A stretch of 64,000 nucleotides of DNA from an uncultured Clostridia bacterium (GTDB lineage Bacteria; Bacillota; Clostridia; Oscillospirales; Acutalibacteraceae). Location: contig CALZID010000004.1 in the NCBI GenBank assembly GCA_945787805.1, positions 7,712-71,711 of the forward strand, written 5' to 3'. The translations under genes and the position numbers were made by a program. Shown piece after piece: positions 1-64,000 of the stretch. Below the pieces are notes generated by a model. It was not told the origin of the DNA. It saw only the letters and a list, made by a program, of their open reading frames with translations, and did not search any database. Numbering within the stretch: the first letter of the stretch is position 1; each line of letters opens with the position of its first letter.

Positions 1-165
1 TTGCTTTTCTGTTTGTTTCTCTGTTGCTTCTGTTGAGACTTCTGATGATACAGTTGTACTTTCTGTTGTTGAAGTTGTGTTATCGTCGTTATTTGTGCCT
101 GAACAACCCACACACATTAAGAAAATCACCAAAATTAAAGTCAGAGCAAATAAATGTTTTTTCAT
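1..165 (-). CDS. putative lipoprotein, N-terminal part only (gene runs off the left edge)
   Basis: ATG at 165 (CAT 163-165) lies just downstream of AGGTGA. Translation is MKKHLFALTLILVIFLMCVGCSGTNNDD..., a signal peptide with a VGC lipobox followed by a Ser/Thr/Glu-rich linker. The frame is open to base 1. Too short for the ORF track. Confidence 0.5.
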   Translation of the reverse strand, partial: MKKHLFALTLILVIFLMCVGCSGTNNDDNTTSTTESTTVSSEVSTEATEKQTEKQ

Positions 166-178
166 ATATATCACCTGA

Positions 179-208
179 TAAAAAGAAGGTGTGCCAAACA
201 CACCTTCT
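179..208 (-). terminator. intrinsic terminator between the small ORF and the lipoprotein gene
   Basis: AGAAGGTGTG-N5-CACACCTTCT stem (184-208), followed on the minus strand by a T-run. Confidence 0.55.
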
Positions 209-231
209 CTTTATTAAATAATCACCTAAAA

Positions 232-336
232 TTATGCTACGCCAATAAAGCCAAGGATAACATTGATGAGCTCCATTGGGTCAAAGCCTTCAAATAAAGT
301 TTTAAGGGTTTCAAAAATACCTGCTAAAGCCTCCAT
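232..336 (-). CDS. 34-aa small amphipathic peptide (hypothetical)
   Basis: ATG at 336 is preceded by GAAGGAGGTG with good spacing. Translation is MEALAGIFETLKTLFEGFDPMELINVILGFIGVA, with stop TAA at 232-234. An upstream TTGAAA-17-TATTAT promoter is present and a terminator lies downstream. No homolog recognised. Confidence 0.35.
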   Translation of the reverse strand: MEALAGIFETLKTLFEGFDPMELINVILGFIGVA

Positions 337-454
337 TGTGCGCACCTCCTTCTTTATCTCTTGTATACATAATACTACTATTTCGTTTTATTTTCAACAC
401 TTTTGTTGAAAAATGTTCAACAAAAAAGCAGTCTGATTTTTGTTAATATTTAAC

Positions 455-486
455 AAATAAAAAAGCCCCGTCCTATAAGAACGGGG
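455..486 (-). terminator. intrinsic terminator of the rplJL transcript
   Basis: CCCCGT-N9-ACGGGG hairpin followed by CTTTTTATTT on the minus strand, 22 nt after the rplL stop. Confidence 0.8.
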
Positions 487-507
487 TATAAAAACTTGAA
501 AGTTAAC

Positions 508-885
508 TTATTTAAGAGTAACTTTTGCGCCAACTTCTTCAAGCTTTGCTTTTGCAGCTTCAGCGTCTTCTTTTGATGCTGCTTCTTTAAGTACTTTAGG
601 AGCACCGTCAACGATTGCTTTTGCTTCTGCAAGACCAAGACCTGTGATTTCACGAACAGCCTTGATAACCTTGATTTTTTCTGCGCCTACTTCTGTAAGC
701 TCAACATCAAATTCTGTCTTTTCTTCAGCTGCTGCTGCGCCGCCTGCTGCCGGAGCTGCTACTGCTACTGCTGCTGCTGCAGATACACCGAATTCTTCTT
801 CTACTGCTTTAACGAGCTCTGAAAGCTCAAGAACTGAAAGAACTTTAAGTTCTTCAACGATTGCCATAACTTTTTCTGATGCCAT
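508..885 (-). CDS. rplL: 50S ribosomal protein L7/L12
   Basis: 125 aa with an Ala-rich hinge ([20 protein letters not shown]). The C-terminal domain [29 protein letters not shown] is the typical L7/L12 signature. Confidence 0.97.
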
Positions 886-936
886 GGTAATTTACCTCCA
901 ATTATTAAATCAATTATTTTTAAGTTTGTTTTTTAA

Positions 937-1452
937 TTATTCAGCAGCCGGTGCTGCTTCGCCGTTTTTGTCGACAATAGCTTGTACTGCACGGGCAAAA
1001 GAAGCGATTGGTGCGTTAAACGCACTGAGAACTGTAGCAAGCAATACTTCTCTTGACGGAAGTTTTGCAAGTGCTTCAAGTTTTTCGAGAGAAATAACTT
1101 CACCGTCAAGGAAACCTGATTTAAGTGTGAAATTATCGCTCTTCTCAGCATATTTGCCGAGAATTCTTGCTGCTGCAACATAGTCGTCTTTACTTGTTGC
1201 GATAGCTGTTGTTCCTTCAAGAACACTGCCCATATCAGCAAGGCTTGTTCCTTCGATGGCACGACCTAAAAGTGTGTTCTTTACAACTGTGTATTCAACA
1301 CCTGCTTCTCTGAGCTCTTTACGAAGCTTTGTATCGTCTTCAACGCTGATACCCTTGTAATCAACAACAACACCTGCGATTGAAGCGTCAATTCTTTCTT
1401 TAAGCTGAGCCACCTGCTGTTTCTTTAATTCTAAAACCTTCTCGCTTGGCAA
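937..1452 (-). CDS. rplJ: 50S ribosomal protein L10
   Basis: 171 aa with an L10-like sequence, sitting immediately upstream of rplL. TTG start lies 8 nt after AGGAGGTG. Confidence 0.93.
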   Translation of the reverse strand: MPSEKVLELKKQQVAQLKERIDASIAGVVVDYKGISVEDDTKLRKELREAGVEYTVVKNTLLGRAIEGTSLADMGSVLEGTTAIATSKDDYVAAARILGKYAEKSDNFTLKSGFLDGEVISLEKLEALAKLPSREVLLATVLSAFNAPIASFARAVQAIVDKNGEAAPAAE

Positions 1453-1612
1453 ACGAATTCACCTCCTATTATTTTTTATAAATGCGCTTGCAAGGAGAAA
1501 AAATATGCCTCTTCTGCAAAGACAGAAAAGGCATAGAAACATTTTAATTAAATGCTAATATCCTCGGTAGGCAGTTGAAACTTTATGCAAAATGCACCTA
1601 CTGTCTTTGGCA
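1453..1612 (-). promoter_or_regulatory. ribosomal protein L10 leader with attenuator terminator
   Basis: The minus-strand leader contains GACAGUAGG...CCUACCGAGG pairing typical of Firmicutes L10 leaders. A hairpin AUGCCUUUUCUG-N6-CAGAAGAGGCAU plus U-run (1495-1534) lies just before the rplJ RBS. Confidence 0.6.
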
Positions 1613-1621
1613 AGCTTTATT

Positions 1622-1650
1622 ATACTAACACAACCAACACGGTTTGTCAA
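1622..1650 (-). promoter_or_regulatory. sigma-A type promoter for rplJL
   Basis: TTGACA-17 nt-TAGTAT(AAT) on the minus strand, directly after the rplA stop. Confidence 0.6.
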
Positions 1651-1660
1651 GTATTTTTAA

Positions 1661-2368
1661 TTATTCGGCAACAGGAGCTGCAACGAATTTGTTAGCGTTG
1701 ATTTTAACGCCCGGGCCCATTGTTGAAGCAACAGTAACAGATTTAATGTACTGACCTTTTGTTGCGGCGGGTTTTGCTTTAACGATAGCATCCATAAGTG
1801 TATCAAGGTTTTCTTTAAGTTTGTCTGCACCGAATGATACCTTACCGATTGGGCAGTGAATGATGTTTGTCTTATCAAGACGGTATTCAATCTTACCTGC
1901 CTTAGCTTCTGTAACAGCCTTAGCAACATCGGGTGTAACTGTGCCTGCTTTCGGGCTTGGCATAAGACCGCGAGGACCGAGAACCTTACCGAGACGGCCA
2001 ACGATACCCATCATATCAGGGCTTGCGATACATACATCAAAGTCCATAAATCCACCCTGGATTCTTTCCATAAGGTCTTCTGCACCGACATATTCAGCAC
2101 CGGCTGCGAGAGCTGCATCAACTTTATCGCCTTTTGCGAATACTGCAACTCTAACGCTCTTACCTGTACCGTTAGGAAGAACTACTGCGCCTCTAACCTG
2201 TTGGTCTGCGTGACGAGAGTCAACGCCGAGACGAACATGAAGCTCAACTGTTTCGTCAAATTTAGCAGTTGCGCCCTTAACTGTGAGTTCAAGAGCTTCT
2301 GCCGTATCATAAAGTTTTGTTTTGTCGATAAGCTTTGCGCTTTCAACATATTTCTTTCCGTGTTTCAT
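1661..2368 (-). CDS. rplA: 50S ribosomal protein L1
   Basis: 235 aa with the L1 signature (MKHGKKY...[27 protein letters not shown]). RBS GGAGGAAA lies upstream. Confidence 0.97.
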
Positions 2369-2429
2369 AATTCAATTTCCTCCAAAATAGTGGTTAATCG
2401 GATTCTGATTTTTCCTCCCACAAGGAGAA

Positions 2430-2855
2430 TCAGTCTACTACTGTAACGCCCATGCTGCGTGCTGTACCTGCAATCATACTCATTGCAGTTTCAATTGTTG
2501 CAGCGTTAAGGTCGGGCATTTTTTGCTCAGCGATTTTTTTAATCTGCTCTTTTGTGATTGTAGCTACCTTTGTTTTGTTAGGCACACCTGAACCACTCTC
2601 GATTCCGCATGCTTTCTTAATAAGAACTGCTGCGGGTGGAGTTTTTGTTACGAATGTAAATGTACGGTCTGCATAAACTGTGATTACAACAGGGATAATA
2701 AGTCCCATATCGTTCTTTGTGCGTTCGTTGAATTCTTTTGTGAACGCCATAATGTTAACACCGTGCTGACCAAGTGCAGGTCCGACAGGTGGTGCCGGTG
2801 TTGCTTTTCCGGCAGGGATTTGAAGCTTAATAAAGCCTACTACTTTTTGAGCCAT
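2430..2855 (-). CDS. rplK: 50S ribosomal protein L11
   Basis: The internal ATG at 2855 ([34 protein letters not shown]) is the conserved L11 N-terminus and is preceded by GGAGGTGC. The 27-codon upstream extension in the ORF track was rejected. Confidence 0.95.
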
Positions 2856-2973
2856 TTTTAGCACCTCCAAAATTCGTGGTATGGCGGAACAGACAGCTCT
2901 TCTGCTCCTCCCACGACGCTTTGACAAAAGCGTCATAAAAAGCGTAAATCACGCTAATTACCAAATAAATAAA

Positions 2974-3531
2974 TCAGTCTTCGACCTTTTCAACCTGGTC
3001 GAGTTCAAGATCGACAGGGGTTTCTCTGCCGAGCATTGAAATTACTACGCATACCGAGTTGTTATCAACATCAAGCTCGCGGACAACACCCATAATGCCT
3101 TCAAATGCACCGTCGATAATTGTAACCATATCGCCGACTGCATAATTGATTTCGATGACCTTCTTTTCAACACCCATTTCGTAAACTTCTTTCTCTGTAA
3201 GAGGAATGGGCTTACTCTCGGGGCCGACAAAGCCTGTAACACCGCGAGTGTTGCGAATTACATACCAAGTGTCATCTGTCATTTCAAGGTCGCCTGTTTC
3301 TTCGTTTTCAAAAACTGCAACCTTAACCATTACATAACCCGGGAAAATTTTTCTTTCAACTTCTTTTTTCTGCTCGTCTTTAATTTCAGTAACGATTTCT
3401 GTGGGAACTTTAACCTCTAAAATTAAGTCGTGCATTTTTCGGTTTTCAACAAATTTTTCAATTGTTGAAGCAACCTTGTTTTCATAACCTGAATAAGTAT
3501 GAACTACATACCATTTGGAGATTTCTGCCAT
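2974..3531 (-). CDS. nusG: transcription termination/antitermination factor NusG
   Basis: 185 aa. WYVVHTYSGYENKV is the NGN domain start and a C-terminal KOW motif (GDMVTIIDGAFEG) is present. Conserved secE-nusG-rplK synteny. Confidence 0.95.
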   Translation of the reverse strand: MAEISKWYVVHTYSGYENKVASTIEKFVENRKMHDLILEVKVPTEIVTEIKDEQKKEVERKIFPGYVMVKVAVFENEETGDLEMTDDTWYVIRNTRGVTGFVGPESKPIPLTEKEVYEMGVEKKVIEINYAVGDMVTIIDGAFEGIMGVVRELDVDNNSVCVVISMLGRETPVDLELDQVEKVED

Positions 3532-3549
3532 AACTTAATCTCCTTTCGA

Positions 3550-3897
3550 TTACTTCATTAAAAACAAGTTAATCATATTTGCTGCCTGTGTTGTTGTTTC
3601 TTTAACTTCATCTTTTGAAGCAAGTCCGACTAAAGCGTCAATGATTGCTGCAAGTCCCTGGTCAATTGCGAAAATTACAACGCAAACGATTGCAACAACA
3701 ACAATAACAACCAATGAATTGTTAAGAACTGTTTTTCCGGATGGCCATGTAACCTTTTTGCACTCACCCTTAAAGTCTTTGAAGAACTTTTTGATTGCCG
3801 GCCCGATTTTCTTTAAAGGATTTTCCTTTTTCTTTGCGGGGGCGTTTTTCTTCTTCTCAACTGTTTCGGTAGCGGTCTTTTCTTTTTTGTCAGACAT
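3550..3897 (-). CDS. secE: preprotein translocase subunit SecE
   Basis: 115 aa with a Lys-rich N-terminus. FFKDFKGECKKVTWPSGKTVLNN is followed by a single TM helix. Position is between rpmG and nusG. Confidence 0.85.
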   Translation of the reverse strand: MSDKKEKTATETVEKKKNAPAKKKENPLKKIGPAIKKFFKDFKGECKKVTWPSGKTVLNNSLVVIVVVAIVCVVIFAIDQGLAAIIDALVGLASKDEVKETTTQAANMINLFLMK

Positions 3898-3913
3898 TTC
3901 ACTAACCTCCGAA

Positions 3914-4063
3914 TTACTTTGTTTCCCTATGAAGAGTGTGTTTCTTGCAGAATCTGCAATACTTGTTCATTTCCATTCTGTCGGGAGTGTTCTTCTTGTT
4001 TTTCTTTGTGTTGTAGTTTCGCTGTTTGCACTCTGTGCAAGCTAATGTGATTTTTACTCTCAT
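3914..4063 (-). CDS. rpmG: 50S ribosomal protein L33
   Basis: Internal ATG at 4063 gives [49 protein letters not shown] (49 aa, CxxC...CxxC). RBS GGAGGTG lies upstream. Confidence 0.9.
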
Positions 4064-4331
4064 TTTCGGCACCTCCGTTATTATGTTATCTGAAAAATCA
4101 GCAGATAACTGTGTATAGCCTGCCTCGTAAAAATGGGCACAAAAATAAAACCCTCTTTCTCGAGGTACGAGTATTTTATCACGCTTGTCAATATATGTCA
4201 AGTAGTTTGAAAAAGTTTTTTCAAAATCAAAATCTTAAATAAAATTTATACAAAAATTGTTTAATTATAATGTATATTGAATATATCTTTTTATACATTA
4301 TGACAAAAGTAGTTTTTTTGTGGCTTTTTTA

Positions 4332-4360
4332 TTGACGGATTTTCTGTTTTATGTTAAAAT
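4332..4360 (+). promoter_or_regulatory. sigma-A type promoter
   Basis: TTGACG-17 nt-TAAAAT, upstream of the 32-codon ORF. Confidence 0.5.
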
Positions 4361-4383
4361 TCAATAAGCAAATTGAAGGAGTG

Positions 4384-4482
4384 ATGGCAATGTTGAATAT
4401 CTGCAAGCAAAAGCAAAAAGACATTGGTATTGCTATTCAATTTTTTAGCGATAATGTTTCTATTTTTCATTTTTCTTTTTAA
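4384..4482 (+). CDS. 32-aa small ORF (possible leader peptide or small protein)
   Basis: GAAGGAG RBS, then ATG at 4384. Translation is MAMLNICKQKQKDIGIAIQFFSDNVSIFHFSF. The TAA stop (4480-4482) overlaps the first bases of a terminator stem. Confidence 0.3.
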   Translation: MAMLNICKQKQKDIGIAIQFFSDNVSIFHFSF

Positions 4483-4510
4483 CGACGGTTTTTCCGTCGT
4501 TATTTTTTTG
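4481..4510 (+). terminator. intrinsic terminator
   Basis: AACGACGG-N5-CCGTCGTT followed by ATTTTTTTG. Confidence 0.8.
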
Positions 4511-4531
4511 TGTTCTTCTTCATTTTATATG

Positions 4532-4560
4532 TTGAATAACACCGTATATTATAGTATAAT
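4532..4560 (+). promoter_or_regulatory. sigma-A type promoter for the first carAB pair
   Basis: TTGAAT-17 nt-TATAAT, 37 nt upstream of the carA-like start. Confidence 0.55.
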
Positions 4561-4596
4561 ATTCAGTTGAAATAAACAGAAAGGCTGGTGTGAATT

Positions 4597-5640
4597 TTGA
4601 AAGCGTATTTAATGCTTGAAAACGGCGCTGTTTTTGAAGGACAGGCTGCCGGAAAATTCAAAGAAACTGTATGTGAATTAGTATTTAACACATCAATGAC
4701 CGGATATGTTGAAATGCTGTCGGACCCGTCAAATGCAGGTTTGGGTGTGGTTATGACTTATCCGCTTATCGGCAACTACGGTGTTTGTCTTGAAGATATG
4801 GAAAGTAACAGGCTCTACCCCGCCGCACTTTTGGTGCACGAGCTTTGTGATACTCCGTCGAATTTCAGAAGTGAGATGACGCTTGAAGAATTGCTTATCA
4901 AATATGAAATTCCTTGCATAAAAGGTCTTGATGACCGCGCAATAGTTATGAATCTTCGTGAAAACGGCGCTATGAAAGCAATTATCACAGATGACATTTC
5001 AAATAAAGACGCACTTTTTGATAAAATCAATGCATTTGGGATTAAGAATGATTACAAAGGTGCTGACAGAAAAATTTCCGATGACGGAACAAGCCTTGCA
5101 TTCATTGATTTTGGCGCAAGAAAGAGTTTTGTAGACGCTTTTGCAAAGCGTGGATTTGCGGTTTCTGCTTTCTCTGAGCTCAATGCCGATGAAATCATCG
5201 CAAAAGGCTTTGAAGGCGTTGTGCTTTCCAACGGTGTTGAAGATTTTGATACACTTGCTTATACGATAGAAGAAATCAAAAAGCTTATGGACAAAAATGT
5301 ACCAATTTTTGCAATCGGTCTCGGTCACCAGCTCGTTGCTCTTGCAAATGGCGGCAAGGTTGAAAAAATGCTTCACGGTCACAGAGGCTGCAACTATCCC
5401 GTTAGATTTAACCATATTGATAAAACATATATCACTGCGCAAAACCACGGATATGCGGTGACAGAAGCTCCTGCAAACGCAGATGTGCTTTGCTCAAATG
5501 TAAACGACAATACAATTGAAGGTTTCAAATATAAGAACAAGCCCGTTATGACTGTTCAGTTTATTCCAGACACCGCAAAAGGTCCGAACACAGCCTTCTT
5601 GTTTGACGATTTTAAGAATATAATTAAGGAGGGCAAATAA
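4597..5640 (+). CDS. carA: carbamoyl-phosphate synthase small-subunit paralog lacking the glutaminase catalytic triad
   Basis: The CarA N-domain is conserved (VFNTSMTGYVEMLSDPSNAG...TYPLIGNYGV). In the GATase domain, GICLGHQ is AIGLGHQ (Cys->Gly, codon 5317-5319). VQYHPE is VQFIPD (His->Ile at 5563-5565, Glu->Asp at 5569-5571). GPGNP is GVEDF. The TTG start gives the usual MKAxLxLENG N-terminus. Confidence 0.9.
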   Translation: MKAYLMLENGAVFEGQAAGKFKETVCELVFNTSMTGYVEMLSDPSNAGLGVVMTYPLIGNYGVCLEDMESNRLYPAALLVHELCDTPSNFRSEMTLEELLIKYEIPCIKGLDDRAIVMNLRENGAMKAIITDDISNKDALFDKINAFGIKNDYKGADRKISDDGTSLAFIDFGARKSFVDAFAKRGFAVSAFSELNADEIIAKGFEGVVLSNGVEDFDTLAYTIEEIKKLMDKNVPIFAIGLGHQLVALANGGKVEKMLHGHRGCNYPVRFNHIDKTYITAQNHGYAVTEAPANADVLCSNVNDNTIEGFKYKNKPVMTVQFIPDTAKGPNTAFLFDDFKNIIKEGK

Positions 5641-5641
5641 T

Positions 5642-8600
5642 ATGTTGGATAAAAGCATAAAAAAAGTAATGGTTATCGGCTCGGGACCTATTATTATCGG
5701 TCAAGCTGCCGAATTTGACTATGCGGGCACTCAGGCTTGCCGCTCTCTTAAAGAAGAAGGCGTTGAGGTAGTTCTTGTAAACTCTAACCCCGCTACAATT
5801 ATGACCGACGGCGACATTGCGGACAAGGTTTATGTTGAGCCTCTCACAATTCCTACACTCACAAAAATCATTGAAAAAGAAAAGCCCGACTCACTTCTCC
5901 CCTCCCTTGGCGGTCAAACAGGTCTTAACCTTGCAATGGAGCTTAACGAGTTAGGTATTCTTAAAGAAAACAATGTTCGTCTTATAGGTATCAATGCCGA
6001 CTCAATCAAAAAAGCCGAAGACAGACAAGAATTCAAGGACACAATGGAAGCTATCGGCGAGCCTTGTATTGAATCCCTTGTTGTTGAAACGGTTGAAGAT
6101 GCACTTGAATTCTCTGCCAAAATCGGATACCCCGTAATTGTTCGTCCCGCATATACGCTGGGCGGTACAGGTGGCGGTATTGCCTATGACGAAGAACAGC
6201 TTCACGAAATTGCATCAAACGGTATCCGTCTTTCCCGTGTTAATCAGGTTCTTATTGAGAAATGTATTTCAGGTTGGAAAGAAATCGAATTTGAAACAAT
6301 GCGTGACTCAAAGGGCAACTGCATTACAATCTGTTCAATGGAGAATGTTGACCCCGTCGGTATTCATACGGGTGACTCAATTGTTGTAGCCCCTGCGCAG
6401 ACACTTATGGATAAAGAATATTCAATGCTTCGCAATGCCGCACTCAACATTATTGACGCTCTTGACATTCAGGGCGGTTGTAATGTTCAGTTTGCACTTC
6501 ACCCCACATCATTTGAATATGCGGTTATCGAGGTTAATCCCCGTGTTTCCCGTTCATCAGCGTTGGCATCTAAGGCAACGGGCTTCCCGATTGCCCGAGT
6601 TGCGTCAAAAATTGCTCTCGGCTTAGGTCTTGACGAAATTCCTAATGCTGTTACCGGAAAAACTTATGCATCATTTGAGCCGACTATCGACTATATCGTA
6701 TGCAAATTCCCGAAATGGCCCTTTGACAAGTTTGTTACTGCCAAAAAAACTCTCGGTACACAGATGAAAGCCACCGGTGAAGTTATGTCAATTGCACGCA
6801 CATTCGAGGCGGCGCTTCATAAGTCACTTCACTCACTTGAAGAAAACAAAGAGTCTTTGCTTCTCGACTCACTTATGGATTTGAGCAAAGAAGAAGTGCG
6901 CAGTCAGCTCTATAATGTTGACAATATGCGAGTTTACACAATTGCGGTTGCGATTTATAAAGGTATCGCTCTTGAAGAAATCTACGATATCACGAAGATT
7001 GATATGTGGTTCTTAAATAAAATCAAAAACATTGTTGATATGGAAAAGGTTCTAAAGTCAGGCAGATGCGATAAAGAAACTCTTTTCGCCGCCAAGAAAA
7101 TGGGCTTTACCGACTCTGTTATCGCTAAAAATGTGGGTACAACAACGAGCGCTGTTAAGCATTTGAGAAAGCTTTGGAATATTATTCCCGCATTCTCTAT
7201 TGTTGATACTTGCGCCGCTGAATTCCCCGCACAGACGCCGTATTACTATTCGGATTACGGTATTGCTAACGAAGTTAATCCGAGAACCGACAAGAAAAAG
7301 ATTATGGTACTCGGTTCGGGTCCTATCAGAATCGGTCAGGGCGTTGAATTTGACTATTGTTCAGTTCACTCGGTTTGGGCGCTTAAAAAGGCCGGCTGTG
7401 AAGCAATTATCGTAAACAACAACCCGGAAACGGTTTCAACCGACTTTGATGTGTCCGACAAGCTCTATTTTGAACCGTTGACACCCGAATATGTAACAAG
7501 CATTGTTGAGCTTGAAAATCCCGACGGCGCCATTGTTCAGTTTGGCGGACAGACTGCAATCAAGCTTACAAAAACTCTTAACGATTTAGGCGTTAAAATT
7601 CTCGGTACAGACGCCGACCATGTTGACGCGGCTGAAGACAGAGAGCGTTTTGACGAAATTCTTGAATTCTGTGATATAGCTCGTCCCAAGGGACAGACAG
7701 TGTTCACAGCACAGGAAGCAATTGCGGCGGCTCACTCGCTGGGCTACCCCGTACTTGTTCGTCCGAGCTATGTTCTCGGCGGCCAGGGTATGCAGATTGC
7801 GGCAAGCGACGAAGATATTATCGAATTTATGGATATTATCACCAGAACAATCCCCGACCTTTCAGAGCACCCTGTTCTTGTTGACAAATACCTTATGGGA
7901 CAGGAGGTTGAGGTTGACGCTATCTGCGACGGCAAAGATATTCTCATCCCCGGTATTATGGAGCATATTGACCGTGCGGGTATTCACTCGGGCGACTCAA
8001 TCTCGGTTTATCCTGCCGTTACACTTTCTGAAAAGGTACAGAAAACCATTGTTGATTATACAAAGCGTCTTGCTTCTGCATTGCATGTTATCGGTATGAT
8101 GAACATTCAGTTTATCGTACTTCGTGAAACAGTTTATATTATTGAGGTTAATCCCCGTTCTTCAAGAACTGTTCCTTATATTTCAAAGGTTACGGGTATT
8201 CCCGCAATCAGTCTTGCAACAAGAGCCATGCTGGGCGAGAGAATTGCCGATATGGGATACGGCACAGGTCTTTTCAAGAACAGCGGCTATTATGCAATTA
8301 AGCTTCCCGTGTTCTCATTTGAAAAGATTATCGGCGCTGACACTTCATTAGGCCCCGAAATGAAATCAACGGGTGAAGTTCTCGGTATTTCAAAAGACTA
8401 CAATGAAGCATTGCTTAAAGCCTTTGAAGGCGGCGGTGTTTCAATGCCTAAAAACGCAAAAATTGTTGTTACTGTCCGTGATAAGGACAAAGCGGAAATC
8501 GGTGAAATGCTCAAAGAGTTCAAGGACTCAGAATTTGAATTCTATGCTACACCGGGTACTTGCAAAGCTATTCGTGAAGCCGGAATTCAGTGCAAAGAGG

Positions 8601-8854
8601 TTAATCCTTTGACTGCTCCGTCGCCTAATATTATGGATATGCTGCAAAACGGTGAAGTTTCACTCATCATCAACACCCCGACTCACGGCAGACTCAGTGA
8701 CCGTGACGGATTCAAGCTTCGTCGTCTTGCGGTTGAATCGGGTACATCTTGCCTTACATCGCTTGATGCGGCGCTCAGTGTTATGAGAAGCACATTCATT
8801 GTGCCCGACGGAAAAATGAGCCTTACCGACATTGCCACCATTAAAATAAAATAG
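5642..8854 (+). CDS. carB: carbamoyl-phosphate synthase large subunit
   Basis: 1070 aa with two ATP-grasp halves (GSGPIIIGQAAEFDYAGTQA and GSGPIRIGQGVEFDYC), an oligomerisation domain and a C-terminal MGS-like domain. It starts 1 nt after the carA-like stop. Confidence 0.96.
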   Translation: MLDKSIKKVMVIGSGPIIIGQAAEFDYAGTQACRSLKEEGVEVVLVNSNPATIMTDGDIADKVYVEPLTIPTLTKIIEKEKPDSLLPSLGGQTGLNLAMELNELGILKENNVRLIGINADSIKKAEDRQEFKDTMEAIGEPCIESLVVETVEDALEFSAKIGYPVIVRPAYTLGGTGGGIAYDEEQLHEIASNGIRLSRVNQVLIEKCISGWKEIEFETMRDSKGNCITICSMENVDPVGIHTGDSIVVAPAQTLMDKEYSMLRNAALNIIDALDIQGGCNVQFALHPTSFEYAVIEVNPRVSRSSALASKATGFPIARVASKIALGLGLDEIPNAVTGKTYASFEPTIDYIVCKFPKWPFDKFVTAKKTLGTQMKATGEVMSIARTFEAALHKSLHSLEENKESLLLDSLMDLSKEEVRSQLYNVDNMRVYTIAVAIYKGIALEEIYDITKIDMWFLNKIKNIVDMEKVLKSGRCDKETLFAAKKMGFTDSVIAKNVGTTTSAVKHLRKLWNIIPAFSIVDTCAAEFPAQTPYYYSDYGIANEVNPRTDKKKIMVLGSGPIRIGQGVEFDYCSVHSVWALKKAGCEAIIVNNNPETVSTDFDVSDKLYFEPLTPEYVTSIVELENPDGAIVQFGGQTAIKLTKTLNDLGVKILGTDADHVDAAEDRERFDEILEFCDIARPKGQTVFTAQEAIAAAHSLGYPVLVRPSYVLGGQGMQIAASDEDIIEFMDIITRTIPDLSEHPVLVDKYLMGQEVEVDAICDGKDILIPGIMEHIDRAGIHSGDSISVYPAVTLSEKVQKTIVDYTKRLASALHVIGMMNIQFIVLRETVYIIEVNPRSSRTVPYISKVTGIPAISLATRAMLGERIADMGYGTGLFKNSGYYAIKLPVFSFEKIIGADTSLGPEMKSTGEVLGISKDYNEALLKAFEGGGVSMPKNAKIVVTVRDKDKAEIGEMLKEFKDSEFEFYATPGTCKAIREAGIQCKEVNPLTAPSPNIMDMLQNGEVSLIINTPTHGRLSDRDGFKLRRLAVESGTSCLTSLDAALSVMRSTFIVPDGKMSLTDIATIKIK

Positions 8855-8879
8855 TACACATAAAAGGAGTGTAGTATAT

Positions 8880-10034
8880 ATGGCATATAATATTATTGAC
8901 TATTCTGTTTTAAATGCAAACAGAGGATTTGATGCGCTGCCTTTTTCAAAAGTTGACGGACTTATTCTTGCCCAGTTGATATACATTAGTTTTGACGGTG
9001 TTGTACCTTGTATTGCCGACGGCAGTGAAGGTGTGCGCTTGTCAGATCTTGCGGAAACGGAAAATTATGAAAAACTGTTTCCGCTTAAACGAACTGCCGA
9101 AAGAAATAAAAGACTGTTAAACGCAACTGCCTACAGTAAACGGTTCGGCAGTATGAAAGTCAATTACTATGAAAATATTTTTGACTATGAAAACGATACG
9201 CAGTTTGCCGCTGTAACATTTATATTGCCAAACGGCGATGTGTGTATTTCTTTTCGGGGTACAGACGCTACCATTACAGGCTGGAAAGAAAACTTTAATA
9301 TGCTTTATATGTCGCCTGTTGCGGCTCAGAAGCTTTCTGTAAAATATGTTGAAAAAGTGGCTGAAAAGACTGCGGGAGATATTATCCTTTTAGGTCATTC
9401 AAAGGGCGGCAATCTTGCGATTTATGCGGCAACCATGTGCAATAAAGCCACAAAAAAGAGAATTAAAGAAATTCAAAGCTTTGACAGCCCGGGATTTACT
9501 CAGGAATTTATAAATTCGGAAAAATATATTAAAACAGAACCAAAAATCAGTAAATATATTCCCGAAGAGTCAATGGTTGGCACACTGCTCAATAATAACA
9601 ATAATTATCATATTATTAAAAGTGACGGCACAGGCATATTTCAGCATGACCCGTTTATGTGGAAAGTCAAAAATAACGATTTTATACCGGGCGAAAAAAT
9701 CAAAAACGCCGCACAGTTTTTTGACGAAACCTTTAACGGCTGGGTTTACAGTACCGACCAACATCAAAGGGAATTGTTTATCCAAACAATGTTTGATATT
9801 ATTGAAGCTACAAATAAGCAGAATGCAAGGTGCTTTCCGGAGTGGAGCGAAAATCTCAAAGGCAACACAACGCTTGTGATTGATACAATCAAAGACCTTG
9901 ACCCCGAAACACGAAATATGATGCTTAAATGCTTCGGAAATGTTTTCTCAACCATTAACAGAAATGTTAAATCAACGCCTAAAAAGCTGTGGGCAGATAC
10001 AAAAAGAAAAATCAAAGTAAAAAACATACTTTGA
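8880..10034 (+). CDS. alpha/beta-hydrolase, DUF2974 (Mbeg1-like) family protein
   Basis: 384 aa with the nucleophile elbow LLGHSKGGNLAIYAA and overall DUF2974-like organisation. Function unknown. Confidence 0.7.
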   Translation: MAYNIIDYSVLNANRGFDALPFSKVDGLILAQLIYISFDGVVPCIADGSEGVRLSDLAETENYEKLFPLKRTAERNKRLLNATAYSKRFGSMKVNYYENIFDYENDTQFAAVTFILPNGDVCISFRGTDATITGWKENFNMLYMSPVAAQKLSVKYVEKVAEKTAGDIILLGHSKGGNLAIYAATMCNKATKKRIKEIQSFDSPGFTQEFINSEKYIKTEPKISKYIPEESMVGTLLNNNNNYHIIKSDGTGIFQHDPFMWKVKNNDFIPGEKIKNAAQFFDETFNGWVYSTDQHQRELFIQTMFDIIEATNKQNARCFPEWSENLKGNTTLVIDTIKDLDPETRNMMLKCFGNVFSTINRNVKSTPKKLWADTKRKIKVKNIL

Positions 10035-10131
10035 TTTGATATAATACTATTTATGAGAGGTGATAAAACAATCATAATTTATTGGCAGGTTTATCGGTTT
10101 AACTGTTCAAAACTAAATTAAGCCGAAATCA

Positions 10132-10173
10132 AGTCAGTTCGAAACCATCCTGACTTAAAATAAAACTACGGAG
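10132..10173 (+). promoter_or_regulatory. preQ1-I riboswitch (translational, overlaps the queT RBS)
   Basis: AGUCAG-UUCGAAACCAUC-CUGACU hairpin with a 12-nt loop. The A-rich tail UAAAAUAAAACUACGGAG resembles the B. subtilis queC element (AGAGG-UUCUAGCUACAC-CCUCU-AUAAAAAACUAAGG). It lies directly upstream of queT. Confidence 0.6.
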
Positions 10174-10181
10174 TGATAAAA

Positions 10182-10691
10182 ATGAATAAGAAAAAAACAG
10201 ATTTTATTGTGAAATCAGCTGTTATTGCTGCGGTTTATGCGGGACTTACCTACCTTTCGTCTATTTTCGGAATAGCCTACGGTCCCATTCAATTCAGACT
10301 CTCGGAAGCATTGACGATTTTGCCGGTGTTTACTCCTGCCGCCATACCCGGACTTACGGTAGGTTGCTTTTTAGGCAACATTACAAGTCCCTACGGCATT
10401 GTTGATGTTTTGTGCGGCACATTTGCAACACTTATTGCGGCAGTATTGTCATATTTCACACGCAAGATAAAATTCAAGGATATGCCGCTGCTTTCGGCAG
10501 TATTTCCCGTTATCGCCAACGCTGTAATTGTCGGGCTTGAAATTACTGTATTTATGCCCGAAGGATTTGCTTTACAGGCATTTTTAATCAATGCATTTCA
10601 AGTCGGTTTCGGTCAACTTGTAGTTTGTTACGGACTCGGCATACCGTTATATAAGGTAATTAAGAAGGCAAAACTTGATAAAAAGTTATAA
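10182..10691 (+). CDS. queT: queuosine-precursor transporter QueT (ECF S-component-like)
   Basis: Multi-TM protein with QueT-like sequence (FRLSEALTILPVFTPAAIPGL...). ATG at 10182 lies 8 nt after GGAG. The GTG at 10173 in the ORF track is less likely. Confidence 0.8.
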   Translation: MNKKKTDFIVKSAVIAAVYAGLTYLSSIFGIAYGPIQFRLSEALTILPVFTPAAIPGLTVGCFLGNITSPYGIVDVLCGTFATLIAAVLSYFTRKIKFKDMPLLSAVFPVIANAVIVGLEITVFMPEGFALQAFLINAFQVGFGQLVVCYGLGIPLYKVIKKAKLDKKL

Positions 10692-10729
10692 AAAAAGCGT
10701 GATAGCCGTTTGGTTATCACGCTTTTTTT
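10691..10729. terminator. bidirectional intrinsic terminator (queT / hemolysin-III gene)
   Basis: AAAAAAGCGTGATA-N9-TATCACGCTTTTTTT, flanked by A/T runs on both sides and sitting between convergent genes. Confidence 0.8.
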
Positions 10730-11396
10730 ACACGAAAACATACAGGTATAATCCAAGAAAATGAAGAAGTGCGCCAATTATTATGAAAATATGGAATACG
10801 GCGTGGAAGTATTTTTTCTTTGCACCGATACCGTATAGAATTGCTCCCAGAGTATATGCAACACCGCCTGCAATCATCAGGATTATCGCATTTCTGTTAA
10901 AATGATTCCACAATACAAACACGGTCATAAACATAGACCAGCCGATTACCATATATAAAACCATTCGTATTGCAGTTGTTTTGTTAAACAGTGTAAATGT
11001 CAATACAACAGAAGTTATTGCGGCAACCCAACAGGCAATCAGTAACGACCAGCCCATTATCGGATTTATCGGTGCAACCGCAACAACTGTATAGGGTGTT
11101 ATGGTGCCCACAATCATAAAGTTTATCATGGCGTGGTCAACGATACGCATAGCTTTTTTTCCGTTGTTGGGATTTAAGCCGTGATAAACCGACGAGCAGA
11201 CAAAAACTGCGAGCATTGTAATGCCGTAAACAAGACTTAATAAAAGGTAGTCGACCCTATGCAACTTAATTGCTCTGATAATGCACAATACGATTGCGGT
11301 GAGCGCAAAAACCGCACCGACTATATGGGTTATTGAATTCACCCAATCTTCTTTTCGTGAATAGTTCACGAGTTTAATTGAATCTAATCTGCTCAT
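10728..11396 (-). CDS. hemolysin III / PAQR family membrane protein
   Basis: 7-TM protein with SITHIVGA, HGLN and HxFxxxGxxxH-type motifs. ATG at 11396 is preceded by AGGTGA. The upstream 15-codon extension was rejected. Confidence 0.85.
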   Translation of the reverse strand: MSRLDSIKLVNYSRKEDWVNSITHIVGAVFALTAIVLCIIRAIKLHRVDYLLLSLVYGITMLAVFVCSSVYHGLNPNNGKKAMRIVDHAMINFMIVGTITPYTVVAVAPINPIMGWSLLIACWVAAITSVVLTFTLFNKTTAIRMVLYMVIGWSMFMTVFVLWNHFNRNAIILMIAGGVAYTLGAILYGIGAKKKYFHAVFHIFIIIGALLHFLGLYLYVFV

Positions 11397-11444
11397 AAAA
11401 TCACCTGAATATATATTACTACTATTCGCTTTAATTTGCAATAT

Positions 11445-11483
11445 ATAAATAAAGGGAATTGTAAAAAAACATTTACAATTCCC
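11445..11483 (-). terminator. intrinsic terminator after dnaJ
   Basis: GGGAATTGTAAA-N6-TTTACAATTCCC hairpin followed by TTTATTTAT on the minus strand. Confidence 0.6.
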
Positions 11484-11489
11484 ATAATC

Positions 11490-12638
11490 TTATTTTTTCT
11501 TTTTGCCGAAAAATCCTTTTTTCTCGTCACCCAAATTATCAACATTGAATTCAAGTGCCAATTGCTTTATAAGTTCTTCTTGTTTATCTGTAAGCTTCTT
11601 TGGAATATCGACGATAATTCTAACAAGCTGATCACCTTTACCGATTCCGCTGCGGCTGGGAATACCGCGGCCTCGAAGCTTGAACACATCCCCCGGTTGT
11701 GAGCCTGCCGGAATTGTGTATTCAACTGTTCCTTCAAGAGTCGGCACTTTGATTTTACAGCCCAAAGCCACTTGCATAAATGACACATGAGCGTCATACC
11801 AAACATTATAGCCGTCACGCTCAAAGAATGGGTGCGGACGAACATTGACAACAATGTTAAGGTCACCTGCGGGACCGCCGTTAACGCCCTTATTGCCCTG
11901 ACCGCGAACCGTAAGTATCTGACGGTCATCAACGCCTGCGGGAATATTGATATCAATCTTAACGCTCTTTCTGACTCTGCCTGCACCGTTACACTTTTTA
12001 CAGGGATTTTCAATAATTGTTCCCCTACCGTTACAACGGGTACAGGGTTTTGCAGACTGGATAACGCCGAACGGTGTTCTTTGCTGAACTGTCACCTGAC
12101 CGCGACCGTTACATTCGGGACAGGTTTTAGGTGAATGTCCGCTTTGGCAACCGCTTCCGTGACATTCGTCACAGGTTTCAATTCTCATTGCGTCAATACT
12201 GCGTGGGCAGCCCTTTGCTGCTTCTTCAAATGAAATTGTCACGCTTGCCTGAGTGTCACTGCCACGCTGAGGCGCATTGGGATTTGCTCTTCTGCCGCCG
12301 CCGAATCCGCCAAACCCGTTGCCGAATATTGAGCCAAAGATATCGCCTAAGTCGAAATCCATTCCCCCAAAGCCACCGCCGTAGTCGCCTTGGCCCGCAC
12401 CGTAGTTTGGGTCAACGCCGGCGTGACCGAACTGGTCATACCGTGCTTTTTTCTCGCTGTCGGAAAGAACTTCGTAAGCTTCGTTTGCTTCTTTAAACTT
12501 TTCTTCTGCTTCTTTATTATTAGGGTTTAAGTCCGGGTGATATTTTTTCGCAGCCTTTCGATAAGCCTTTTTTATCTCATCGTCGGATGCGGATTTATCA
12601 ACGCCCAACACCTCATAATAATCTCTTTTTTCTGCCAT
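11490..12638 (-). CDS. dnaJ: molecular chaperone DnaJ
   Basis: J domain (DYYEVLGV...HPD), a Gly-rich linker and four CxxCxGxG zinc-finger repeats. Confidence 0.97.
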
Positions 12639-12705
12639 AAGTATTCTCCAAATAATACGGATTCACGGACAGACTTTTAAAGTCTGCCCGTATTATTTTT
12701 AATAA

Positions 12706-14595
<1,890 letters not shown>

Positions 14596-14602
14596 TTACA
14601 GT

Positions 14603-15124
14603 TTAGTTGACTACTTTTACTACTGCCGGACGAATTATTCTGTCGCCCATTTTGTATCCTGTTGAGAATACATCTGAAATGCAGTTTTCGGGAAGAGAAT
14701 CATCTTCACCGTGCATTACTGCGTTATGAATGTTCGGGTCAAAGGTTTCACCCTTTTCACCAAATGATTCAACGCCCAACTTTTTGAAAGTTTCGCCGTA
14801 TTGATTGAATATCATTTCAATACCTTTTTTGAATGAATCAAGGTCGGTGGCTTCTGTGCTCATCGCTCTCATAAAATTATCGTATACGGGCAAAAACTCC
14901 GCTATTGTGTTAGCTTTTGTATCACCGTAAGCCGACTCTTTTTCTTTTTGTGAGCGTTTACGGAAATTATCATATTCTGCCATAACTCTCAAAAGTTTAT
15001 CTTTTGTTTCGTCAAGCTCTGCCGTGAGTTTTTCTTCTGCAGTCGGCTCTGTTTCTTCAACAATTTCTTCAACTGCTTCTTCAACTGTTTCTTCTGCCTG
15101 AAGATTTTCTTTGTTTTCAGCCAT
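14603..15124 (-). CDS. grpE: nucleotide exchange factor GrpE
   Basis: 173 aa with an acidic N-terminus and the YDNFRKR motif. Position is between hrcA and dnaK. Confidence 0.95.
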   Translation of the reverse strand: MAENKENLQAEETVEEAVEEIVEETEPTAEEKLTAELDETKDKLLRVMAEYDNFRKRSQKEKESAYGDTKANTIAEFLPVYDNFMRAMSTEATDLDSFKKGIEMIFNQYGETFKKLGVESFGEKGETFDPNIHNAVMHGEDDSLPENCISDVFSTGYKMGDRIIRPAVVKVVN

Positions 15125-15125
15125 T

Positions 15126-16154
15126 TTAATCCTCCAATGTGTCGGACATTATATTGCCGACGATTTCTGTTAAATATTTAAGGCTCGGAATAAGCCTTGC
15201 ATAATCTATTCTTGTTGGACCGATTAGCCCCAATGTGCCGCTGTCTTTTCCGCTAACGGAATAATGTGAAAAAATCACGCTTGAATCATGCAATTCACGG
15301 TGAAGATTTTCTTTACCGATAAGCACATTCGTTTCGCCCTGTGACTTATGATTTGAGAAAAGGTTTGTCAACGGTTCACCCCGTCTTAAAAACTCCATCA
15401 ATTCATAAGCGTTTGGATAATCGGAATAATTCAATAAGTTTGACTGACCTTCTAACAAAAGCTGTGTTTGTTCAGTCATTTGCGCCAAATCGGAAAGTGT
15501 TATAAGCAAGGGAGAAATTGCAAGTGATTTACTGCCCAGAGAAAGCGCCAAGGTTTGAATAAGAGCTATGCTCACTTCACTTGCGGATTTACCGATAAAG
15601 TGCTTTGCAACTATATTATAAAATGTTTCAATGAGTTCTAAATTAAGTTCACTGTCAGTTCTGCAAACTCGGCTTTTTAATATACCCGATGATGAAAGCA
15701 TAACCATCATTGCGGTATGAGTGCCGAGAGGTACCAACTCAACTCTGCGAATGACTGCATTTGTATCACTTGGAGTTGTTGAAACAACTGCACAATTTGT
15801 AATTTCCGCCAACACCTGACCGGCTTGTTCGAGTATTTGCTGTGGCTCGCCGCCTGCGTCTGCAAGTCTTGCTTCGATAAGTCTTTTTTCGTTAAGCGGC
15901 AATTCGTAACGGTTCATCAGCTTATCAACATAATAGCGGTAGCCCAACTGTGACGGCACACGCCCTGCCGATGTGTGGGGTTGGTCGAGAAAACCGAGTC
16001 GGGAAAGCTCTGCCATTTCGTTGCGAATTGTTGCCGAAGAAACGGGTATTGACGAAAACTCTAACAGAGTTTTTGAACCGACCGGCTCGCCCGTTGCAAT
16101 ATAGCGTTCAACTATCGCCGCAAGAATTCGTTCTTTTCTCTCGCTGAGTTGCAT
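15126..16154 (-). CDS. hrcA: heat-inducible transcription repressor HrcA
   Basis: Internal ATG at 16154 gives MQLSERKERILAAIVERYIATGEPVGSKTL, the conserved HrcA N-terminus. The extension to 16298 would run through CIRCE and the promoter, so it was rejected. Confidence 0.93.
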   Translation of the reverse strand: MQLSERKERILAAIVERYIATGEPVGSKTLLEFSSIPVSSATIRNEMAELSRLGFLDQPHTSAGRVPSQLGYRYYVDKLMNRYELPLNEKRLIEARLADAGGEPQQILEQAGQVLAEITNCAVVSTTPSDTNAVIRRVELVPLGTHTAMMVMLSSSGILKSRVCRTDSELNLELIETFYNIVAKHFIGKSASEVSIALIQTLALSLGSKSLAISPLLITLSDLAQMTEQTQLLLEGQSNLLNYSDYPNAYELMEFLRRGEPLTNLFSNHKSQGETNVLIGKENLHRELHDSSVIFSHYSVSGKDSGTLGLIGPTRIDYARLIPSLKYLTEIVGNIMSDTLED

Positions 16155-16177
16155 CTCGTCACCCCTTTTTGTTCGGT

Positions 16178-16204
16178 TTAGCACTCTCACATTTAGAGTG
16201 CTAA
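16178..16204 (-). promoter_or_regulatory. CIRCE operator (HrcA binding site)
   Basis: Perfect TTAGCACTC-N9-GAGTGCTAA inverted repeat between the promoter and the hrcA start. Confidence 0.95.
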
Positions 16205-16215
16205 CTCTATTAAAT

Positions 16216-16244
16216 AATATACATTCTTTTGCAAAAAATGTCAA
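16216..16244 (-). promoter_or_regulatory. sigma-A type promoter of hrcA-grpE-dnaK-dnaJ
   Basis: TTGACA-17 nt-TATATT on the minus strand, immediately upstream of CIRCE. Confidence 0.7.
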
Positions 16245-16291
16245 GGAAATATTTGTAAATAATTTGTTAATAACAGAAAAAATTAAATATA

Positions 16292-16320
16292 TTGACATTT
16301 ATATAAAATGAGTATAAAAT
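16292..16320 (+). promoter_or_regulatory. sigma-A type promoter of the thrS leader
   Basis: TTGACA-17 nt-TAAAAT. Confidence 0.65.
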
Positions 16321-16340
16321 ATATACATATTTATAAAGCT

Positions 16341-16590
16341 ATGAGAAAGAACGACGGATAATATGAATTTTCAGAGAGATTTCGGTCGGTGCAAGAAATC
16401 AGTTCAATATCCCGAGACCACTTTCGAGCGTCGGCGAAAACATATTGTATATGATTAAGCCGTACCGTATGACTGCGTTAAAGTCTTTTGAGTGGCAGAA
16501 TTTTATTCTGCAATGCGGGTGGAACCGTGGAATGTTGTTTTTTAGCATTTCATCCTGTAATTATAGGATGAAGTGCTTTTTCTTTTATAA
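16341..16590 (+). promoter_or_regulatory. T-box leader (Thr-specific) with terminator
   Basis: Stem I AGAGA and GGUGCAAG elements are present. The specifier is ACC followed by A (16417-16420). The T-box sequence is GCGGGUGGAACCGUGG (16515-16530). The terminator is AGCAUUUCAUCCU-N8-AGGAUGAAGUGCU plus a U-run (16544-16586). It lies upstream of thrS. Confidence 0.85.
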
Positions 16591-16613
16591 ACTAATCAAA
16601 GGAGAAATATATT

Positions 16614-18563
16614 ATGGTAAAAGTAACACTTAAAGGCGATGTTATCAAAGAATATGATAACGGTATTACTGTTGCGGAGATTGCTAAATCTATAGGTATG
16701 GGTTTATATAAATCTGCTTGCGGCGGTAAAATCAACGGAGTTTATTGTGATTTGAGAACCCCCATCAGTGAAGACTGTAATCTTGAAATCGTAACATTTG
16801 ATGAAACTGACGGTAAAAAGACATTTTGGCACACTGCTTCTCACATTATGGCTCAGGCAGTTAAAAGACTTTATCCCGACACAAAGCTTGCTATCGGTCC
16901 GTCGGTGGATAACGGATTTTATTATGATTTTGATTCAGATATTTCATTTACCCCTGATGTTCTTGAAAAAATCGAAGCGGAAATGAAAAAAATCGTCAAA
17001 GAAGATTTACCCCTTGAAAAATTTGAGCTCTCCCCTGCCGAAGCACTTTCTATAATGGAAGAAAAAGGCGAAATTTATAAGGTTGAGCTTATAAAAGAGC
17101 ACGCTGACAAGGGTGAGCCCATTTCATTCTACAAGCAGGGTGAATTCACAGAGCTTTGCGCAGGCCCGCATCTTATGTCAACAGGCGCGGTTAAAGCATT
17201 CAAGCTCACCTCCTGCACGGGCGCTTACTGGCGCGGCAATGAAAAGAACAAAATGCTTCAAAGAATTTATGCAACTGCATTTCCAAAGCAGTCTGCACTT
17301 GACGAGCATTTAGCACAGCTTGAAGAAGCTAAGAAGCGTGACCACAACAAGTTAGGAAGAGAGTTGGAGCTTTTCACAACAAGCGAGTTAATCGGTCAGG
17401 GACTTCCCATTATGCTTCCGAAGGGCGCAAGAATTATTCAGCTTCTTCAAAGATTTGTTGAAGATGAAGAGCAAAGACGGGGTTGGCTTTTAACAAAGAC
17501 TCCGTTTATGGCAAAGAGCGACCTTTATAAAGTTTCGGGACACTGGGACCACTATCTTGACGGTATGTTTGTGCTCGGTGACCCTGCCAAAGAAGATGAG
17601 GGCGAAGAGGTATTCGCACTTCGTCCTATGACTTGTCCGTTCCAATATCAGGCATATTTAAACCGTCCCCGTTCATACAGGGATTTACCTTTGAGATATA
17701 ACGAAACATCCACTCTTTTCCGTAACGAATCATCGGGTGAAATGCACGGTCTTATCCGTGTTCGTCAGTTCACAATTTCGGAAGGTCACCTTATGTGCAC
17801 CCCCGAACAGCTTGAAGAAGAATTCAAGGGCTGTCTTGAGCTTGCAAACTATATGCTTCAAACTCTCGGTCTCTATGAAGATGTTTCTTTCCGTTTCTCG
17901 CAATGGGACCCCAACAACAAAGAGAAGTATATCGGTACTCCCGAGCAGTGGGACGAAGCACAGGGTATTATGGGCAAAATTCTTGACCATCTCGGAATTA
18001 AATATACTGTCGGTATTGATGAAGCTGCATTCTACGGTCCTAAGCTTGACATTCAGATTAAAAATGTATTCGGCAAGGAAGACACACTTATTACAATTCA
18101 GGTTGACCAGTTGCTTGCAGAAAAATTTGGTATGGAATACACCGACAAAGACGGTACAAAGAAGCGCCCGTATATCATTCACAGAACTTCAATCGGTTGT
18201 TACGAGCGTACTCTTGCACTTCTTATTGAAAAATATGCAGGCGCATTCCCTCTTTGGCTCGCTCCCGAACAAGTCAGAATTCTTCCTATCGCCGACCGTC
18301 ACCATGACAAAGCATACGAAATCAAGAAAGAGCTTGAGAAAATGGGTATGCGTGTAACTGTTGACGACAGAAGCGAAAAAACAGGCTATAAAATTCGTGA
18401 ATCAAGACTTCAAAAGCTCCCCTATTGGATTATTGTGGGTGACAAAGAAGTTGAAGACGGCACGGTATCAGTAAGCAAACGGGGTCAAGGTGACATCGGT
18501 TCAATGACATTTGATGCTTTTGCAGATATGCTCAAAGAAGAAATCGACAACAAAGTCAGATAA
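16614..18563 (+). CDS. thrS: threonine--tRNA ligase
   Basis: 649 aa with an N-terminal TGS domain, the editing-domain motif HTASHIMAQA, class II core motifs and an anticodon-binding domain. Confidence 0.97.
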   Translation: MVKVTLKGDVIKEYDNGITVAEIAKSIGMGLYKSACGGKINGVYCDLRTPISEDCNLEIVTFDETDGKKTFWHTASHIMAQAVKRLYPDTKLAIGPSVDNGFYYDFDSDISFTPDVLEKIEAEMKKIVKEDLPLEKFELSPAEALSIMEEKGEIYKVELIKEHADKGEPISFYKQGEFTELCAGPHLMSTGAVKAFKLTSCTGAYWRGNEKNKMLQRIYATAFPKQSALDEHLAQLEEAKKRDHNKLGRELELFTTSELIGQGLPIMLPKGARIIQLLQRFVEDEEQRRGWLLTKTPFMAKSDLYKVSGHWDHYLDGMFVLGDPAKEDEGEEVFALRPMTCPFQYQAYLNRPRSYRDLPLRYNETSTLFRNESSGEMHGLIRVRQFTISEGHLMCTPEQLEEEFKGCLELANYMLQTLGLYEDVSFRFSQWDPNNKEKYIGTPEQWDEAQGIMGKILDHLGIKYTVGIDEAAFYGPKLDIQIKNVFGKEDTLITIQVDQLLAEKFGMEYTDKDGTKKRPYIIHRTSIGCYERTLALLIEKYAGAFPLWLAPEQVRILPIADRHHDKAYEIKKELEKMGMRVTVDDRSEKTGYKIRESRLQKLPYWIIVGDKEVEDGTVSVSKRGQGDIGSMTFDAFADMLKEEIDNKVR

Positions 18564-18574
18564 GGAGAGTCATT

Positions 18575-20194
18575 ATGCCTAATCCACTTACCGTGACGGT
18601 TATTACCGATACACATTATTATTCTAAAAAACTCGGCACAAGCGGTGAAGCATATAAAACCGCAAACAATAAAAGCGGCGTATTATTAGCGGAAGCCGCC
18701 GAATTGCTCGAAGCGGCATTTTCACAGATTGCAAAGGATACAAGAACCGATATTGTTCTTCTTTCAGGTGACACAACAAGCAACGGTGACTATGATTCTC
18801 ACAAAGAATTCATCGAAATGCTTCGTGACCTTAAATCAAAAGGCAAAAGAGTTTATGTTCTCACCGCTACCCACGACTATCAATGGGATGGTCTAACTCA
18901 TAAATATGATGGTGACGAAAGAATTTCAATTCCCGCCGCAAAGCGTGAAGAGCTTTATGATATGTATAAGGAATTCGGTCCTGATGAGGCCATTGCAGTT
19001 CACGAAGAAAGTATGTCATATATAGTTCAGTTGGCTGACGGATACCGTCTTTTTGCTCTCAATGACGATACAAATCGAAACGGCAAAAGCGGTTTTTCAG
19101 ATGAGTGCTTTGAATGGATAAAAGCACAGGCAGAAGACGCAAAGGCTAACGGTCAGTTCATTGTTGCAATGACTCACCACCCGCTAATTGCACCGTCACC
19201 TATGTATGAAATCATCGGCAAGGGCGATATGATGGGTGACTATGAAATTCGGCGTGAACAGCTTGCCGATATTGGTATTCAATTTATGCTCACAGGTCAT
19301 ACTCATGTACACGATATTGACAAGCACATAAGCCCCAAGGGCAACTATTTCTATGATATTTCGACTGCATCAACCATTGGATACCCTGCAACTATCAGAA
19401 CTGTTGTATTTGATGTTGACAACAATATGGTATCAACCACAACGGATTTGATTACGGAGCCTGTAAGCTTTGATACAAAAGGCAAGGATTTGCAGACCTA
19501 TCTTGCCGACCACCTTATCGGTATGATTAGAGATGTTATCAAGGCTGCCGGTGAAGACATTGATAAATTTGCCGATATGGCAACCGCAATCAGCATCAAG
19601 AAAAAGTTAAGCTACAAAATCGGTTGGATTTTAAAGCCTGTTTTCAAGTTTTTAAACTCTCTTAAAATCGGCACTGTGGGTAACTGGACAAAGGCTGAAA
19701 CAGGGCTTAAAAAAGAAGATTATGCCGATATAAAGGACAAGAGCGTAGTTGATTTTATTGTCGATTTAGTTCTTAATCTTTACGGCGGAAAGAGCCTTTA
19801 TACCCCCGACGACAATGAATATAAAATTGCTATCGGTCTGATAAACATTATTGACTCAATTATAAAGGTATTACATATACCCCTTAAAAAGTTGGTTAAG
19901 GTTTCTGACACTGTTCGCGGAATTATTGAGCCGTTACTCTATAACGGCGGTATTCCTTCATACGACGCACTTCTTCCCATTATGCCCGTATATGAAGGCG
20001 ATGAGCAAGGTCCTGTTCCCGAGCCGCCCGTTAAGCCCGACACAGTAAAGGACAGTAAAAAAGGATTACCGATTATAATCATCTTAATTCTTCTTTTACT
20101 CATATTCTTAATTCCTATAATTGTAATCGGCGTTCCCGCTTTTCTCATCGGTTATATTATCAATGAGATTAAATATAAGGAATATTTAAAATAA
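18575..20194 (+). CDS. calcineurin-like metallophosphoesterase with C-terminal membrane anchor
   Basis: Motifs DTHY, GDTTSNGD, ATHDY, MTHHP and GHTHVH. The C-terminal hydrophobic segment is LPIIIILILLLLIFLIPIIVIGVPAFLIGYII. It starts 11 nt after thrS with an AAGGAG RBS. Confidence 0.8.
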   Translation: MPNPLTVTVITDTHYYSKKLGTSGEAYKTANNKSGVLLAEAAELLEAAFSQIAKDTRTDIVLLSGDTTSNGDYDSHKEFIEMLRDLKSKGKRVYVLTATHDYQWDGLTHKYDGDERISIPAAKREELYDMYKEFGPDEAIAVHEESMSYIVQLADGYRLFALNDDTNRNGKSGFSDECFEWIKAQAEDAKANGQFIVAMTHHPLIAPSPMYEIIGKGDMMGDYEIRREQLADIGIQFMLTGHTHVHDIDKHISPKGNYFYDISTASTIGYPATIRTVVFDVDNNMVSTTTDLITEPVSFDTKGKDLQTYLADHLIGMIRDVIKAAGEDIDKFADMATAISIKKKLSYKIGWILKPVFKFLNSLKIGTVGNWTKAETGLKKEDYADIKDKSVVDFIVDLVLNLYGGKSLYTPDDNEYKIAIGLINIIDSIIKVLHIPLKKLVKVSDTVRGIIEPLLYNGGIPSYDALLPIMPVYEGDEQGPVPEPPVKPDTVKDSKKGLPIIIILILLLLIFLIPIIVIGVPAFLIGYIINEIKYKEYLK

Positions 20195-20203
20195 TACAAT
20201 ATG

Positions 20204-20236
20204 AACCGTTTGTAGTAATACAGACGGTTTTTTATT
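20204..20236 (+). terminator. intrinsic terminator
   Basis: AACCGTTTG-N8-CAGACGGTT followed by TTTTTATTT. Confidence 0.75.
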
Positions 20237-20418
20237 TGTGCAAAATATGGAATTTTAGGCTAATTTTTCTACTAATGAAACAAAAAAATCCGTCAAAAAT
20301 ACAAAAATTAACTAAACTTCGTACTTTTTCTTGATTTTTACTGATTTTTGTTGTATAATACTGTTATATATTGAGGGGGTTTACGCATTTTTTTACCCTG
20401 TTTAGGAGGTTCGTTAGT

Positions 20419-21291
20419 TTGAGCGGAGATTTACATTGTCACACAAGATTATCAGACGGTAGTTTAGGTATTGAAGACCTTATTATTTTTGCGAAGAAAA
20501 AGGGTATTGAAGCAATCGCAATTACTGACCATGACTGTCTTGCGGGAACTGTCAGAGGAAAGATTATTGGCGCACGCCACGGTGTGCAGGTTATACCCGG
20601 TGTTGAGCTTTCTGCAACGCATGAGACTTCAAATAAAAACATTCACATTCTCTGCTATTTGCCGGATTCTCCCGATATGTTGGAAGGTCTTTGCAAGAGA
20701 AACTCTTTGGCTCGCAAAAAAGCCGGTCATTTTATGATGCTTCAAACTGCAAAGCGTTTTCCTATTACCACAGAGTTTATTATGAAATGTTCAACAGGCT
20801 CTACTAACCTTTATAAGAAACACATTATGCAGGCTCTTATTGAATGCGGCTATGCAAATTCATTCAACGGTGACATTTATAAGTCTTTGTTCACAAAAGA
20901 AAGTGAAAACAATATTCTTGTTGTTCCGAAATATGATGATGTTAAAACAGTAATTGATGAAATTCACACTGCCGGCGGTATTGCGGTTATTGCTCACCCC
21001 ATGGTGAACGGATGCATTGATATTATTGACGATATAATTGCAAGCGGTATTGACGGCATTGAGGTTTATCACCCAAGTGCAAGCGAAGAAGAACAGGTAA
21101 TGCTTAAAAAAATTGCTTCAAAGAACAAATTGCTTTGTACTGGCGGCAGTGACTTTCACGGGCTTTATAACGAATATAATGTTTCTGTCGGTGATTACTT
21201 AACTCCCGATGACTGTATGCACGCACTTCTCACATATAAATCGAAGCAAAAGAGATTGCAGAAAAAATTAGCACAGCAAACTACTGAATAA
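20419..21291 (+). CDS. PHP-domain phosphoesterase (TrpH/YciV-like)
   Basis: Motifs DLHCHTRLSDGS, AITDHD, AHP, GIEVYHP and GGSDFHG. The proposed TTG start at 20419 lies 9 nt after AGGAGG. The ORF-track start at 20371 has no RBS, so the start is uncertain. Confidence 0.8.
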   Translation: MSGDLHCHTRLSDGSLGIEDLIIFAKKKGIEAIAITDHDCLAGTVRGKIIGARHGVQVIPGVELSATHETSNKNIHILCYLPDSPDMLEGLCKRNSLARKKAGHFMMLQTAKRFPITTEFIMKCSTGSTNLYKKHIMQALIECGYANSFNGDIYKSLFTKESENNILVVPKYDDVKTVIDEIHTAGGIAVIAHPMVNGCIDIIDDIIASGIDGIEVYHPSASEEEQVMLKKIASKNKLLCTGGSDFHGLYNEYNVSVGDYLTPDDCMHALLTYKSKQKRLQKKLAQQTTE

Positions 21292-21320
21292 GTCTTAACA
21301 TCATGAAAGGATAATGTTCT

Positions 21321-21884
21321 ATGATTTTTGACGACAGCGATGTAAAGATTTTTAACGACAACGAAAAAGAAACTTTTGATGAAGTTTCAATTATCTCAGA
21401 AATGACAAAAAACAGAAGTAACGGCAATTCACAAAAGGCAAAAGAGTTGGGCAAAACTCTTGCCGAAAGATTTGTTGACGAAGCTCACCTGCTCTGTGAC
21501 CTTGAAAATGAAATCGGTGAAATTCCCCGTGACGATAACACTATGTATCAAATGAAGGTTTTGCTTGCATTTTCTGCCGAATATTCAATAAACCGTTGTT
21601 TGTTCTCTCCCTTGCTTGTGAATACGGCAGTTAACGCTTTATATGACACGGTTAAGAAAAAGGCGTTTGAGTTTTATGACAGACTTGACGATGCCGCTGA
21701 ATACAGTTTTTATTATCTTGCAGTCAGAAAAGGCATTGAGATTTCTGATAATATCGGTATTTCTTTCGCAATGCTTTGCGGTAAAGAAAACGACGAATAT
21801 TATAAAAATCTCGGCAAAAGACTTTTTGAAGTTGCAACCTATGAAACAGAAAAGATTATCAATAATGCAGGCTTTGTAAAATAA
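21321..21884 (+). CDS. hypothetical protein (187 aa)
   Basis: Clean ORF with coding-like composition and no domain I recognise. Confidence 0.55.
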   Translation: MIFDDSDVKIFNDNEKETFDEVSIISEMTKNRSNGNSQKAKELGKTLAERFVDEAHLLCDLENEIGEIPRDDNTMYQMKVLLAFSAEYSINRCLFSPLLVNTAVNALYDTVKKKAFEFYDRLDDAAEYSFYYLAVRKGIEISDNIGISFAMLCGKENDEYYKNLGKRLFEVATYETEKIINNAGFVK

Positions 21885-21894
21885 GAATAACACA

Positions 21895-21938
21895 AAAAAA
21901 TTATTCCCAATCCGTTTTGGATTGGGAATTTTCATTTT
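21895..21938. terminator. bidirectional intrinsic terminator
   Basis: ATTCCCAATCC-N5-GGATTGGGAAT flanked by AAAAAAA and TTTCATTTT, between convergent genes. Confidence 0.75.
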
Positions 21939-21942
21939 ATGA

Positions 21943-23253
21943 TTATTTTTTTATGTCGTTTTCTTCTTTTTTAGTTTTGTTTTTATAATAACCCGATGTT
22001 ACAAAAAATGTAACCGTTATTGAAATTATTGCAACAATAAATCCAACACCCAAAAGCATTGCATAGTGATAAAGCTTTGTAACAGTATTATTTTTATCAT
22101 TGATTTCTGCCCAAACTGTTTTGATGAAATTTTCCTTTTCATCGTCTGTTGTGGGCTCTGAAACAGTCTCTGTTGTAGTGGAAAGAGATGTTTCTTCTGT
22201 TGTGTTTTCGGTTAAAGAAGTTTCTTCGGTTGAACTCTCTTCTGCATCGGTTGAACTTTCGGTAGCAGTTTCGGTAACTGTAATTTTATATGTAACAGTC
22301 CAATTATTTTGCTTTGCCGTAATAGTTGTTTCGCCAAGTGCCACGCCTGTTACAACGCCCTTTGAAGATACCGTTGCGATATTTGTATCAGCCGAAGTCC
22401 AAGTTGTTGAATAACTGTCGGTTGCGTCCGACGGCACTTTTGCCACTTTTAAAGTCAATGCAGAGCCTATTCCCACACTTCTTGAAGAACTGCCCGAGAC
22501 AGCAATTCCTGTTTGAGGCACTGTAACCGTGACCTTACAAGTTGCGGTTTTGCCCCCCGCCTTTGCGGTGATTGTTGCAGTACCGCCACCTACTGCGGTG
22601 ATTTTGCCGCTGCTGTTCACCGTTGCTACCTTTGTATTTGAGCTTGAATATGTAACGGTTTTATTAGTTGCATCGCTTGGGCTTACTGTTGCTACAAGGT
22701 CAGAAGTTTCGCCTTTTTTAAGAGTTACGCTTGACCTATTAAGCGAAACGCCTGTGACGGGTTTTGTAATTGTAACTTTTCCGTTAGAAACTGTGGGGCT
22801 TAGTCTTGTAGGGGGAGTTCCCACGCCGCTATGGTCACCCGCGTCACTTGACGGAGAAATTGTAAGGGCTGCTGTTCCGGATTCAGCCAAAATTTTGAAT
22901 TTGAGAGTAGCAAAAGTTCCGCTTTTCTTAGCGTTGTTGTCACCCATTGTCATACCGGTACACTGAACACTTGAAGTGCCGTTTGCTTTGACAGAGCATG
23001 TGCTGAACATACTGCCCGCAGTACCGCTTACATATTGAAGTTTTGTGTTATCAAATTTAACATTGAGCATTGCTGATGTTACACCGATACTGCTTGAAAC
23101 GCTGACGGTTACAGTTACTGTATCGCCCTTTTGTCCGCTTGCGCTGGAAACTGAATAATTCACACTCGTTGCCGCATTTGCGGGAAGTGCAAGCATTGAA
23201 ACAAGTATTATAAAGGCAGATATAATTGCCATAAATTTAGATGTTTTTCTCAT
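21943..23253 (-). CDS. surface protein: signal peptide, cohesin-like domain, two Big_2 repeats, acidic Ser/Thr linker and a C-terminal TM anchor
   Basis: ATG at 23253 gives MRKTSKFMAIISAFIILVSMLALPANA. The cohesin-like segment is GDTVTVTVSVSS...NVKFDNTKLQYVSGTAG. There are two Big_2 units (VTGVSLNRSSVTLKKGE...ATVNSSGKITAVGGGTATITA and a second copy). The hydrophobic helix is LLGVGFIVAIISITVTFFVT. Confidence 0.75.
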   Translation of the reverse strand: MRKTSKFMAIISAFIILVSMLALPANAATSVNYSVSSASGQKGDTVTVTVSVSSSIGVTSAMLNVKFDNTKLQYVSGTAGSMFSTCSVKANGTSSVQCTGMTMGDNNAKKSGTFATLKFKILAESGTAALTISPSSDAGDHSGVGTPPTRLSPTVSNGKVTITKPVTGVSLNRSSVTLKKGETSDLVATVSPSDATNKTVTYSSSNTKVATVNSSGKITAVGGGTATITAKAGGKTATCKVTVTVPQTGIAVSGSSSRSVGIGSALTLKVAKVPSDATDSYSTTWTSADTNIATVSSKGVVTGVALGETTITAKQNNWTVTYKITVTETATESSTDAEESSTEETSLTENTTEETSLSTTTETVSEPTTDDEKENFIKTVWAEINDKNNTVTKLYHYAMLLGVGFIVAIISITVTFFVTSGYYKNKTKKEENDIKK

Positions 23254-23335
23254 ATCAATCACCCTGATAAATAATATACTATAATAATACAATATTTGAC
23301 AATAAAAGTCAATGAAGCGAAAGATACAAATATTG

Positions 23336-23367
23336 GAATAAAAAGCGGCGGGAGCAAGCCCCCGCCC
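23336..23367 (-). terminator. intrinsic terminator after mgtE
   Basis: GGCGGG-N8-CCCGCC GC-rich hairpin followed by GCTTTTTATT on the minus strand. Confidence 0.7.
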
Positions 23368-23383
23368 TACATTTTTAATAATA

Positions 23384-24724
23384 TTACAAATTTAATGCTG
23401 TTGATGCGATTGAGAAATAGATTACAAGTGTTACCGCATCGACTATGGTTGAAATAAACGGACTTGACATTACAGCCGGGTCAAAGCCTATTTTCTTTGC
23501 GATAACGGGCAAGACAGAGCCTACCACCTTTGCAAATATTACCGCTGAAATCATTGTGATACTGACAACCAGTGCCACTTTCCAGCCGATATCGTCAAAT
23601 ATCATAAGCTTTGCAAAGTTGACAATTGCGAGTGCGATACCGCACACAAGGGCAATAAAAAACTCTTTAAGCACAACCTTAAATGTATCTTTAAATTCAA
23701 TTTCACCCAATGATAATCCACGAATAATTGTTGATGATGACTGATTGCCGCAGTTACCGCAAGTACCGGTAAGCATAGGAATAAACGCCGTAAGCGCCAC
23801 GCAGGCAGTCAGTGCCCCTTCAAAGTGAGTGATAATTTTTTCTGTGAAGGTGGCTGAAACCATCAAAAGCATCAGCCAAGGAATACGCTTTTTAAAGTTT
23901 TCAAAAACACTCATTTTTAGATACGGTTTATCGGTTGGAGTAATACCTGCCATCAATTCCATATCTTCTGTAATTTCTTCTTGCAAAACATCAATAGCGT
24001 CATCGACTGTGATAATGCCCACGAGTCTGCTTTCACCGTCAACTACGGGCAAAACAACCAAGTCATATTTTTGGAAAAGGTCTGCAACCACTTCTTTGTC
24101 TTCGTAAGTATTCACAGAGATAACATTATCTTCCATAATCTCACGGATTGTTGCGTTTTCGTCGGCAAGAAGCAAATCCTTTACCGTTACATAGCCTTTA
24201 AGCTTTCTTTTGCTGTCGGTTACATAACAAGTATAAATCGTCTCTTTATCAACACCCGTTCTGCGAATTCGGGTAAAGGCGTCGGCAACTGTCATTGAAC
24301 GCTTTAAGTCAACATATTCGATTGTCATAAGACTTCCCGCAGAATCTTCGGGGTATTTTAATATTTCGTTGATTGACTTTCGTGTATCGGGGTCAGTATG
24401 ACGAAGAATACGCTTAACAAGTGTTGCGGGCATTTCTTCAATTAAGTCAACGGCATCGTCAACATATAGCTCGTCAAGGACTTCTCGAAGCTCGGTATCG
24501 CTGAATGCACGGATGAGCATTTCTTGATATTCGGGCTCCATATTGACAAAAACCTCAGCCGCCAGCTCTTTATTGAGCAAACGGTAAATAAGCGTCAGGT
24601 CACGCTCGCTGAGCTCCATAAATAGCTCGGCTATATCCTGCTCGTTCATTTCATCAAGAATATTTTTGAGTTCTTGCCATTTTTTATTATGCAAAAGTTC
24701 AGTTAAAATTTCAAAAGTTTCCAT
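23384..24724 (-). CDS. mgtE: magnesium transporter MgtE
   Basis: MgtE N-domain, tandem CBS domains and a 5-TM C-terminal domain. ATG at 24724 lies 8 nt after AAGGAG. Confidence 0.93.
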   Translation of the reverse strand: METFEILTELLHNKKWQELKNILDEMNEQDIAELFMELSERDLTLIYRLLNKELAAEVFVNMEPEYQEMLIRAFSDTELREVLDELYVDDAVDLIEEMPATLVKRILRHTDPDTRKSINEILKYPEDSAGSLMTIEYVDLKRSMTVADAFTRIRRTGVDKETIYTCYVTDSKRKLKGYVTVKDLLLADENATIREIMEDNVISVNTYEDKEVVADLFQKYDLVVLPVVDGESRLVGIITVDDAIDVLQEEITEDMELMAGITPTDKPYLKMSVFENFKKRIPWLMLLMVSATFTEKIITHFEGALTACVALTAFIPMLTGTCGNCGNQSSSTIIRGLSLGEIEFKDTFKVVLKEFFIALVCGIALAIVNFAKLMIFDDIGWKVALVVSITMISAVIFAKVVGSVLPVIAKKIGFDPAVMSSPFISTIVDAVTLVIYFSIASTALNL

Positions 24725-24899
24725 ACATTTCACTCCTTCATAATATAAGTTTGTGAAACGCTTCGAGATTTATAAATTGCGGAGCACATCCGCATTCATA
24801 CTCGGAGGTTTCGCTGTTGTACTTCGATATGTGTCCACAATTATTCACTCCTTTAAAACAAAATAAAAAAACCGCAAATTTGCTCAAACGCAAAAATGC

Positions 24900-25066
24900 A
24901 GTCAAAAACACCACACAATTCGTTCAAGCTTTAGCTTCGCAGGGCGATGAAATTACATTAAATCATACCTTGTTTTTCGATATGACTTGCTGACCAACTG
25001 ACAGTGTCTCCACCATTTCGCGGCAGTAATCCGTATCCCTGTGGTAGCCTTACCTACCGAATAGGT
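24900..25066 (-). promoter_or_regulatory. M-box (ykoK leader) magnesium riboswitch
   Basis: The minus strand reads GGUAGGUAAGGCU...GAUACGGAUUACUGCCGCGAAAUGGUGGAGACACUGUCAGUUGGUCAGCA...ACAAGGUAUGAUUUAAUG...GAAGCUAAAGCUUGAACGA. This matches the conserved blocks of the B. subtilis mgtE M-box. It lies upstream of mgtE, and a U-run follows at about 24865-24871. Confidence 0.8.
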
Positions 25067-25077
25067 TTTACTTAGAT

Positions 25078-25106
25078 ATTATCAACCTAAAAATGCTATT
25101 TGTCAA
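25078..25106 (-). promoter_or_regulatory. sigma-A type promoter of the M-box/mgtE transcript
   Basis: TTGACA-17 nt-GATAAT on the minus strand. Confidence 0.6.
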
Positions 25107-25319
25107 TAGAAAATTCAAGAAAAACTTGGTTTTATTTATTTTTTAGGTTTTGGCAACTTGCACATTAAATGGCATTGGTTTTTGTTTAAGTTTCACGAAA
25201 TTGGTTTTCTATGTTCATTTTTTGTTAAAAAATATCGGTTTAATGATTGAAAAGTTATGCTATATATGATAAAATTACCATATCATTGTTTATTTAAAAT
25301 CATTAAAGGAGTGCAAAAA

Positions 25320-27851
25320 ATGAACCTTACTCAAAAAGCCAAAGACACTTTTGACAGAGTTCGCACATACTGGAAAACGCCCATGGCAGGCCGTTATATG
25401 ACCTTCAAGGAAATTGCGGCATATTCAGGCGGCGGTATCGGTGCTTATATGATTATTACACTGGGTACTGCCTGTCTTCTTGCGGCAAATAACACGCTGC
25501 TTTCAAGTACTCTCGGTATTGACCCCACCGATATGTACATTATGTATGTCATCGCTGTTCTTGCAAACATTCCCCTTACGGGTATTCGTGCAAACATTAT
25601 TGACAACACAAGAAACAAAGCGGGTAAATATCGTCCTTACATAGTTTCAATGGCGTTGCCCACCGCAATTATATGCATATTGATGGTATGGTTCCCCTAT
25701 AACAAACTTGAAGCTATTGTAGGCACCGGTACCGTTTTCGGCGAAACAAGAGCATATATTGCCAAATGTGCAATCATAATGGTACTTAACCTTTTCCTGC
25801 ATTTCTTCTATTATTTCTTCTATGACGCATACGAAAATCTCATTCATGTGCTTTCGCCTAACACACAGGAAAGAGCCGATGTTTCTGCGGTAAAGAGTGT
25901 TGTTTATTCACTTGCACCCACTCTTGTAAACTTGTTTACACCTATTATTGCACAAAACATTTTCCATACCAATACAACAGATATTCGTGTTTACCGACTT
26001 CTTTATCCCATTCTCGGTGTACTCGGTATTCTTCTTTGCATTATCGTTTATAAATACACAGAAGAAAAAATTGTTCAGGCAAGAACTCATGTTGTTCAGA
26101 TTAAATTTTCTGACGCTTTGCGTGCAGTTGCAAAGAATAAATATTTCTGGATTATTTCACTTGCGGGTTGGATAGGTTTCCTTGAAGCATCATACGCTAA
26201 CATTCTTTTCTGGATGTACAACTACGGCGGTGCCTGTTCAGGTAATGTTTACGGCTTGCTTATCACTCTCTACGGCAATTCATCCCTTTGGGGTATGCTT
26301 TTAGCACCTTTATGTATCAGACGCTGGGGTAAAAAATCGGTTCTTGTTATTACAAACCTTTTCAACATTGCATTCATTCTTATGATGCTCCCCTTCACAA
26401 CAAAGATTGATAATCTTACAATCTGGCTTGTTATGGGTTGTTTGTATCTTAACGGATTTATGGGTGCTTTTGCTCACATTCTCAATCCCGCTATTCAGGC
26501 TGATATTCGTGACTATCAACAATATAAAACCGGTGAACGAATTGACGGAATGTTCTCTGCTGTTGCAACAATCGGTACTGTTATTGCTCTTGCAACTTCT
26601 TCTGTTCTTCCCATTATTTATGAAAAGAGCGGTCTTACAAAAGAAAATGCTTTTGCGGTTACAGGCAGACCCGAAGTTCTCAACCGAATTTTAGGTGACG
26701 GCAGAACTGTCGGCGAAATTCTTCAAGAACAGATTTCAAACGGTCAGGACCCGAGAAATGCTGCTCTTTCTGCATTGTATGACCCTGAAATTCTTTTGAA
26801 TCTTCTTCATATTCTCATTATCATTTCCGCTATCGGCGCTTTAATGAATGTTATCCCCTATTTCTGGTACGATTTCAACGAAAGAAAACAGAAATCAGTT
26901 GTTCGTGTTCTTAAAGTCCGTGCACTCTTTGAAGATTACGGAAACGGCGTACTCAGTGACGCAGACCTTGTTGAAGCAATCGACATTATTCGTGACGCTA
27001 AAACAATGGCTGTTGCAGAACCAAAGGAAATTGATAAAAATTCATATAAATCAATAAAAGATAAAGCACTTCGCAAAGCCGCCAAAAAGCAGTACCGTGA
27101 AGATATTAAGTTCAACGAAGAAATCGAAATTTCAAAATTCGTTTGTGACGAACTTGATAAATTCTCAACAGATGTTGTAAAACAGCAGGTTAAAATCTAT
27201 TCAGAGGTTTATGAAGCAGGTCTTGACGGTCTTCTTGCAATGGATTTGGAAACAGTGAAAGCCGAACTAAAAAATGCAAAAGCAATGCTTAAATCAACCA
27301 AAGAAGAAAAAGATCTCCGCAAGTTTGCTATTGAAGTTGCAAGGAGCAAAAAAAGTGCTTATAAGGCTATCAAAAAGTATTTCGCAAATACTGAAGACTT
27401 TACTCAACCCGACTTTGAAGTTGTTGAAAAGTATTTTGCAGAGGAAGATGAGTGTGACGAAAAACTCAAGGCACTTTATCTTGAACTCAGCGAGGCTAAG
27501 AAAGCAAAAGACTTAAACAGAGTTTCTTCAATTAAATCAGAAATCAAAAATCTTAACGCAAAGCGCAAGGCTGCCCGTGATAACTCAAAGGCTGAAATGG
27601 ACAAACACGCATATTTCAGCCGTGCCGCTAAGCCTTATCTTGACGCTGAAAAACTTATCAAGCAACAAGAAAACTACGGCCGTTTCAACGAAATCGCCGC
27701 TATGTATGACGAGTCAAAAGCCCGTCACGAAGAAGCTATGGCATTTGCCGCTGCAGAAGCCGAACGCATGAAGGCTGAAGAAGAAGCCCTTGCAGCAAAG
27801 ATTAAAGCTGAAAAAGCTGCAAAGAAAGCAGAAAAGAAAAATAAGAATTAA
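25320..27851 (+). CDS. GPH/MFS-type transporter fused to a ~320-aa charged coiled-coil C-terminal tail
   Basis: ATG at 25320 follows AAAGGAG. About 12 TM segments show GPH-like features (RYMTFKEIAAYSGGGIG). From about 26880 the sequence is a Lys/Glu/Ala-rich heptad-like tail ending AEAERMKAEEEALAAKIKAEKAAKKAEKKNKN. Confidence 0.75.
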   Translation: MNLTQKAKDTFDRVRTYWKTPMAGRYMTFKEIAAYSGGGIGAYMIITLGTACLLAANNTLLSSTLGIDPTDMYIMYVIAVLANIPLTGIRANIIDNTRNKAGKYRPYIVSMALPTAIICILMVWFPYNKLEAIVGTGTVFGETRAYIAKCAIIMVLNLFLHFFYYFFYDAYENLIHVLSPNTQERADVSAVKSVVYSLAPTLVNLFTPIIAQNIFHTNTTDIRVYRLLYPILGVLGILLCIIVYKYTEEKIVQARTHVVQIKFSDALRAVAKNKYFWIISLAGWIGFLEASYANILFWMYNYGGACSGNVYGLLITLYGNSSLWGMLLAPLCIRRWGKKSVLVITNLFNIAFILMMLPFTTKIDNLTIWLVMGCLYLNGFMGAFAHILNPAIQADIRDYQQYKTGERIDGMFSAVATIGTVIALATSSVLPIIYEKSGLTKENAFAVTGRPEVLNRILGDGRTVGEILQEQISNGQDPRNAALSALYDPEILLNLLHILIIISAIGALMNVIPYFWYDFNERKQKSVVRVLKVRALFEDYGNGVLSDADLVEAIDIIRDAKTMAVAEPKEIDKNSYKSIKDKALRKAAKKQYREDIKFNEEIEISKFVCDELDKFSTDVVKQQVKIYSEVYEAGLDGLLAMDLETVKAELKNAKAMLKSTKEEKDLRKFAIEVARSKKSAYKAIKKYFANTEDFTQPDFEVVEKYFAEEDECDEKLKALYLELSEAKKAKDLNRVSSIKSEIKNLNAKRKAARDNSKAEMDKHAYFSRAAKPYLDAEKLIKQQENYGRFNEIAAMYDESKARHEEAMAFAAAEAERMKAEEEALAAKIKAEKAAKKAEKKNKN

Positions 27852-27870
27852 ATTCTGACAACACTTAAAC

Positions 27871-27914
27871 GAGACTGTAAAGAACGAAAGTTTTTTACAG
27901 TCTCATTTTTATTC
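27871..27914 (+). terminator. intrinsic terminator
   Basis: GAGACTGTAAA-N12-TTTACAGTCTC followed by ATTTTTATT. Confidence 0.75.
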
Positions 27915-27918
27915 TGTC

Positions 27919-28884
27919 TTATACCGCTGTAACTTTAAATTCACTGAATCGGCTGTCTTTTTCTGCACCTTTCCAATTGTGGATTTGTTCGGGATTTTCA
28001 AAAATATTATCAAGGCGTTTAATAAAGGGAATTGCTTCACCGAAGTCTAACGCTCTGTGGTCAAAGGCAATACAGATGGGCAAAACTTGACGAATTTCAA
28101 TACTCTTTTCTCCGTTTTCGTCTGTTACAACAACCGGTCTGTCTTGCACTGCACCTACACCGAACGCAGACACCTGCGGGGGAATTATTTCGAGAAGTGA
28201 TACATTTCCTTTTTGTCCACGGTAAAGTGAGCCTATATTTGAAATTGTTACCGTACCCTGCTCAATATCGCTTTTTGTTATTCTGTCGGTTTCGGGTATG
28301 CTTTCATATTCTTTTTTTACTTTTCCGCTTAAAGTTTTAACTTTGTGTTTGCCAGTTTTTGAACCGATAAGGCGGTAAACTGCTTGTTTAATTTTACCCT
28401 TTTTAAGTGCCGTGAGAGTGTTATCAAGTGATACTTCAAACATCGCTTCGTTAAGATTTGTATTTTCAAAACGGCGGCAGACATCGTTGATATAGTCTGT
28501 CATTTCGTCAAGATTTTTATTTTCAAAATTGTGAAGATTGATTGTCATCATTTCTCCGCTCGGCATAATCATGGGCATTGAAATATTTATATCTTCAAAT
28601 GTATTGATTTTTCCGCGGACGAGTTTTCTGTTATATTCAATATGCGAATTCATAATGGGTGCCGCTTTGAGTCCTTCTGCGATAACTTTCAGCATAAGAG
28701 TATTAACCGTAATTTTATCTGTACCTCTTCTGTTGAAATTGAGTTTCTTATATTCTTTCATAAATTCGGTGACATCGGGCTCATAATTATATGTTACATG
28801 GGGAATTGTCTCCCAGCTTTCCGTTGTCATATTTGCTACGATTTTTCTTTGAATTCCGAAATTGATTGTGTTTGTGATTTTCAT
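27919..28884 (-). CDS. stand-alone 2-oxoacid dehydrogenase E2-type acyltransferase catalytic domain protein
   Basis: ATG at 28884 follows AAGGAGA. The catalytic motif is AFDHRALDFGEA (DHRxxDG-like). No lipoyl or E1/E3-binding domain is present and no E1/E3 genes are nearby. Confidence 0.7.
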   Translation of the reverse strand: MKITNTINFGIQRKIVANMTTESWETIPHVTYNYEPDVTEFMKEYKKLNFNRRGTDKITVNTLMLKVIAEGLKAAPIMNSHIEYNRKLVRGKINTFEDINISMPMIMPSGEMMTINLHNFENKNLDEMTDYINDVCRRFENTNLNEAMFEVSLDNTLTALKKGKIKQAVYRLIGSKTGKHKVKTLSGKVKKEYESIPETDRITKSDIEQGTVTISNIGSLYRGQKGNVSLLEIIPPQVSAFGVGAVQDRPVVVTDENGEKSIEIRQVLPICIAFDHRALDFGEAIPFIKRLDNIFENPEQIHNWKGAEKDSRFSEFKVTAV

Positions 28885-29063
28885 AAATTTTATCTCCTTG
28901 ATATATGTTTTTGTATTTTTAGTTTTGTTGTCTCCTTTGTTTTGGCTACACTCACATAATAGTAAATTTTGGTCGGTTGCACCATAAACTTTCGTTGTCA
29001 ATTACACTTATTTTATGTAAACTTTGGGTTGCAACCACGCAATATCAAGGGATTTGAGCATTT

Positions 29064-29108
29064 TAAGCAAAAAAGTAAGGCAAAGGAACAAAAAATCCTT
29101 TACCTTAT
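29064..29108 (-). terminator. intrinsic terminator of the GH2-GNAT-GH95 operon
   Basis: AAGGTAAAGGA-N8-TCCTTTGCCTT hairpin followed by ACTTTTTTGC on the minus strand. Confidence 0.7.
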
Positions 29109-29112
29109 TTTT

Positions 29113-31479
29113 TTATAAAGTTATTGTATAAGTTTTACCTTTTTCTGTGCTGAATTCTGCAAAGCCCTTTTCGCTTTTGCAAATTCCGTCAACAGAAAAT
29201 TCGGAATCGGCATAATATAATTTGCATTTGCCCCCCATATTTGAAGTGACTTGTGCGCTTGTGATTTTTCCGTTTTCCCACTCAATGTCAACCGTGAAAT
29301 TTCCGCGGGCAACAAGGCCTTTTATTTTACCCTTTTGCCATGCAGTCGGTAACGCAGGCAGCAGATGGATAAATCCGCAATGACTTTGCATAAGCATTTC
29401 ATTGACACCCGATGTAAATCCGAAATTACCGTCAATCTGGAACGGCGGATGAAAATCCCAAAAGTTTGTGTAAATTCCGTTTTTAAACAAGTCACCAATA
29501 ATTTTTAACACACGGTCACCGTCACCCACTCTTGCCCATGTATTGATTTTTTGCCCCATGGACCAACCTGTGCTTTTATCGGTTCTGTGATTCATTGACA
29601 CGATTGCGGCTTTTATTAAATCGGGATTTTGATACCAGTTAATCACATTGCAAGGGAAAAGTCCCAAAAGGTGCGACATGTGTCTATGATGCTTTTGACC
29701 GAATTCTCCAAGTTTAGTTTCGTGATACCACTCTTTAATCTGACCGTCTTCACCTATTTCATAGGGCTTGAGTTTTAACTGAATATCAGCCCATTTATCA
29801 CAAAATTCTGCATCAATATTTAGTTCTTTCGCACTCTTAATTGCGTCGTCATAAAGTTGCCACAAAAGTGCTTGCTCATAAGTGTTGCCCATTGTTCTCG
29901 GTCCGTGTTCAGGTGAAAAACAAGGATATGTCACAAGTCTGTCGTTATGCTCGACTAATAATTTGCTGAAATATTCGGCACATTCTTTTAGCATGGGGTA
30001 AACATCGGCACGAAGCGTATCTTTATCCAATGTGTATTCGTAATGCTCAAAACAGTTGTGCAAAATCCAAGGCATTGCCGCCGGTGACCAGCCCCAGTCA
30101 AACTGCCAACCGGGACAGGTCCAACCAAAGGGTGTGCATTGAGTGTGGAATAAAAATCCGTTTTGCTCACCCTCGCCGCTTTCAATACCCGTATAATATT
30201 TTGCGGTAATTCTGCCGGGGATTACCATTGACTTTATGTAACGGATTAAAGGCTTTGAACACTCTGCAAGATTTCCGTTAAATATGGGCCAATAGTTCAT
30301 TTGCAAATTTACATTTGTATGGAAGTCGCTGCTCCACATGGGATGATTGCTGCAATTCCATATACCTTGTAAATTTGACGGTAATACATCTGTTTCACGG
30401 GTTGAACCGATTGCGAGATATCTGCCGTATTGATATAAAAGCTGTTCCGCTGTTCTTTGCTTTGTGCCGGGACTTCTTGTGTATTTACGAAGAAGCATAT
30501 TGACATCTGTATAGTCACTTCCGTCAAGGTCGATTGATACTCGGTTGAAAAGTGACTTATAATCGTCTGTATGAGTTTTATAAAGCTCATCAAAGCTCTT
30601 TTGACTTGCAGCTTCAACAACACTTATCACACGCTTTTTAAGATTTTCTAAGCTTTCACCCGTTCTGTATGTGGGATATGTATCAATATAATCAGTATCC
30701 GCCGATAAGATGAAAATAACTTCTGTTGCATTTGTAATCATTTGAGTGTCACCCACGGTAACGCAATCACCGTCGGTTATGATTTTTGCATAAAGACAAT
30801 AGGCTAAACCGTTATCATCTAATTTTCCGGTATGAAGGATACCCTTTGAATATTCGATATTCCCACCGTGTTGGGTTGCAAGTTTATATTTTAAATCAAG
30901 TTTGCCACCGTCACGGGAGAATTTGATTATTGCGCATTTATCAGGGTATGAAACAAAGTATTCTCTTTTGTCGAAAACTTTTGTTTTGTTTTTGAGCTTC
31001 GCCGAATATGACACTGTACAACTGCCGTCACCCATATTGAGAGTGCGGTTATAGTCATAATATTTTTTTATGCCGTTAAACTCAAATTCAAGATTGCCCC
31101 AACATTGATAAGCGCCATAGCCGTCTTTTATTCCCACAAGCTTTTCGCACAATTCATGAGCTTTTTTATCGTTGCCCTTTTTAAATTCTTCATAAATTTC
31201 TCTGTGATAATCATAGGGCATTTTTCCGTCTTTATCGGGAGTTGTTATGTTACCACCGCAATAGTCGGGCCGATTTTTTGACGGTCCGCCCACCCACAAG
31301 GTTTTATGGTTAAGCACCAATTTATCACTTTTAACTTCACCGATTACAGTAAGACCGATGCTGCCGTTACCCAGCGGCAGAGCAGTCTGCTCCCAAGTGT
31401 TTTTAAACCCTGCGTAATATGGTTTTTTAAGTTTGAGTTTTGATGGTGGTTTTGCATAAATAAGTTTGTTTGTAATCAT
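29113..31479 (-). CDS. glycoside hydrolase family 95 (alpha-L-fucosidase-like)
   Basis: GH95 signatures LQGIWN, SSDFHTNVNLQMNYWP and GNFGFTSGVNEML. ATG at 31479 overlaps the GNAT stop (ATGA). Confidence 0.85.
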   Translation of the reverse strand: MITNKLIYAKPPSKLKLKKPYYAGFKNTWEQTALPLGNGSIGLTVIGEVKSDKLVLNHKTLWVGGPSKNRPDYCGGNITTPDKDGKMPYDYHREIYEEFKKGNDKKAHELCEKLVGIKDGYGAYQCWGNLEFEFNGIKKYYDYNRTLNMGDGSCTVSYSAKLKNKTKVFDKREYFVSYPDKCAIIKFSRDGGKLDLKYKLATQHGGNIEYSKGILHTGKLDDNGLAYCLYAKIITDGDCVTVGDTQMITNATEVIFILSADTDYIDTYPTYRTGESLENLKKRVISVVEAASQKSFDELYKTHTDDYKSLFNRVSIDLDGSDYTDVNMLLRKYTRSPGTKQRTAEQLLYQYGRYLAIGSTRETDVLPSNLQGIWNCSNHPMWSSDFHTNVNLQMNYWPIFNGNLAECSKPLIRYIKSMVIPGRITAKYYTGIESGEGEQNGFLFHTQCTPFGWTCPGWQFDWGWSPAAMPWILHNCFEHYEYTLDKDTLRADVYPMLKECAEYFSKLLVEHNDRLVTYPCFSPEHGPRTMGNTYEQALLWQLYDDAIKSAKELNIDAEFCDKWADIQLKLKPYEIGEDGQIKEWYHETKLGEFGQKHHRHMSHLLGLFPCNVINWYQNPDLIKAAIVSMNHRTDKSTGWSMGQKINTWARVGDGDRVLKIIGDLFKNGIYTNFWDFHPPFQIDGNFGFTSGVNEMLMQSHCGFIHLLPALPTAWQKGKIKGLVARGNFTVDIEWENGKITSAQVTSNMGGKCKLYYADSEFSVDGICKSEKGFAEFSTEKGKTYTITL

Positions 31480-31907
31480 AATATCATTTCCATATCTAAA
31501 TGCGGAATATTTTCTTCTGAATACTCGGGTGTTCCAACAAGTGAAAATCCGCACTTTTCATAAAATCCTACTGCGTGAGTTTGCGCACCGATAAAAACTT
31601 TCTCGGCACCGTCTTCTTTGGCTTTTCGCAACAGTTCAAGCACGGTCTTTTCACCCAAGTGCAATCCCCTTTTATCTTTTTTCACCGCAATTCTGCCAAG
31701 TTTTACAGTGTTTTCACCATAGGGAATAATTCTTCCCGTTGCCACTGCTTCACCGTCTTGAAAAACTACTAAATGGGGCACTTGCATATCGAAATCGTCA
31801 AATTCGGCATCTTCGTTGACACCCTGTTCTTTTACAAAAACATCAATTCTGATATTTCTAAATGATGAGTCTGTAACCCCTGCGGGAATCCATTTGTATT
31901 CTATCAT
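31476..31907 (-). CDS. GNAT family N-acetyltransferase
   Basis: Acetyl-CoA binding region RIAVKKDKRGLHLGEKTV...GFYEKCGF. ATG at 31907 follows AGGGTGA and lies 1 nt after the GH2 stop. Confidence 0.8.
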   Translation of the reverse strand: MIEYKWIPAGVTDSSFRNIRIDVFVKEQGVNEDAEFDDFDMQVPHLVVFQDGEAVATGRIIPYGENTVKLGRIAVKKDKRGLHLGEKTVLELLRKAKEDGAEKVFIGAQTHAVGFYEKCGFSLVGTPEYSEENIPHLDMEMIL

Positions 31908-31908
31908 T

Positions 31909-34900
31909 TTATTCACCCTTGAATGCAAAGCGGAATGAAATCGGCTTATCGGTCTTTACTCTGTATTTTTCAAGAGTATCGGGACCGCAAGTGTTTGTAC
32001 CCGTACCGCGCATAAATCCGTCAATGCACAAAACAGTTGAATTTGCAAATACAAGCTCTTCTTGATGTTTTGCATTATTGAGCGCTTTCTGTGTGTAATT
32101 ATGAGCAGAGAAGCTGAACTTCGGAACGCCGAAAACCGTGAATGTGTTGCCGCTTTCATTCGAGAGTTTCAGCCATTTAACACCGCCGCAGTTACCGTTA
32201 TCTTGCGGCATAACATAGGGCTCATGCATATCTTTTACGGTTGTTTTCCAAAGTCCTATATAAGCGTGGTCTTTAAGGTCGCAAAGATTTTCCATTTTTT
32301 CTTTTGAGCCTCTGCCGTAGAACTCGACAATACTGAAATCTGCCGGCAATTCCGTCATCAAACCGAAGCGCTGAATTTCATTGCTGCCGAAAAATGCCTT
32401 ATCAAGACTTGCTTCAACAGTTACAAGTCCGTCACCGGTAACTGTGTAAACAACATTTATATAGAAATAATTTTTGTGCGCTTTTTTAACCGTATATGAT
32501 GCGGCAATCGCTGCGCAATATGACTTATCTGCATAACTAAACTTTTTAAGCACCGTATCTGCTTCGTGAAGTTTAATTCTGTCCCAAGGTTTTTTGGGCG
32601 AACCGTAGGAGTCATTATCAAGTGACGCTCTCACAAGATTTGGTACAAAGCCTCTCTTGCCGTCGGCAGGATTGATGTTCATAAATTCGTAGCCGTTTTT
32701 GATATAGTTTATCATTTCGCCTGTTTTCTTATCAAATGCAACCTTGCCGTCGCTAAACTCGACAGTAAGAGTATTGTTGTTATCGCTGACATTAACTCTG
32801 CCAACGCTATTGATTTCGGGCAAAAAGCCGGCAGTATCGTTTATTGTGATTTGCTCGATTGCAACCTGATTTTCACCGTCGAAATATGTAATATTGATAT
32901 GGCTATCCTGCGAAGAATCACAGTCCACATAAGGTATTTCATATTTTTTAGTCTGCATAGGTTCAATATCAAGAGTCAATTCGCCTGACTTTTTAGGAGT
33001 ACCGTTAAGAGTTTGAGTCCATTCAACACGAAGATAGTTGGAATTCTTAAAACGGTTTGTGTTTGTAAATTCAAATACTTTTCCGCTGATACGACGGCTT
33101 CTGACAGGTCTGTAAACTGCCTTGATTACAAAAGCGCCCGTGTGGGGTGTTTTATCGGGATAAAGCATACCGTCAACGCAGAAGTTACTGTCATGCTTTT
33201 CTTCACCGTGGTCACCGCCGTAAGTATATCGGAATTTGTATTTATCGGTACCGTCGTGATAAACGGCGTGGTCAGCCCATTCCCATACGCAACCGCCCAT
33301 AAGGTTGTCATATTTATAAATACTATCCCAATATTCTTCCGCTCCGCCGGGGCCCACACCCATTGCGTGAACATATTCACACATAAAATAGGGCTTTTCG
33401 TGGTATTTTTTATCTTTTGCGGTTTGTGAACCGTATTTTGCAACATTTTCTTGGCTGGGATACATTTCGGAAATAACATCATAAGCAAAGCGCTTTGTAC
33501 GAATTGCGCCTTCATAATGAACGGGAATTTTTGAGCCTGAATTTTTTATGTAGTCATAACAAGAATCCTGGCAGTTATATCCCCCGGCTTCGTTGCCCAA
33601 TGACCACATAGTGATACACGGATGATTTCTGTCACGGCACACCATTCGGCTGACTCTGTCAACATATCTGTTTTCCCACTTTAAGTCGTGGCTGATAATA
33701 TCATTATCATAAGGGACTTTTATATCCCCTGCTCCGTGAGTTTCGATATCCGCTTCGTCCACAATATAGAAGCCCATAATATCTGCCAAGGTTAAAAGAG
33801 TCGGGTCGGGCGGATAGTGAGATGTGCGAATAGCATTTACATTAAACTTCTTCATAAGCTCTAATTCGGCTTTAATCTCTTCACCTTTAAGCACATAGCC
33901 GTTATACATATTTGTATCGTGGTGGTTTACACCTTTAAACTTTATCGGTCTGTCATTGAAATAGAACACATTACCTTTGATTTCAACGGTTTTGAAGCCT
34001 GTAATATTTTTAGCAAATGTTTTATTGCCCTGTGCGTCTTCTAAACTGACATAAAGGTCATAGGTATATGGCTCTTCTGCGTTCCATTCTTTGACTTGAA
34101 GATTTGAAAATGTAATTGTATCTTTTGCTTTTGCATCGGCAGTTTCACTTGCTATAAGAGTATCGCCGTCATAAAGCTCTGCGCCGATTGAACAGTCATC
34201 TTTATCACCTTTGATTTTGAATGATACTGACAAATCATAAGTTGTGCCTTTTCTCTCGGTATCAACAACGAAATCGTAAAGATAGGTTTTATTGAGTTCG
34301 GTTAAAAGCACATCACGAAAAATTCCGTTTTCACGGAACATATCCTGACATTCAAGGTAGGTGCCTGTTGACCATTTGCTGACTGCTGCAATAAGTTCAT
34401 TTTCGCCTTCGACAAGATATTTTGTAATATCAAATTCCGCTGAATTGTGAGCACCTTCGCTATAACCTACAAAAGTGCCGTTGACATATAAATCAAGTGA
34501 CGAAATTACACCTAAAAATGTAATGATATATGTCTTTTCAAGATTATCAATGTTTATAATCTTTCTGTAAATACCCATTGGTACATCTTGGGGCATTTCA
34601 GGGTAAAGCTTTGGATTAAATTCGTAACGGGTATTAAGATAGCAAGGCTCACGGTAGCCTGTTCTTTGCCAGGTGCTTGGAACATTCACCTTGTCAAACT
34701 GAATTCTTTCACTGAAAAATTCATTTGGGATAAGCATATCCTTTTCATAATATTTAAAATCCCACTCTCCGTTAAGAAGCTTCACCATGTCACTGTTATA
34801 GCGTTCGGTGAGCACATTTTGTTTTACTAAATTCTCTTTTGAAGAATACGGAACAAAGTATGCCCGTGGGGATAATTTGTTGATTTCGGCAACATCAAAC

Positions 34901-34935
34901 TGTCTGAAATTTGCTCTGTTGATTAAATATCTCAT
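31909..34935 (-). CDS. glycoside hydrolase family 2 beta-galactosidase
   Basis: 1008 aa, LacZ-like. Motifs include NAIRTSHYP, WSLGNEAG and EYVHAMG, plus a C-terminal small-chain domain. Confidence 0.9.
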   Translation of the reverse strand: MRYLINRANFRQFDVAEINKLSPRAYFVPYSSKENLVKQNVLTERYNSDMVKLLNGEWDFKYYEKDMLIPNEFFSERIQFDKVNVPSTWQRTGYREPCYLNTRYEFNPKLYPEMPQDVPMGIYRKIINIDNLEKTYIITFLGVISSLDLYVNGTFVGYSEGAHNSAEFDITKYLVEGENELIAAVSKWSTGTYLECQDMFRENGIFRDVLLTELNKTYLYDFVVDTERKGTTYDLSVSFKIKGDKDDCSIGAELYDGDTLIASETADAKAKDTITFSNLQVKEWNAEEPYTYDLYVSLEDAQGNKTFAKNITGFKTVEIKGNVFYFNDRPIKFKGVNHHDTNMYNGYVLKGEEIKAELELMKKFNVNAIRTSHYPPDPTLLTLADIMGFYIVDEADIETHGAGDIKVPYDNDIISHDLKWENRYVDRVSRMVCRDRNHPCITMWSLGNEAGGYNCQDSCYDYIKNSGSKIPVHYEGAIRTKRFAYDVISEMYPSQENVAKYGSQTAKDKKYHEKPYFMCEYVHAMGVGPGGAEEYWDSIYKYDNLMGGCVWEWADHAVYHDGTDKYKFRYTYGGDHGEEKHDSNFCVDGMLYPDKTPHTGAFVIKAVYRPVRSRRISGKVFEFTNTNRFKNSNYLRVEWTQTLNGTPKKSGELTLDIEPMQTKKYEIPYVDCDSSQDSHINITYFDGENQVAIEQITINDTAGFLPEINSVGRVNVSDNNNTLTVEFSDGKVAFDKKTGEMINYIKNGYEFMNINPADGKRGFVPNLVRASLDNDSYGSPKKPWDRIKLHEADTVLKKFSYADKSYCAAIAASYTVKKAHKNYFYINVVYTVTGDGLVTVEASLDKAFFGSNEIQRFGLMTELPADFSIVEFYGRGSKEKMENLCDLKDHAYIGLWKTTVKDMHEPYVMPQDNGNCGGVKWLKLSNESGNTFTVFGVPKFSFSAHNYTQKALNNAKHQEELVFANSTVLCIDGFMRGTGTNTCGPDTLEKYRVKTDKPISFRFAFKGE

Positions 34936-35101
34936 AATAAGCCTCCGCTAATCATAATATATAAGTTTAATATACCATATAAGTAATAATTTTACAACAA
35001 ATAAAAAAATATATTTCTCTCTTTAAAATGTTGACACAAAAGCAACTCTGTGTTATTATATTAGCAAAATTTGTATTATTTAAGACAAAAAGGCAATAAA
35101 A

Positions 35102-35749
35102 ATGACAAAATCGACTTTAATCAGTGCATTGACTTATCTTAAAAAAGCCAATATTTTTAAAGATGCCGATGAAACACTTTTAACCGGTGTTTTAAAAGAC
35201 TATGGAAAATCTGTTTCATATTGTAAAAACGACATTGTTTTTTCAAGTGAAAGCTATTCTCCCGTCATTTGCATTATCATCAAAGGTGAAGCGAGAGTCA
35301 GTAAAGGCGATACTGTTATTTCGCATATTAAAGACGGTGATATTTTCGGTGCGGCATTTTTGTATAATCAAAATTACCGTTTTCAGAACACCGTTACTGC
35401 AATAACACCCTTGAAAGTTGTAATTATTGAAAAAAGCGGAATAGACAAGCTTATTCAAAATGACACTTCTGTTTCTTTCAATTATATCAGTTATCTTTCC
35501 GAAAGAATCGGTTTTCTCAATTCTAAAATCGAAGGCTATACACAGTCTTCCGCCGAAGAAAAGCTATTGCTTTATCTTCAAAAAAACTGCGATGATACCG
35601 ACGGAAAATGTGAAATATCCGTTTCAATGACAGAGTTATCCCGCGTTTTGCACATTAGCCGTGCAAGTCTTTACAGAGTTATTGAAGCTCTTGAACAGCA
35701 AGGAAAAATCTGCCGTGACGGTAAAAAAATATATTTAAAAAGGATATGA
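35102..35749 (+). CDS. Crp/Fnr family transcriptional regulator
   Basis: N-terminal cNMP-binding-like beta-barrel and a C-terminal HTH (MTELSRVLHISRASLYRVI). Confidence 0.85.
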   Translation: MTKSTLISALTYLKKANIFKDADETLLTGVLKDYGKSVSYCKNDIVFSSESYSPVICIIIKGEARVSKGDTVISHIKDGDIFGAAFLYNQNYRFQNTVTAITPLKVVIIEKSGIDKLIQNDTSVSFNYISYLSERIGFLNSKIEGYTQSSAEEKLLLYLQKNCDDTDGKCEISVSMTELSRVLHISRASLYRVIEALEQQGKICRDGKKIYLKRI

Positions 35750-36753
35750 TGAAAATGAAAAAAGCTATCTCATTACTTCTTGTATTCGCAATTCTCTTTG
35801 CATTTGCGGCTTGCGGTACAACAAACGATGAGGACAATACCGAAACAGCAACAGAGTCTCCCTATCAGAGCATCACAATGAAAGTTGCGGGGCTTGCAGG
35901 TCCAACCGGTATCGGTATGGTTAATCTTATGAAAGCTCAAGACGATAAAACCGCAAAGAATGACTATCAGTTTTCGGTAGTCAGCGACCCCACCGAAATT
36001 GTTGCGGGTATGACAAACAGTTCTTATGATATTGCGGCTTGCCCCATTAACCTTGCGGCTACTCTTTATAACAAGCTTGAAGGCAATATTCAGGTGCTTT
36101 CGGTTAATACAAAGGGTGTGCTTTATATTCTTGAAAACGGCAACTTGGTAAACTCACTCGCCGACCTTGCAGGCAAAAAGCTTTATGCAACAGGTCAAGG
36201 CTCAACTCCTGAATATATTCTCAACTATCTTCTCGAAAAAAGCGGTATCACCGACAAGGTTACGGTTGAATATGTTGCTTCACACGATGAATTGGCAACG
36301 CTTGCGGCATCGGGTAAGGCTACAATTTCAATGCTACCCGAACCGAAGGTTACTGCGGCACTCTCACAGAATACCGACCTGAGAATTGCACTTAATCTCA
36401 CTGAAGAATTTGAAAAAATCAGCGGTCAAACTCTTATTCAAGGTGTTGTTATTGCTAAAAAAGATTTCGTAGAGCAAAACCCCGAAGCTGTTAAAATGTT
36501 CTTGAAAGAATATGAAGCATCAATAAATGCTGCCAATACCGACATTGAAACAACATCCGCACTTTGTGAACAATACGGTATTATTCCAAAGGCGGCTGTC
36601 GCTAAAAAAGCTATTCCAAATTGCAATATAGCATTTATTGACGGTGCAGATATGAAAGCATCAATTTCTGCAAACCTTCAAATTTTCTTTGATGCAAATC
36701 CAAAATCTATCGGAGGCAAGTTACCGGGTGATGACTTCTATTTCGGAGCATAA
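35746..36753 (+). CDS. ABC transporter substrate-binding lipoprotein (NMT1/SsuA/TauA-like)
   Basis: Signal peptide with lipobox LFAFAACG. Periplasmic-binding fold similar to NitT/TauT-family SBPs. The start overlaps the regulator stop (ATGA). Confidence 0.75.
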   Translation: MMKMKKAISLLLVFAILFAFAACGTTNDEDNTETATESPYQSITMKVAGLAGPTGIGMVNLMKAQDDKTAKNDYQFSVVSDPTEIVAGMTNSSYDIAACPINLAATLYNKLEGNIQVLSVNTKGVLYILENGNLVNSLADLAGKKLYATGQGSTPEYILNYLLEKSGITDKVTVEYVASHDELATLAASGKATISMLPEPKVTAALSQNTDLRIALNLTEEFEKISGQTLIQGVVIAKKDFVEQNPEAVKMFLKEYEASINAANTDIETTSALCEQYGIIPKAAVAKKAIPNCNIAFIDGADMKASISANLQIFFDANPKSIGGKLPGDDFYFGA

Positions 36754-36778
36754 TAAAAAGGTAACAATTAAAAAGTTT

Positions 36779-37543
36779 ATGAAAACAGCCCTGACCATTG
36801 TCTTTTGGTTAGGGCTTTGGTTCTGTGCATATAAAATTGTGGGGCTTGATGTTTTAATTGCATCCCCCATTGATGTTGCAAAAAGGTTGTTGGAATTTCT
36901 GCCTGACGGCAACTTTTGGCTGACTATTTTCAACTCTTTTAAAGGTATCTCACTCGGATATATTATCGGGGTATTTATGGGAAGTGTTTTCGGTATTATT
37001 ACGGCGTTTTCAAGCACATTAAACACTTTATTTAAGCCGTTTCTGACAGCAGTTAAGACAACTCCCGTTGTGTCTTTTATTATTCTTGCTCTTGTTTGGC
37101 TTCCAAAAGTCAGTGTTCCGATTTTTATTACAACTCTAATGGTTATGCCTATTGTTTGGGCTAATGTTACAAGCTCAATAGTGAATACCGATAAAGAGCT
37201 TATTGAAATGGCAAACGCATATAATTTCGGATTTTCAAAAAAAATGAAGCTTATATTTTTGCCGTCTGCCGTGCCCGCATTTGTCGCCGCCTGTAAAACT
37301 GCGGTAGGTCTCGGCTGGAAAGCGGGTATTGCCGCAGAAGTGCTTTGTACTCCGCAGAATTCTATCGGTATCAACCTTAGAAACTCACAAGTATATATTG
37401 AAACTGTTGACCTTTTCTCATGGACGGTTGTTGTAATCGTTTTAAGTCTTATTCTTGAAAAATTGCTTGTTTCAATTCTTGATTTGTGTTTCAAAAAAGT
37501 TATGTCAAAGGGAGGTTATTTCATTGAAAATACAGATAAATAA
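36779..37543 (+). CDS. ABC transporter permease (NitT/TauT family)
   Basis: 6-TM BPD-type permease. ATG at 36779 lies after the SBP stop. The ORF-track extension overlapping the SBP gene was rejected. Confidence 0.8.
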   Translation: MKTALTIVFWLGLWFCAYKIVGLDVLIASPIDVAKRLLEFLPDGNFWLTIFNSFKGISLGYIIGVFMGSVFGIITAFSSTLNTLFKPFLTAVKTTPVVSFIILALVWLPKVSVPIFITTLMVMPIVWANVTSSIVNTDKELIEMANAYNFGFSKKMKLIFLPSAVPAFVAACKTAVGLGWKAGIAAEVLCTPQNSIGINLRNSQVYIETVDLFSWTVVVIVLSLILEKLLVSILDLCFKKVMSKGGYFIENTDK

Positions 37544-38081
37544 TCTCTGTAAAAAATACGGTGACAAGACAGTTTTTGAAAACTACACAAACACTTTTGA
37601 TTTTGAGGGAATACTGCTGATTAAAGGTGTTTCCGGACTTGGAAAAACTACACTTATGAGAATTATTGCAGGTCTCGAAAGAGCAGATAAAGGCGAAATT
37701 ATAAAAAGCGCCGATAAAATTTCTTTTATGTTTCAGGAAGACAGGCTCATCCCCTTTGTTTCGGTGCTGAAAAATCTGACGGCGGTTTGCGATGAAAAAA
37801 AGGCGCTTTATTATCTCAGCCTCATGGAGCTTGAAAACGAAAAAGACAGTTCTCCCCTATCTCTCAGCGGCGGTATGAGAAGACGGGTTTCCCTTGCCCG
37901 TGCGCTTTGTTATGACAGTGATTTGGTTATTCTTGACGAGCCCTTTAAAGGGCTGGACAAGGAATTGAAAATTAAAATTTGTGAAATTATAAAAAATGAA
38001 AGTGAAAAAAGAGATTCTATAATAATCAGCCACGATACGGAAGACGCAGAATTTTTGAATGCGAGAATAGTGGAAATGTAA
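37524..38081 (+). CDS. ABC transporter ATP-binding protein
   Basis: Walker A GVSGLGKTT, signature LSGGMRRR and Walker B LVILDEPF. TTG at 37524 follows GGGAGG. Confidence 0.85.
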   Translation: MKIQINNLCKKYGDKTVFENYTNTFDFEGILLIKGVSGLGKTTLMRIIAGLERADKGEIIKSADKISFMFQEDRLIPFVSVLKNLTAVCDEKKALYYLSLMELENEKDSSPLSLSGGMRRRVSLARALCYDSDLVILDEPFKGLDKELKIKICEIIKNESEKRDSIIISHDTEDAEFLNARIVEM

Positions 38082-38125
38082 GGAGTTGTAAAAAAACTTT
38101 AGTTTTTTTACAACCCCATTTTGTT
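38082..38125. terminator. hairpin terminator between convergent ABC and ANTAR genes
   Basis: GGAGTTGTAAAAAAA-N6-TTTTTTTACAACCCC (one mismatch), followed by ATTTTGTTTT. Confidence 0.55.
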
Positions 38126-38710
38126 TTATGAATATGTATTTATAATTGTTTCTGCCATTTCTCGTTTTGAAGTGCAACGGTCCATGGCTTGTTTTTCTAT
38201 ATAGCGGTGTGCTTCGGGCTCCGTCATGTGCAGTTCACTGACAAGAAGTATTTTAGCTCGGTTTACTATACGGATTTCTTCCATTCGTTCTTCAACCGAC
38301 AAGGTCTTCTTTTCTAATCTGCGAAGTCTTTCTCTTGCGCTTGCAAGCCAACTGAGTGCTTGCGACATAATAATCTTTGAAGTGGGCTTCGGCAAAGTAA
38401 ACACGCCGTAAGGAACAGCCTTGCTGTATGTCTCGGTATGTATTTCTGCACGAATAAGCAATAAAACCACCGTCGTCATTGAACGGCAGCAATCCACCGC
38501 AAAACGAGTGCCGTTATCGTCGGGCAAAGGTGAGTTAATTATAACAAAATCAAAGCTTCTATCGGCAAATTGCCGTTTTGCTTCACTGATATTTGATGTA
38601 AAACATACAGGTTGATATTGGGATGGCGGCAAAAGCTCACGAGCTGCAGTGTTAAAAGATTCTGATGCTGAAACCACAAGAACACTGTAAGCTCTGTCTT
38701 CTAAATTCAT
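38126..38710 (-). CDS. ANTAR-domain RNA-binding antiterminator with pseudo-receiver domain (NitR/AmiR-like)
   Basis: C-terminal ANTAR region EERMEEIRIVNRAKILLVSELHMTEPEAHRYIEKQAMDRCTSKREMAETI. The N-terminal REC-like fold lacks the acidic pocket (VLVVSASES). It has Asn where the phospho-Asp is expected (DFVIINSPLP). Confidence 0.85.
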   Translation of the reverse strand: MNLEDRAYSVLVVSASESFNTAARELLPPSQYQPVCFTSNISEAKRQFADRSFDFVIINSPLPDDNGTRFAVDCCRSMTTVVLLLIRAEIHTETYSKAVPYGVFTLPKPTSKIIMSQALSWLASARERLRRLEKKTLSVEERMEEIRIVNRAKILLVSELHMTEPEAHRYIEKQAMDRCTSKREMAETIINTYS

Positions 38711-38745
38711 TTGCTACCACCCCTTTCAAGTTAATATATCCTAAC

Positions 38746-39957
38746 TTATTGATTGCAATAAATTTGCAGTACCTTTTTCGGAATATGCTCTTTAACAAAA
38801 TCGCTGTTTGCCGCAATTGTGCAAGCTTCATTCAAGGTTTGCGGAATCATTTTAAATCGGTTCAGTGTTTTTTCATCAGCATGGAACAGGTTTATATCTG
38901 CCGGCGGCATAAGCTCGGTTTTGTTCTTCAGCCCTTCAAGAGCGGCATATATAACCAGTGCAAAAGCAATATAAGGATTAGCCGACGGGTCGGGTGAACG
39001 AAGCTCCGCACGCATTGCCGATTCGGGAGAAGCGGGAACACGAACAAGCTGAGAACGGTTTTCTCTTGACCAAGAAACAAAAGCGGGAGCCTTATTTTCA
39101 CCGAAACGGTCATAAGAATTCTCGGTGGGGTTAAGAAATGCAGTTATTTCGCAAATTCTGTTCAGTACACCCGCAATCATATAATGCATATTCTCAATAC
39201 TGTTTTCAGGAGATACCGAAACATTAATATGAAATCCGTTGCCGGGTTTATGCTCTAAAGGTTTGGGTGAAAAATCCACAAAAAGTCCGTTTCTGCGTGC
39301 TACTGTTTTAACAACAGTCTGGAAAGTCAATGTATTATCTGCGGCAGATAACGGATTGGAATAGCGAAAATCAATCTCGTTTTGCCCCGGTCCTTCTTCA
39401 TGGTGGGACGATTCGGGTTTAATGCCCATTTGTTCAAGAGTTAAACAGATTTCACGGCGGATATTCTCGCCCCTGTCATCGGGCGCCAAATCCATATAAC
39501 CTGCCTCATCATAAGGAATTTTTGTAGGTTTGCCGTTTTCGTCAAGCAAGAATAAATAGAATTCTTGTTCTGCGCCGAAAGAAAACGAATATCCGTCTTT
39601 TTTTGCGTCTTCAATAGCCTTTTTGAGAATGCCCCTTGTGTCACACTCAAAAGGCGTTCCGTCAGGATAAGTTATATATGTAAACATACGCACAACCTTA
39701 CCGTGTTCAGGTCTCCAAGGGAGCAACATAAGTGTTTCGGGGTCGGGATGCAAAAGTAAATCTGAACGGCTTTCATCACCAAAGCCCGTGATGGCGGACG
39801 CATCAAATGCTATGCCATATTCAAAAGCTCGAGCAAGCTCCGACGGCATAATTGCAATATTCTTTTGTTTGCCGAACACATCGCAGAAAGCAAGACGGAT
39901 GAACTTCACATCTTCTTCTTCTACAAACTGCATAACCTCTTCCTTTGAATACTTCAT
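38746..39957 (-). CDS. glnA: glutamine synthetase, type I-like (403 aa)
   Basis: GS beta-grasp N-domain and catalytic motifs FGAEQEFYLF, NGFHINVS and SWSRENRSQLVRVP. Confidence 0.9.
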   Translation of the reverse strand: MKYSKEEVMQFVEEEDVKFIRLAFCDVFGKQKNIAIMPSELARAFEYGIAFDASAITGFGDESRSDLLLHPDPETLMLLPWRPEHGKVVRMFTYITYPDGTPFECDTRGILKKAIEDAKKDGYSFSFGAEQEFYLFLLDENGKPTKIPYDEAGYMDLAPDDRGENIRREICLTLEQMGIKPESSHHEEGPGQNEIDFRYSNPLSAADNTLTFQTVVKTVARRNGLFVDFSPKPLEHKPGNGFHINVSVSPENSIENMHYMIAGVLNRICEITAFLNPTENSYDRFGENKAPAFVSWSRENRSQLVRVPASPESAMRAELRSPDPSANPYIAFALVIYAALEGLKNKTELMPPADINLFHADEKTLNRFKMIPQTLNEACTIAANSDFVKEHIPKKVLQIYCNQ

Positions 39958-39975
39958 AAGCGATACCTCTTTCTT

Positions 39976-40692
39976 TTAATTCGCCACATACATCTGCTTA
40001 TACGGATTATTGCTGTCGGGTGTTGCCACCGTAAATGGCGCATTTAGTATTTCATCTTTATTATAGCCGAATATTTCTGCATACTCAACTATTTGTTTTT
40101 CTATATATTTCATATCTTCTTGCGTGGCAAGTTTTAAGCACACATTTTTCGGAAAAACACTTTTGGGCGGTTCGCCGCGAAAATACACCTTACCGCCGTG
40201 CATTCCCGTACAGGGAAAATTGCTGACAAGTTTACCGTTTGTATTAAGTCCCAAAACGACAATAACGCCCCCTGCCTGATATTCACCTAAGAAACTGCCT
40301 GCAGAACCGCCGATAATCATAATCGGAACCTTGTCTTGATATTCTTTCATGTGTATTCCCGCTCTGTAACCCGCATTGCCTTTTATATAGATTTTACCGC
40401 CACGCATGGCGTATCCTGCGGCATCACCTATATCTCCGTGAATAATAATTTTACCGTCGTTCATAGTGTCCCCCACCGCATCTTGGGCGTTACCGTTTAC
40501 GGTAATAGAAGCACCGTTAAGGTATGCACCGAGAGCATTGCCGGGGATTCCGTCAATGGCGATATTTTTATCTTTCATACCGGAAGCAATAAAGCGTTGA
40601 CCTAAACAGCCTTGCAGAATGACTTTGTTGTCACTCTCACGCAATTTTTGGTTAATTTCATTAAATTCAAGACCCGTTACATCTATCATCAT
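39976..40692 (-). CDS. glutamate synthase, GXGXG (GltB C-terminal beta-helix) domain protein
   Basis: 238 aa with repeated G-x-G motifs (GCLGQRFIASG, GNALGAYLNG, GDAAGYAMRGG, GSAGSFLGEY). Confidence 0.85.
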   Translation of the reverse strand: MMIDVTGLEFNEINQKLRESDNKVILQGCLGQRFIASGMKDKNIAIDGIPGNALGAYLNGASITVNGNAQDAVGDTMNDGKIIIHGDIGDAAGYAMRGGKIYIKGNAGYRAGIHMKEYQDKVPIMIIGGSAGSFLGEYQAGGVIVVLGLNTNGKLVSNFPCTGMHGGKVYFRGEPPKSVFPKNVCLKLATQEDMKYIEKQIVEYAEIFGYNKDEILNAPFTVATPDSNNPYKQMYVAN

Positions 40693-40760
40693 AATATTTT
40701 ATCACACCTTAAATCATATTTCTATATAAATTTTAGGATAAAGTCTTAAAAAATATATTC

Positions 40761-42263
40761 TTATTCCCCTGCATGTGAAATACCGAGTATTTCAAGTTCT
40801 TTTTCGGTAAGTCCTATTCCCCGAAGCATTAAGCGGTTGCCACGGAGCACTTCGACGGAGTTAATGCCCATACCGCCCATTAGCTCTTTGATTTCATGCC
40901 GCCATGCCACCATTAAATTGACGAGATGTTCTTTACCGATTTCGGGGTTAAGTCGTTTCACAAGCTCTTCTCTCTGTGTGGCAATACCCCAATTGCATTT
41001 GCCTGTTTGACAGGTGCGGCAGAGATGACAGCCGAGAGCTAACAGTGCTGCCGTTGCAACATAGCAAGCGTCCGCACCCAAAGCAACCGCCTTGACAACA
41101 TCGGAAGCCGAACGGATACTGCCGCCCACTACCAAGGACACATTATTTCGTATTCCTTCGTCTCTCAGTCTTTTATCAACCGCCGCCAAGGCAAGCTCAA
41201 CGGGGATTCCCACATTGTCACGAATTCTTGTAGGTGCGGCACCCGTACCGCCGCGGAAACCGTCAATAGCGATAATATCTGCACCGCTTCGGGCTATTCC
41301 GCTGGCAATTGCGGCTATATTATGAACTGCCGCAACCTTGACAATTATGGGCTTTTTGTATTCGGTTGCTTCCTTTAAGGAATAAACCAACTGTCTTAAA
41401 TCTTCAATAGAGTAAATATCGTGATGCGGTGCAGGTGAAATAGCGTCACTGCCTTCGGGAATCATACGGGTACGGGAAACATCGCCAACTATTTTAGTTC
41501 CCGGCAGATGTCCGCCGATGCCGGGCTTTGCCCCCTGCCCCATTTTAATTTCAACAGCGGCGCCCGCTTTCAAATAGCCTTCATGAACGCCGAAACGACC
41601 TGAAGCCACTTGAACAATAGTATTTTCACCGTAGACATAAAAATCTTCGTGAAGTCCGCCTTCACCTGTATTATAGTAAATTCCCAGTTCTTCTGCGGCA
41701 GTGGCAAGGGATTTATGGGCATTATAACTGATAGAGCCATAGCTCATGGCAGAGAACATAACCGGCATTGAAAGTTCAAGTTGAGGCGGCAATTTGAATT
41801 TAATATTACCCTTTTCGTCACGCTCGATTCGGCTTGGCTTTTTGCCGAGAAAAACCTTAGTCTCCATTGGCTCACGCAACGGGTCAATGGAGGGATTTGT
41901 CACCTGAGAAGCATTTATGAGAATTTTATCCCAATACACAGGAAAGGGCTTGGGATTGCCCATTGACGATAACAGCACACCGCCGGAATGAGCCTGTTTA
42001 TAAATCTCTTTAATTGTATCGTCCTGCCAGTTGGCATTTTCTCTGAATGTGCAGTCACTTTTTACTATTTTCAGCGCTCTTGTCGGGCAAAGACTCACAC
42101 AACGCTGACAGTTTACGCATTTGGTTTCGTCGGAAAGCATAAGTCCAGATTCACTGTCAATGGTATGCACTTCATTTGCACACTGTCTTTCACAAACACG
42201 GCAAGCAATACATCTGTTTTCATTTCTCACTACTTCAAATTCGGGATAAAACAGTAAAGCCAT
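40761..42263 (-). CDS. glutamate synthase FMN/Fe-S catalytic subunit with N-terminal 2x[4Fe-4S] ferredoxin domain (archaeal-type)
   Basis: CIACRVCERQC and CVNCQRCVSLCP clusters are followed by the GltS FMN-binding barrel (GEGG, KMGQGAKPGIGGHLPG, GGTGAAP). Confidence 0.9.
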   Translation of the reverse strand: MALLFYPEFEVVRNENRCIACRVCERQCANEVHTIDSESGLMLSDETKCVNCQRCVSLCPTRALKIVKSDCTFRENANWQDDTIKEIYKQAHSGGVLLSSMGNPKPFPVYWDKILINASQVTNPSIDPLREPMETKVFLGKKPSRIERDEKGNIKFKLPPQLELSMPVMFSAMSYGSISYNAHKSLATAAEELGIYYNTGEGGLHEDFYVYGENTIVQVASGRFGVHEGYLKAGAAVEIKMGQGAKPGIGGHLPGTKIVGDVSRTRMIPEGSDAISPAPHHDIYSIEDLRQLVYSLKEATEYKKPIIVKVAAVHNIAAIASGIARSGADIIAIDGFRGGTGAAPTRIRDNVGIPVELALAAVDKRLRDEGIRNNVSLVVGGSIRSASDVVKAVALGADACYVATAALLALGCHLCRTCQTGKCNWGIATQREELVKRLNPEIGKEHLVNLMVAWRHEIKELMGGMGINSVEVLRGNRLMLRGIGLTEKELEILGISHAGE

Positions 42264-43372
42264 TAAAACGCACCTTCTTTTACTTTAATAATTACAGGTT
42301 CGCCGCCTGCCGGAGCATACATATTTTCAGCATTTGGCTCCATAACACGAATTGCGGCTTCTTCACTTGCAATAAACACCTTATCGTCTTTTTCGCCCAC
42401 AACCATCGAGCGAAGTTTTAACCGGTCGTTAAGCGCCATAAGTCCGCCGTTAAATCCGAAAACAATAGAAAAGGGACCGGTAATCAGCAGACTCGGGAAT
42501 ACGGTACGCAAATACTCGTGTTTTTGCTTATCGTAAAGGTCAGTCTTACTGTCAATTGTGCTCCAGAAAGGTGCCGCAATAACACTTGCAACTTCATTTA
42601 AAGTCAGTTTTTGCACACGGAGAAGATAATCCATAATGTAAGTTATAACTTCGGTGTCGGTTTGAAGCGTGCATTTATACCCGAACATTTCAATAAAACG
42701 ACGGTTAGCGTCATAGGACGATATTTCGCCGTTATGAACAATTGAATAATCAAGAAGCGTAAACGGGTGCGCTCCGCCCCACCAACCCGGTGTATTAGTC
42801 GGATATCTGCCGTGAGCAGTCCAGGAATAGCCTTCGTATTCATCTAATTTATAAAACACGCCTACATCTTCGGGAAAGCCCACCGCCTTAAATGCGCCCA
42901 TATTTTTGCCGCTTGAAAATACGAATGAGCCCGACATTTCACAGTTGATTTTCATAACCGTGCGAGCTACATACTCCTTTTCATCAAGCTGTAAATTATG
43001 AAGGTTTGACTGCAAGGGAGCGACAAAATAACGCCAAATAACAGGTTCATCCGTAATGGCGGGAATTTTTCTCGTGGGCATTATTTCGCTTTTAACTATT
43101 TCAAAGCGTTCTTTTAAGAAAGCTTCGCATTCCTTTCGTGCGGCTCTGTCATTGAAAAACATATGTAAAGCATAGAAATCTTTATATTCGGGATAAATTC
43201 CGTATGCCGCAAAACCGCCGCCGAGTCCGTTTGAACGGTCATGCATAGGCTTCATAGACTCCACTATCTTTTCACCGGTCATTCGGTTTCCGTCTTTTGA
43301 TATCACAGCGGCAATGGCGCAGCCTGACGGAATTCTCACCTTTCCTTCAATATTATTCATAAAGATTTGCAT
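42263..43372 (-). CDS. glutamate synthase class-II glutamine amidotransferase subunit (archaeal-type)
   Basis: Ntn-type GATase fold with the candidate nucleophile in IPSGCAIAAV. The stop overlaps the next gene's start (TAATG). The start may instead be the ATG at 43360. Confidence 0.85.
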   Translation of the reverse strand: MQIFMNNIEGKVRIPSGCAIAAVISKDGNRMTGEKIVESMKPMHDRSNGLGGGFAAYGIYPEYKDFYALHMFFNDRAARKECEAFLKERFEIVKSEIMPTRKIPAITDEPVIWRYFVAPLQSNLHNLQLDEKEYVARTVMKINCEMSGSFVFSSGKNMGAFKAVGFPEDVGVFYKLDEYEGYSWTAHGRYPTNTPGWWGGAHPFTLLDYSIVHNGEISSYDANRRFIEMFGYKCTLQTDTEVITYIMDYLLRVQKLTLNEVASVIAAPFWSTIDSKTDLYDKQKHEYLRTVFPSLLITGPFSIVFGFNGGLMALNDRLKLRSMVVGEKDDKVFIASEEAAIRVMEPNAENMYAPAGGEPVIIKVKEGAF

Positions 43373-43391
43373 CCTTTCTTATGTAAAATTA

Positions 43392-43443
43392 AAAGGCGCT
43401 CATTTCGGTACGGAAAGCTTTCCATACTGAAATGAACGCCTTT
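43392..43443 (-). promoter_or_regulatory. leader hairpin/attenuator of the GOGAT-glnA-ANTAR operon
   Basis: The minus strand reads AAAGGCGUUCAUUUCAGUAUGGAAAG/CUUUCCGUACCGAAAUGAGCGCCUUU, a 26-position stem with 1 mismatch and 2 G-U pairs, then UAAUUUU. Its 5' end, GCAAAGGCGU, matches the motif seen in the other nitrogen leaders. Confidence 0.6.
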
Positions 43444-43457
43444 GCTCATTATGGCAT

Positions 43458-43486
43458 ATAATACACCAAAAGATTTTTCGTGTCAA
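43458..43486 (-). promoter_or_regulatory. sigma-A type promoter of the GOGAT-glnA operon
   Basis: TTGACA-17 nt-TATTAT on the minus strand. Confidence 0.65.
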
Positions 43487-43537
43487 TCCGCAAATTAAAT
43501 ATTTGAATATTTTTTTGAAAAAATTTTAAAAAACGGG

Positions 43538-43566
43538 TTGACAAACTTTTTTTGTAGGTGTACAAT
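43538..43566 (+). promoter_or_regulatory. sigma-A type promoter of gdhA
   Basis: TTGACA-17 nt-TACAAT. Confidence 0.7.
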
Positions 43567-43575
43567 GCAATGCAT

Positions 43576-43631
43576 AAAAGGCAAAGGCGTCTTTAAGCGG
43601 TGAATAAGCTCACCCTTAAAGGCGCTTTTTT
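43576..43631 (+). promoter_or_regulatory. gdhA leader: conserved motif plus intrinsic terminator
   Basis: AAAAGGCAAAGGCGUCUUU lies at 43576-43594. The terminator is GCGUCUUUAAG...CUUAAAGGCGC plus UUUUUU, with an inner GGUGA-AUAAGC-UCACC hairpin. An alternative small hairpin, AAAGGC[AAAGGC]GUCUUU, would sequester the terminator's 5' arm. Confidence 0.6.
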
Positions 43632-43641
43632 GTTGTTATAG

Positions 43642-44988
<1,347 letters not shown>

Positions 44989-45015
44989 GTTGTAATATTT
45001 AAAAATATAAATAAT

Positions 45016-45072
45016 AAAAGGCAAGGGCGTCTTTAATTTCTTCGGAAGTTAAAGACGCCCTGACTATTTTTG
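45016..45072 (+). promoter_or_regulatory. gdhA terminator doubling as glnN leader, carrying the conserved motif
   Basis: AAAAGGCAAGGGCGUCUUU lies at 45016-45034. A 16-bp hairpin, GGGCGUCUUUAAUUUC-UUCG-GAAGUUAAAGACGCCC, is followed by UGACUAUUUUU. No separate promoter is visible before glnN. Confidence 0.6.
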
Positions 45073-45091
45073 AAAGGATAGGTACATTATT

Positions 45092-47188
45092 ATGAGCACA
45101 GTTACAAATGTTTTTGGAAGCAAGGTTTTTGACGACCGCGTTATGAAGGCAAAATTGCCCGCAAAAATTTATAATTCCCTGAAAAAAACAATCGACGAAG
45201 GCGTCGATTTAGACATTGGGGTGGCAAATGCCGTTGCCGCCGCTATGAAAGATTGGGCAGTGGAAAACGGTGCGACACATTATACACACTGGTTTCAGCC
45301 GCTGACAGGCATTACCGCCGAAAAACACGACAGCTTTATTTCACCCTCCCCCGACGGCGGTGTGATTATGGAATTTTCGGGCAAGGAGTTAATCAAGGGC
45401 GAGCCCGATGCTTCTTCTTTCCCGTCCGGCGGTATCAGAGCTACCTTTGAAGCTCGCGGATACACCGCTTGGGACCCGACATCCTATGCGTTCATTAAAG
45501 GAAAAACCCTTTGTATTCCAACTGCATTCTGTTCTTACGGCGGTGAGGCTCTTGACAAGAAAACTCCCCTTCTTCGTTCTATGGAAGCCCTTAACATTCA
45601 GGCGCTTCGCATATTGCGTTTGTTCGGTAACGATACCGTAAAATGCGTTAAGACATCGGTTGGTCCCGAACAGGAATACTTTCTTATTACAAAGGAAATG
45701 TATGACGCCCGTCCCGATATCCGTTATACAGGCAGAACACTTTTCGGCGCAAAACCGCCAAAAGGTCAAGAAATGGATGACCATTATTTCGGTGTAATTA
45801 AGCCAAAAGTTGCCGAATATATGGAAGACTTGAACGACGAATTGTGGAAGTTGGGAATTCTCGCTAAAACGGAGCACAATGAAGTTGCTCCCGCACAGCA
45901 CGAGTTGGCTCCAATTTATACCACAACCAACATTGCAACCGACCACAACCAACTTACAATGGAGATTATGCAAAAGGTTGCAGCCCGTCACGGACTTGTA
46001 TGTTTGCTCCATGAAAAACCCTTTGCGGGCGTAAACGGAAGCGGCAAGCACAACAACTGGTCAATTTCTACCGACACAGGCGTAAACCTTTTATCTCCCG
46101 GTGAAACACCTTATGAAAATGCACAGTTCCTTTTGTTCCTTTGTGCCGTAATTAAAGCGGTTGACGATTATCAGGATTTGCTTCGTATTTCAGTTGCAAC
46201 TGCCGGTAACGACCACAGACTCGGCGCTAACGAAGCTCCCCCCGCTGTTGTTTCAATGTTTCTCGGCGATGAGCTTCAAGGTATTTTAAATGCTATCGAA
46301 ACAGATACGCCTTATGTTGCCGCAGGCAAAACAAAGATGAAGCTCGGTGTCAGTGTGCTTCCGAAATTCACAAAAGACACAACCGACCGTAACCGTACTT
46401 CTCCCTTTGCATTTACGGGCAACAAGTTTGAGTTCCGTATGCTCGGCTCTTCTAACAGTATTGCTTGTGCAAACATTATGTTGAATGCGGCAGTTGCGGA
46501 ATCTCTCAAAATTTATGCTGACCGACTTGAAGGTGCAGAAGACTTTGAAACTGTTCTTCACGAAATGATTAAGAAAACAATTAAAGACCACAAGAAAATT
46601 ATTTTCAACGGCAACGGATATGATGACAGTTGGATTAAAGAGGCAACCGAAAAGCGCGGGCTTTTAAACTATCGCACTACCGCAGACTGTATGCCGCATT
46701 TGCTTGACAAAAAGAATGTGGAAATGCTTACTTCACATAGAGTATTCTCTGAAAGAGAGCTTCAGTCCCGTGAAGAAATTATGCTTGAAAACTACTGCAA
46801 GACAGTTGTTATCGAAGCAAATACCATGGTGGATATGGCAAAATGTTCTTATGCTCCCGCCATTGCAAAATTTGTAGCTTTTACTGCTGCAAATGCCGCA
46901 ACTAAAAAGGCTCTTGACAGTTCAATTTCCTGTGAATATGAAATGGGTATTGTGAAGCATCTCTCAATGCTTTGTGACAGAATTGCAAAGTCTGCCGATG
47001 AATTGCAAAGTGCAATAATCAAGCTCAGCGACGCAGAGAATATCGACAGTGAGGCTTATATGATTCGTGATACAATTCTTCCTAAAATGGCAGATTTAAG
47101 AGCCTCCGTTGATGAAGCTGAAACAATTACATCTAAGGAATTTTGGCCTTTCCCGTCTTATGCCGATATGTTATTCAGCGTAAGATAA
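45092..47188 (+). CDS. glnN: glutamine synthetase type III
   Basis: 698 aa. The N-terminus [16 protein letters not shown], the overall length and the motifs are typical of GSIII from Bacteroides, Ruminococcus and Butyrivibrio. Confidence 0.92.
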
Positions 47189-47210
47189 ATAAAATATTTC
47201 TAAAGAAAGC

Positions 47211-48971
47211 GTGATTATAATGAATGATATTATGAGTGTAGTACAGGAAGCAGTAGCAACTGAAGTTTTTGGCGTTTGGTTTCTTATCGGTGCCGCATTA
47301 GTATTCTTTATGCAGGCAGGGTTTGCCATGGTTGAAACAGGTTTTACCCGTGCAAAGAATGCCGGTAATATTATTATGAAAAACCTTATGGACTTCTGTA
47401 TCGGTACAGTAATGTTCGTATTTTTAGGTTTCAGTCTTATGATGGCTGAAGAATATTTATTCGGCGTTATCGGTATTCCGAATCTTGATATCTTCTCCGA
47501 TTTTGGCGGTTTCATTCAAGAAAATGCTTCAAGCTTCGTCTTTAACCTTGTTTTCTGTGCAACAGCGGCAACTATCGTTTCGGGTGCTATGGCAGAAAGA
47601 ACAAAATTTGTTTCTTACTGCATTTATTCAGGTATCATTTCATTGGTTGTTTATCCCATTGAAGCGGGTTGGGTTTGGAACTCAAAGGGCTGGCTTGCAC
47701 AACTGGGATTTCACGATTTTGCAGGCTCAGCCGCAATACACGCAGTCGGTGGTATAACGGCTCTTATAGGCGCAATTATGGTAGGTCCGAGACTCGGTAA
47801 ATATATAAAGGACAAATCGGGCAAAGTAACAAAAGTTAATGCTATTCCCGGACATTCTATTACTCTCGGTGCGTTGGGATGCTTTATTCTTTGGTTTGGT
47901 TGGTACGGATTTAACGGTGCAGCCGCTTGGGACAAAACTTCATTGGCTTCAATCTTTCTTACCACTACTATTGCACCGGCAGTTGCAACTTGTGTAACAA
48001 TGGTATTCACTTGGGCTAAAAACGGAAAACCCGATGTTTCAATGTGTCTTAACGCAGCCTTGGCAGGTCTTGTAGGTATTACAGCCGGTTGTGACGCCCT
48101 TGACGCACTCGGCTCTATAATCGTCGGTGTGGTTTGCGGTGTGCTTGTAGTTGCAATAGTTGAATTGCTTGACTTGAAATTACACATTGACGACCCGGTC
48201 GGTGCGGTTGGTGTTCACCTTGCAAACGGTATCTGGGGTACTCTTGCTGTCGGACTTTTGGCAAATCCAAATGCCCCCGCAGGACTTGACGGTTTATTCT
48301 ATACCGGCAGCTTCAGGCTTTTCGGTGTTCAGTTTCTCGGTATTACGGCAATTCTTGCATGGACGGCCGTAACAATGTCACTCACTTTCTTTGTATTAAA
48401 GAAAACTATCGGTCTTCGTGTTGACAGAGAAGAAGAAATCAAGGGACTTGACAGTACAGAACACGGCTTGCCGTCCGCCTATGCCGATTTCTTACCCGCA
48501 GTTGAAAGTCTTGATTACGGTGTGTATGAAGATGCAGTTGCGGTTACAGGTGAAATTCCCGTGGCAGAAGCGGTTGAAGTTAAGAAAATGCCGACTTTCC
48601 GTGAAGAAGGCGCTCACAAATTCACAAAGGTTGAAATTGTTTGTAAAGAAGCCCGTCTTGAAGCACTTAAAACCGCAATGCTGCAGCTTGGTATCACAGG
48701 TATGACGGTATCGCATGTTCTCGGCTGCGGTGTACAAAAAGGTAAACCCGAATACTATCGCGGTGTTCAGGTTGAACCCACACTTTTGCCAAAGGTACAG
48801 GTTGATATTGTAGTCAGCAAGGTGCCTGTTCGCAGTGTTATCGAAGCGGCTAAAAAGGTACTTTATACAGGTCACATCGGTGACGGAAAAATTTTCGTTT
48901 ATGATGTTGAAAATGTTGTAAAGGTTCGCACCGGTGAAGAGGGCTATGACGCTCTTCAGGATGAAGAATAA
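47211..48971 (+). CDS. amtB: ammonium transporter (Amt) fused to a C-terminal PII (GlnK/GlnB) domain
   Basis: The N-terminal ~410 aa form an Amt channel (FMQAGFAMVETG, HAVGGITALIGA, GLDSTEHG). A ~45-aa linker follows. The PII domain is KVEIVCKEARLEALKTAMLQLGITGMTVSHVLGCGVQKGKPEYYRGVQV...TGHIGDGKIFVYDV. This is a single uninterrupted frame. The start may be GTG at 47211 or ATG at 47220. Confidence 0.9.
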   Translation: MIIMNDIMSVVQEAVATEVFGVWFLIGAALVFFMQAGFAMVETGFTRAKNAGNIIMKNLMDFCIGTVMFVFLGFSLMMAEEYLFGVIGIPNLDIFSDFGGFIQENASSFVFNLVFCATAATIVSGAMAERTKFVSYCIYSGIISLVVYPIEAGWVWNSKGWLAQLGFHDFAGSAAIHAVGGITALIGAIMVGPRLGKYIKDKSGKVTKVNAIPGHSITLGALGCFILWFGWYGFNGAAAWDKTSLASIFLTTTIAPAVATCVTMVFTWAKNGKPDVSMCLNAALAGLVGITAGCDALDALGSIIVGVVCGVLVVAIVELLDLKLHIDDPVGAVGVHLANGIWGTLAVGLLANPNAPAGLDGLFYTGSFRLFGVQFLGITAILAWTAVTMSLTFFVLKKTIGLRVDREEEIKGLDSTEHGLPSAYADFLPAVESLDYGVYEDAVAVTGEIPVAEAVEVKKMPTFREEGAHKFTKVEIVCKEARLEALKTAMLQLGITGMTVSHVLGCGVQKGKPEYYRGVQVEPTLLPKVQVDIVVSKVPVRSVIEAAKKVLYTGHIGDGKIFVYDVENVVKVRTGEEGYDALQDEE

Positions 48972-48995
48972 TTTATAGATTAGGGGTTTACGATT

Positions 48996-49148
48996 ATGAA
49001 TGAAGAAAATTCAAATAATTTAAAGGAACAAGCCTCAGAGTTTCAAATAAGTGATTATTATAAAAATGAACTTTATAAAAAGGCTTGGCTTGAAAATGAT
49101 ACGGGTATTTCCAACGAGTTTTGTCAAAATACCACTACTTGGGATTAA
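48996..49148 (+). CDS. 50-aa small ORF (hypothetical)
   Basis: AGGGG lies 8 nt before ATG at 48996. Translation is MNEENSNNLKEQASEFQISDYYKNELYKKAWLENDTGISNEFCQNTTTWD. It is followed by a 12-bp hairpin at 49157-49191. No homolog recognised. Confidence 0.3.
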   Translation: MNEENSNNLKEQASEFQISDYYKNELYKKAWLENDTGISNEFCQNTTTWD

Positions 49149-49214
49149 ATAATAAGCTGTACAGAGGCTGTGTAATACGGCTTCTGTACAGTCATACATA
49201 AAGGAGAATATATT

Positions 49215-50795
49215 ATGTGTTCTATTATGGGATATTGCGGTGACTCCGCTGAAAAAGAATGTTTTTTCAAGGGCTTTGAAAAAACTGTTTCGCGCGGTCC
49301 TGACGATACAAGAATAATTGATACCGGAAAAGGCTTATTAGGCTTTCACCGTCTGGCAATTATGGGACTTACACCAAAGGGTATGCAACCCTTTCGCCTT
49401 GAAGACAGCTATTGCATTTGCAACGGTGAAATATACGGCTTTGAAAAATTAAAGGATGAATTAAAAGAAAAATACACTTTTGAAAGTGACTCGGATTGTG
49501 AAATCTTACTCCCCCTTTACAAAGAACACGGTGTGGATATGTTCGCAATGCTTGACGCCGAATATGCGCTTGTAATCTATGACGGTGAAAAAAAGGAATA
49601 TATTGCCGCCCGTGACCCTATCGGTATCCGTCCGCTTTATTACGGGTTTGACAGCTCCGATACTATTCTTTTTGCAAGTGAGCCTAAAAACCTTGTGGGT
49701 ATAGCAGATAAGATTATGCCTTTCCCACCAGGACATTATTATAAAGACGGCGAATTTGTTTGCTACTGCGACATTGCAAATGTAGATAGAGTTATAGATG
49801 ATGATTTGGAAACAGTATGCAAAAACATTTGTGAAAAATTAACATCGGGTGTTGAAAAAAGACTTGTTGCCGATGCAAAAGTCGGTTTCTTGCTTTCGGG
49901 CGGTCTTGATTCTTCATTGGTTTGCGCCATCGCCGCAAAGAAGAGCGCCTCCCCTATTAAAACCTTTGCAATAGGTATGACCGAAGACGCCATTGACCTT
50001 AAATATGCCCGTCAGGTTGCTGATTTTATCGGCAGTGACCACACTGAAATATTTATGACGCCCGAAGAAGTTATAGCTTCGCTTGAAACAGTAATTTATA
50101 CCCTTGGCACCTTTGATATTACAACTGTCAGAGCAAGTATGGGTATGTATCTTCTCTGCAAGGCAATTCACGAACGGACGGATATTCGTGTGCTGTTGAC
50201 AGGTGAAATCTCCGACGAACTTTTCGGATATAAATATACTGATTTTGCGCCGTCAGCCGACGCTTTTCAAAAGGAATCACAAAAACGAATCAGGGAATTA
50301 CATATGTATGATGTTCTTCGTGCGGACCGTTGCATTTCGGTAAACTCACTTGAAGCCAGAGTACCTTTCGGAGATATTGACTTTGTAAAATATGTGATGG
50401 CGGTAAATCCCGAGTTGAAGCTCAACACCTACGGTAAAGGCAAATATTTACTTCGACACGCTTTTGAAGGACAAGATTTGCTTCCCGATGAGATTTTATG
50501 GCGTGAAAAAGCCGCTTTTTCGGACGCAGTCGGTCACTCAATGGTTGACTATCTTAAAGAATATGCTGAAACGCAGTATTCTGACGAAGAATTCAAAGAG
50601 GGCTGCAAAAAATATTCTCATGCACAGCCTTTCACAAAGGAATCTCTGCTTTACCGTGATATCTTTGAAAAGTATTATCCCGGTCAATCTGAAATGATTG
50701 TTGATTTTTGGATGCCGAACAAGGATTGGGAAGGCTGTAAAGTAAACGACCCCTCCGCCCGTGTTCTTTCAAACTACGGTGACAGCGGAAAATAA
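49215..50795 (+). CDS. asnB: asparagine synthase (glutamine-hydrolysing)
   Basis: N-terminal MCSIMGY (Cys2 Ntn nucleophile) and the PP-loop LLSGGLDSS. Confidence 0.93.
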   Translation: MCSIMGYCGDSAEKECFFKGFEKTVSRGPDDTRIIDTGKGLLGFHRLAIMGLTPKGMQPFRLEDSYCICNGEIYGFEKLKDELKEKYTFESDSDCEILLPLYKEHGVDMFAMLDAEYALVIYDGEKKEYIAARDPIGIRPLYYGFDSSDTILFASEPKNLVGIADKIMPFPPGHYYKDGEFVCYCDIANVDRVIDDDLETVCKNICEKLTSGVEKRLVADAKVGFLLSGGLDSSLVCAIAAKKSASPIKTFAIGMTEDAIDLKYARQVADFIGSDHTEIFMTPEEVIASLETVIYTLGTFDITTVRASMGMYLLCKAIHERTDIRVLLTGEISDELFGYKYTDFAPSADAFQKESQKRIRELHMYDVLRADRCISVNSLEARVPFGDIDFVKYVMAVNPELKLNTYGKGKYLLRHAFEGQDLLPDEILWREKAAFSDAVGHSMVDYLKEYAETQYSDEEFKEGCKKYSHAQPFTKESLLYRDIFEKYYPGQSEMIVDFWMPNKDWEGCKVNDPSARVLSNYGDSGK

Positions 50796-50827
50796 GCAAA
50801 AAATATTAAAAACCTTATGCTAATCAG

Positions 50828-50856
50828 TTGACAAAGCACTCAAAAAAGAGTAAAAT
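50828..50856 (+). promoter_or_regulatory. sigma-A type promoter of the purC operon
   Basis: TTGACA-17 nt-TAAAAT. Confidence 0.7.
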
Positions 50857-50863
50857 GTTTTGG

Positions 50864-50918
50864 AAAAGGCAAAGGCGTCTTTGAGCGATATCTCGAAGTG
50901 TCTCTGCCTTCTTTTTTT
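50864..50918 (+). promoter_or_regulatory. purC leader: conserved motif plus intrinsic terminator
   Basis: AAAAGGCAAAGGCGUCUUU lies at 50864-50882. The interrupted stem pairs AAGGCA..AGG..CUUUGAG with CUCGAAG..UCU..UGCCUU, followed by C plus UUUUUUU. Confidence 0.6.
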
Positions 50919-50943
50919 GCAAATTTACTTTGGAGGTTTTTAT

Positions 50944-51657
50944 ATGGAAAAAAGAAATCAGCTTTATGAGGGAAAAGCAAAGAAAGTTTTTGAAACCGAT
51001 AACCCCGAAATTCTTATGGTTTCTTACAAAGACGACGCTACTGCTTTTAACGGACTGAAAAAAGGAACAATTGCAGGTAAAGGCGTTATCAACAACAAGA
51101 TGAGTAATATACTCATGCAGAAGCTTGAAAGTCAGGGTATTCCCACTCATTTTATAGAAGAATTAAACGATAGGGAAACACTTGTTAAGAAAGTGACGAT
51201 TTTGCCCCTTGAGGTTATTATCCGTAATATTGCCGCAGGTTCATTCTCAAAAAACTACGGTGTTCCCGAAGGTAAAGTTTTTAATTCTCCCACTATTGAA
51301 TTTTCATATAAAAACGATGAACTCGGTGACCCGCTGTGTAACAGTTATCATGCGGTCGCTCTCGGACTTTGCAGCAAAGAAGAGATTGAAACCGTAAAGA
51401 CCTATGCTTTCAAAATAAACGAATTGCTTAAAGATTTTTGGAGCAAATGCGGTGTAACCCTTGTGGATTTCAAAATTGAATTCGGCAGACTGTCTGACGG
51501 AACAATTATCTTGGCAGATGAAATCAGTCCCGACACTTGCAGACTTTGGGACAGTAAAACCGGTGAAAAATTAGACAAAGACCGCTTCCGCCGTGATTTA
51601 GGCGGAGTTGAAGATGCCTATAATGAAGTTATGAAGCGTCTTAACGAGAATATATAA
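50944..51657 (+). CDS. purC: phosphoribosylaminoimidazole-succinocarboxamide synthase
   Basis: ATG at 50944 lies 7 nt after [24 protein letters not shown] is the typical PurC N-terminus. The ORF-track extension covers the leader and was rejected. Confidence 0.93.
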
Positions 51658-51671
51658 TGGAGGGTGCAAAA

Positions 51672-52946
51672 ATGTCTAACTGTGCAATAGTAGGAATTAA
51701 CTGGGGTGACGAGGGTAAAGGCAGAATGGTTGACCTTCTCACCGAAGATTATGATGTTGTTGTCCGTTATCAAGGCGGCGGCAATGCAGGTCATACCGTA
51801 ATAAACGATAAGGGTAATTTTGCGCTTCACCTTTTGCCCTCGGGTATTTTCAGAGACGGTGTTGTAAACATTCTTGGCAACGGCGTAGCGCTTGACCCGC
51901 AAAATCTTTGGAATGAAATGCAGGATGTAATGTCAAAAGGCGTTGCACTTACCCCCGAAAATCTTAAAATCAGCGACCGTGCTTCTCTTTTACTTCCTTG
52001 GCACAGAGAAATGGACGAGCTTGAAGAACAACGGCTTGCAGATAAAAAATACGGCTCCACAAAACAAGGAATTGCCCCTTTCTATTCCGATAAATATCAA
52101 AAGAAAACAGTGCTTGCCGGCGAGCTTTTTTATCCGGATAAACTAAAAGAGCATCTTACAGGCTTGCTTGAATGGAAAAATCTTATACTCACGGGTGTTT
52201 ACGGAGCAAAGCGTATTACCGAAAATGAAATAAATGAATGGATTGACACCTACTGTGAAAAGATTAAGCCTTTCGTTTGTGATACGGGCGAAGTTTTGAA
52301 AAACGCTTCTATGAACGGCAAAAAGATTTTATTTGAAGCACAGCTCGGTTCTCTCAGGGATTTGGATTACGGTATTTACCCTTACACCACTTCTTCAAAC
52401 ACAATCGCCGCTTATGCCCCCATCGGTTCAGGTTTTCCCGGTGCAAAAATCGACAGAGTTTTAGGTGTTGTTAAAGCGTATTCCACCTGTGTGGGTGAAG
52501 GTCCTTTTGTATCGGAAATGTTCGGTGACGAAGCAGAAGAATTGCGAAAAGCCGGTAACGAATACGGCGCTAAAACAGGCAGACCCCGTCGTGTAGGCGC
52601 AATGGATTTGGTTGCAACCGCCTACGGTATTGAAGTTCAGGCGGCAACAGAAATCGCACTCACCAAGCTTGATGTTTTGAGCTTTATGGAAAAAATTCCC
52701 GTTTGCACTCACTACATCACTGACGGAAAACAAGTTGACCGTTTCCCATTCCCTGCTGCATTAGATGAGTCAACACCCGTAATTGAATACAAAGACGGTT
52801 GGATGGAAGACATCTCAAAAGTTCGCAAATGGGAAGATTTGCCGAAAAACGCACAAGACTATGTGCTGTATATTGAAAATGTTGTTGGATGTCCCATTAA
52901 ATATGTTTCGGTTGGTCCCGAACGGGAAAGCATTATTATAAGATAA
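51672..52946 (+). CDS. purA: adenylosuccinate synthase
   Basis: GINWGDEGKGRMVD P-loop and GTTKQGIAP-like motif (GSTKQGIAP). ATG at 51672 follows GGAGGG. Confidence 0.95.
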   Translation: MSNCAIVGINWGDEGKGRMVDLLTEDYDVVVRYQGGGNAGHTVINDKGNFALHLLPSGIFRDGVVNILGNGVALDPQNLWNEMQDVMSKGVALTPENLKISDRASLLLPWHREMDELEEQRLADKKYGSTKQGIAPFYSDKYQKKTVLAGELFYPDKLKEHLTGLLEWKNLILTGVYGAKRITENEINEWIDTYCEKIKPFVCDTGEVLKNASMNGKKILFEAQLGSLRDLDYGIYPYTTSSNTIAAYAPIGSGFPGAKIDRVLGVVKAYSTCVGEGPFVSEMFGDEAEELRKAGNEYGAKTGRPRRVGAMDLVATAYGIEVQAATEIALTKLDVLSFMEKIPVCTHYITDGKQVDRFPFPAALDESTPVIEYKDGWMEDISKVRKWEDLPKNAQDYVLYIENVVGCPIKYVSVGPERESIIIR

Positions 52947-52959
52947 AAAGGAGCTTATT

Positions 52960-54375
52960 ATGACAGACAAATACGAATCACCCTTATCATCACGCTATGC
53001 GTCCGATTATATGTTAAAGCTTTTCTCGTCGGATACCCGTTATAAAACTTGGCGAAGACTCTGGGTCAGTTTGGCAAAGGCTGAAAAAAATCTCGGTTTG
53101 CCAATTACCGATGAGCAAATTGCAGACCTTGAAAAGAATATAGACAATATTGATTATGAGTGCGTAAAGCAAAGAGAAGCAGAAGTCCGTCACGATGTTA
53201 TGGCTCATATATACGCTTACGGCATAGTGGCACCGTCCGCTTCGGGTATCATTCATCTCGGTGCTACAAGCTGCTATGTCACCGACAATGCCGACATTGT
53301 CATATACAGAGATGCGCTTTTATATCTAAGAAATGAGCTTAAAAAGGTTATTGCAAACCTTGCGGATTTTGCAGAGAAATACAAAGCACTGCCCACTCTC
53401 GGATATACTCATTATCAGCCCGCACAATTAGTAACCGTGGGCAAAAGAGCAACTCTTTGGATGCAGGATTTTGTTTCTGATTTAGAAGAAATTGATTTTA
53501 TAATAGATAACTTTAAATTCTTGGGTTGCAGGGGTACAACGGGTACGGAAGCGTCGTTCGTTGAGCTTTTTGACGGTGATACCGCTAAAATTGACAGAAT
53601 GAATGAGCTGATTGCTAAAGACTTCGGCTTTGAGAAGAAATTTGCCGTTTGCGGTCAAACTTATCCGAGAAAACTTGATTCAAGAATTCTCAGCACTCTT
53701 TCCGCAATCGCACAAAGCGCATACAGAATGGCAAATGACATCAGACTTTTGCAGCACGACCGTCAGGTTGAAGAGCCCTTTGAAAAAAATCAAATCGGTT
53801 CTTCCGCTATGGCATATAAGCGCAATCCTATGAGAAGCGAAAGAATCTGCTCACTTTCCCGTTATCTTATGGCAGATGTGGCAAACGGTGCAATGACGGC
53901 GTCGACTCAATGGTTAGAGCGTACTCTTGACGACTCTGCAAATCGCCGAATTTCTATGCCCGAAGGTTTTCTCTGTGCCGATGCGGTGCTTCGTCTTTGT
54001 CAGAATGTTACCGACGGCCTTCATGTTAACGAAAAAATCATCGCAAAAACCGTCAGTGAATATCTGCCCTTTATCGCAACGGAAAATTTGCTTATGGAAG
54101 CCACAAAAAAAGGCGGTAACCGTCAAGAGCTTCACGAAATTATTCGTCAATGTTCTATGAAGGCTACAGAAGAAATGAAAAACGGCGGCAGCTGCGATTT
54201 GCTTAAATATTTAAGTGCCGAGCCTAAATTCGGTCTTGAATATGAAGAAATGGAAAAACTGCTGTGTCCGTCACTGTATATCGGCAGATGTGCGGAGCAG
54301 GTAGATAACTTCTTAAAAGAAGTGCAACCGCTGATTAAAGATTTAGAGCGTACCGCAGTTGAAATATCTCTGTAA
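52960..54375 (+). CDS. purB: adenylosuccinate lyase
   Basis: 471 aa of the fumarase/ASL superfamily, with signature GSSAMAYKRNPMRSE. Confidence 0.95.
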   Translation: MTDKYESPLSSRYASDYMLKLFSSDTRYKTWRRLWVSLAKAEKNLGLPITDEQIADLEKNIDNIDYECVKQREAEVRHDVMAHIYAYGIVAPSASGIIHLGATSCYVTDNADIVIYRDALLYLRNELKKVIANLADFAEKYKALPTLGYTHYQPAQLVTVGKRATLWMQDFVSDLEEIDFIIDNFKFLGCRGTTGTEASFVELFDGDTAKIDRMNELIAKDFGFEKKFAVCGQTYPRKLDSRILSTLSAIAQSAYRMANDIRLLQHDRQVEEPFEKNQIGSSAMAYKRNPMRSERICSLSRYLMADVANGAMTASTQWLERTLDDSANRRISMPEGFLCADAVLRLCQNVTDGLHVNEKIIAKTVSEYLPFIATENLLMEATKKGGNRQELHEIIRQCSMKATEEMKNGGSCDLLKYLSAEPKFGLEYEEMEKLLCPSLYIGRCAEQVDNFLKEVQPLIKDLERTAVEISL

Positions 54376-54387
54376 AAGGTGATAAAA

Positions 54388-55923
54388 ATGAGCGAAAAAG
54401 TCCTTGTTTTAGATTTCGGCGGTCAATACAACCAGCTTATTGCCCGTCGTGTGCGTGAACAAAATGTTTATGCCGAAATCAAGCCATACAATAAAATAAC
54501 TTGTGATGATATTAAAAATGCCGACTATAAAGGTATCATCTTCACAGGGGGACCAAACAGTGTTTATGACGAGAAATCTCCCCACTATGACCCTGAAATT
54601 TTGAATTTAGGAATACCTGTTTTAGGCATCTGCTACGGCGCACAGCTTTTGGCATTTATGGCAGAGGGAAAAGTTTCAAGCGCCGACGACAGAAGCGAAT
54701 ACGGAAATGCGGTTTTATATGCGAATGACAGTCCGCTGTTTCAAGGTGTTCCGCAGAAAAGCGACTGCTTTATGAGCCATACCGATTATGTGTCGGAAGT
54801 GCCGAAAGGCTTTACCGTAACAGCCACTACAAAGAATTGTCCTGCCGCAGCCTTTGAAAATAAGCAAAAAGGTCTTTTCGGTGTTCAGTTTCACCCGGAA
54901 GTAACTCACACGGAATACGGCAAAACCATTCTCAGAAATTTTCTTTATAATGTTTGCAAATGTTCGGGAAATTGGAAAATGGACGACTTTATCGAGAAAA
55001 CCGTTGAGAAATATAAAAATGAATTGAACGGCAAAAAGGTGCTTTTGGCGCTTTCGGGCGGTGTTGACTCTTCTGTTGCGGCAGCTCTGTTATATAAGGC
55101 TATCGGTGACAATTTAATCTGTGTTTTTGTTGACCACGGGCTTCTTCGCAAAGATGAGGGCGACTTTGTGGAAAACACATTCAAGGGTAAATTCGGTATG
55201 AATTTAATTCGTGTCAATGCCGAAGACAGATTTCTTCAAAAGCTTTCAGGCGTTACCGAGCCTGAACAAAAACGCAAGATAATCGGCGAAGAGTTTATCC
55301 GTGTTTTTGAAGAAGAAGGCAAAAAACTCGGCAAGATAGATGTTCTTGCACAGGGTACTATTTATCCTGATATCATTGAAAGCGGCAAGGGTGATTCTGC
55401 GGTAATCAAAAGTCACCACAATGTAGGCGGTCTGCCCGATGTAATCAGTTTTGACAGTATTGCGGAGCCGCTTGCAGATTTATTCAAGGACGAAGTGCGT
55501 GAAGTGGGACTAAAACTCGGATTACCCTACGAGCTCGTTTTCCGTCAGCCTTTCCCCGGTCCCGGACTTGCAGTCAGAGTTATGGGAGAAATTACAAAGG
55601 AAAAATTAAAGCTTCTTAAAGAGGCTGATGCAATTTTCAGAGAAGAAATTGATAATAATCCTATAAAAAAAGAAACCAACCAATATTTTGCGGTGCTTAC
55701 CGATACCTTCAGCGTGGGTGTTAAGGGTGACGCTCGTGCATACGGATATGTTTTGGCGCTTCGTTCAGTTACAACCGACGACTTTATGACAGCAGAATGG
55801 ACACGCATCCCCTATGATGTATTGGAACGGACAAGCAACCGCATAACAGGTGAAATAAAAGAAATAACCCGAGTGGTTTATGATATTACCTCCAAGCCTC
55901 CGGCAACGGTGGAATGGGAATAA
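54388..55923 (+). CDS. guaA: GMP synthase (glutamine-hydrolysing)
   Basis: GATase-1 domain (GICYGAQ, HPE), PP-loop ALSGGVDSS and the C-terminal dimerisation domain ending PPATVEWE. Confidence 0.96.
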
Positions 55924-55936
55924 AGGAGTGATTACT

Positions 55937-57550
55937 ATGACGAAATACATATTTGTAACAGGCGGCGTTGTATCGGGACTCGGCAAGGGTATTACCGCCG
56001 CTTCTTTGGGCAGATTATTGAAAGCCCGCGGCCTTAAAGTTGCCGCACAAAAGCTTGACCCGTATATCAATGTGGACCCGGGTACAATGAGTCCTTATCA
56101 GCACGGTGAAGTGTTTGTTACCGTTGACGGTGCAGAAACAGACCTTGACCTTGGGCATTATGAACGCTTTATTGATGAGAATTTGAATAAATTTTCAAAC
56201 CTTACCACAGGTAAAGTGTATTGGAATGTCCTTAATAAAGAGCGTCGCGGAGAATATCTCGGCTCTACCGTGCAGGTTATTCCCCATATTACCGATGAAA
56301 TCAAAGCATTTATTTACAGAGTGGGTAAGCAAACCGACGCAGATGTGGTAATCACTGAAATCGGCGGTACTATCGGCGATATTGAATCACAGCCGTTTCT
56401 TGAAGCAATTCGTCAGGTATCTCTCGAAGTGGGTAAAGAAAACAGTCTTTTTATTCATGTTACATTAGTCCCCTTTTTAAGCGGCTCTGACGAGCACAAG
56501 TCAAAGCCCACTCAACATTCTGTTAAAGAGCTTCAGGGAATGGGAATAAGCCCCGATATTATTGTGCTTCGTTGCGACGAACCCCTTGAAGAATCAATAT
56601 TTAAGAAAATATCGCTGTTCTGTAATGTTAAACCCGATTGTGTTATTGAAAACATTACACTCCCCATTCTTTATGAAGCACCGCTTATGCTTGAAAAATC
56701 CAACTTTTCAGAAGTTGTTTGCCGTGAGCTTAATTTGAAAACCGAGCCTGCCGAGCTCACCGAATGGGCACAGATGGTTGAAATGATTAAAAACCGTCAG
56801 CATAGCGTAAATATCGGTCTTGTAGGAAAATACACAGAACTTCACGACGCATATCTCTCAGTTGTCGAAGCACTTCGCCATGCGGGATATATCTATAACA
56901 CCCATGTAAATATTCATTGGATTGATTCAGAAAAGCTCAATGAATCCAATGCTGACGAGATACTAGGCGAGCTTCACGGTATTATTGTACCGGGTGGCTT
57001 TGGCGACAGGGGTATCGAAGGTATGATTTGCGCCGCAAAATATGCCCGTGAAAATCATCTTGCATATTTCGGCATTTGCCTTGGTATGCAAATAGCCTGC
57101 ATTGAATTTGCGAGAAATGTTTTAGGTATTAAAGACGCAAACTCCGGTGAATTTGATGAAGCCTGTCTTAATAAAGTGATTGATTTCATACCCGGACAAA
57201 GTGACGATGTGGATAAGGGCGGTACATTAAGGCTTGGCGCCTACCCCTGCGTTATGAAGCCTGATACGGTAATTGCTAAACTGTACGGAACAACAGAAAT
57301 CAGCGAACGTCACCGTCATCGCTATGAATTTAATAACGATTACAGAGAAAGGTATGAAAAGGCAGGGCTCACCCTTGCGGGTGTTTCTCCGGATAACAGA
57401 CTTGTAGAAACTGTTGAGCTCAGCGACAGAGATTTCTTCGTAGGTGTTCAGTATCACCCGGAATTCGGCAGTCGTCCCAACCGTGCTCACCCGTTGTTTA
57501 AAGGATTTGTCGGTGCGGCTTTTAAAAAGGCTATGGGTGACAAAGAATGA
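55937..57550 (+). CDS. pyrG: CTP synthase
   Basis: ATG at 55937 follows AAGGAG. N-terminus is [19 protein letters not shown]. The GATase motif GICLGMQ and HRHRYE are present. Confidence 0.96.
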
Positions 57551-57895
57551 GTATTCACGAAGAATGCGGCGTATTCGGTGCCATTGCACAGTCAAATATT
57601 GATATCGGAAACCTTGTGTACTACGGACTTTATGCGCTTCAACACAGGGGGCAGGAAAGCTGCGGAATTGTTGTCAATGATGACGGTGTTTTTACTTCAC
57701 ATAAGGATTTAGGTCTTTTAAGTGAAGTGTTATCTGCGCTGCCGAGCAGCAGAATCTTTATGCAAAATGATTGGCAATGAATTTTATTGCAGTGCTTGTT
57801 TTGACGGAGGTTATCCTACCCCTATACCCATAGATACCAGAAAAGACAGATTTGAACAAAAATTATCCCAAAAAAGAGGTAATAAAGATGATTAG
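57547..57895 (+). pseudogene. purF: amidophosphoribosyltransferase (purF) remnant with a large internal deletion and frameshift
   Basis: In frame 1, [14 protein letters not shown]...YYGLYALQHRGQESCGIVVNDDGVFTSHKDLGLLSEV is the PurF N-terminus (about 62 aa) and diverges into a stop at 57778. In frame 2 from about 57743, AAESL..IGNEFYCSACFDGGYPTPIP...* is the PurF C-terminal CxACFxGxYPT end, with stop at 57893-57895. About 350-400 central codons are missing. Confidence 0.8.
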
Positions 57896-58982
57896 AGAAT
57901 TTGACCGCAAACTCATATTGGAAGACGGTACCGAAATTATGGGTTATTCTTTCGGCGCCAGATGCGATAAAATATGCGAAATTGTTTTTAATACTTCTAT
58001 GGTGGGTTATCAAGAAATTCTTTCGGACCCCTCATATACTTATCAAGCGGTTGTTATGACATATCCGCTTATCGGCAACTACGGTATTGCGGACGACGAT
58101 TTTGAAACGGTTACACCTACAATCGGTGCTTTTATTGTCGGTGAAAACAATGATGAGCCTTCAAATTTCAGAAGCACCGCCACATTATCGGATATAATGA
58201 AGAAATATGATATTCCCGGTATTTTCGGTGTGGATACCAGGAAACTCACTCGTCACATTCGCAATAACGGTATGTGCAAGGTTCTTATATGCGATGCCGA
58301 TACCACCGTCGAAAAAGGACTTGAAATTCTAAAGAGTACCGAAATCCCAAAGGATGCAGTATCAAAGGTAACTCCAAAAGGAATTTTTAAAAAGGAAGCT
58401 TTAAATCCGTCATTCCGTGTGGTTGCCATTGACTGCGGAATGAAAGAAAACATTGTGCGAAGTCTTAACAAAAGGGGCTGTTCCGTAACAGTTGTCCCCT
58501 ATAACACAAGTGCCGAAGCTATTGAAAGCTTAAACCCCGACGGTGTTTTTCTTTCCAACGGTCCGGGGAACCCAAATGATGTTCCCGAGCTTATTAACAC
58601 AGTAAAAGAATTGCACGGAAAATACCCTATGTTCGGAATTTGTCTCGGTCATCAAATTATCAGCCTTTCTTATGGGGCAAAGTGCTATAAACTGAAATTC
58701 GGTCACAGAGGCGGTAATCACCCCGTTAAAAATCTTGCAACGGGCAAGATTGAAATTACTTCACAAAACCATTCATACGCTGTTGACAATGAGAGCTTAA
58801 AAAACACTTCTCTCACCGTTACACATATCAATTTACTTGACAATACCGTTGAAGGTGTTGAGAATAAAACCGATAAGGTATTTTCGGTGCAATATCACCC
58901 CGAAAGTGCTCCCGGTCCCGAAGACAGCGCATATCTTTTTGATAAATTTATTAAGATGATGGAGGAAGAGAAAAATGCCTAA
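57888..58982 (+). CDS. carA: carbamoyl-phosphate synthase small subunit (canonical glutaminase)
   Basis: ATG at 57888 follows AAGAGG. The N-terminus is MIREFDRKLILEDGT. The triad motifs are intact: FGICLGHQ and VQYHPESAPGP. Confidence 0.95.
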   Translation: MIREFDRKLILEDGTEIMGYSFGARCDKICEIVFNTSMVGYQEILSDPSYTYQAVVMTYPLIGNYGIADDDFETVTPTIGAFIVGENNDEPSNFRSTATLSDIMKKYDIPGIFGVDTRKLTRHIRNNGMCKVLICDADTTVEKGLEILKSTEIPKDAVSKVTPKGIFKKEALNPSFRVVAIDCGMKENIVRSLNKRGCSVTVVPYNTSAEAIESLNPDGVFLSNGPGNPNDVPELINTVKELHGKYPMFGICLGHQIISLSYGAKCYKLKFGHRGGNHPVKNLATGKIEITSQNHSYAVDNESLKNTSLTVTHINLLDNTVEGVENKTDKVFSVQYHPESAPGPEDSAYLFDKFIKMMEEEKNA

Positions 58983-61900
58983 GAGAACAGATATAAAAAA
59001 AGTTTTAGTCATTGGCTCGGGTCCCATCGTCATAGGTCAGGCAGCCGAGTTTGACTATGCGGGTACACAGGCTTGTCTGGCGCTTAAAGAAGAAGGCTAT
59101 GAAGTTGTGTTGTGCAACTCCAACCCCGCAACAATTATGACTGACACTTCTGTTGCGGATAAGGTGTATATGGAGCCGCTGACTTTGGAATATATATCTA
59201 AAATTGTCCGTTTTGAGCGCCCAGACGCAATACTTCCCGGTATCGGCGGACAAACAGGACTCAACCTTGCAATACAGCTTGAAAAGAAAGGTGTTCTCAG
59301 TGAATGCCGTGTAGAGCTTCTGGGCACACCGTCCGCAAGTATTGAAAGAGCCGAAGACAGAGAACTTTTTAAAGAGTTATGTGAAGAATTAGGAGAACCT
59401 GTATTGCCGTCAGACATTGCAACCTCCATTGAAGACGGATTGAGAGTTGCAAATGAAATCGGTTTTCCCGTGGTACTGCGTCCCGCCTTTACCTTGGGCG
59501 GTACAGGCGGCGGATTTGCCGATAACGAAGACGAATTCCTGCCGCTTATGAAAAATGCTCTGGCGCTCTCCCCCGTAAATCAAGTGCTTATTGAAAAGAG
59601 CATTAAGGGCTACAAGGAAATTGAATATGAAGTAATCAGGGACGCAAATGATACTGCTATTACAGTGTGTAATATGGAAAATCTCGACCCTGTGGGTATT
59701 CACACGGGCGACTCCGTTGTTGTGTGCCCTTCCCAAACACTTACCAATAAAGAATATCAAATGCTGAGAAACAGTGCTCTCAAAATCATTCGTGCATTAG
59801 GCATTGAGGGCGGCTGCAATGTTCAGTTTGCATTGGACCCAAATTCTTTTCAGTATTATCTTATCGAAGTTAATCCGAGAGTTTCTCGCTCGTCCGCATT
59901 GGCTTCAAAAGCCAGCGGTTATCCGATAGCCAGAGTTTCGGCTAAAATCGGTGTGGGTATGACACTTGATGAAATAAGAATTGCCAACACACCCGCCTCT
60001 TTTGAGCCAACCCTTGACTATGTAGTGTGCAAAATGCCCCGTTTCCCCTTTGATAAATTTACCGATGCCAACAATTCACTTTCAACACAAATGAAAGCAA
60101 CCGGTGAAGTTATGAGCATCGGCAGAAGCTTTGAAGAAAGTCTTTTAAAGGGTATTCGTTCTCTTGAAATCGGGCTTTATCACTTATATAATAAAAAATT
60201 CGATGATGAAACCACAGAGTCTTTGCTCTCTTATATTGAGATAGGTACTGATGACCGAATTTATGCAATTGCCGAGCTGTTAAGACGAAGCATATCGGCA
60301 GATGTTATTCATAAACAGACAAAAATAGACCTTTTCTTTATTCGCAAGCTGAAAAATATTGTGGATATGGAAAATGAACTTGAAAATTCCCCGCAAAATG
60401 AAAAAGTTTTGAGAGCCGCAAAATCTATGGGCTTTTCGGATAAACAGATAGGAAAAATATGGAATAAAGACGAAAATGATATAAGAATTTTGAGAAAAGA
60501 ACTCAGTATCTCCCCTATTTATAAGATGATTGATACTTGTGCGTCAGAATTTGAAAGTTATATTCCATATTTTTATTCTACATATGCTGATGAAAACGAG
60601 TCCATTATTTCAAACAAAAAAAAGGTTATTGTGTTAGGCTCGGGACCTATCCGTATCGGTCAGGGCGTTGAATTTGACTATTCAACTGTTCATGCAGTTA
60701 AGACCATTAAAGCGGCGGGCTTTGAAGCAATCATTATCAACAATAACCCTGAAACCGTATCAACTGATTACACCTGTTCCGACAAGCTCTATTTCGAGCC
60801 ATTATGTGTGGAAGATGTTATGAACATTATTGATATGGAACAACCCTACGGTGTTATTGCTACCTTGGGTGGTCAAACTGCCATAAATCTTGCTGAACCG
60901 CTGGCGGAATTAGGTGTAAATATTATCAGTACGGACAAAGATGCCATTGACAAGGCGGAAAACCGCGATTTATTTGAAAAACTGCTTTGCAGTCTTTCAA
61001 TTCCACAGCCGAAAGGCAGAGCCGTGACAAGCATTGAAGCAGGATTGAAAGCGGCAGAAGAAATCGGTTATCCCGTTCTTGTGCGCCCCAGCTTTGTGCT
61101 CGGCGGCAGAGCCATGCAAATAGTCGCAAAGCCCGAAGCCTTAAAGCACTACCTTAAAACCGCAGTTGAAATCGACGAAGATAAGCCCGTATTAGTTGAT
61201 AAATACTTGAAAGGCAAGGAAGTCGAGGTTGATGCGGTCTGCGACGGTAAAGATGTATTTATCCCCGGTATTATGGAGCTTGTTGAACGCACCGGCGTTC
61301 ATTCAGGCGACTCAATAAGTGTTTATCCCTCTTTCAGCATATCGCAAAAGGTCAAAGACACAATTATTGATTACACTAAAAAGCTTGGTGTGGGAATAGG
61401 TATTGTGGGTCTTTATAACATCCAGTTCATTGTAGATGAGAACGATGATGTTTATATAATTGAAGTAAACCCCCGTTCTTCAAGAACAGTGCCGTTCCTT
61501 TCAAAAGCAACAGGTTACAGTCTTGCCGATATTGCAACTCTTGTAATTCTGGGTAAATCTCTCAAGGAACAAGGCATATTTGAAGTTTATCCCAAAGAAA
61601 AAGAACGCTTTTATGTAAAAGTTCCGGCATTTTCATTCTCAAAGCTTCACGGTATGGACTCTTATCTGTCCCCCGAAATGAAATCCACGGGTGAAGCAAT
61701 CGGTTATGATAAGGCGCTTTCGAGAGCCATGTATAAGGCGATGATTGCAAGCGGTATGAAAGTGCAGAATTACGGTACACTGCTTGTCACTCTTGCAGAC
61801 GAAGATAAGGAAGAAGCACTGCCTTTGATTAGAAAATTCTATAATTTGGGCTTTAATATTGAAGCGACTGTGGGTACCGCAGTATTCCTGAAAGAGCATG

Positions 61901-62157
61901 GAATTCGCACCCGTATTCGCCGCAAGCTGTCAGAAGGCAGTGAAGAGATACTTGACTCAATCAGAGCGGGATATGTCAGCTATGTTATTTGTACAAGAGC
62001 GATTTTGTCGGGTGTGCATTATGAAGACGGTGTGGCAATCCGCCGCTGTGCAACCCAGAATAATATCACTATGCTGACAAGCCTTGACACAGTAAAAATG
62101 CTTCTCGAAGTTTTAGAAGAAACCACCATAGGGATATCCACAATAAACGAGAAGTGA
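58975..62157 (+). CDS. carB: carbamoyl-phosphate synthase large subunit
   Basis: 1060 aa with both ATP-grasp halves and the MGS-like domain. It overlaps the carA stop by 8 nt. Confidence 0.97.
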   Translation: MPKRTDIKKVLVIGSGPIVIGQAAEFDYAGTQACLALKEEGYEVVLCNSNPATIMTDTSVADKVYMEPLTLEYISKIVRFERPDAILPGIGGQTGLNLAIQLEKKGVLSECRVELLGTPSASIERAEDRELFKELCEELGEPVLPSDIATSIEDGLRVANEIGFPVVLRPAFTLGGTGGGFADNEDEFLPLMKNALALSPVNQVLIEKSIKGYKEIEYEVIRDANDTAITVCNMENLDPVGIHTGDSVVVCPSQTLTNKEYQMLRNSALKIIRALGIEGGCNVQFALDPNSFQYYLIEVNPRVSRSSALASKASGYPIARVSAKIGVGMTLDEIRIANTPASFEPTLDYVVCKMPRFPFDKFTDANNSLSTQMKATGEVMSIGRSFEESLLKGIRSLEIGLYHLYNKKFDDETTESLLSYIEIGTDDRIYAIAELLRRSISADVIHKQTKIDLFFIRKLKNIVDMENELENSPQNEKVLRAAKSMGFSDKQIGKIWNKDENDIRILRKELSISPIYKMIDTCASEFESYIPYFYSTYADENESIISNKKKVIVLGSGPIRIGQGVEFDYSTVHAVKTIKAAGFEAIIINNNPETVSTDYTCSDKLYFEPLCVEDVMNIIDMEQPYGVIATLGGQTAINLAEPLAELGVNIISTDKDAIDKAENRDLFEKLLCSLSIPQPKGRAVTSIEAGLKAAEEIGYPVLVRPSFVLGGRAMQIVAKPEALKHYLKTAVEIDEDKPVLVDKYLKGKEVEVDAVCDGKDVFIPGIMELVERTGVHSGDSISVYPSFSISQKVKDTIIDYTKKLGVGIGIVGLYNIQFIVDENDDVYIIEVNPRSSRTVPFLSKATGYSLADIATLVILGKSLKEQGIFEVYPKEKERFYVKVPAFSFSKLHGMDSYLSPEMKSTGEAIGYDKALSRAMYKAMIASGMKVQNYGTLLVTLADEDKEEALPLIRKFYNLGFNIEATVGTAVFLKEHGIRTRIRRKLSEGSEEILDSIRAGYVSYVICTRAILSGVHYEDGVAIRRCATQNNITMLTSLDTVKMLLEVLEETTIGISTINEK

Positions 62158-62175
62158 GAATAACTATATAAACAT

Positions 62176-62210
62176 AAAAACAGATACCGCAAAAGCGGTA
62201 TCTGTTTTTT
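62176..62210 (+). terminator. intrinsic terminator of the purC...carB operon
   Basis: AAAAACAGATACCGC-AAAA-GCGGTATCTGTTTTTT. Confidence 0.9.
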
Positions 62211-62269
62211 GTCTCTGTTGTTCGAAAAAGAACCAGTCTAAAACCAAAAATTTTCTTTAAAAATCATAA

Positions 62270-62650
62270 TTATAATGTTCTTTCAGAAATCATTTTACAA
62301 ATAGCGGTAACATTTGCATTTCTGGAAAATTCAAAACGCACTCTACCGATACCGGAAAACCAAAGGTCAAGTTCACTATCATAATCGAGAACACCAGCAG
62401 TTTCTACAGAAAAAGCTTGTATCTTACTGTATGGCAAAGAAGTAAAATCTTTTTTTGTGCCTGTAAGTCCCTGAACATTTATCGAAATAATTCTTTTATT
62501 CGTAAATACAACGCCATCGCGAATGCCTTTAAATGTCCCAAGAATGCTCTCGCCATCAGTAAATATCGGCACTATCAACGATGCGTATGTATCATCGCTA
62601 ACCGCTTTCAATTTTGAGTAAATAGAACTGCCATTTTTAAAATCAATCAT
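62270..62650 (-). CDS. bacterial PH (YokE-like, bPH) domain protein
   Basis: ATG at 62650 follows AAGGAGA. The 126-aa sequence (GVVFTNKRIISINVQGLTGTKKDFTSLPYSKIQAFSVETAG...) resembles bacterial PH-domain proteins. Confidence 0.6.
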   Translation of the reverse strand: MIDFKNGSSIYSKLKAVSDDTYASLIVPIFTDGESILGTFKGIRDGVVFTNKRIISINVQGLTGTKKDFTSLPYSKIQAFSVETAGVLDYDSELDLWFSGIGRVRFEFSRNANVTAICKMISERTL

Positions 62651-62672
62651 TGGTATTTCTCCTTTATAATTA

Positions 62673-63557
62673 TTATTTAGCATAAAAATTGTATCCTAAT
62701 AAACTCTCTGCTGTCAGTAATAACTTTTTATAGTTTTCTGAATTAGATGCTTTCATTCGTCTATAACCGCCAAACGATTTAGGAGCTATTTCAGGAGCCT
62801 TTTCAAATAATAAATCGTAAAACTCTTTATCTTTTGCCATTTCTTCTTTTTCTTTTACATCTTTTTCAAAAATTGCCTTTTGTTCTTTTGTTCTTTCATC
62901 AACAAACGGTCTATTGCAATATTTAATAAAATCTCCCTTATAATCCCAGGTAGGTAAAGAAATATCATCAAGCACAGGATAAAGGGTTATTGAACAATAT
63001 TTGTGTTTTTCTGATTTATGCAGTAGATATTCAGGAAGTTTAGGATATTTTTTACTGTTGCCGCTAACGCTAAAATACCTCTTAATATATTTAGCACATT
63101 CTTCACAAACAAAATATGTTTCATTCGTGGAAACAATATCCGTATTTCCATACGCTTCGCTAATCATCTTTGTATTGTACGCTTCTTGTTCTTTATTGAA
63201 TTGTGCAAACATCTCTTTTATTTTTTGTTCTTCTATTTTAGCCTCTTCAAATTGCCTATCAAATTTCAAATATTCAACCAATCGCATATAATCTTTTTCA
63301 GACCACGAAAAATTTGAATACGGAAAGATTTCGTTCGCTTTTCTCAGACATGCGATAGCTAAATCCATTCTTCCATTTTTCTTATGTTCCGTTGCTTTCT
63401 TTTGTAAGATATACTCAACATTATTAACCGGGCTGCTCATTCCTTGCAAAGGCTTATAGCTTGGAATTTTGATGCTTTTTATCCCCTCTAGAGTTTGAAA
63501 ATCATACTTCTCACTTGAAAATATGTTTTTTAAAAACGATTTTATCAATCCCGCCAC
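62673..63557 (-). CDS. hypothetical protein (~291-294 aa), Lys/Glu-rich with Cys/His cluster
   Basis: Long clean ORF in AT-rich DNA. A possible TTG start at 63548 follows GAGGTG. It contains CEEC...HKSEKHKYC. No family recognised. Confidence 0.5.
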   Translation of the reverse strand: MAGLIKSFLKNIFSSEKYDFQTLEGIKSIKIPSYKPLQGMSSPVNNVEYILQKKATEHKKNGRMDLAIACLRKANEIFPYSNFSWSEKDYMRLVEYLKFDRQFEEAKIEEQKIKEMFAQFNKEQEAYNTKMISEAYGNTDIVSTNETYFVCEECAKYIKRYFSVSGNSKKYPKLPEYLLHKSEKHKYCSITLYPVLDDISLPTWDYKGDFIKYCNRPFVDERTKEQKAIFEKDVKEKEEMAKDKEFYDLLFEKAPEIAPKSFGGYRRMKASNSENYKKLLLTAESLLGYNFYAK

Positions 63558-63584
63558 CTCAAACTTTTGAATTATGCAATATCA

Positions 63585-64000
63585 TCAAACCTGCCACCAT
63601 TTAAATATTGAATTTAACAACGCCATCACCGATACTAATAAAGCTAAAAAAGGAATAATTTTATCTAACCAGTATCTTCTTGTAACTACTCCCTTTTCCT
63701 TACGATTAATTTCAATATGTTTAGTTTTTTCAGGAAAATAATCAATAGCCTTTGATGTTAAATAGTAATAAATTGTATCTGTAAATATTTCCCCAACAAT
63801 ATATCCTTCTTTTTCTAATGTTTGAAAATGTGCAAATGTGAAATCACAATCACGAATATCATCTAAACAAACTTCATCATCATTTCCGAAACCTATATTA
63901 TCTTCCCTATTCAATAGAAATTTTAGACAGTTTTCTTCACATTCGCTTAAAAAGTTCACTATTTCCTTATCTCCTTGTATTTCGATAATAATCGACACTA
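63585..64000 (-). CDS. hypothetical protein with C-terminal TM helix (possibly 5'-truncated by the window edge)
   Basis: The ORF is open to the right edge. The C-terminal hydrophobic segment is IIPFLALLVSVMALLNSIF. No family recognised. Confidence 0.4.
   Translation of the reverse strand, partial: VSIIIEIQGDKEIVNFLSECEENCLKFLLNREDNIGFGNDDEVCLDDIRDCDFTFAHFQTLEKEGYIVGEIFTDTIYYYLTSKAIDYFPEKTKHIEINRKEKGVVTRRYWLDKIIPFLALLVSVMALLNSIFKWWQV

What the first reader, a model, noticed from the sequence alone, without database searches (positions are those of the whole stretch)
4597..8854. Paralogous carAB pair whose small subunit has lost the whole Cys-His-Glu glutaminase triad
Two carAB pairs are present. 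The copy at 57888-62157 has canonical motifs (FGICLGHQ, FGHRGGNHPV, VQYHPESAPGP). The copy at 4597-5640 shows these changes:
- It reads FAIGLGHQ, so the nucleophile Cys is Gly (codon 5317-5319).
- It reads VQFIPDTAKGP, so His is Ile and Glu is Asp (5563-5571).
- LSNGPGNP has become LSNGVEDF.

The CarB-interacting N-domain stays well conserved, and the partner CarB (1070 aa) looks intact. The ORF is uninterrupted and has its own TTGAAT-17-TATAAT promoter, so it does not look like a decaying pseudogene. The analogy is mitochondrial CPS I, where loss of the glutaminase Cys accompanies use of free ammonia. The pair could therefore be an ammonia-dependent CPS, or CarA could be a purely structural or allosteric subunit.
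Basis: seen in the sequence. Interest (0 to 1): 0.65.

Follow-up and report, generated by a model that had tools for sequence, protein, structure and literature searches.

The report
Bacterial carbamoyl-phosphate synthetase with dead glutaminase subunit
A pig-gut Clostridia bacterium (Candidatus Fimenecus) has two carbamoyl-phosphate synthetases: a normal glutamine-using one inside its nitrogen-assimilation gene cluster, and a second whose small subunit has lost its glutamine-splitting site yet is conserved, so this second enzyme most likely uses free ammonia directly, which is not yet biochemically shown for any bacterium.

Summary
ORF 4597-5640 is a full-length CarA. Aligned to E. coli CarA it has Cys269->Gly, His353->Ile, Glu355->Asp and Gly243->Glu. 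It is translationally coupled to an intact CarB (5642-8854).

It is not a decaying gene:
- 19 orthologous loci are uninterrupted.
- dN/dS is 0.13 for CarA' and 0.056 for CarB'.
- 97 protein clusters at 61-96% identity all carry Gly269, Glu243 and (96/97) Asp355.
- The listed ammonia-tunnel residues are invariant or, at position 293, small (Ala/Cys).

Orthologues at the same chromosomal position show a graded series, from an intact triad, to Cys->Gly only, to full loss. Cys-less CarAs also occur in other anaerobic Firmicutes, including inside pyrimidine operons of cultured Desulfonispora thiosulfatigenes and a Sporomusaceae MAG.

The canonical carAB lies at the end of a cluster holding GS, GOGAT, GDH, Amt-PII and glutamine amidotransferase genes. 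This mirrors Bacteroides thetaiotaomicron, where canonical CarAB sits in the low-ammonium locus and an orphan CarB2 is proposed to be ammonium-dependent.

Best reading: an ammonia-dependent CPS that keeps a pseudo-glutaminase subunit, like mitochondrial CPS I. No biochemical or expression evidence was obtained. I class it as a new variant of a known, still only proposed, kind.

The parts
4597..5640 (+). carA': CPS small subunit with a dead glutaminase site (Gly at Cys269, Ile at His353, Asp at Glu355, Glu at Gly243). TTG start.
   Evidence: The TTG start and the N-terminal residues LKAY[LV]ML are conserved in 19 loci and align to E. coli residues 3 onward. dN/dS is 0.13. AlphaFold pLDDT is 92.9, with TM 0.89-0.90 to E. 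coli CarA.
5642..8854 (+). carB': intact CPS large subunit (1070 aa). Its ATG lies 1 nt after the carA' stop and is preceded by AAGGAGG inside carA' (translational coupling).
   Evidence: All ATP-site residues and ammonia-tunnel or gate residues (E217, C232, A251, R265, A314 and others) are conserved. dN/dS is 0.056 and identity is 88-97% across Fimenecus-type loci.
4532..4560 (+). Promoter-like site TTGAAT-17-TATAAT in front of carA'.
   Evidence: Scan. The -35 TTGAA(T/C) and TATAGTATAAT are conserved in 23 of 24 aligned loci; L013 has TAA at the -35 and a 17-base gap. No Rfam element reaches a meaningful score in 4200-4640.
4480..4509 (+). Intrinsic-terminator-like hairpin plus T-run, directly after the small ORF and about 90 nt before carA'.
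   Evidence: The CGACGG...CCG(T/C)CG stem and T-run are conserved in all loci.
4384..4482 (+). Conserved small ORF (32 aa here) ending F-x-F-stop. Its stop codon is the first three bases of the terminator stem, and it has its own promoter-like site at 4332-4360. It may be a leader or attenuator, or an independent small-peptide gene. Its link to carA'B' is unproven.
   Evidence: An ORF ending F-x-F-stop was extracted in the window and all 23 related loci. Peptides are 29-37 aa where an ATG follows a Shine-Dalgarno site; the script's other calls are 19-50 aa. A 36-aa gene is called at the same place in L106.
8880..10034 (+). Mbeg1-like (PF11187) gene, 25 nt after carB' with no terminator between. 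It is a conserved downstream neighbour and probably in the same transcript.
   Evidence: It follows carB' in every related locus that extends beyond carB' (18 Fimenecus-type loci) and in L106. It also follows the canonical-triad orthologue in L110, so it is not specific to the triad loss.
57888..58982 (+). Canonical carA (364 aa) with an intact Cys-His-Glu triad.
   Evidence: TIGR01368, 472 bits. Orthologues are 364 aa.
58975..62157 (+). Canonical carB (1060 aa). It is the last gene of a co-directional run gdh-GSIII-amt/PII-asnB-purC-purA-purB-guaA-pyrG-(purF remnant)-carA-carB.
   Evidence: Relatives have purB-guaA-glmS-pyrG-purF-carA-carB-dapF-dapL-lysA.

Best explanation
carA'B' (4597-8854) most likely encodes a carbamoyl-phosphate synthetase that cannot hydrolyse glutamine and takes free ammonia as its nitrogen substrate.

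**Proposed mechanism**
- CarB' carries out the normal chemistry: bicarbonate phosphorylation, attack by NH3, then carbamate phosphorylation.
- CarA' is a pseudo-glutaminase. It is kept because its N-terminal domain and its GATase-fold domain still form the heterodimer with CarB'.
- CarA' probably still forms the upper part of the ammonia tunnel, now entered by external ammonia through the emptied, remodelled pocket. A CPS I-like side path is an alternative entry route.

**Proposed physiological role**
The organism keeps two CPSs with a division of labour by nitrogen status.
- The canonical glutamine-dependent CarAB is embedded in the nitrogen-assimilation and amidotransferase cluster. It would serve when ammonium is scarce and nitrogen flows through GS to glutamine.
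- CarA'B' sits beside the ribosomal-protein genes and has a consensus-like promoter. It would serve in the ammonium-rich gut and save the ATP otherwise spent making glutamine.

**Shown here**
- Loss of all three triad residues.
- Purifying selection on both genes.
- Intact CarB' catalytic residues.
- Descent from a canonical carAB at the same locus.
- Recurrence of the loss in other lineages, including inside pyrimidine operons.
- The genomic context of the canonical copy.

**Inferred, not shown**
- Ammonia use.
- The route by which ammonia enters.
- Regulation by ammonium.
For: 1. **Catalysis with glutamine is excluded by sequence.** Gly replaces the thioester-forming Cys269, and Ile and Asp replace His353 and Glu355. 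Glu replaces Gly243. Cys269 and His353 are essential for glutamine hydrolysis in E. coli (PMC6245113).
2. **Not decay.**
   - 19 of 19 loci have intact ORFs.
   - dN/dS is 0.13 overall, 0.105 in the N-domain and 0.147 in the GATase-like domain. CarB' is 0.056.
   - Gly269 and Glu243 occur in 97 of 97 clusters and Asp355 in 96 of 97.
   - The Gly codon has turned over synonymously.
3. **Relaxed but retained.** The GATase-like domain diverges 1.77 times faster than the N-domain. In orthologues of the canonical paralogue at similar divergence the ratio is 0.85.
4. **Tunnel kept.**
   - CarA' S35, M36, N311 and G359 are invariant in the clade.
   - Position 293 is Ala or Cys. In human CPS1 a Gln at this position blocks the tunnel (PMC4655335).
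   - CarB' keeps the gate residues C232, A251 and A314, plus E217 and R265.
5. **CarB' is a complete synthetase**. E. coli CarB alone makes carbamoyl phosphate from ammonia (PMC6245113, PMC8121099).
6. **Coupling.** There is a 1-nt gap and a strong RBS between carA' and carB'. The pair is conserved in all loci. The 8 substitutions fixed only in CarB' relative to same-locus canonical partners all lie in residues 86-352, the domain that touches CarA and receives ammonia.
7. **Independent Cys-less CarA-CarB pairs sit inside pyrB-pyrC-carA-carB(-pyrK-pyrD-pyrF-pyrE) operons.** These are in Desulfonispora thiosulfatigenes DSM 11270 and a Sporomusaceae MAG. Such pairs are therefore used as biosynthetic CPSs.
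8. **Context matches the B. thetaiotaomicron precedent.** There, canonical carAB (with dapLF) lies in the low-ammonium-induced locus, and the glutaminase-less CarB2 matters only when ammonium is present (PMC8121099). Here canonical carAB ends a GS/GOGAT/GDH/GSIII/Amt-PII/asnB/guaA/pyrG cluster. In relatives it is followed by dapF-dapL-lysA.
Against: - No enzymology, transcript or protein evidence was obtained.
- E. coli CPS uses ammonia only at very high, probably unphysiological concentrations (PMC6245113). Efficient use here would need adaptations that I could not identify. The CarB'-specific changes are conservative (Y218F, N233S, S253A, L352I and similar) and rest on only two same-locus canonical comparators.
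- Several glutamine-contacting residues (S47, Q273, N311, G313, Y/F314) remain conserved in this clade, so some ligand binding in the pocket is not excluded.
- Regulation by ammonium is inferred only from gene neighbourhood. No regulator site was identified.
- Co-occurrence of the two CPSs is shown only for this window. Attempts to show it in other MAGs failed.
Confidence: 0.65

Rival explanations
1. CarA' is a ligand-sensing pseudoenzyme. The pocket no longer cleaves glutamine but still binds it, or a related metabolite, and transmits an allosteric signal to CarB'. CarB' would still use free ammonia.
For: - S47, Q273, N311, H312, G313 and Y/F314, which contact glutamine in E. coli CarA, are 92-100% conserved in the Fimenecus-type clade. 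They are much less conserved in other Cys-less lineages, for example S47 in 19 of 84 and Q273 in 46 of 84.
- New residues E243, D355 and K/R358 are fixed rather than drifting.
Against: - Glu at position 243 puts a carboxylate where, from my recollection of the E. coli C269S-glutamine structure, the backbone amide binds the substrate's alpha-carboxylate.
- The 242-245 loop is variable: V/A/P at 242 and F/H/E at 245.
- Q273 is Leu in 8 of 97 clusters.
- N311 and S35/M36 also line the tunnel, so their conservation has another explanation.
Confidence: 0.12
2. CarB' obtains ammonia from a different glutaminase in vivo. For example, the canonical CarA or another amidotransferase subunit docks on CarB', and CarA' acts as a competing or regulatory placeholder.
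For: - A canonical CarA is encoded in the same genome.
- L015 combines a CarA' of one subclade with a CarB' of another. This hints that the interface tolerates partner exchange within this CarA'/CarB' clade; whether it extends to the 36%-identical canonical CarA is not shown.
Against: - carA' and carB' are translationally coupled and always adjacent.
- The CarB-contacting N-domain of CarA' is the most constrained part, with dN/dS 0.105 and 55% of columns at least 95% conserved.
- Canonical CarA is only about 36% identical to CarA' and has its own overlapping partner gene.
- In B. thetaiotaomicron, canonical carA was not co-fit with carB2 (PMC8121099).
Confidence: 0.06
3. The remodelled pocket (Glu243, His272, Asp355, Lys/Arg358) has gained a new hydrolytic activity on another amide or nitrogen donor. 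It would release ammonia into the old tunnel without a Cys nucleophile.
For: The replacements are specific and fixed: E243 in 97 of 97, D355 in 96 of 97 and K/R358 in 97 of 97 clusters. A one-residue deletion at position 361 and D362N are also fixed, and the tunnel is intact.
Against: - To my knowledge no class I amidotransferase fold works without the nucleophilic Cys.
- Position 353 is hydrophobic or small and variable (I/A/S/T).
- Other Cys-less lineages carry many different residues at these positions, which fits loss rather than a shared new chemistry.
Confidence: 0.05
4. The small-subunit gene is a functionless relic on its way to loss, and CarB' works alone like B. thetaiotaomicron CarB2.
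For: - The GATase-like domain evolves about twice as fast, relative to the N-domain, as in the canonical paralogue.
- Bacteroides manages with an orphan CarB2 (PMC8121099).
Against: - There are no frameshifts or stops in 19 loci, and 96 of 97 clusters are full-length.
- dN/dS is 0.15 in the dead domain, at synonymous divergence near 1.
- The start region and RBS are perfectly conserved.
- Newly fixed residues are present.
- The model is confidently folded.
Confidence: 0.04

Closest known systems
[quoted passage not shown] 2021, Cell Rep, PMC8121099)
   Same: - A gut anaerobe with two CPS systems.
- The canonical glutamine-dependent carAB lies in the nitrogen-limitation locus, together with dapLF. 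In relatives of this window, dapF-dapL-lysA follow carAB.
- The second CPS has no working glutaminase and was proposed, from fitness data, to be ammonium-dependent.
   Different: - Bacteroides has an orphan large subunit with no small subunit at all. Here a full-length small subunit is kept, translationally coupled, under purifying selection and with a remodelled pocket.
- The phylum differs (Bacillota, not Bacteroidota).
- The Bacteroides case has genetic evidence. This one has none.
Mitochondrial CPS I (EC 6.3.4.16), e.g. human CPS1 (PDB 5DOU; PMC4655335)
   Same: - Ammonia-specific CPS that retains an inactive glutaminase-like domain whose catalytic Cys is replaced (Ser294 in human).
- The CarA' model superposes on the CPS1 N-terminal moiety with TM 0.85-0.87.
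   Different: - CPS I is one fused polypeptide and needs N-acetylglutamate.
- It keeps His and Glu of the triad.
- Its ancestral tunnel is blocked by Gln318 (the E. coli Gly293 position).
- Here there are two subunits, all three triad residues are gone, position 293 is Ala or Cys, and the gate residues are unchanged.
- N-acetylglutamate dependence was not tested.
E. coli CarAB and its engineered small-subunit variants (Cys269 substitutions; tunnel-blocking G359F/Y; perforated-tunnel mutant)
   Same: - Same two-domain small subunit and four-domain large subunit. Foldseek aligns 373-380 columns at TM 0.88-0.90 and sequence identity is 32-34%.
- E. coli variants with the glutamine route blocked or perforated remain normally active with ammonia (summarised in PMC4655335; titles listed in PMC6245113).
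   Different: - Those are laboratory mutants of a glutamine-dependent enzyme whose ammonia reaction needs unphysiological concentrations (PMC6245113).
- Here the loss is natural, ancient, fixed and accompanied by further fixed changes.
Two-CPS Firmicutes such as Bacillus subtilis (arginine-specific CarAB and pyrimidine-specific PyrAA/PyrAB)
   Same: Two carAB-type pairs in one Bacillota genome.
   Different: - In Bacillus both small subunits are active glutaminases and the split is by pathway (Paulus and Switzer, cited in PMC8121099).
- Here one small subunit is catalytically dead. Neither pair is in an arg or pyr operon in this window.
- The UMP/IMP phosphate ligand K993 is kept only in the canonical paralogue.
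Archaeal ammonia-dependent CP-forming enzymes (Methanobrevibacter smithii minimal CPS; Pyrococcus carbamate-kinase-like CPS)
   Same: Prokaryotic carbamoyl-phosphate synthesis from free ammonia. M. smithii is also a gut organism (PMC6022934, PMC8121099).
   Different: These have entirely different architectures: a 41-kDa half-synthetase dimer, or an amino-acid-kinase fold. Neither has a small subunit.

Membership tests
CPS small subunit, CarA (PF00988 + PF00117; NF009475 / TIGR01368) | N-terminal CPSase small-chain domain | tested here: met
   PF00988 matches 1-126/126 at E 3.6e-42. It is the most constrained part of the protein.
CPS small subunit, CarA (PF00988 + PF00117; NF009475 / TIGR01368) | C-terminal class I glutamine-amidotransferase fold | tested here: met
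   PF00117 matches 2-188/190 at 115 bits, against 196 bits for the canonical copy. The AlphaFold model has pLDDT 92.9 and TM 0.89-0.90 to 1c30_B and 1jdb.
CPS small subunit, CarA (PF00988 + PF00117; NF009475 / TIGR01368) | Encoded next to, and pairing with, a CarB large subunit | tested here: met
   Adjacency and a 1-nt spacing are seen in the window and in all related loci. Physical pairing was not testable.
Glutamine-hydrolysing CPS (EC 6.3.5.5, CPS II type) | Cys-His-Glu catalytic triad in the small subunit (E. coli C269, H353, E355) | tested here: not met
   The residues are Gly, Ile and Asp. The same holds in 97 related clusters. The protein just passes the TIGR01368 'glutamine-hydrolyzing' cutoff (310.1 against 307.35 bits), which explains the database naming.
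Glutamine-hydrolysing CPS (EC 6.3.5.5, CPS II type) | Intact glutamine-binding loop G241-P-G243 | tested here: not met
   The motif is G-V-E in the window. Glu243 occurs in 97 of 97 clusters and position 242 is V/A/P.
Glutamine-hydrolysing CPS (EC 6.3.5.5, CPS II type) | Glutamine-dependent carbamoyl-phosphate synthesis | not testable with these tools
   Needs an enzyme assay.
Ammonia-dependent CPS I (EC 6.3.4.16) | Inactive glutaminase-like domain retained | tested here: met
Ammonia-dependent CPS I (EC 6.3.4.16) | Single fused polypeptide of about 1500 residues | tested here: not met
   There are two ORFs separated by a stop codon.
Ammonia-dependent CPS I (EC 6.3.4.16) | Obligatory activation by N-acetylglutamate; ammonia as the only N donor | not testable with these tools
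   The MGS-like allosteric domain is present. Ligand specificity cannot be read from sequence here.
Bacteroides-type dual CPS system (PMC8121099) | Canonical carAB located in the nitrogen-limitation / ammonium-assimilation locus | tested here: met
   The window has the ANTAR regulator, GS and GOGAT-like genes on the minus strand. On the plus strand it has gdh, GSIII, Amt-PII, asnB, purC, purA, purB, guaA, pyrG, carA and carB.
Bacteroides-type dual CPS system (PMC8121099) | Second CPS is an orphan CarB without any small subunit | tested here: not met
   A conserved CarA' is present and coupled.
Bacteroides-type dual CPS system (PMC8121099) | Second CPS needed only when ammonium is plentiful; canonical one when it is scarce | not testable with these tools
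   Needs genetics or expression data. No RNA runs were found.

The most novel reading that the evidence does not exclude
Anaerobic Firmicutes have repeatedly turned one carAB pair into a heterodimeric, CPS I-like, ammonia-specific enzyme. On rough trees this happened of the order of ten or more times. In the Fimenecus lineage the dead glutaminase pocket was not just lost but rebuilt:
- invariant Glu243, Asp355 and Lys/Arg358;
- deletion of residue 361;
- an intact tunnel.

The rebuilt pocket would act as a dedicated ammonium-capture entrance that gives the enzyme a physiological affinity for ammonia. If so, the rule that all bacterial CPSs are glutamine-dependent is wrong for a large part of the gut and anaerobic microbiota. 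Current annotation ('glutamine-hydrolyzing') would also be systematically wrong for these proteins.
Probability: 0.2. Interest if true: 0.8.

Novelty: new variant of a known kind. Interest (0 to 1): 0.6.

Why it matters
Reviews state that glutamine is the physiological nitrogen donor "for all bacterial CPSases" (PMC6245113). The one published challenge, B. thetaiotaomicron CarB2, is still only a genetic inference (PMC8121099).

- **A second, independent solution.** This locus comes from a different phylum and has a different architecture: a retained pseudo-glutaminase subunit, as in mitochondrial CPS I.
- **A visible evolutionary path.** The same chromosomal position holds an intact triad, then Cys->Gly only, then full loss with remodelling.
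- **A wider pattern.** Cys-less CarAs are frequent among the nearest relatives (85 of 150 cluster representatives). They also occur inside pyrimidine operons of a cultured organism, which makes the question directly testable.

Practical consequences:
- Automatic annotation names these proteins 'glutamine-hydrolyzing'.
- Metabolic models of gut Clostridia would charge one glutamine, and so one extra ATP through GS, per carbamoyl phosphate wrongly.
- The pair could serve as a marker of adaptation to ammonium-rich habitats.

Tried and rejected
- **Transcription evidence.** The RNA run search returned a single run of unknown type. Contigs from it and two related runs cover genes and spacers alike, as DNA would, so they say nothing about expression.
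- **Co-occurrence of both CPSs in other genomes.** I looked up close homologues of canonical CarA and of CarA' in NCBI MAGs. None of the accessions matched between the two sets (against the MAG list). This stays untested beyond the window.
- **Riboswitch, PyrR or T-box control.** No Rfam family reaches threshold near either operon. The two weak sRNA hits at 4399-4509 (E 0.14-0.19) are far below gathering scores and were dismissed.
- **ArgR box in the carA' promoter.** By eye only, TGAAT and ATTCA half-sites exist in the window but are not conserved in the other 23 loci. Rejected.
- **Perforated tunnel wall as ammonia entry.** CarB' R265 and CarA' P360 are conserved. Only residue 361 is deleted, and that position is variable even among canonical CarAs. 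No support beyond speculation.
- **Displaced catalytic residues.** A search for clade-fixed new Cys, Ser or His found only Y48N, G243E, C269G, Q310H (not in the window itself), E355D and D362N. No alternative nucleophile.
- **Assigning the pairs to arginine or pyrimidine supply from allosteric-site residues.** Signals are mixed. K993 is kept only in the canonical paralogue and T1017 only in CarB'. Left open.
- **Recent horizontal transfer as an explanation of high CarB' identity.** Synonymous divergence is about 0.8-1.3 in all pairs, so the high protein identity reflects constraint. L015 is nevertheless a carA'/carB' mosaic.
- **Literature searches.** No description of a bacterial triad-less CarA was found in the held library. 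Subscription journals are not covered.

Full report
**1. What is in the sequence**

The window carries two carA-carB pairs.

The first pair:
- It is ORF 4597-5640 (TTG start, 347 aa) followed one nucleotide later by ORF 5642-8854 (1070 aa).
- An AAGGAGG ribosome-binding site lies inside the end of the first gene.
- Pfam matches the small protein end to end with CPSase_sm_chain and class I GATase. It matches the large one with all CarB domains.
- NCBIfam scores are 349 bits (NF009475) for the small protein and 1508 bits (NF003671) for the large one.

Aligned to the solved E. coli small subunit, without gaps at the sites concerned:
- the nucleophile Cys269 is Gly (GGT, 5317-5319);
- His353 is Ile (5563-5565);
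- Glu355 is Asp (5569-5571);
- Gly243 of the G-P-G substrate loop is Glu.

The second pair (57888-58982 and 58975-62157) has every canonical motif.

**2. Whose genome, and is the gene alive**

Related loci in the species-representative genome collection come from Candidatus Fimenecus and unnamed Clostridia or Eubacteriales MAGs. Near-identical DNA is found in pig-gut and anaerobic-digester metagenomes.

Synteny is fixed. rpmG-secE-nusG-rplK-rplA run leftwards. A small ORF, carA', carB', an Mbeg1-like gene and queT run rightwards.

Evidence that the gene is under selection:
- All 19 full-length orthologous pairs are uninterrupted and share the TTG start.
- Nei-Gojobori dN/dS is 0.13 for carA' (N-domain 0.105, dead GATase-like domain 0.147) and 0.056 for carB'. 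Synonymous divergence is around 1, so these are rough but clearly well below 1.
- Among 97 protein clusters at 61-96% identity, Gly269 and Glu243 are invariant and Asp355 is present in 96.
- The Gly codon itself varies synonymously.
- An AlphaFold model built on 40 homologues is confident (pLDDT 92.9). It superposes on E. coli CarA at TM 0.89-0.90 and on the N-terminal moiety of human CPS1 at 0.85-0.87.

As a matched control I compared orthologues of the canonical paralogue. In those, the GATase domain is slightly more conserved than the N-domain (divergence ratio 0.85). In CarA' it diverges 1.77 times faster. Constraint on the dead domain is therefore relaxed about two-fold but far from lost.

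**3. What changed and what did not**

Positions conserved in canonical CarAs and fixed to a different residue in this clade are Y48N, G243E, C269G, E355D and D362N. Most members, though not the window, also have Q310H. Position 358 is always Lys or Arg, and residue 361 is deleted. No new conserved Cys or Ser appears, so there is no displaced nucleophile.

Residues I know to line the ammonia tunnel are invariant: S35, M36, N311 and G359. Position 293 is Ala or Cys. In human CPS1 a Gln at that position blocks the ancestral tunnel (PMC4655335).

CarB' keeps all residues checked in both ATP sites. It also keeps the tunnel and gate residues E217, C232, A251, R265 and A314. The residue lists come from my knowledge of the E. 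coli literature. The numbering was checked against the PDB alignment.

Eight substitutions are fixed only in CarB' relative to CarBs that partner canonical CarAs at the same locus. All lie in residues 86-352, the domain that contacts CarA and receives ammonia. This is suggestive of co-adaptation, but it rests on only two same-locus comparators and the changes are conservative.

**4. Where it came from**

More distant homologues sit at the same chromosomal position and form a graded series.
- P0105 (locus L110): rpmG-secE-nusG..., a Na/Ca exchanger gene, carA, carB, Mbeg1-like. It has an intact FAICLGHQ and HPE triad.
- P0111 (L106): same synteny including a small ORF, with Cys->Gly only.
- P0101 (L107): Gly, Tyr, Asp.
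- The Fimenecus-type clade has lost all three residues and changed the G-P-G loop.

So carA' is the orthologue of a once-canonical carA. The nucleophile was probably lost first and the rest followed. The 'paralogous pair' in this genome is an old two-CPS state, not a recent duplication.

**5. How general it is**

An exhaustive profile-free search returned 150 representatives of 50%-identity clusters at 34-52% identity to CarA'.
- 85 lack the Cys. Most have Gly, with many different residues at the His and Glu positions.
- On rough neighbour-joining trees they are interspersed with canonical sequences. Parsimony needs 16-27 state changes. These trees have no support values, so I conclude only that losses were multiple.

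Named examples, all annotated 'glutamine-hydrolyzing':
- Desulfonispora thiosulfatigenes DSM 11270;
- Peptococcaceae MAGs;
- Gracilibacteraceae MAGs;
- Sporomusaceae MAGs.

In Desulfonispora the Cys->Gly carA sits in pyrB-pyrC-carA-carB-pyrK-pyrD-pyrF-pyrE. Two independent assemblies give the identical protein. The Sporomusaceae one sits in pyrB-pyrC-carA-carB. A Cys-less pair inside a pyrimidine operon argues that such pairs make carbamoyl phosphate.

**6. Context of the canonical copy**

From 38.1 to 62.2 kb the window holds a nitrogen block.
- Minus strand: an ANTAR response regulator, a GS and a three-gene GOGAT-like set.
- Plus strand: gdh, a type III GS, an Amt-PII fusion, asnB, purC, purA, purB, guaA, pyrG and a purF remnant, then canonical carA-carB.

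In close relatives the run is purB-guaA-glmS-pyrG-purF-carA-carB-dapF-dapL-lysA.

This matches what Liu et al. reported for B. thetaiotaomicron (PMC8121099):
- An orphan CarB2 is needed only when ammonium is present.
- The authors proposed CarB2 as the first eubacterial ammonium-dependent CPS. They noted that until then all eubacterial CPSs had been found glutamine-dependent.

**7. Interpretation**

CarA'B' is an ammonia-dependent CPS whose small subunit is a pseudo-glutaminase, retained for the heterodimer and probably for the tunnel. It is used alongside a glutamine-dependent CPS that belongs to the nitrogen-limitation gene set.

This works like CPS I and like the Bacteroides CarB2 system, but it is a member of neither:
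- It is not fused, and N-acetylglutamate dependence is unknown.
- It is not an orphan CarB.
- It fails the defining triad of the glutamine-hydrolysing family under which databases file it.

Not shown: ammonia use, affinity, entry route, regulation and expression. The E. coli enzyme's ammonia reaction needs unphysiological concentrations (PMC6245113), so an adaptation must exist that I could not pin down.

The rivals are scored in the Rival explanations section: a ligand-sensing pocket, another glutaminase acting in trans, a new hydrolytic chemistry, and a dying relic.

**8. Regulation and leads not resolved**

The promoter-like site and the RBS and start region are conserved across the 24 loci, apart from L013's -35 region.

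Upstream lies a conserved small ORF that always ends F-x-F-stop. It is 29-37 aa wherever an ATG follows a Shine-Dalgarno site. Its stop codon forms the foot of a conserved terminator hairpin, and it has its own promoter-like site. Its U-rich end next to a terminator recalls UTP-sensitive attenuation of E. coli pyrBI (my recollection). However, the carA' promoter lies downstream of the terminator, so the link is uncertain.

No Rfam element, ArgR box or PyrR site was found. No transcript data could be obtained.

**9. Verdict**

This is a real, selected feature. Its interpretation is well supported by comparative evidence but biochemically untested. The concept is partly anticipated by the Bacteroides work. 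The new elements are the retained, remodelled pseudo-glutaminase subunit, the visible stepwise path, and the breadth across anaerobic Firmicutes.

Noticed in passing
window 57547-57892: There is a purF remnant between pyrG and canonical carA. Residues 1-75 of PurF lie at 57547-57756 and residues 430-477, in another frame, at 57749-57892. About 1062 nt (354 codons) are missing. Contigs from 95-99% identical strains in four metagenomes continue into full-length purF on both sides of 57749/57755, and one contig carries about 1063 extra bases there. This is either a strain-specific deletion at a 7-nt overlap or an assembly collapse. No other purF was found in the window.
   Followed up: partly
window 4332-4509 (small ORF 4384-4482, terminator 4480-4502): A conserved small ORF ending F-x-F-stop is present in the window and 23 related loci. 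It is 29-37 aa where an ATG follows a Shine-Dalgarno site, and a 36-aa gene is called at the same place in L106. It has a strong RBS and its own promoter-like site. Its stop codon is the first bases of a conserved terminator hairpin about 90 nt before carA'. The peptides are Ser/Ile/Gly/Cys/Phe-rich and evolve fast except at the C-terminus. It could be a leader or attenuator, or an independent small peptide.
   Followed up: partly
window 38126-62157: A large nitrogen block is present. On the minus strand: an ANTAR response regulator, a GS (403 aa) and a split three-gene GOGAT-like set. On the plus strand: gdh, type III GS, an Amt-PII fusion protein (586 aa), asnB, purC, purA, purB, guaA, pyrG and carAB. 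In relatives the plus-strand run collects five glutamine amidotransferases (guaA, glmS, pyrG, purF, carA) followed by dapF-dapL-lysA (L112).
   Followed up: partly
L015 2505-6759 compared with L014 and L021: This is a mosaic operon. CarA' of L015 is 97% identical to the L014 type and 68-70% to the window type. Its CarB' is 99% identical to L021 and 91% to L014. The cause is either recombination near the carA'/carB' junction or a chimeric metagenome assembly.
   Followed up: partly
L126 4821-5755 compared with L127 4064-5125: In the NCBI assembly of Desulfonispora thiosulfatigenes DSM 11270, pyrB is called as two pieces (153 and 111 aa). In a Logan assembly of a public run it is whole (353 aa). 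This is probably an assembly or frameshift error in one of them.
   Followed up: no
window 16332-16560, 24907-25068 (-), 1493-1628 (-): Ordinary leaders are present: a T-box before thrS (16614-18563), an M-box before mgtE (23384-24733, minus strand) and the L10 leader before rplJ.
   Followed up: no
window 21943-23292 (-), 29113-34935 (-): A cohesin plus Big_2 domain protein is present, along with GH95 and GH2 glycosidases. These suggest a glycan-degrading lifestyle.
   Followed up: no
CarB alignment, E. coli position 993 (window carB' and L106, L110): The UMP/IMP phosphate ligand Lys993 is Pro or Ser in CarB' and in two of the three other CarBs compared at this chromosomal position (L106 and L110; L108 keeps Lys). 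It is Lys in all 24 orthologues of the canonical paralogue. Glu783 is Asp in the whole locus lineage, including L108. The two CPSs may differ in nucleotide feedback.
   Followed up: partly
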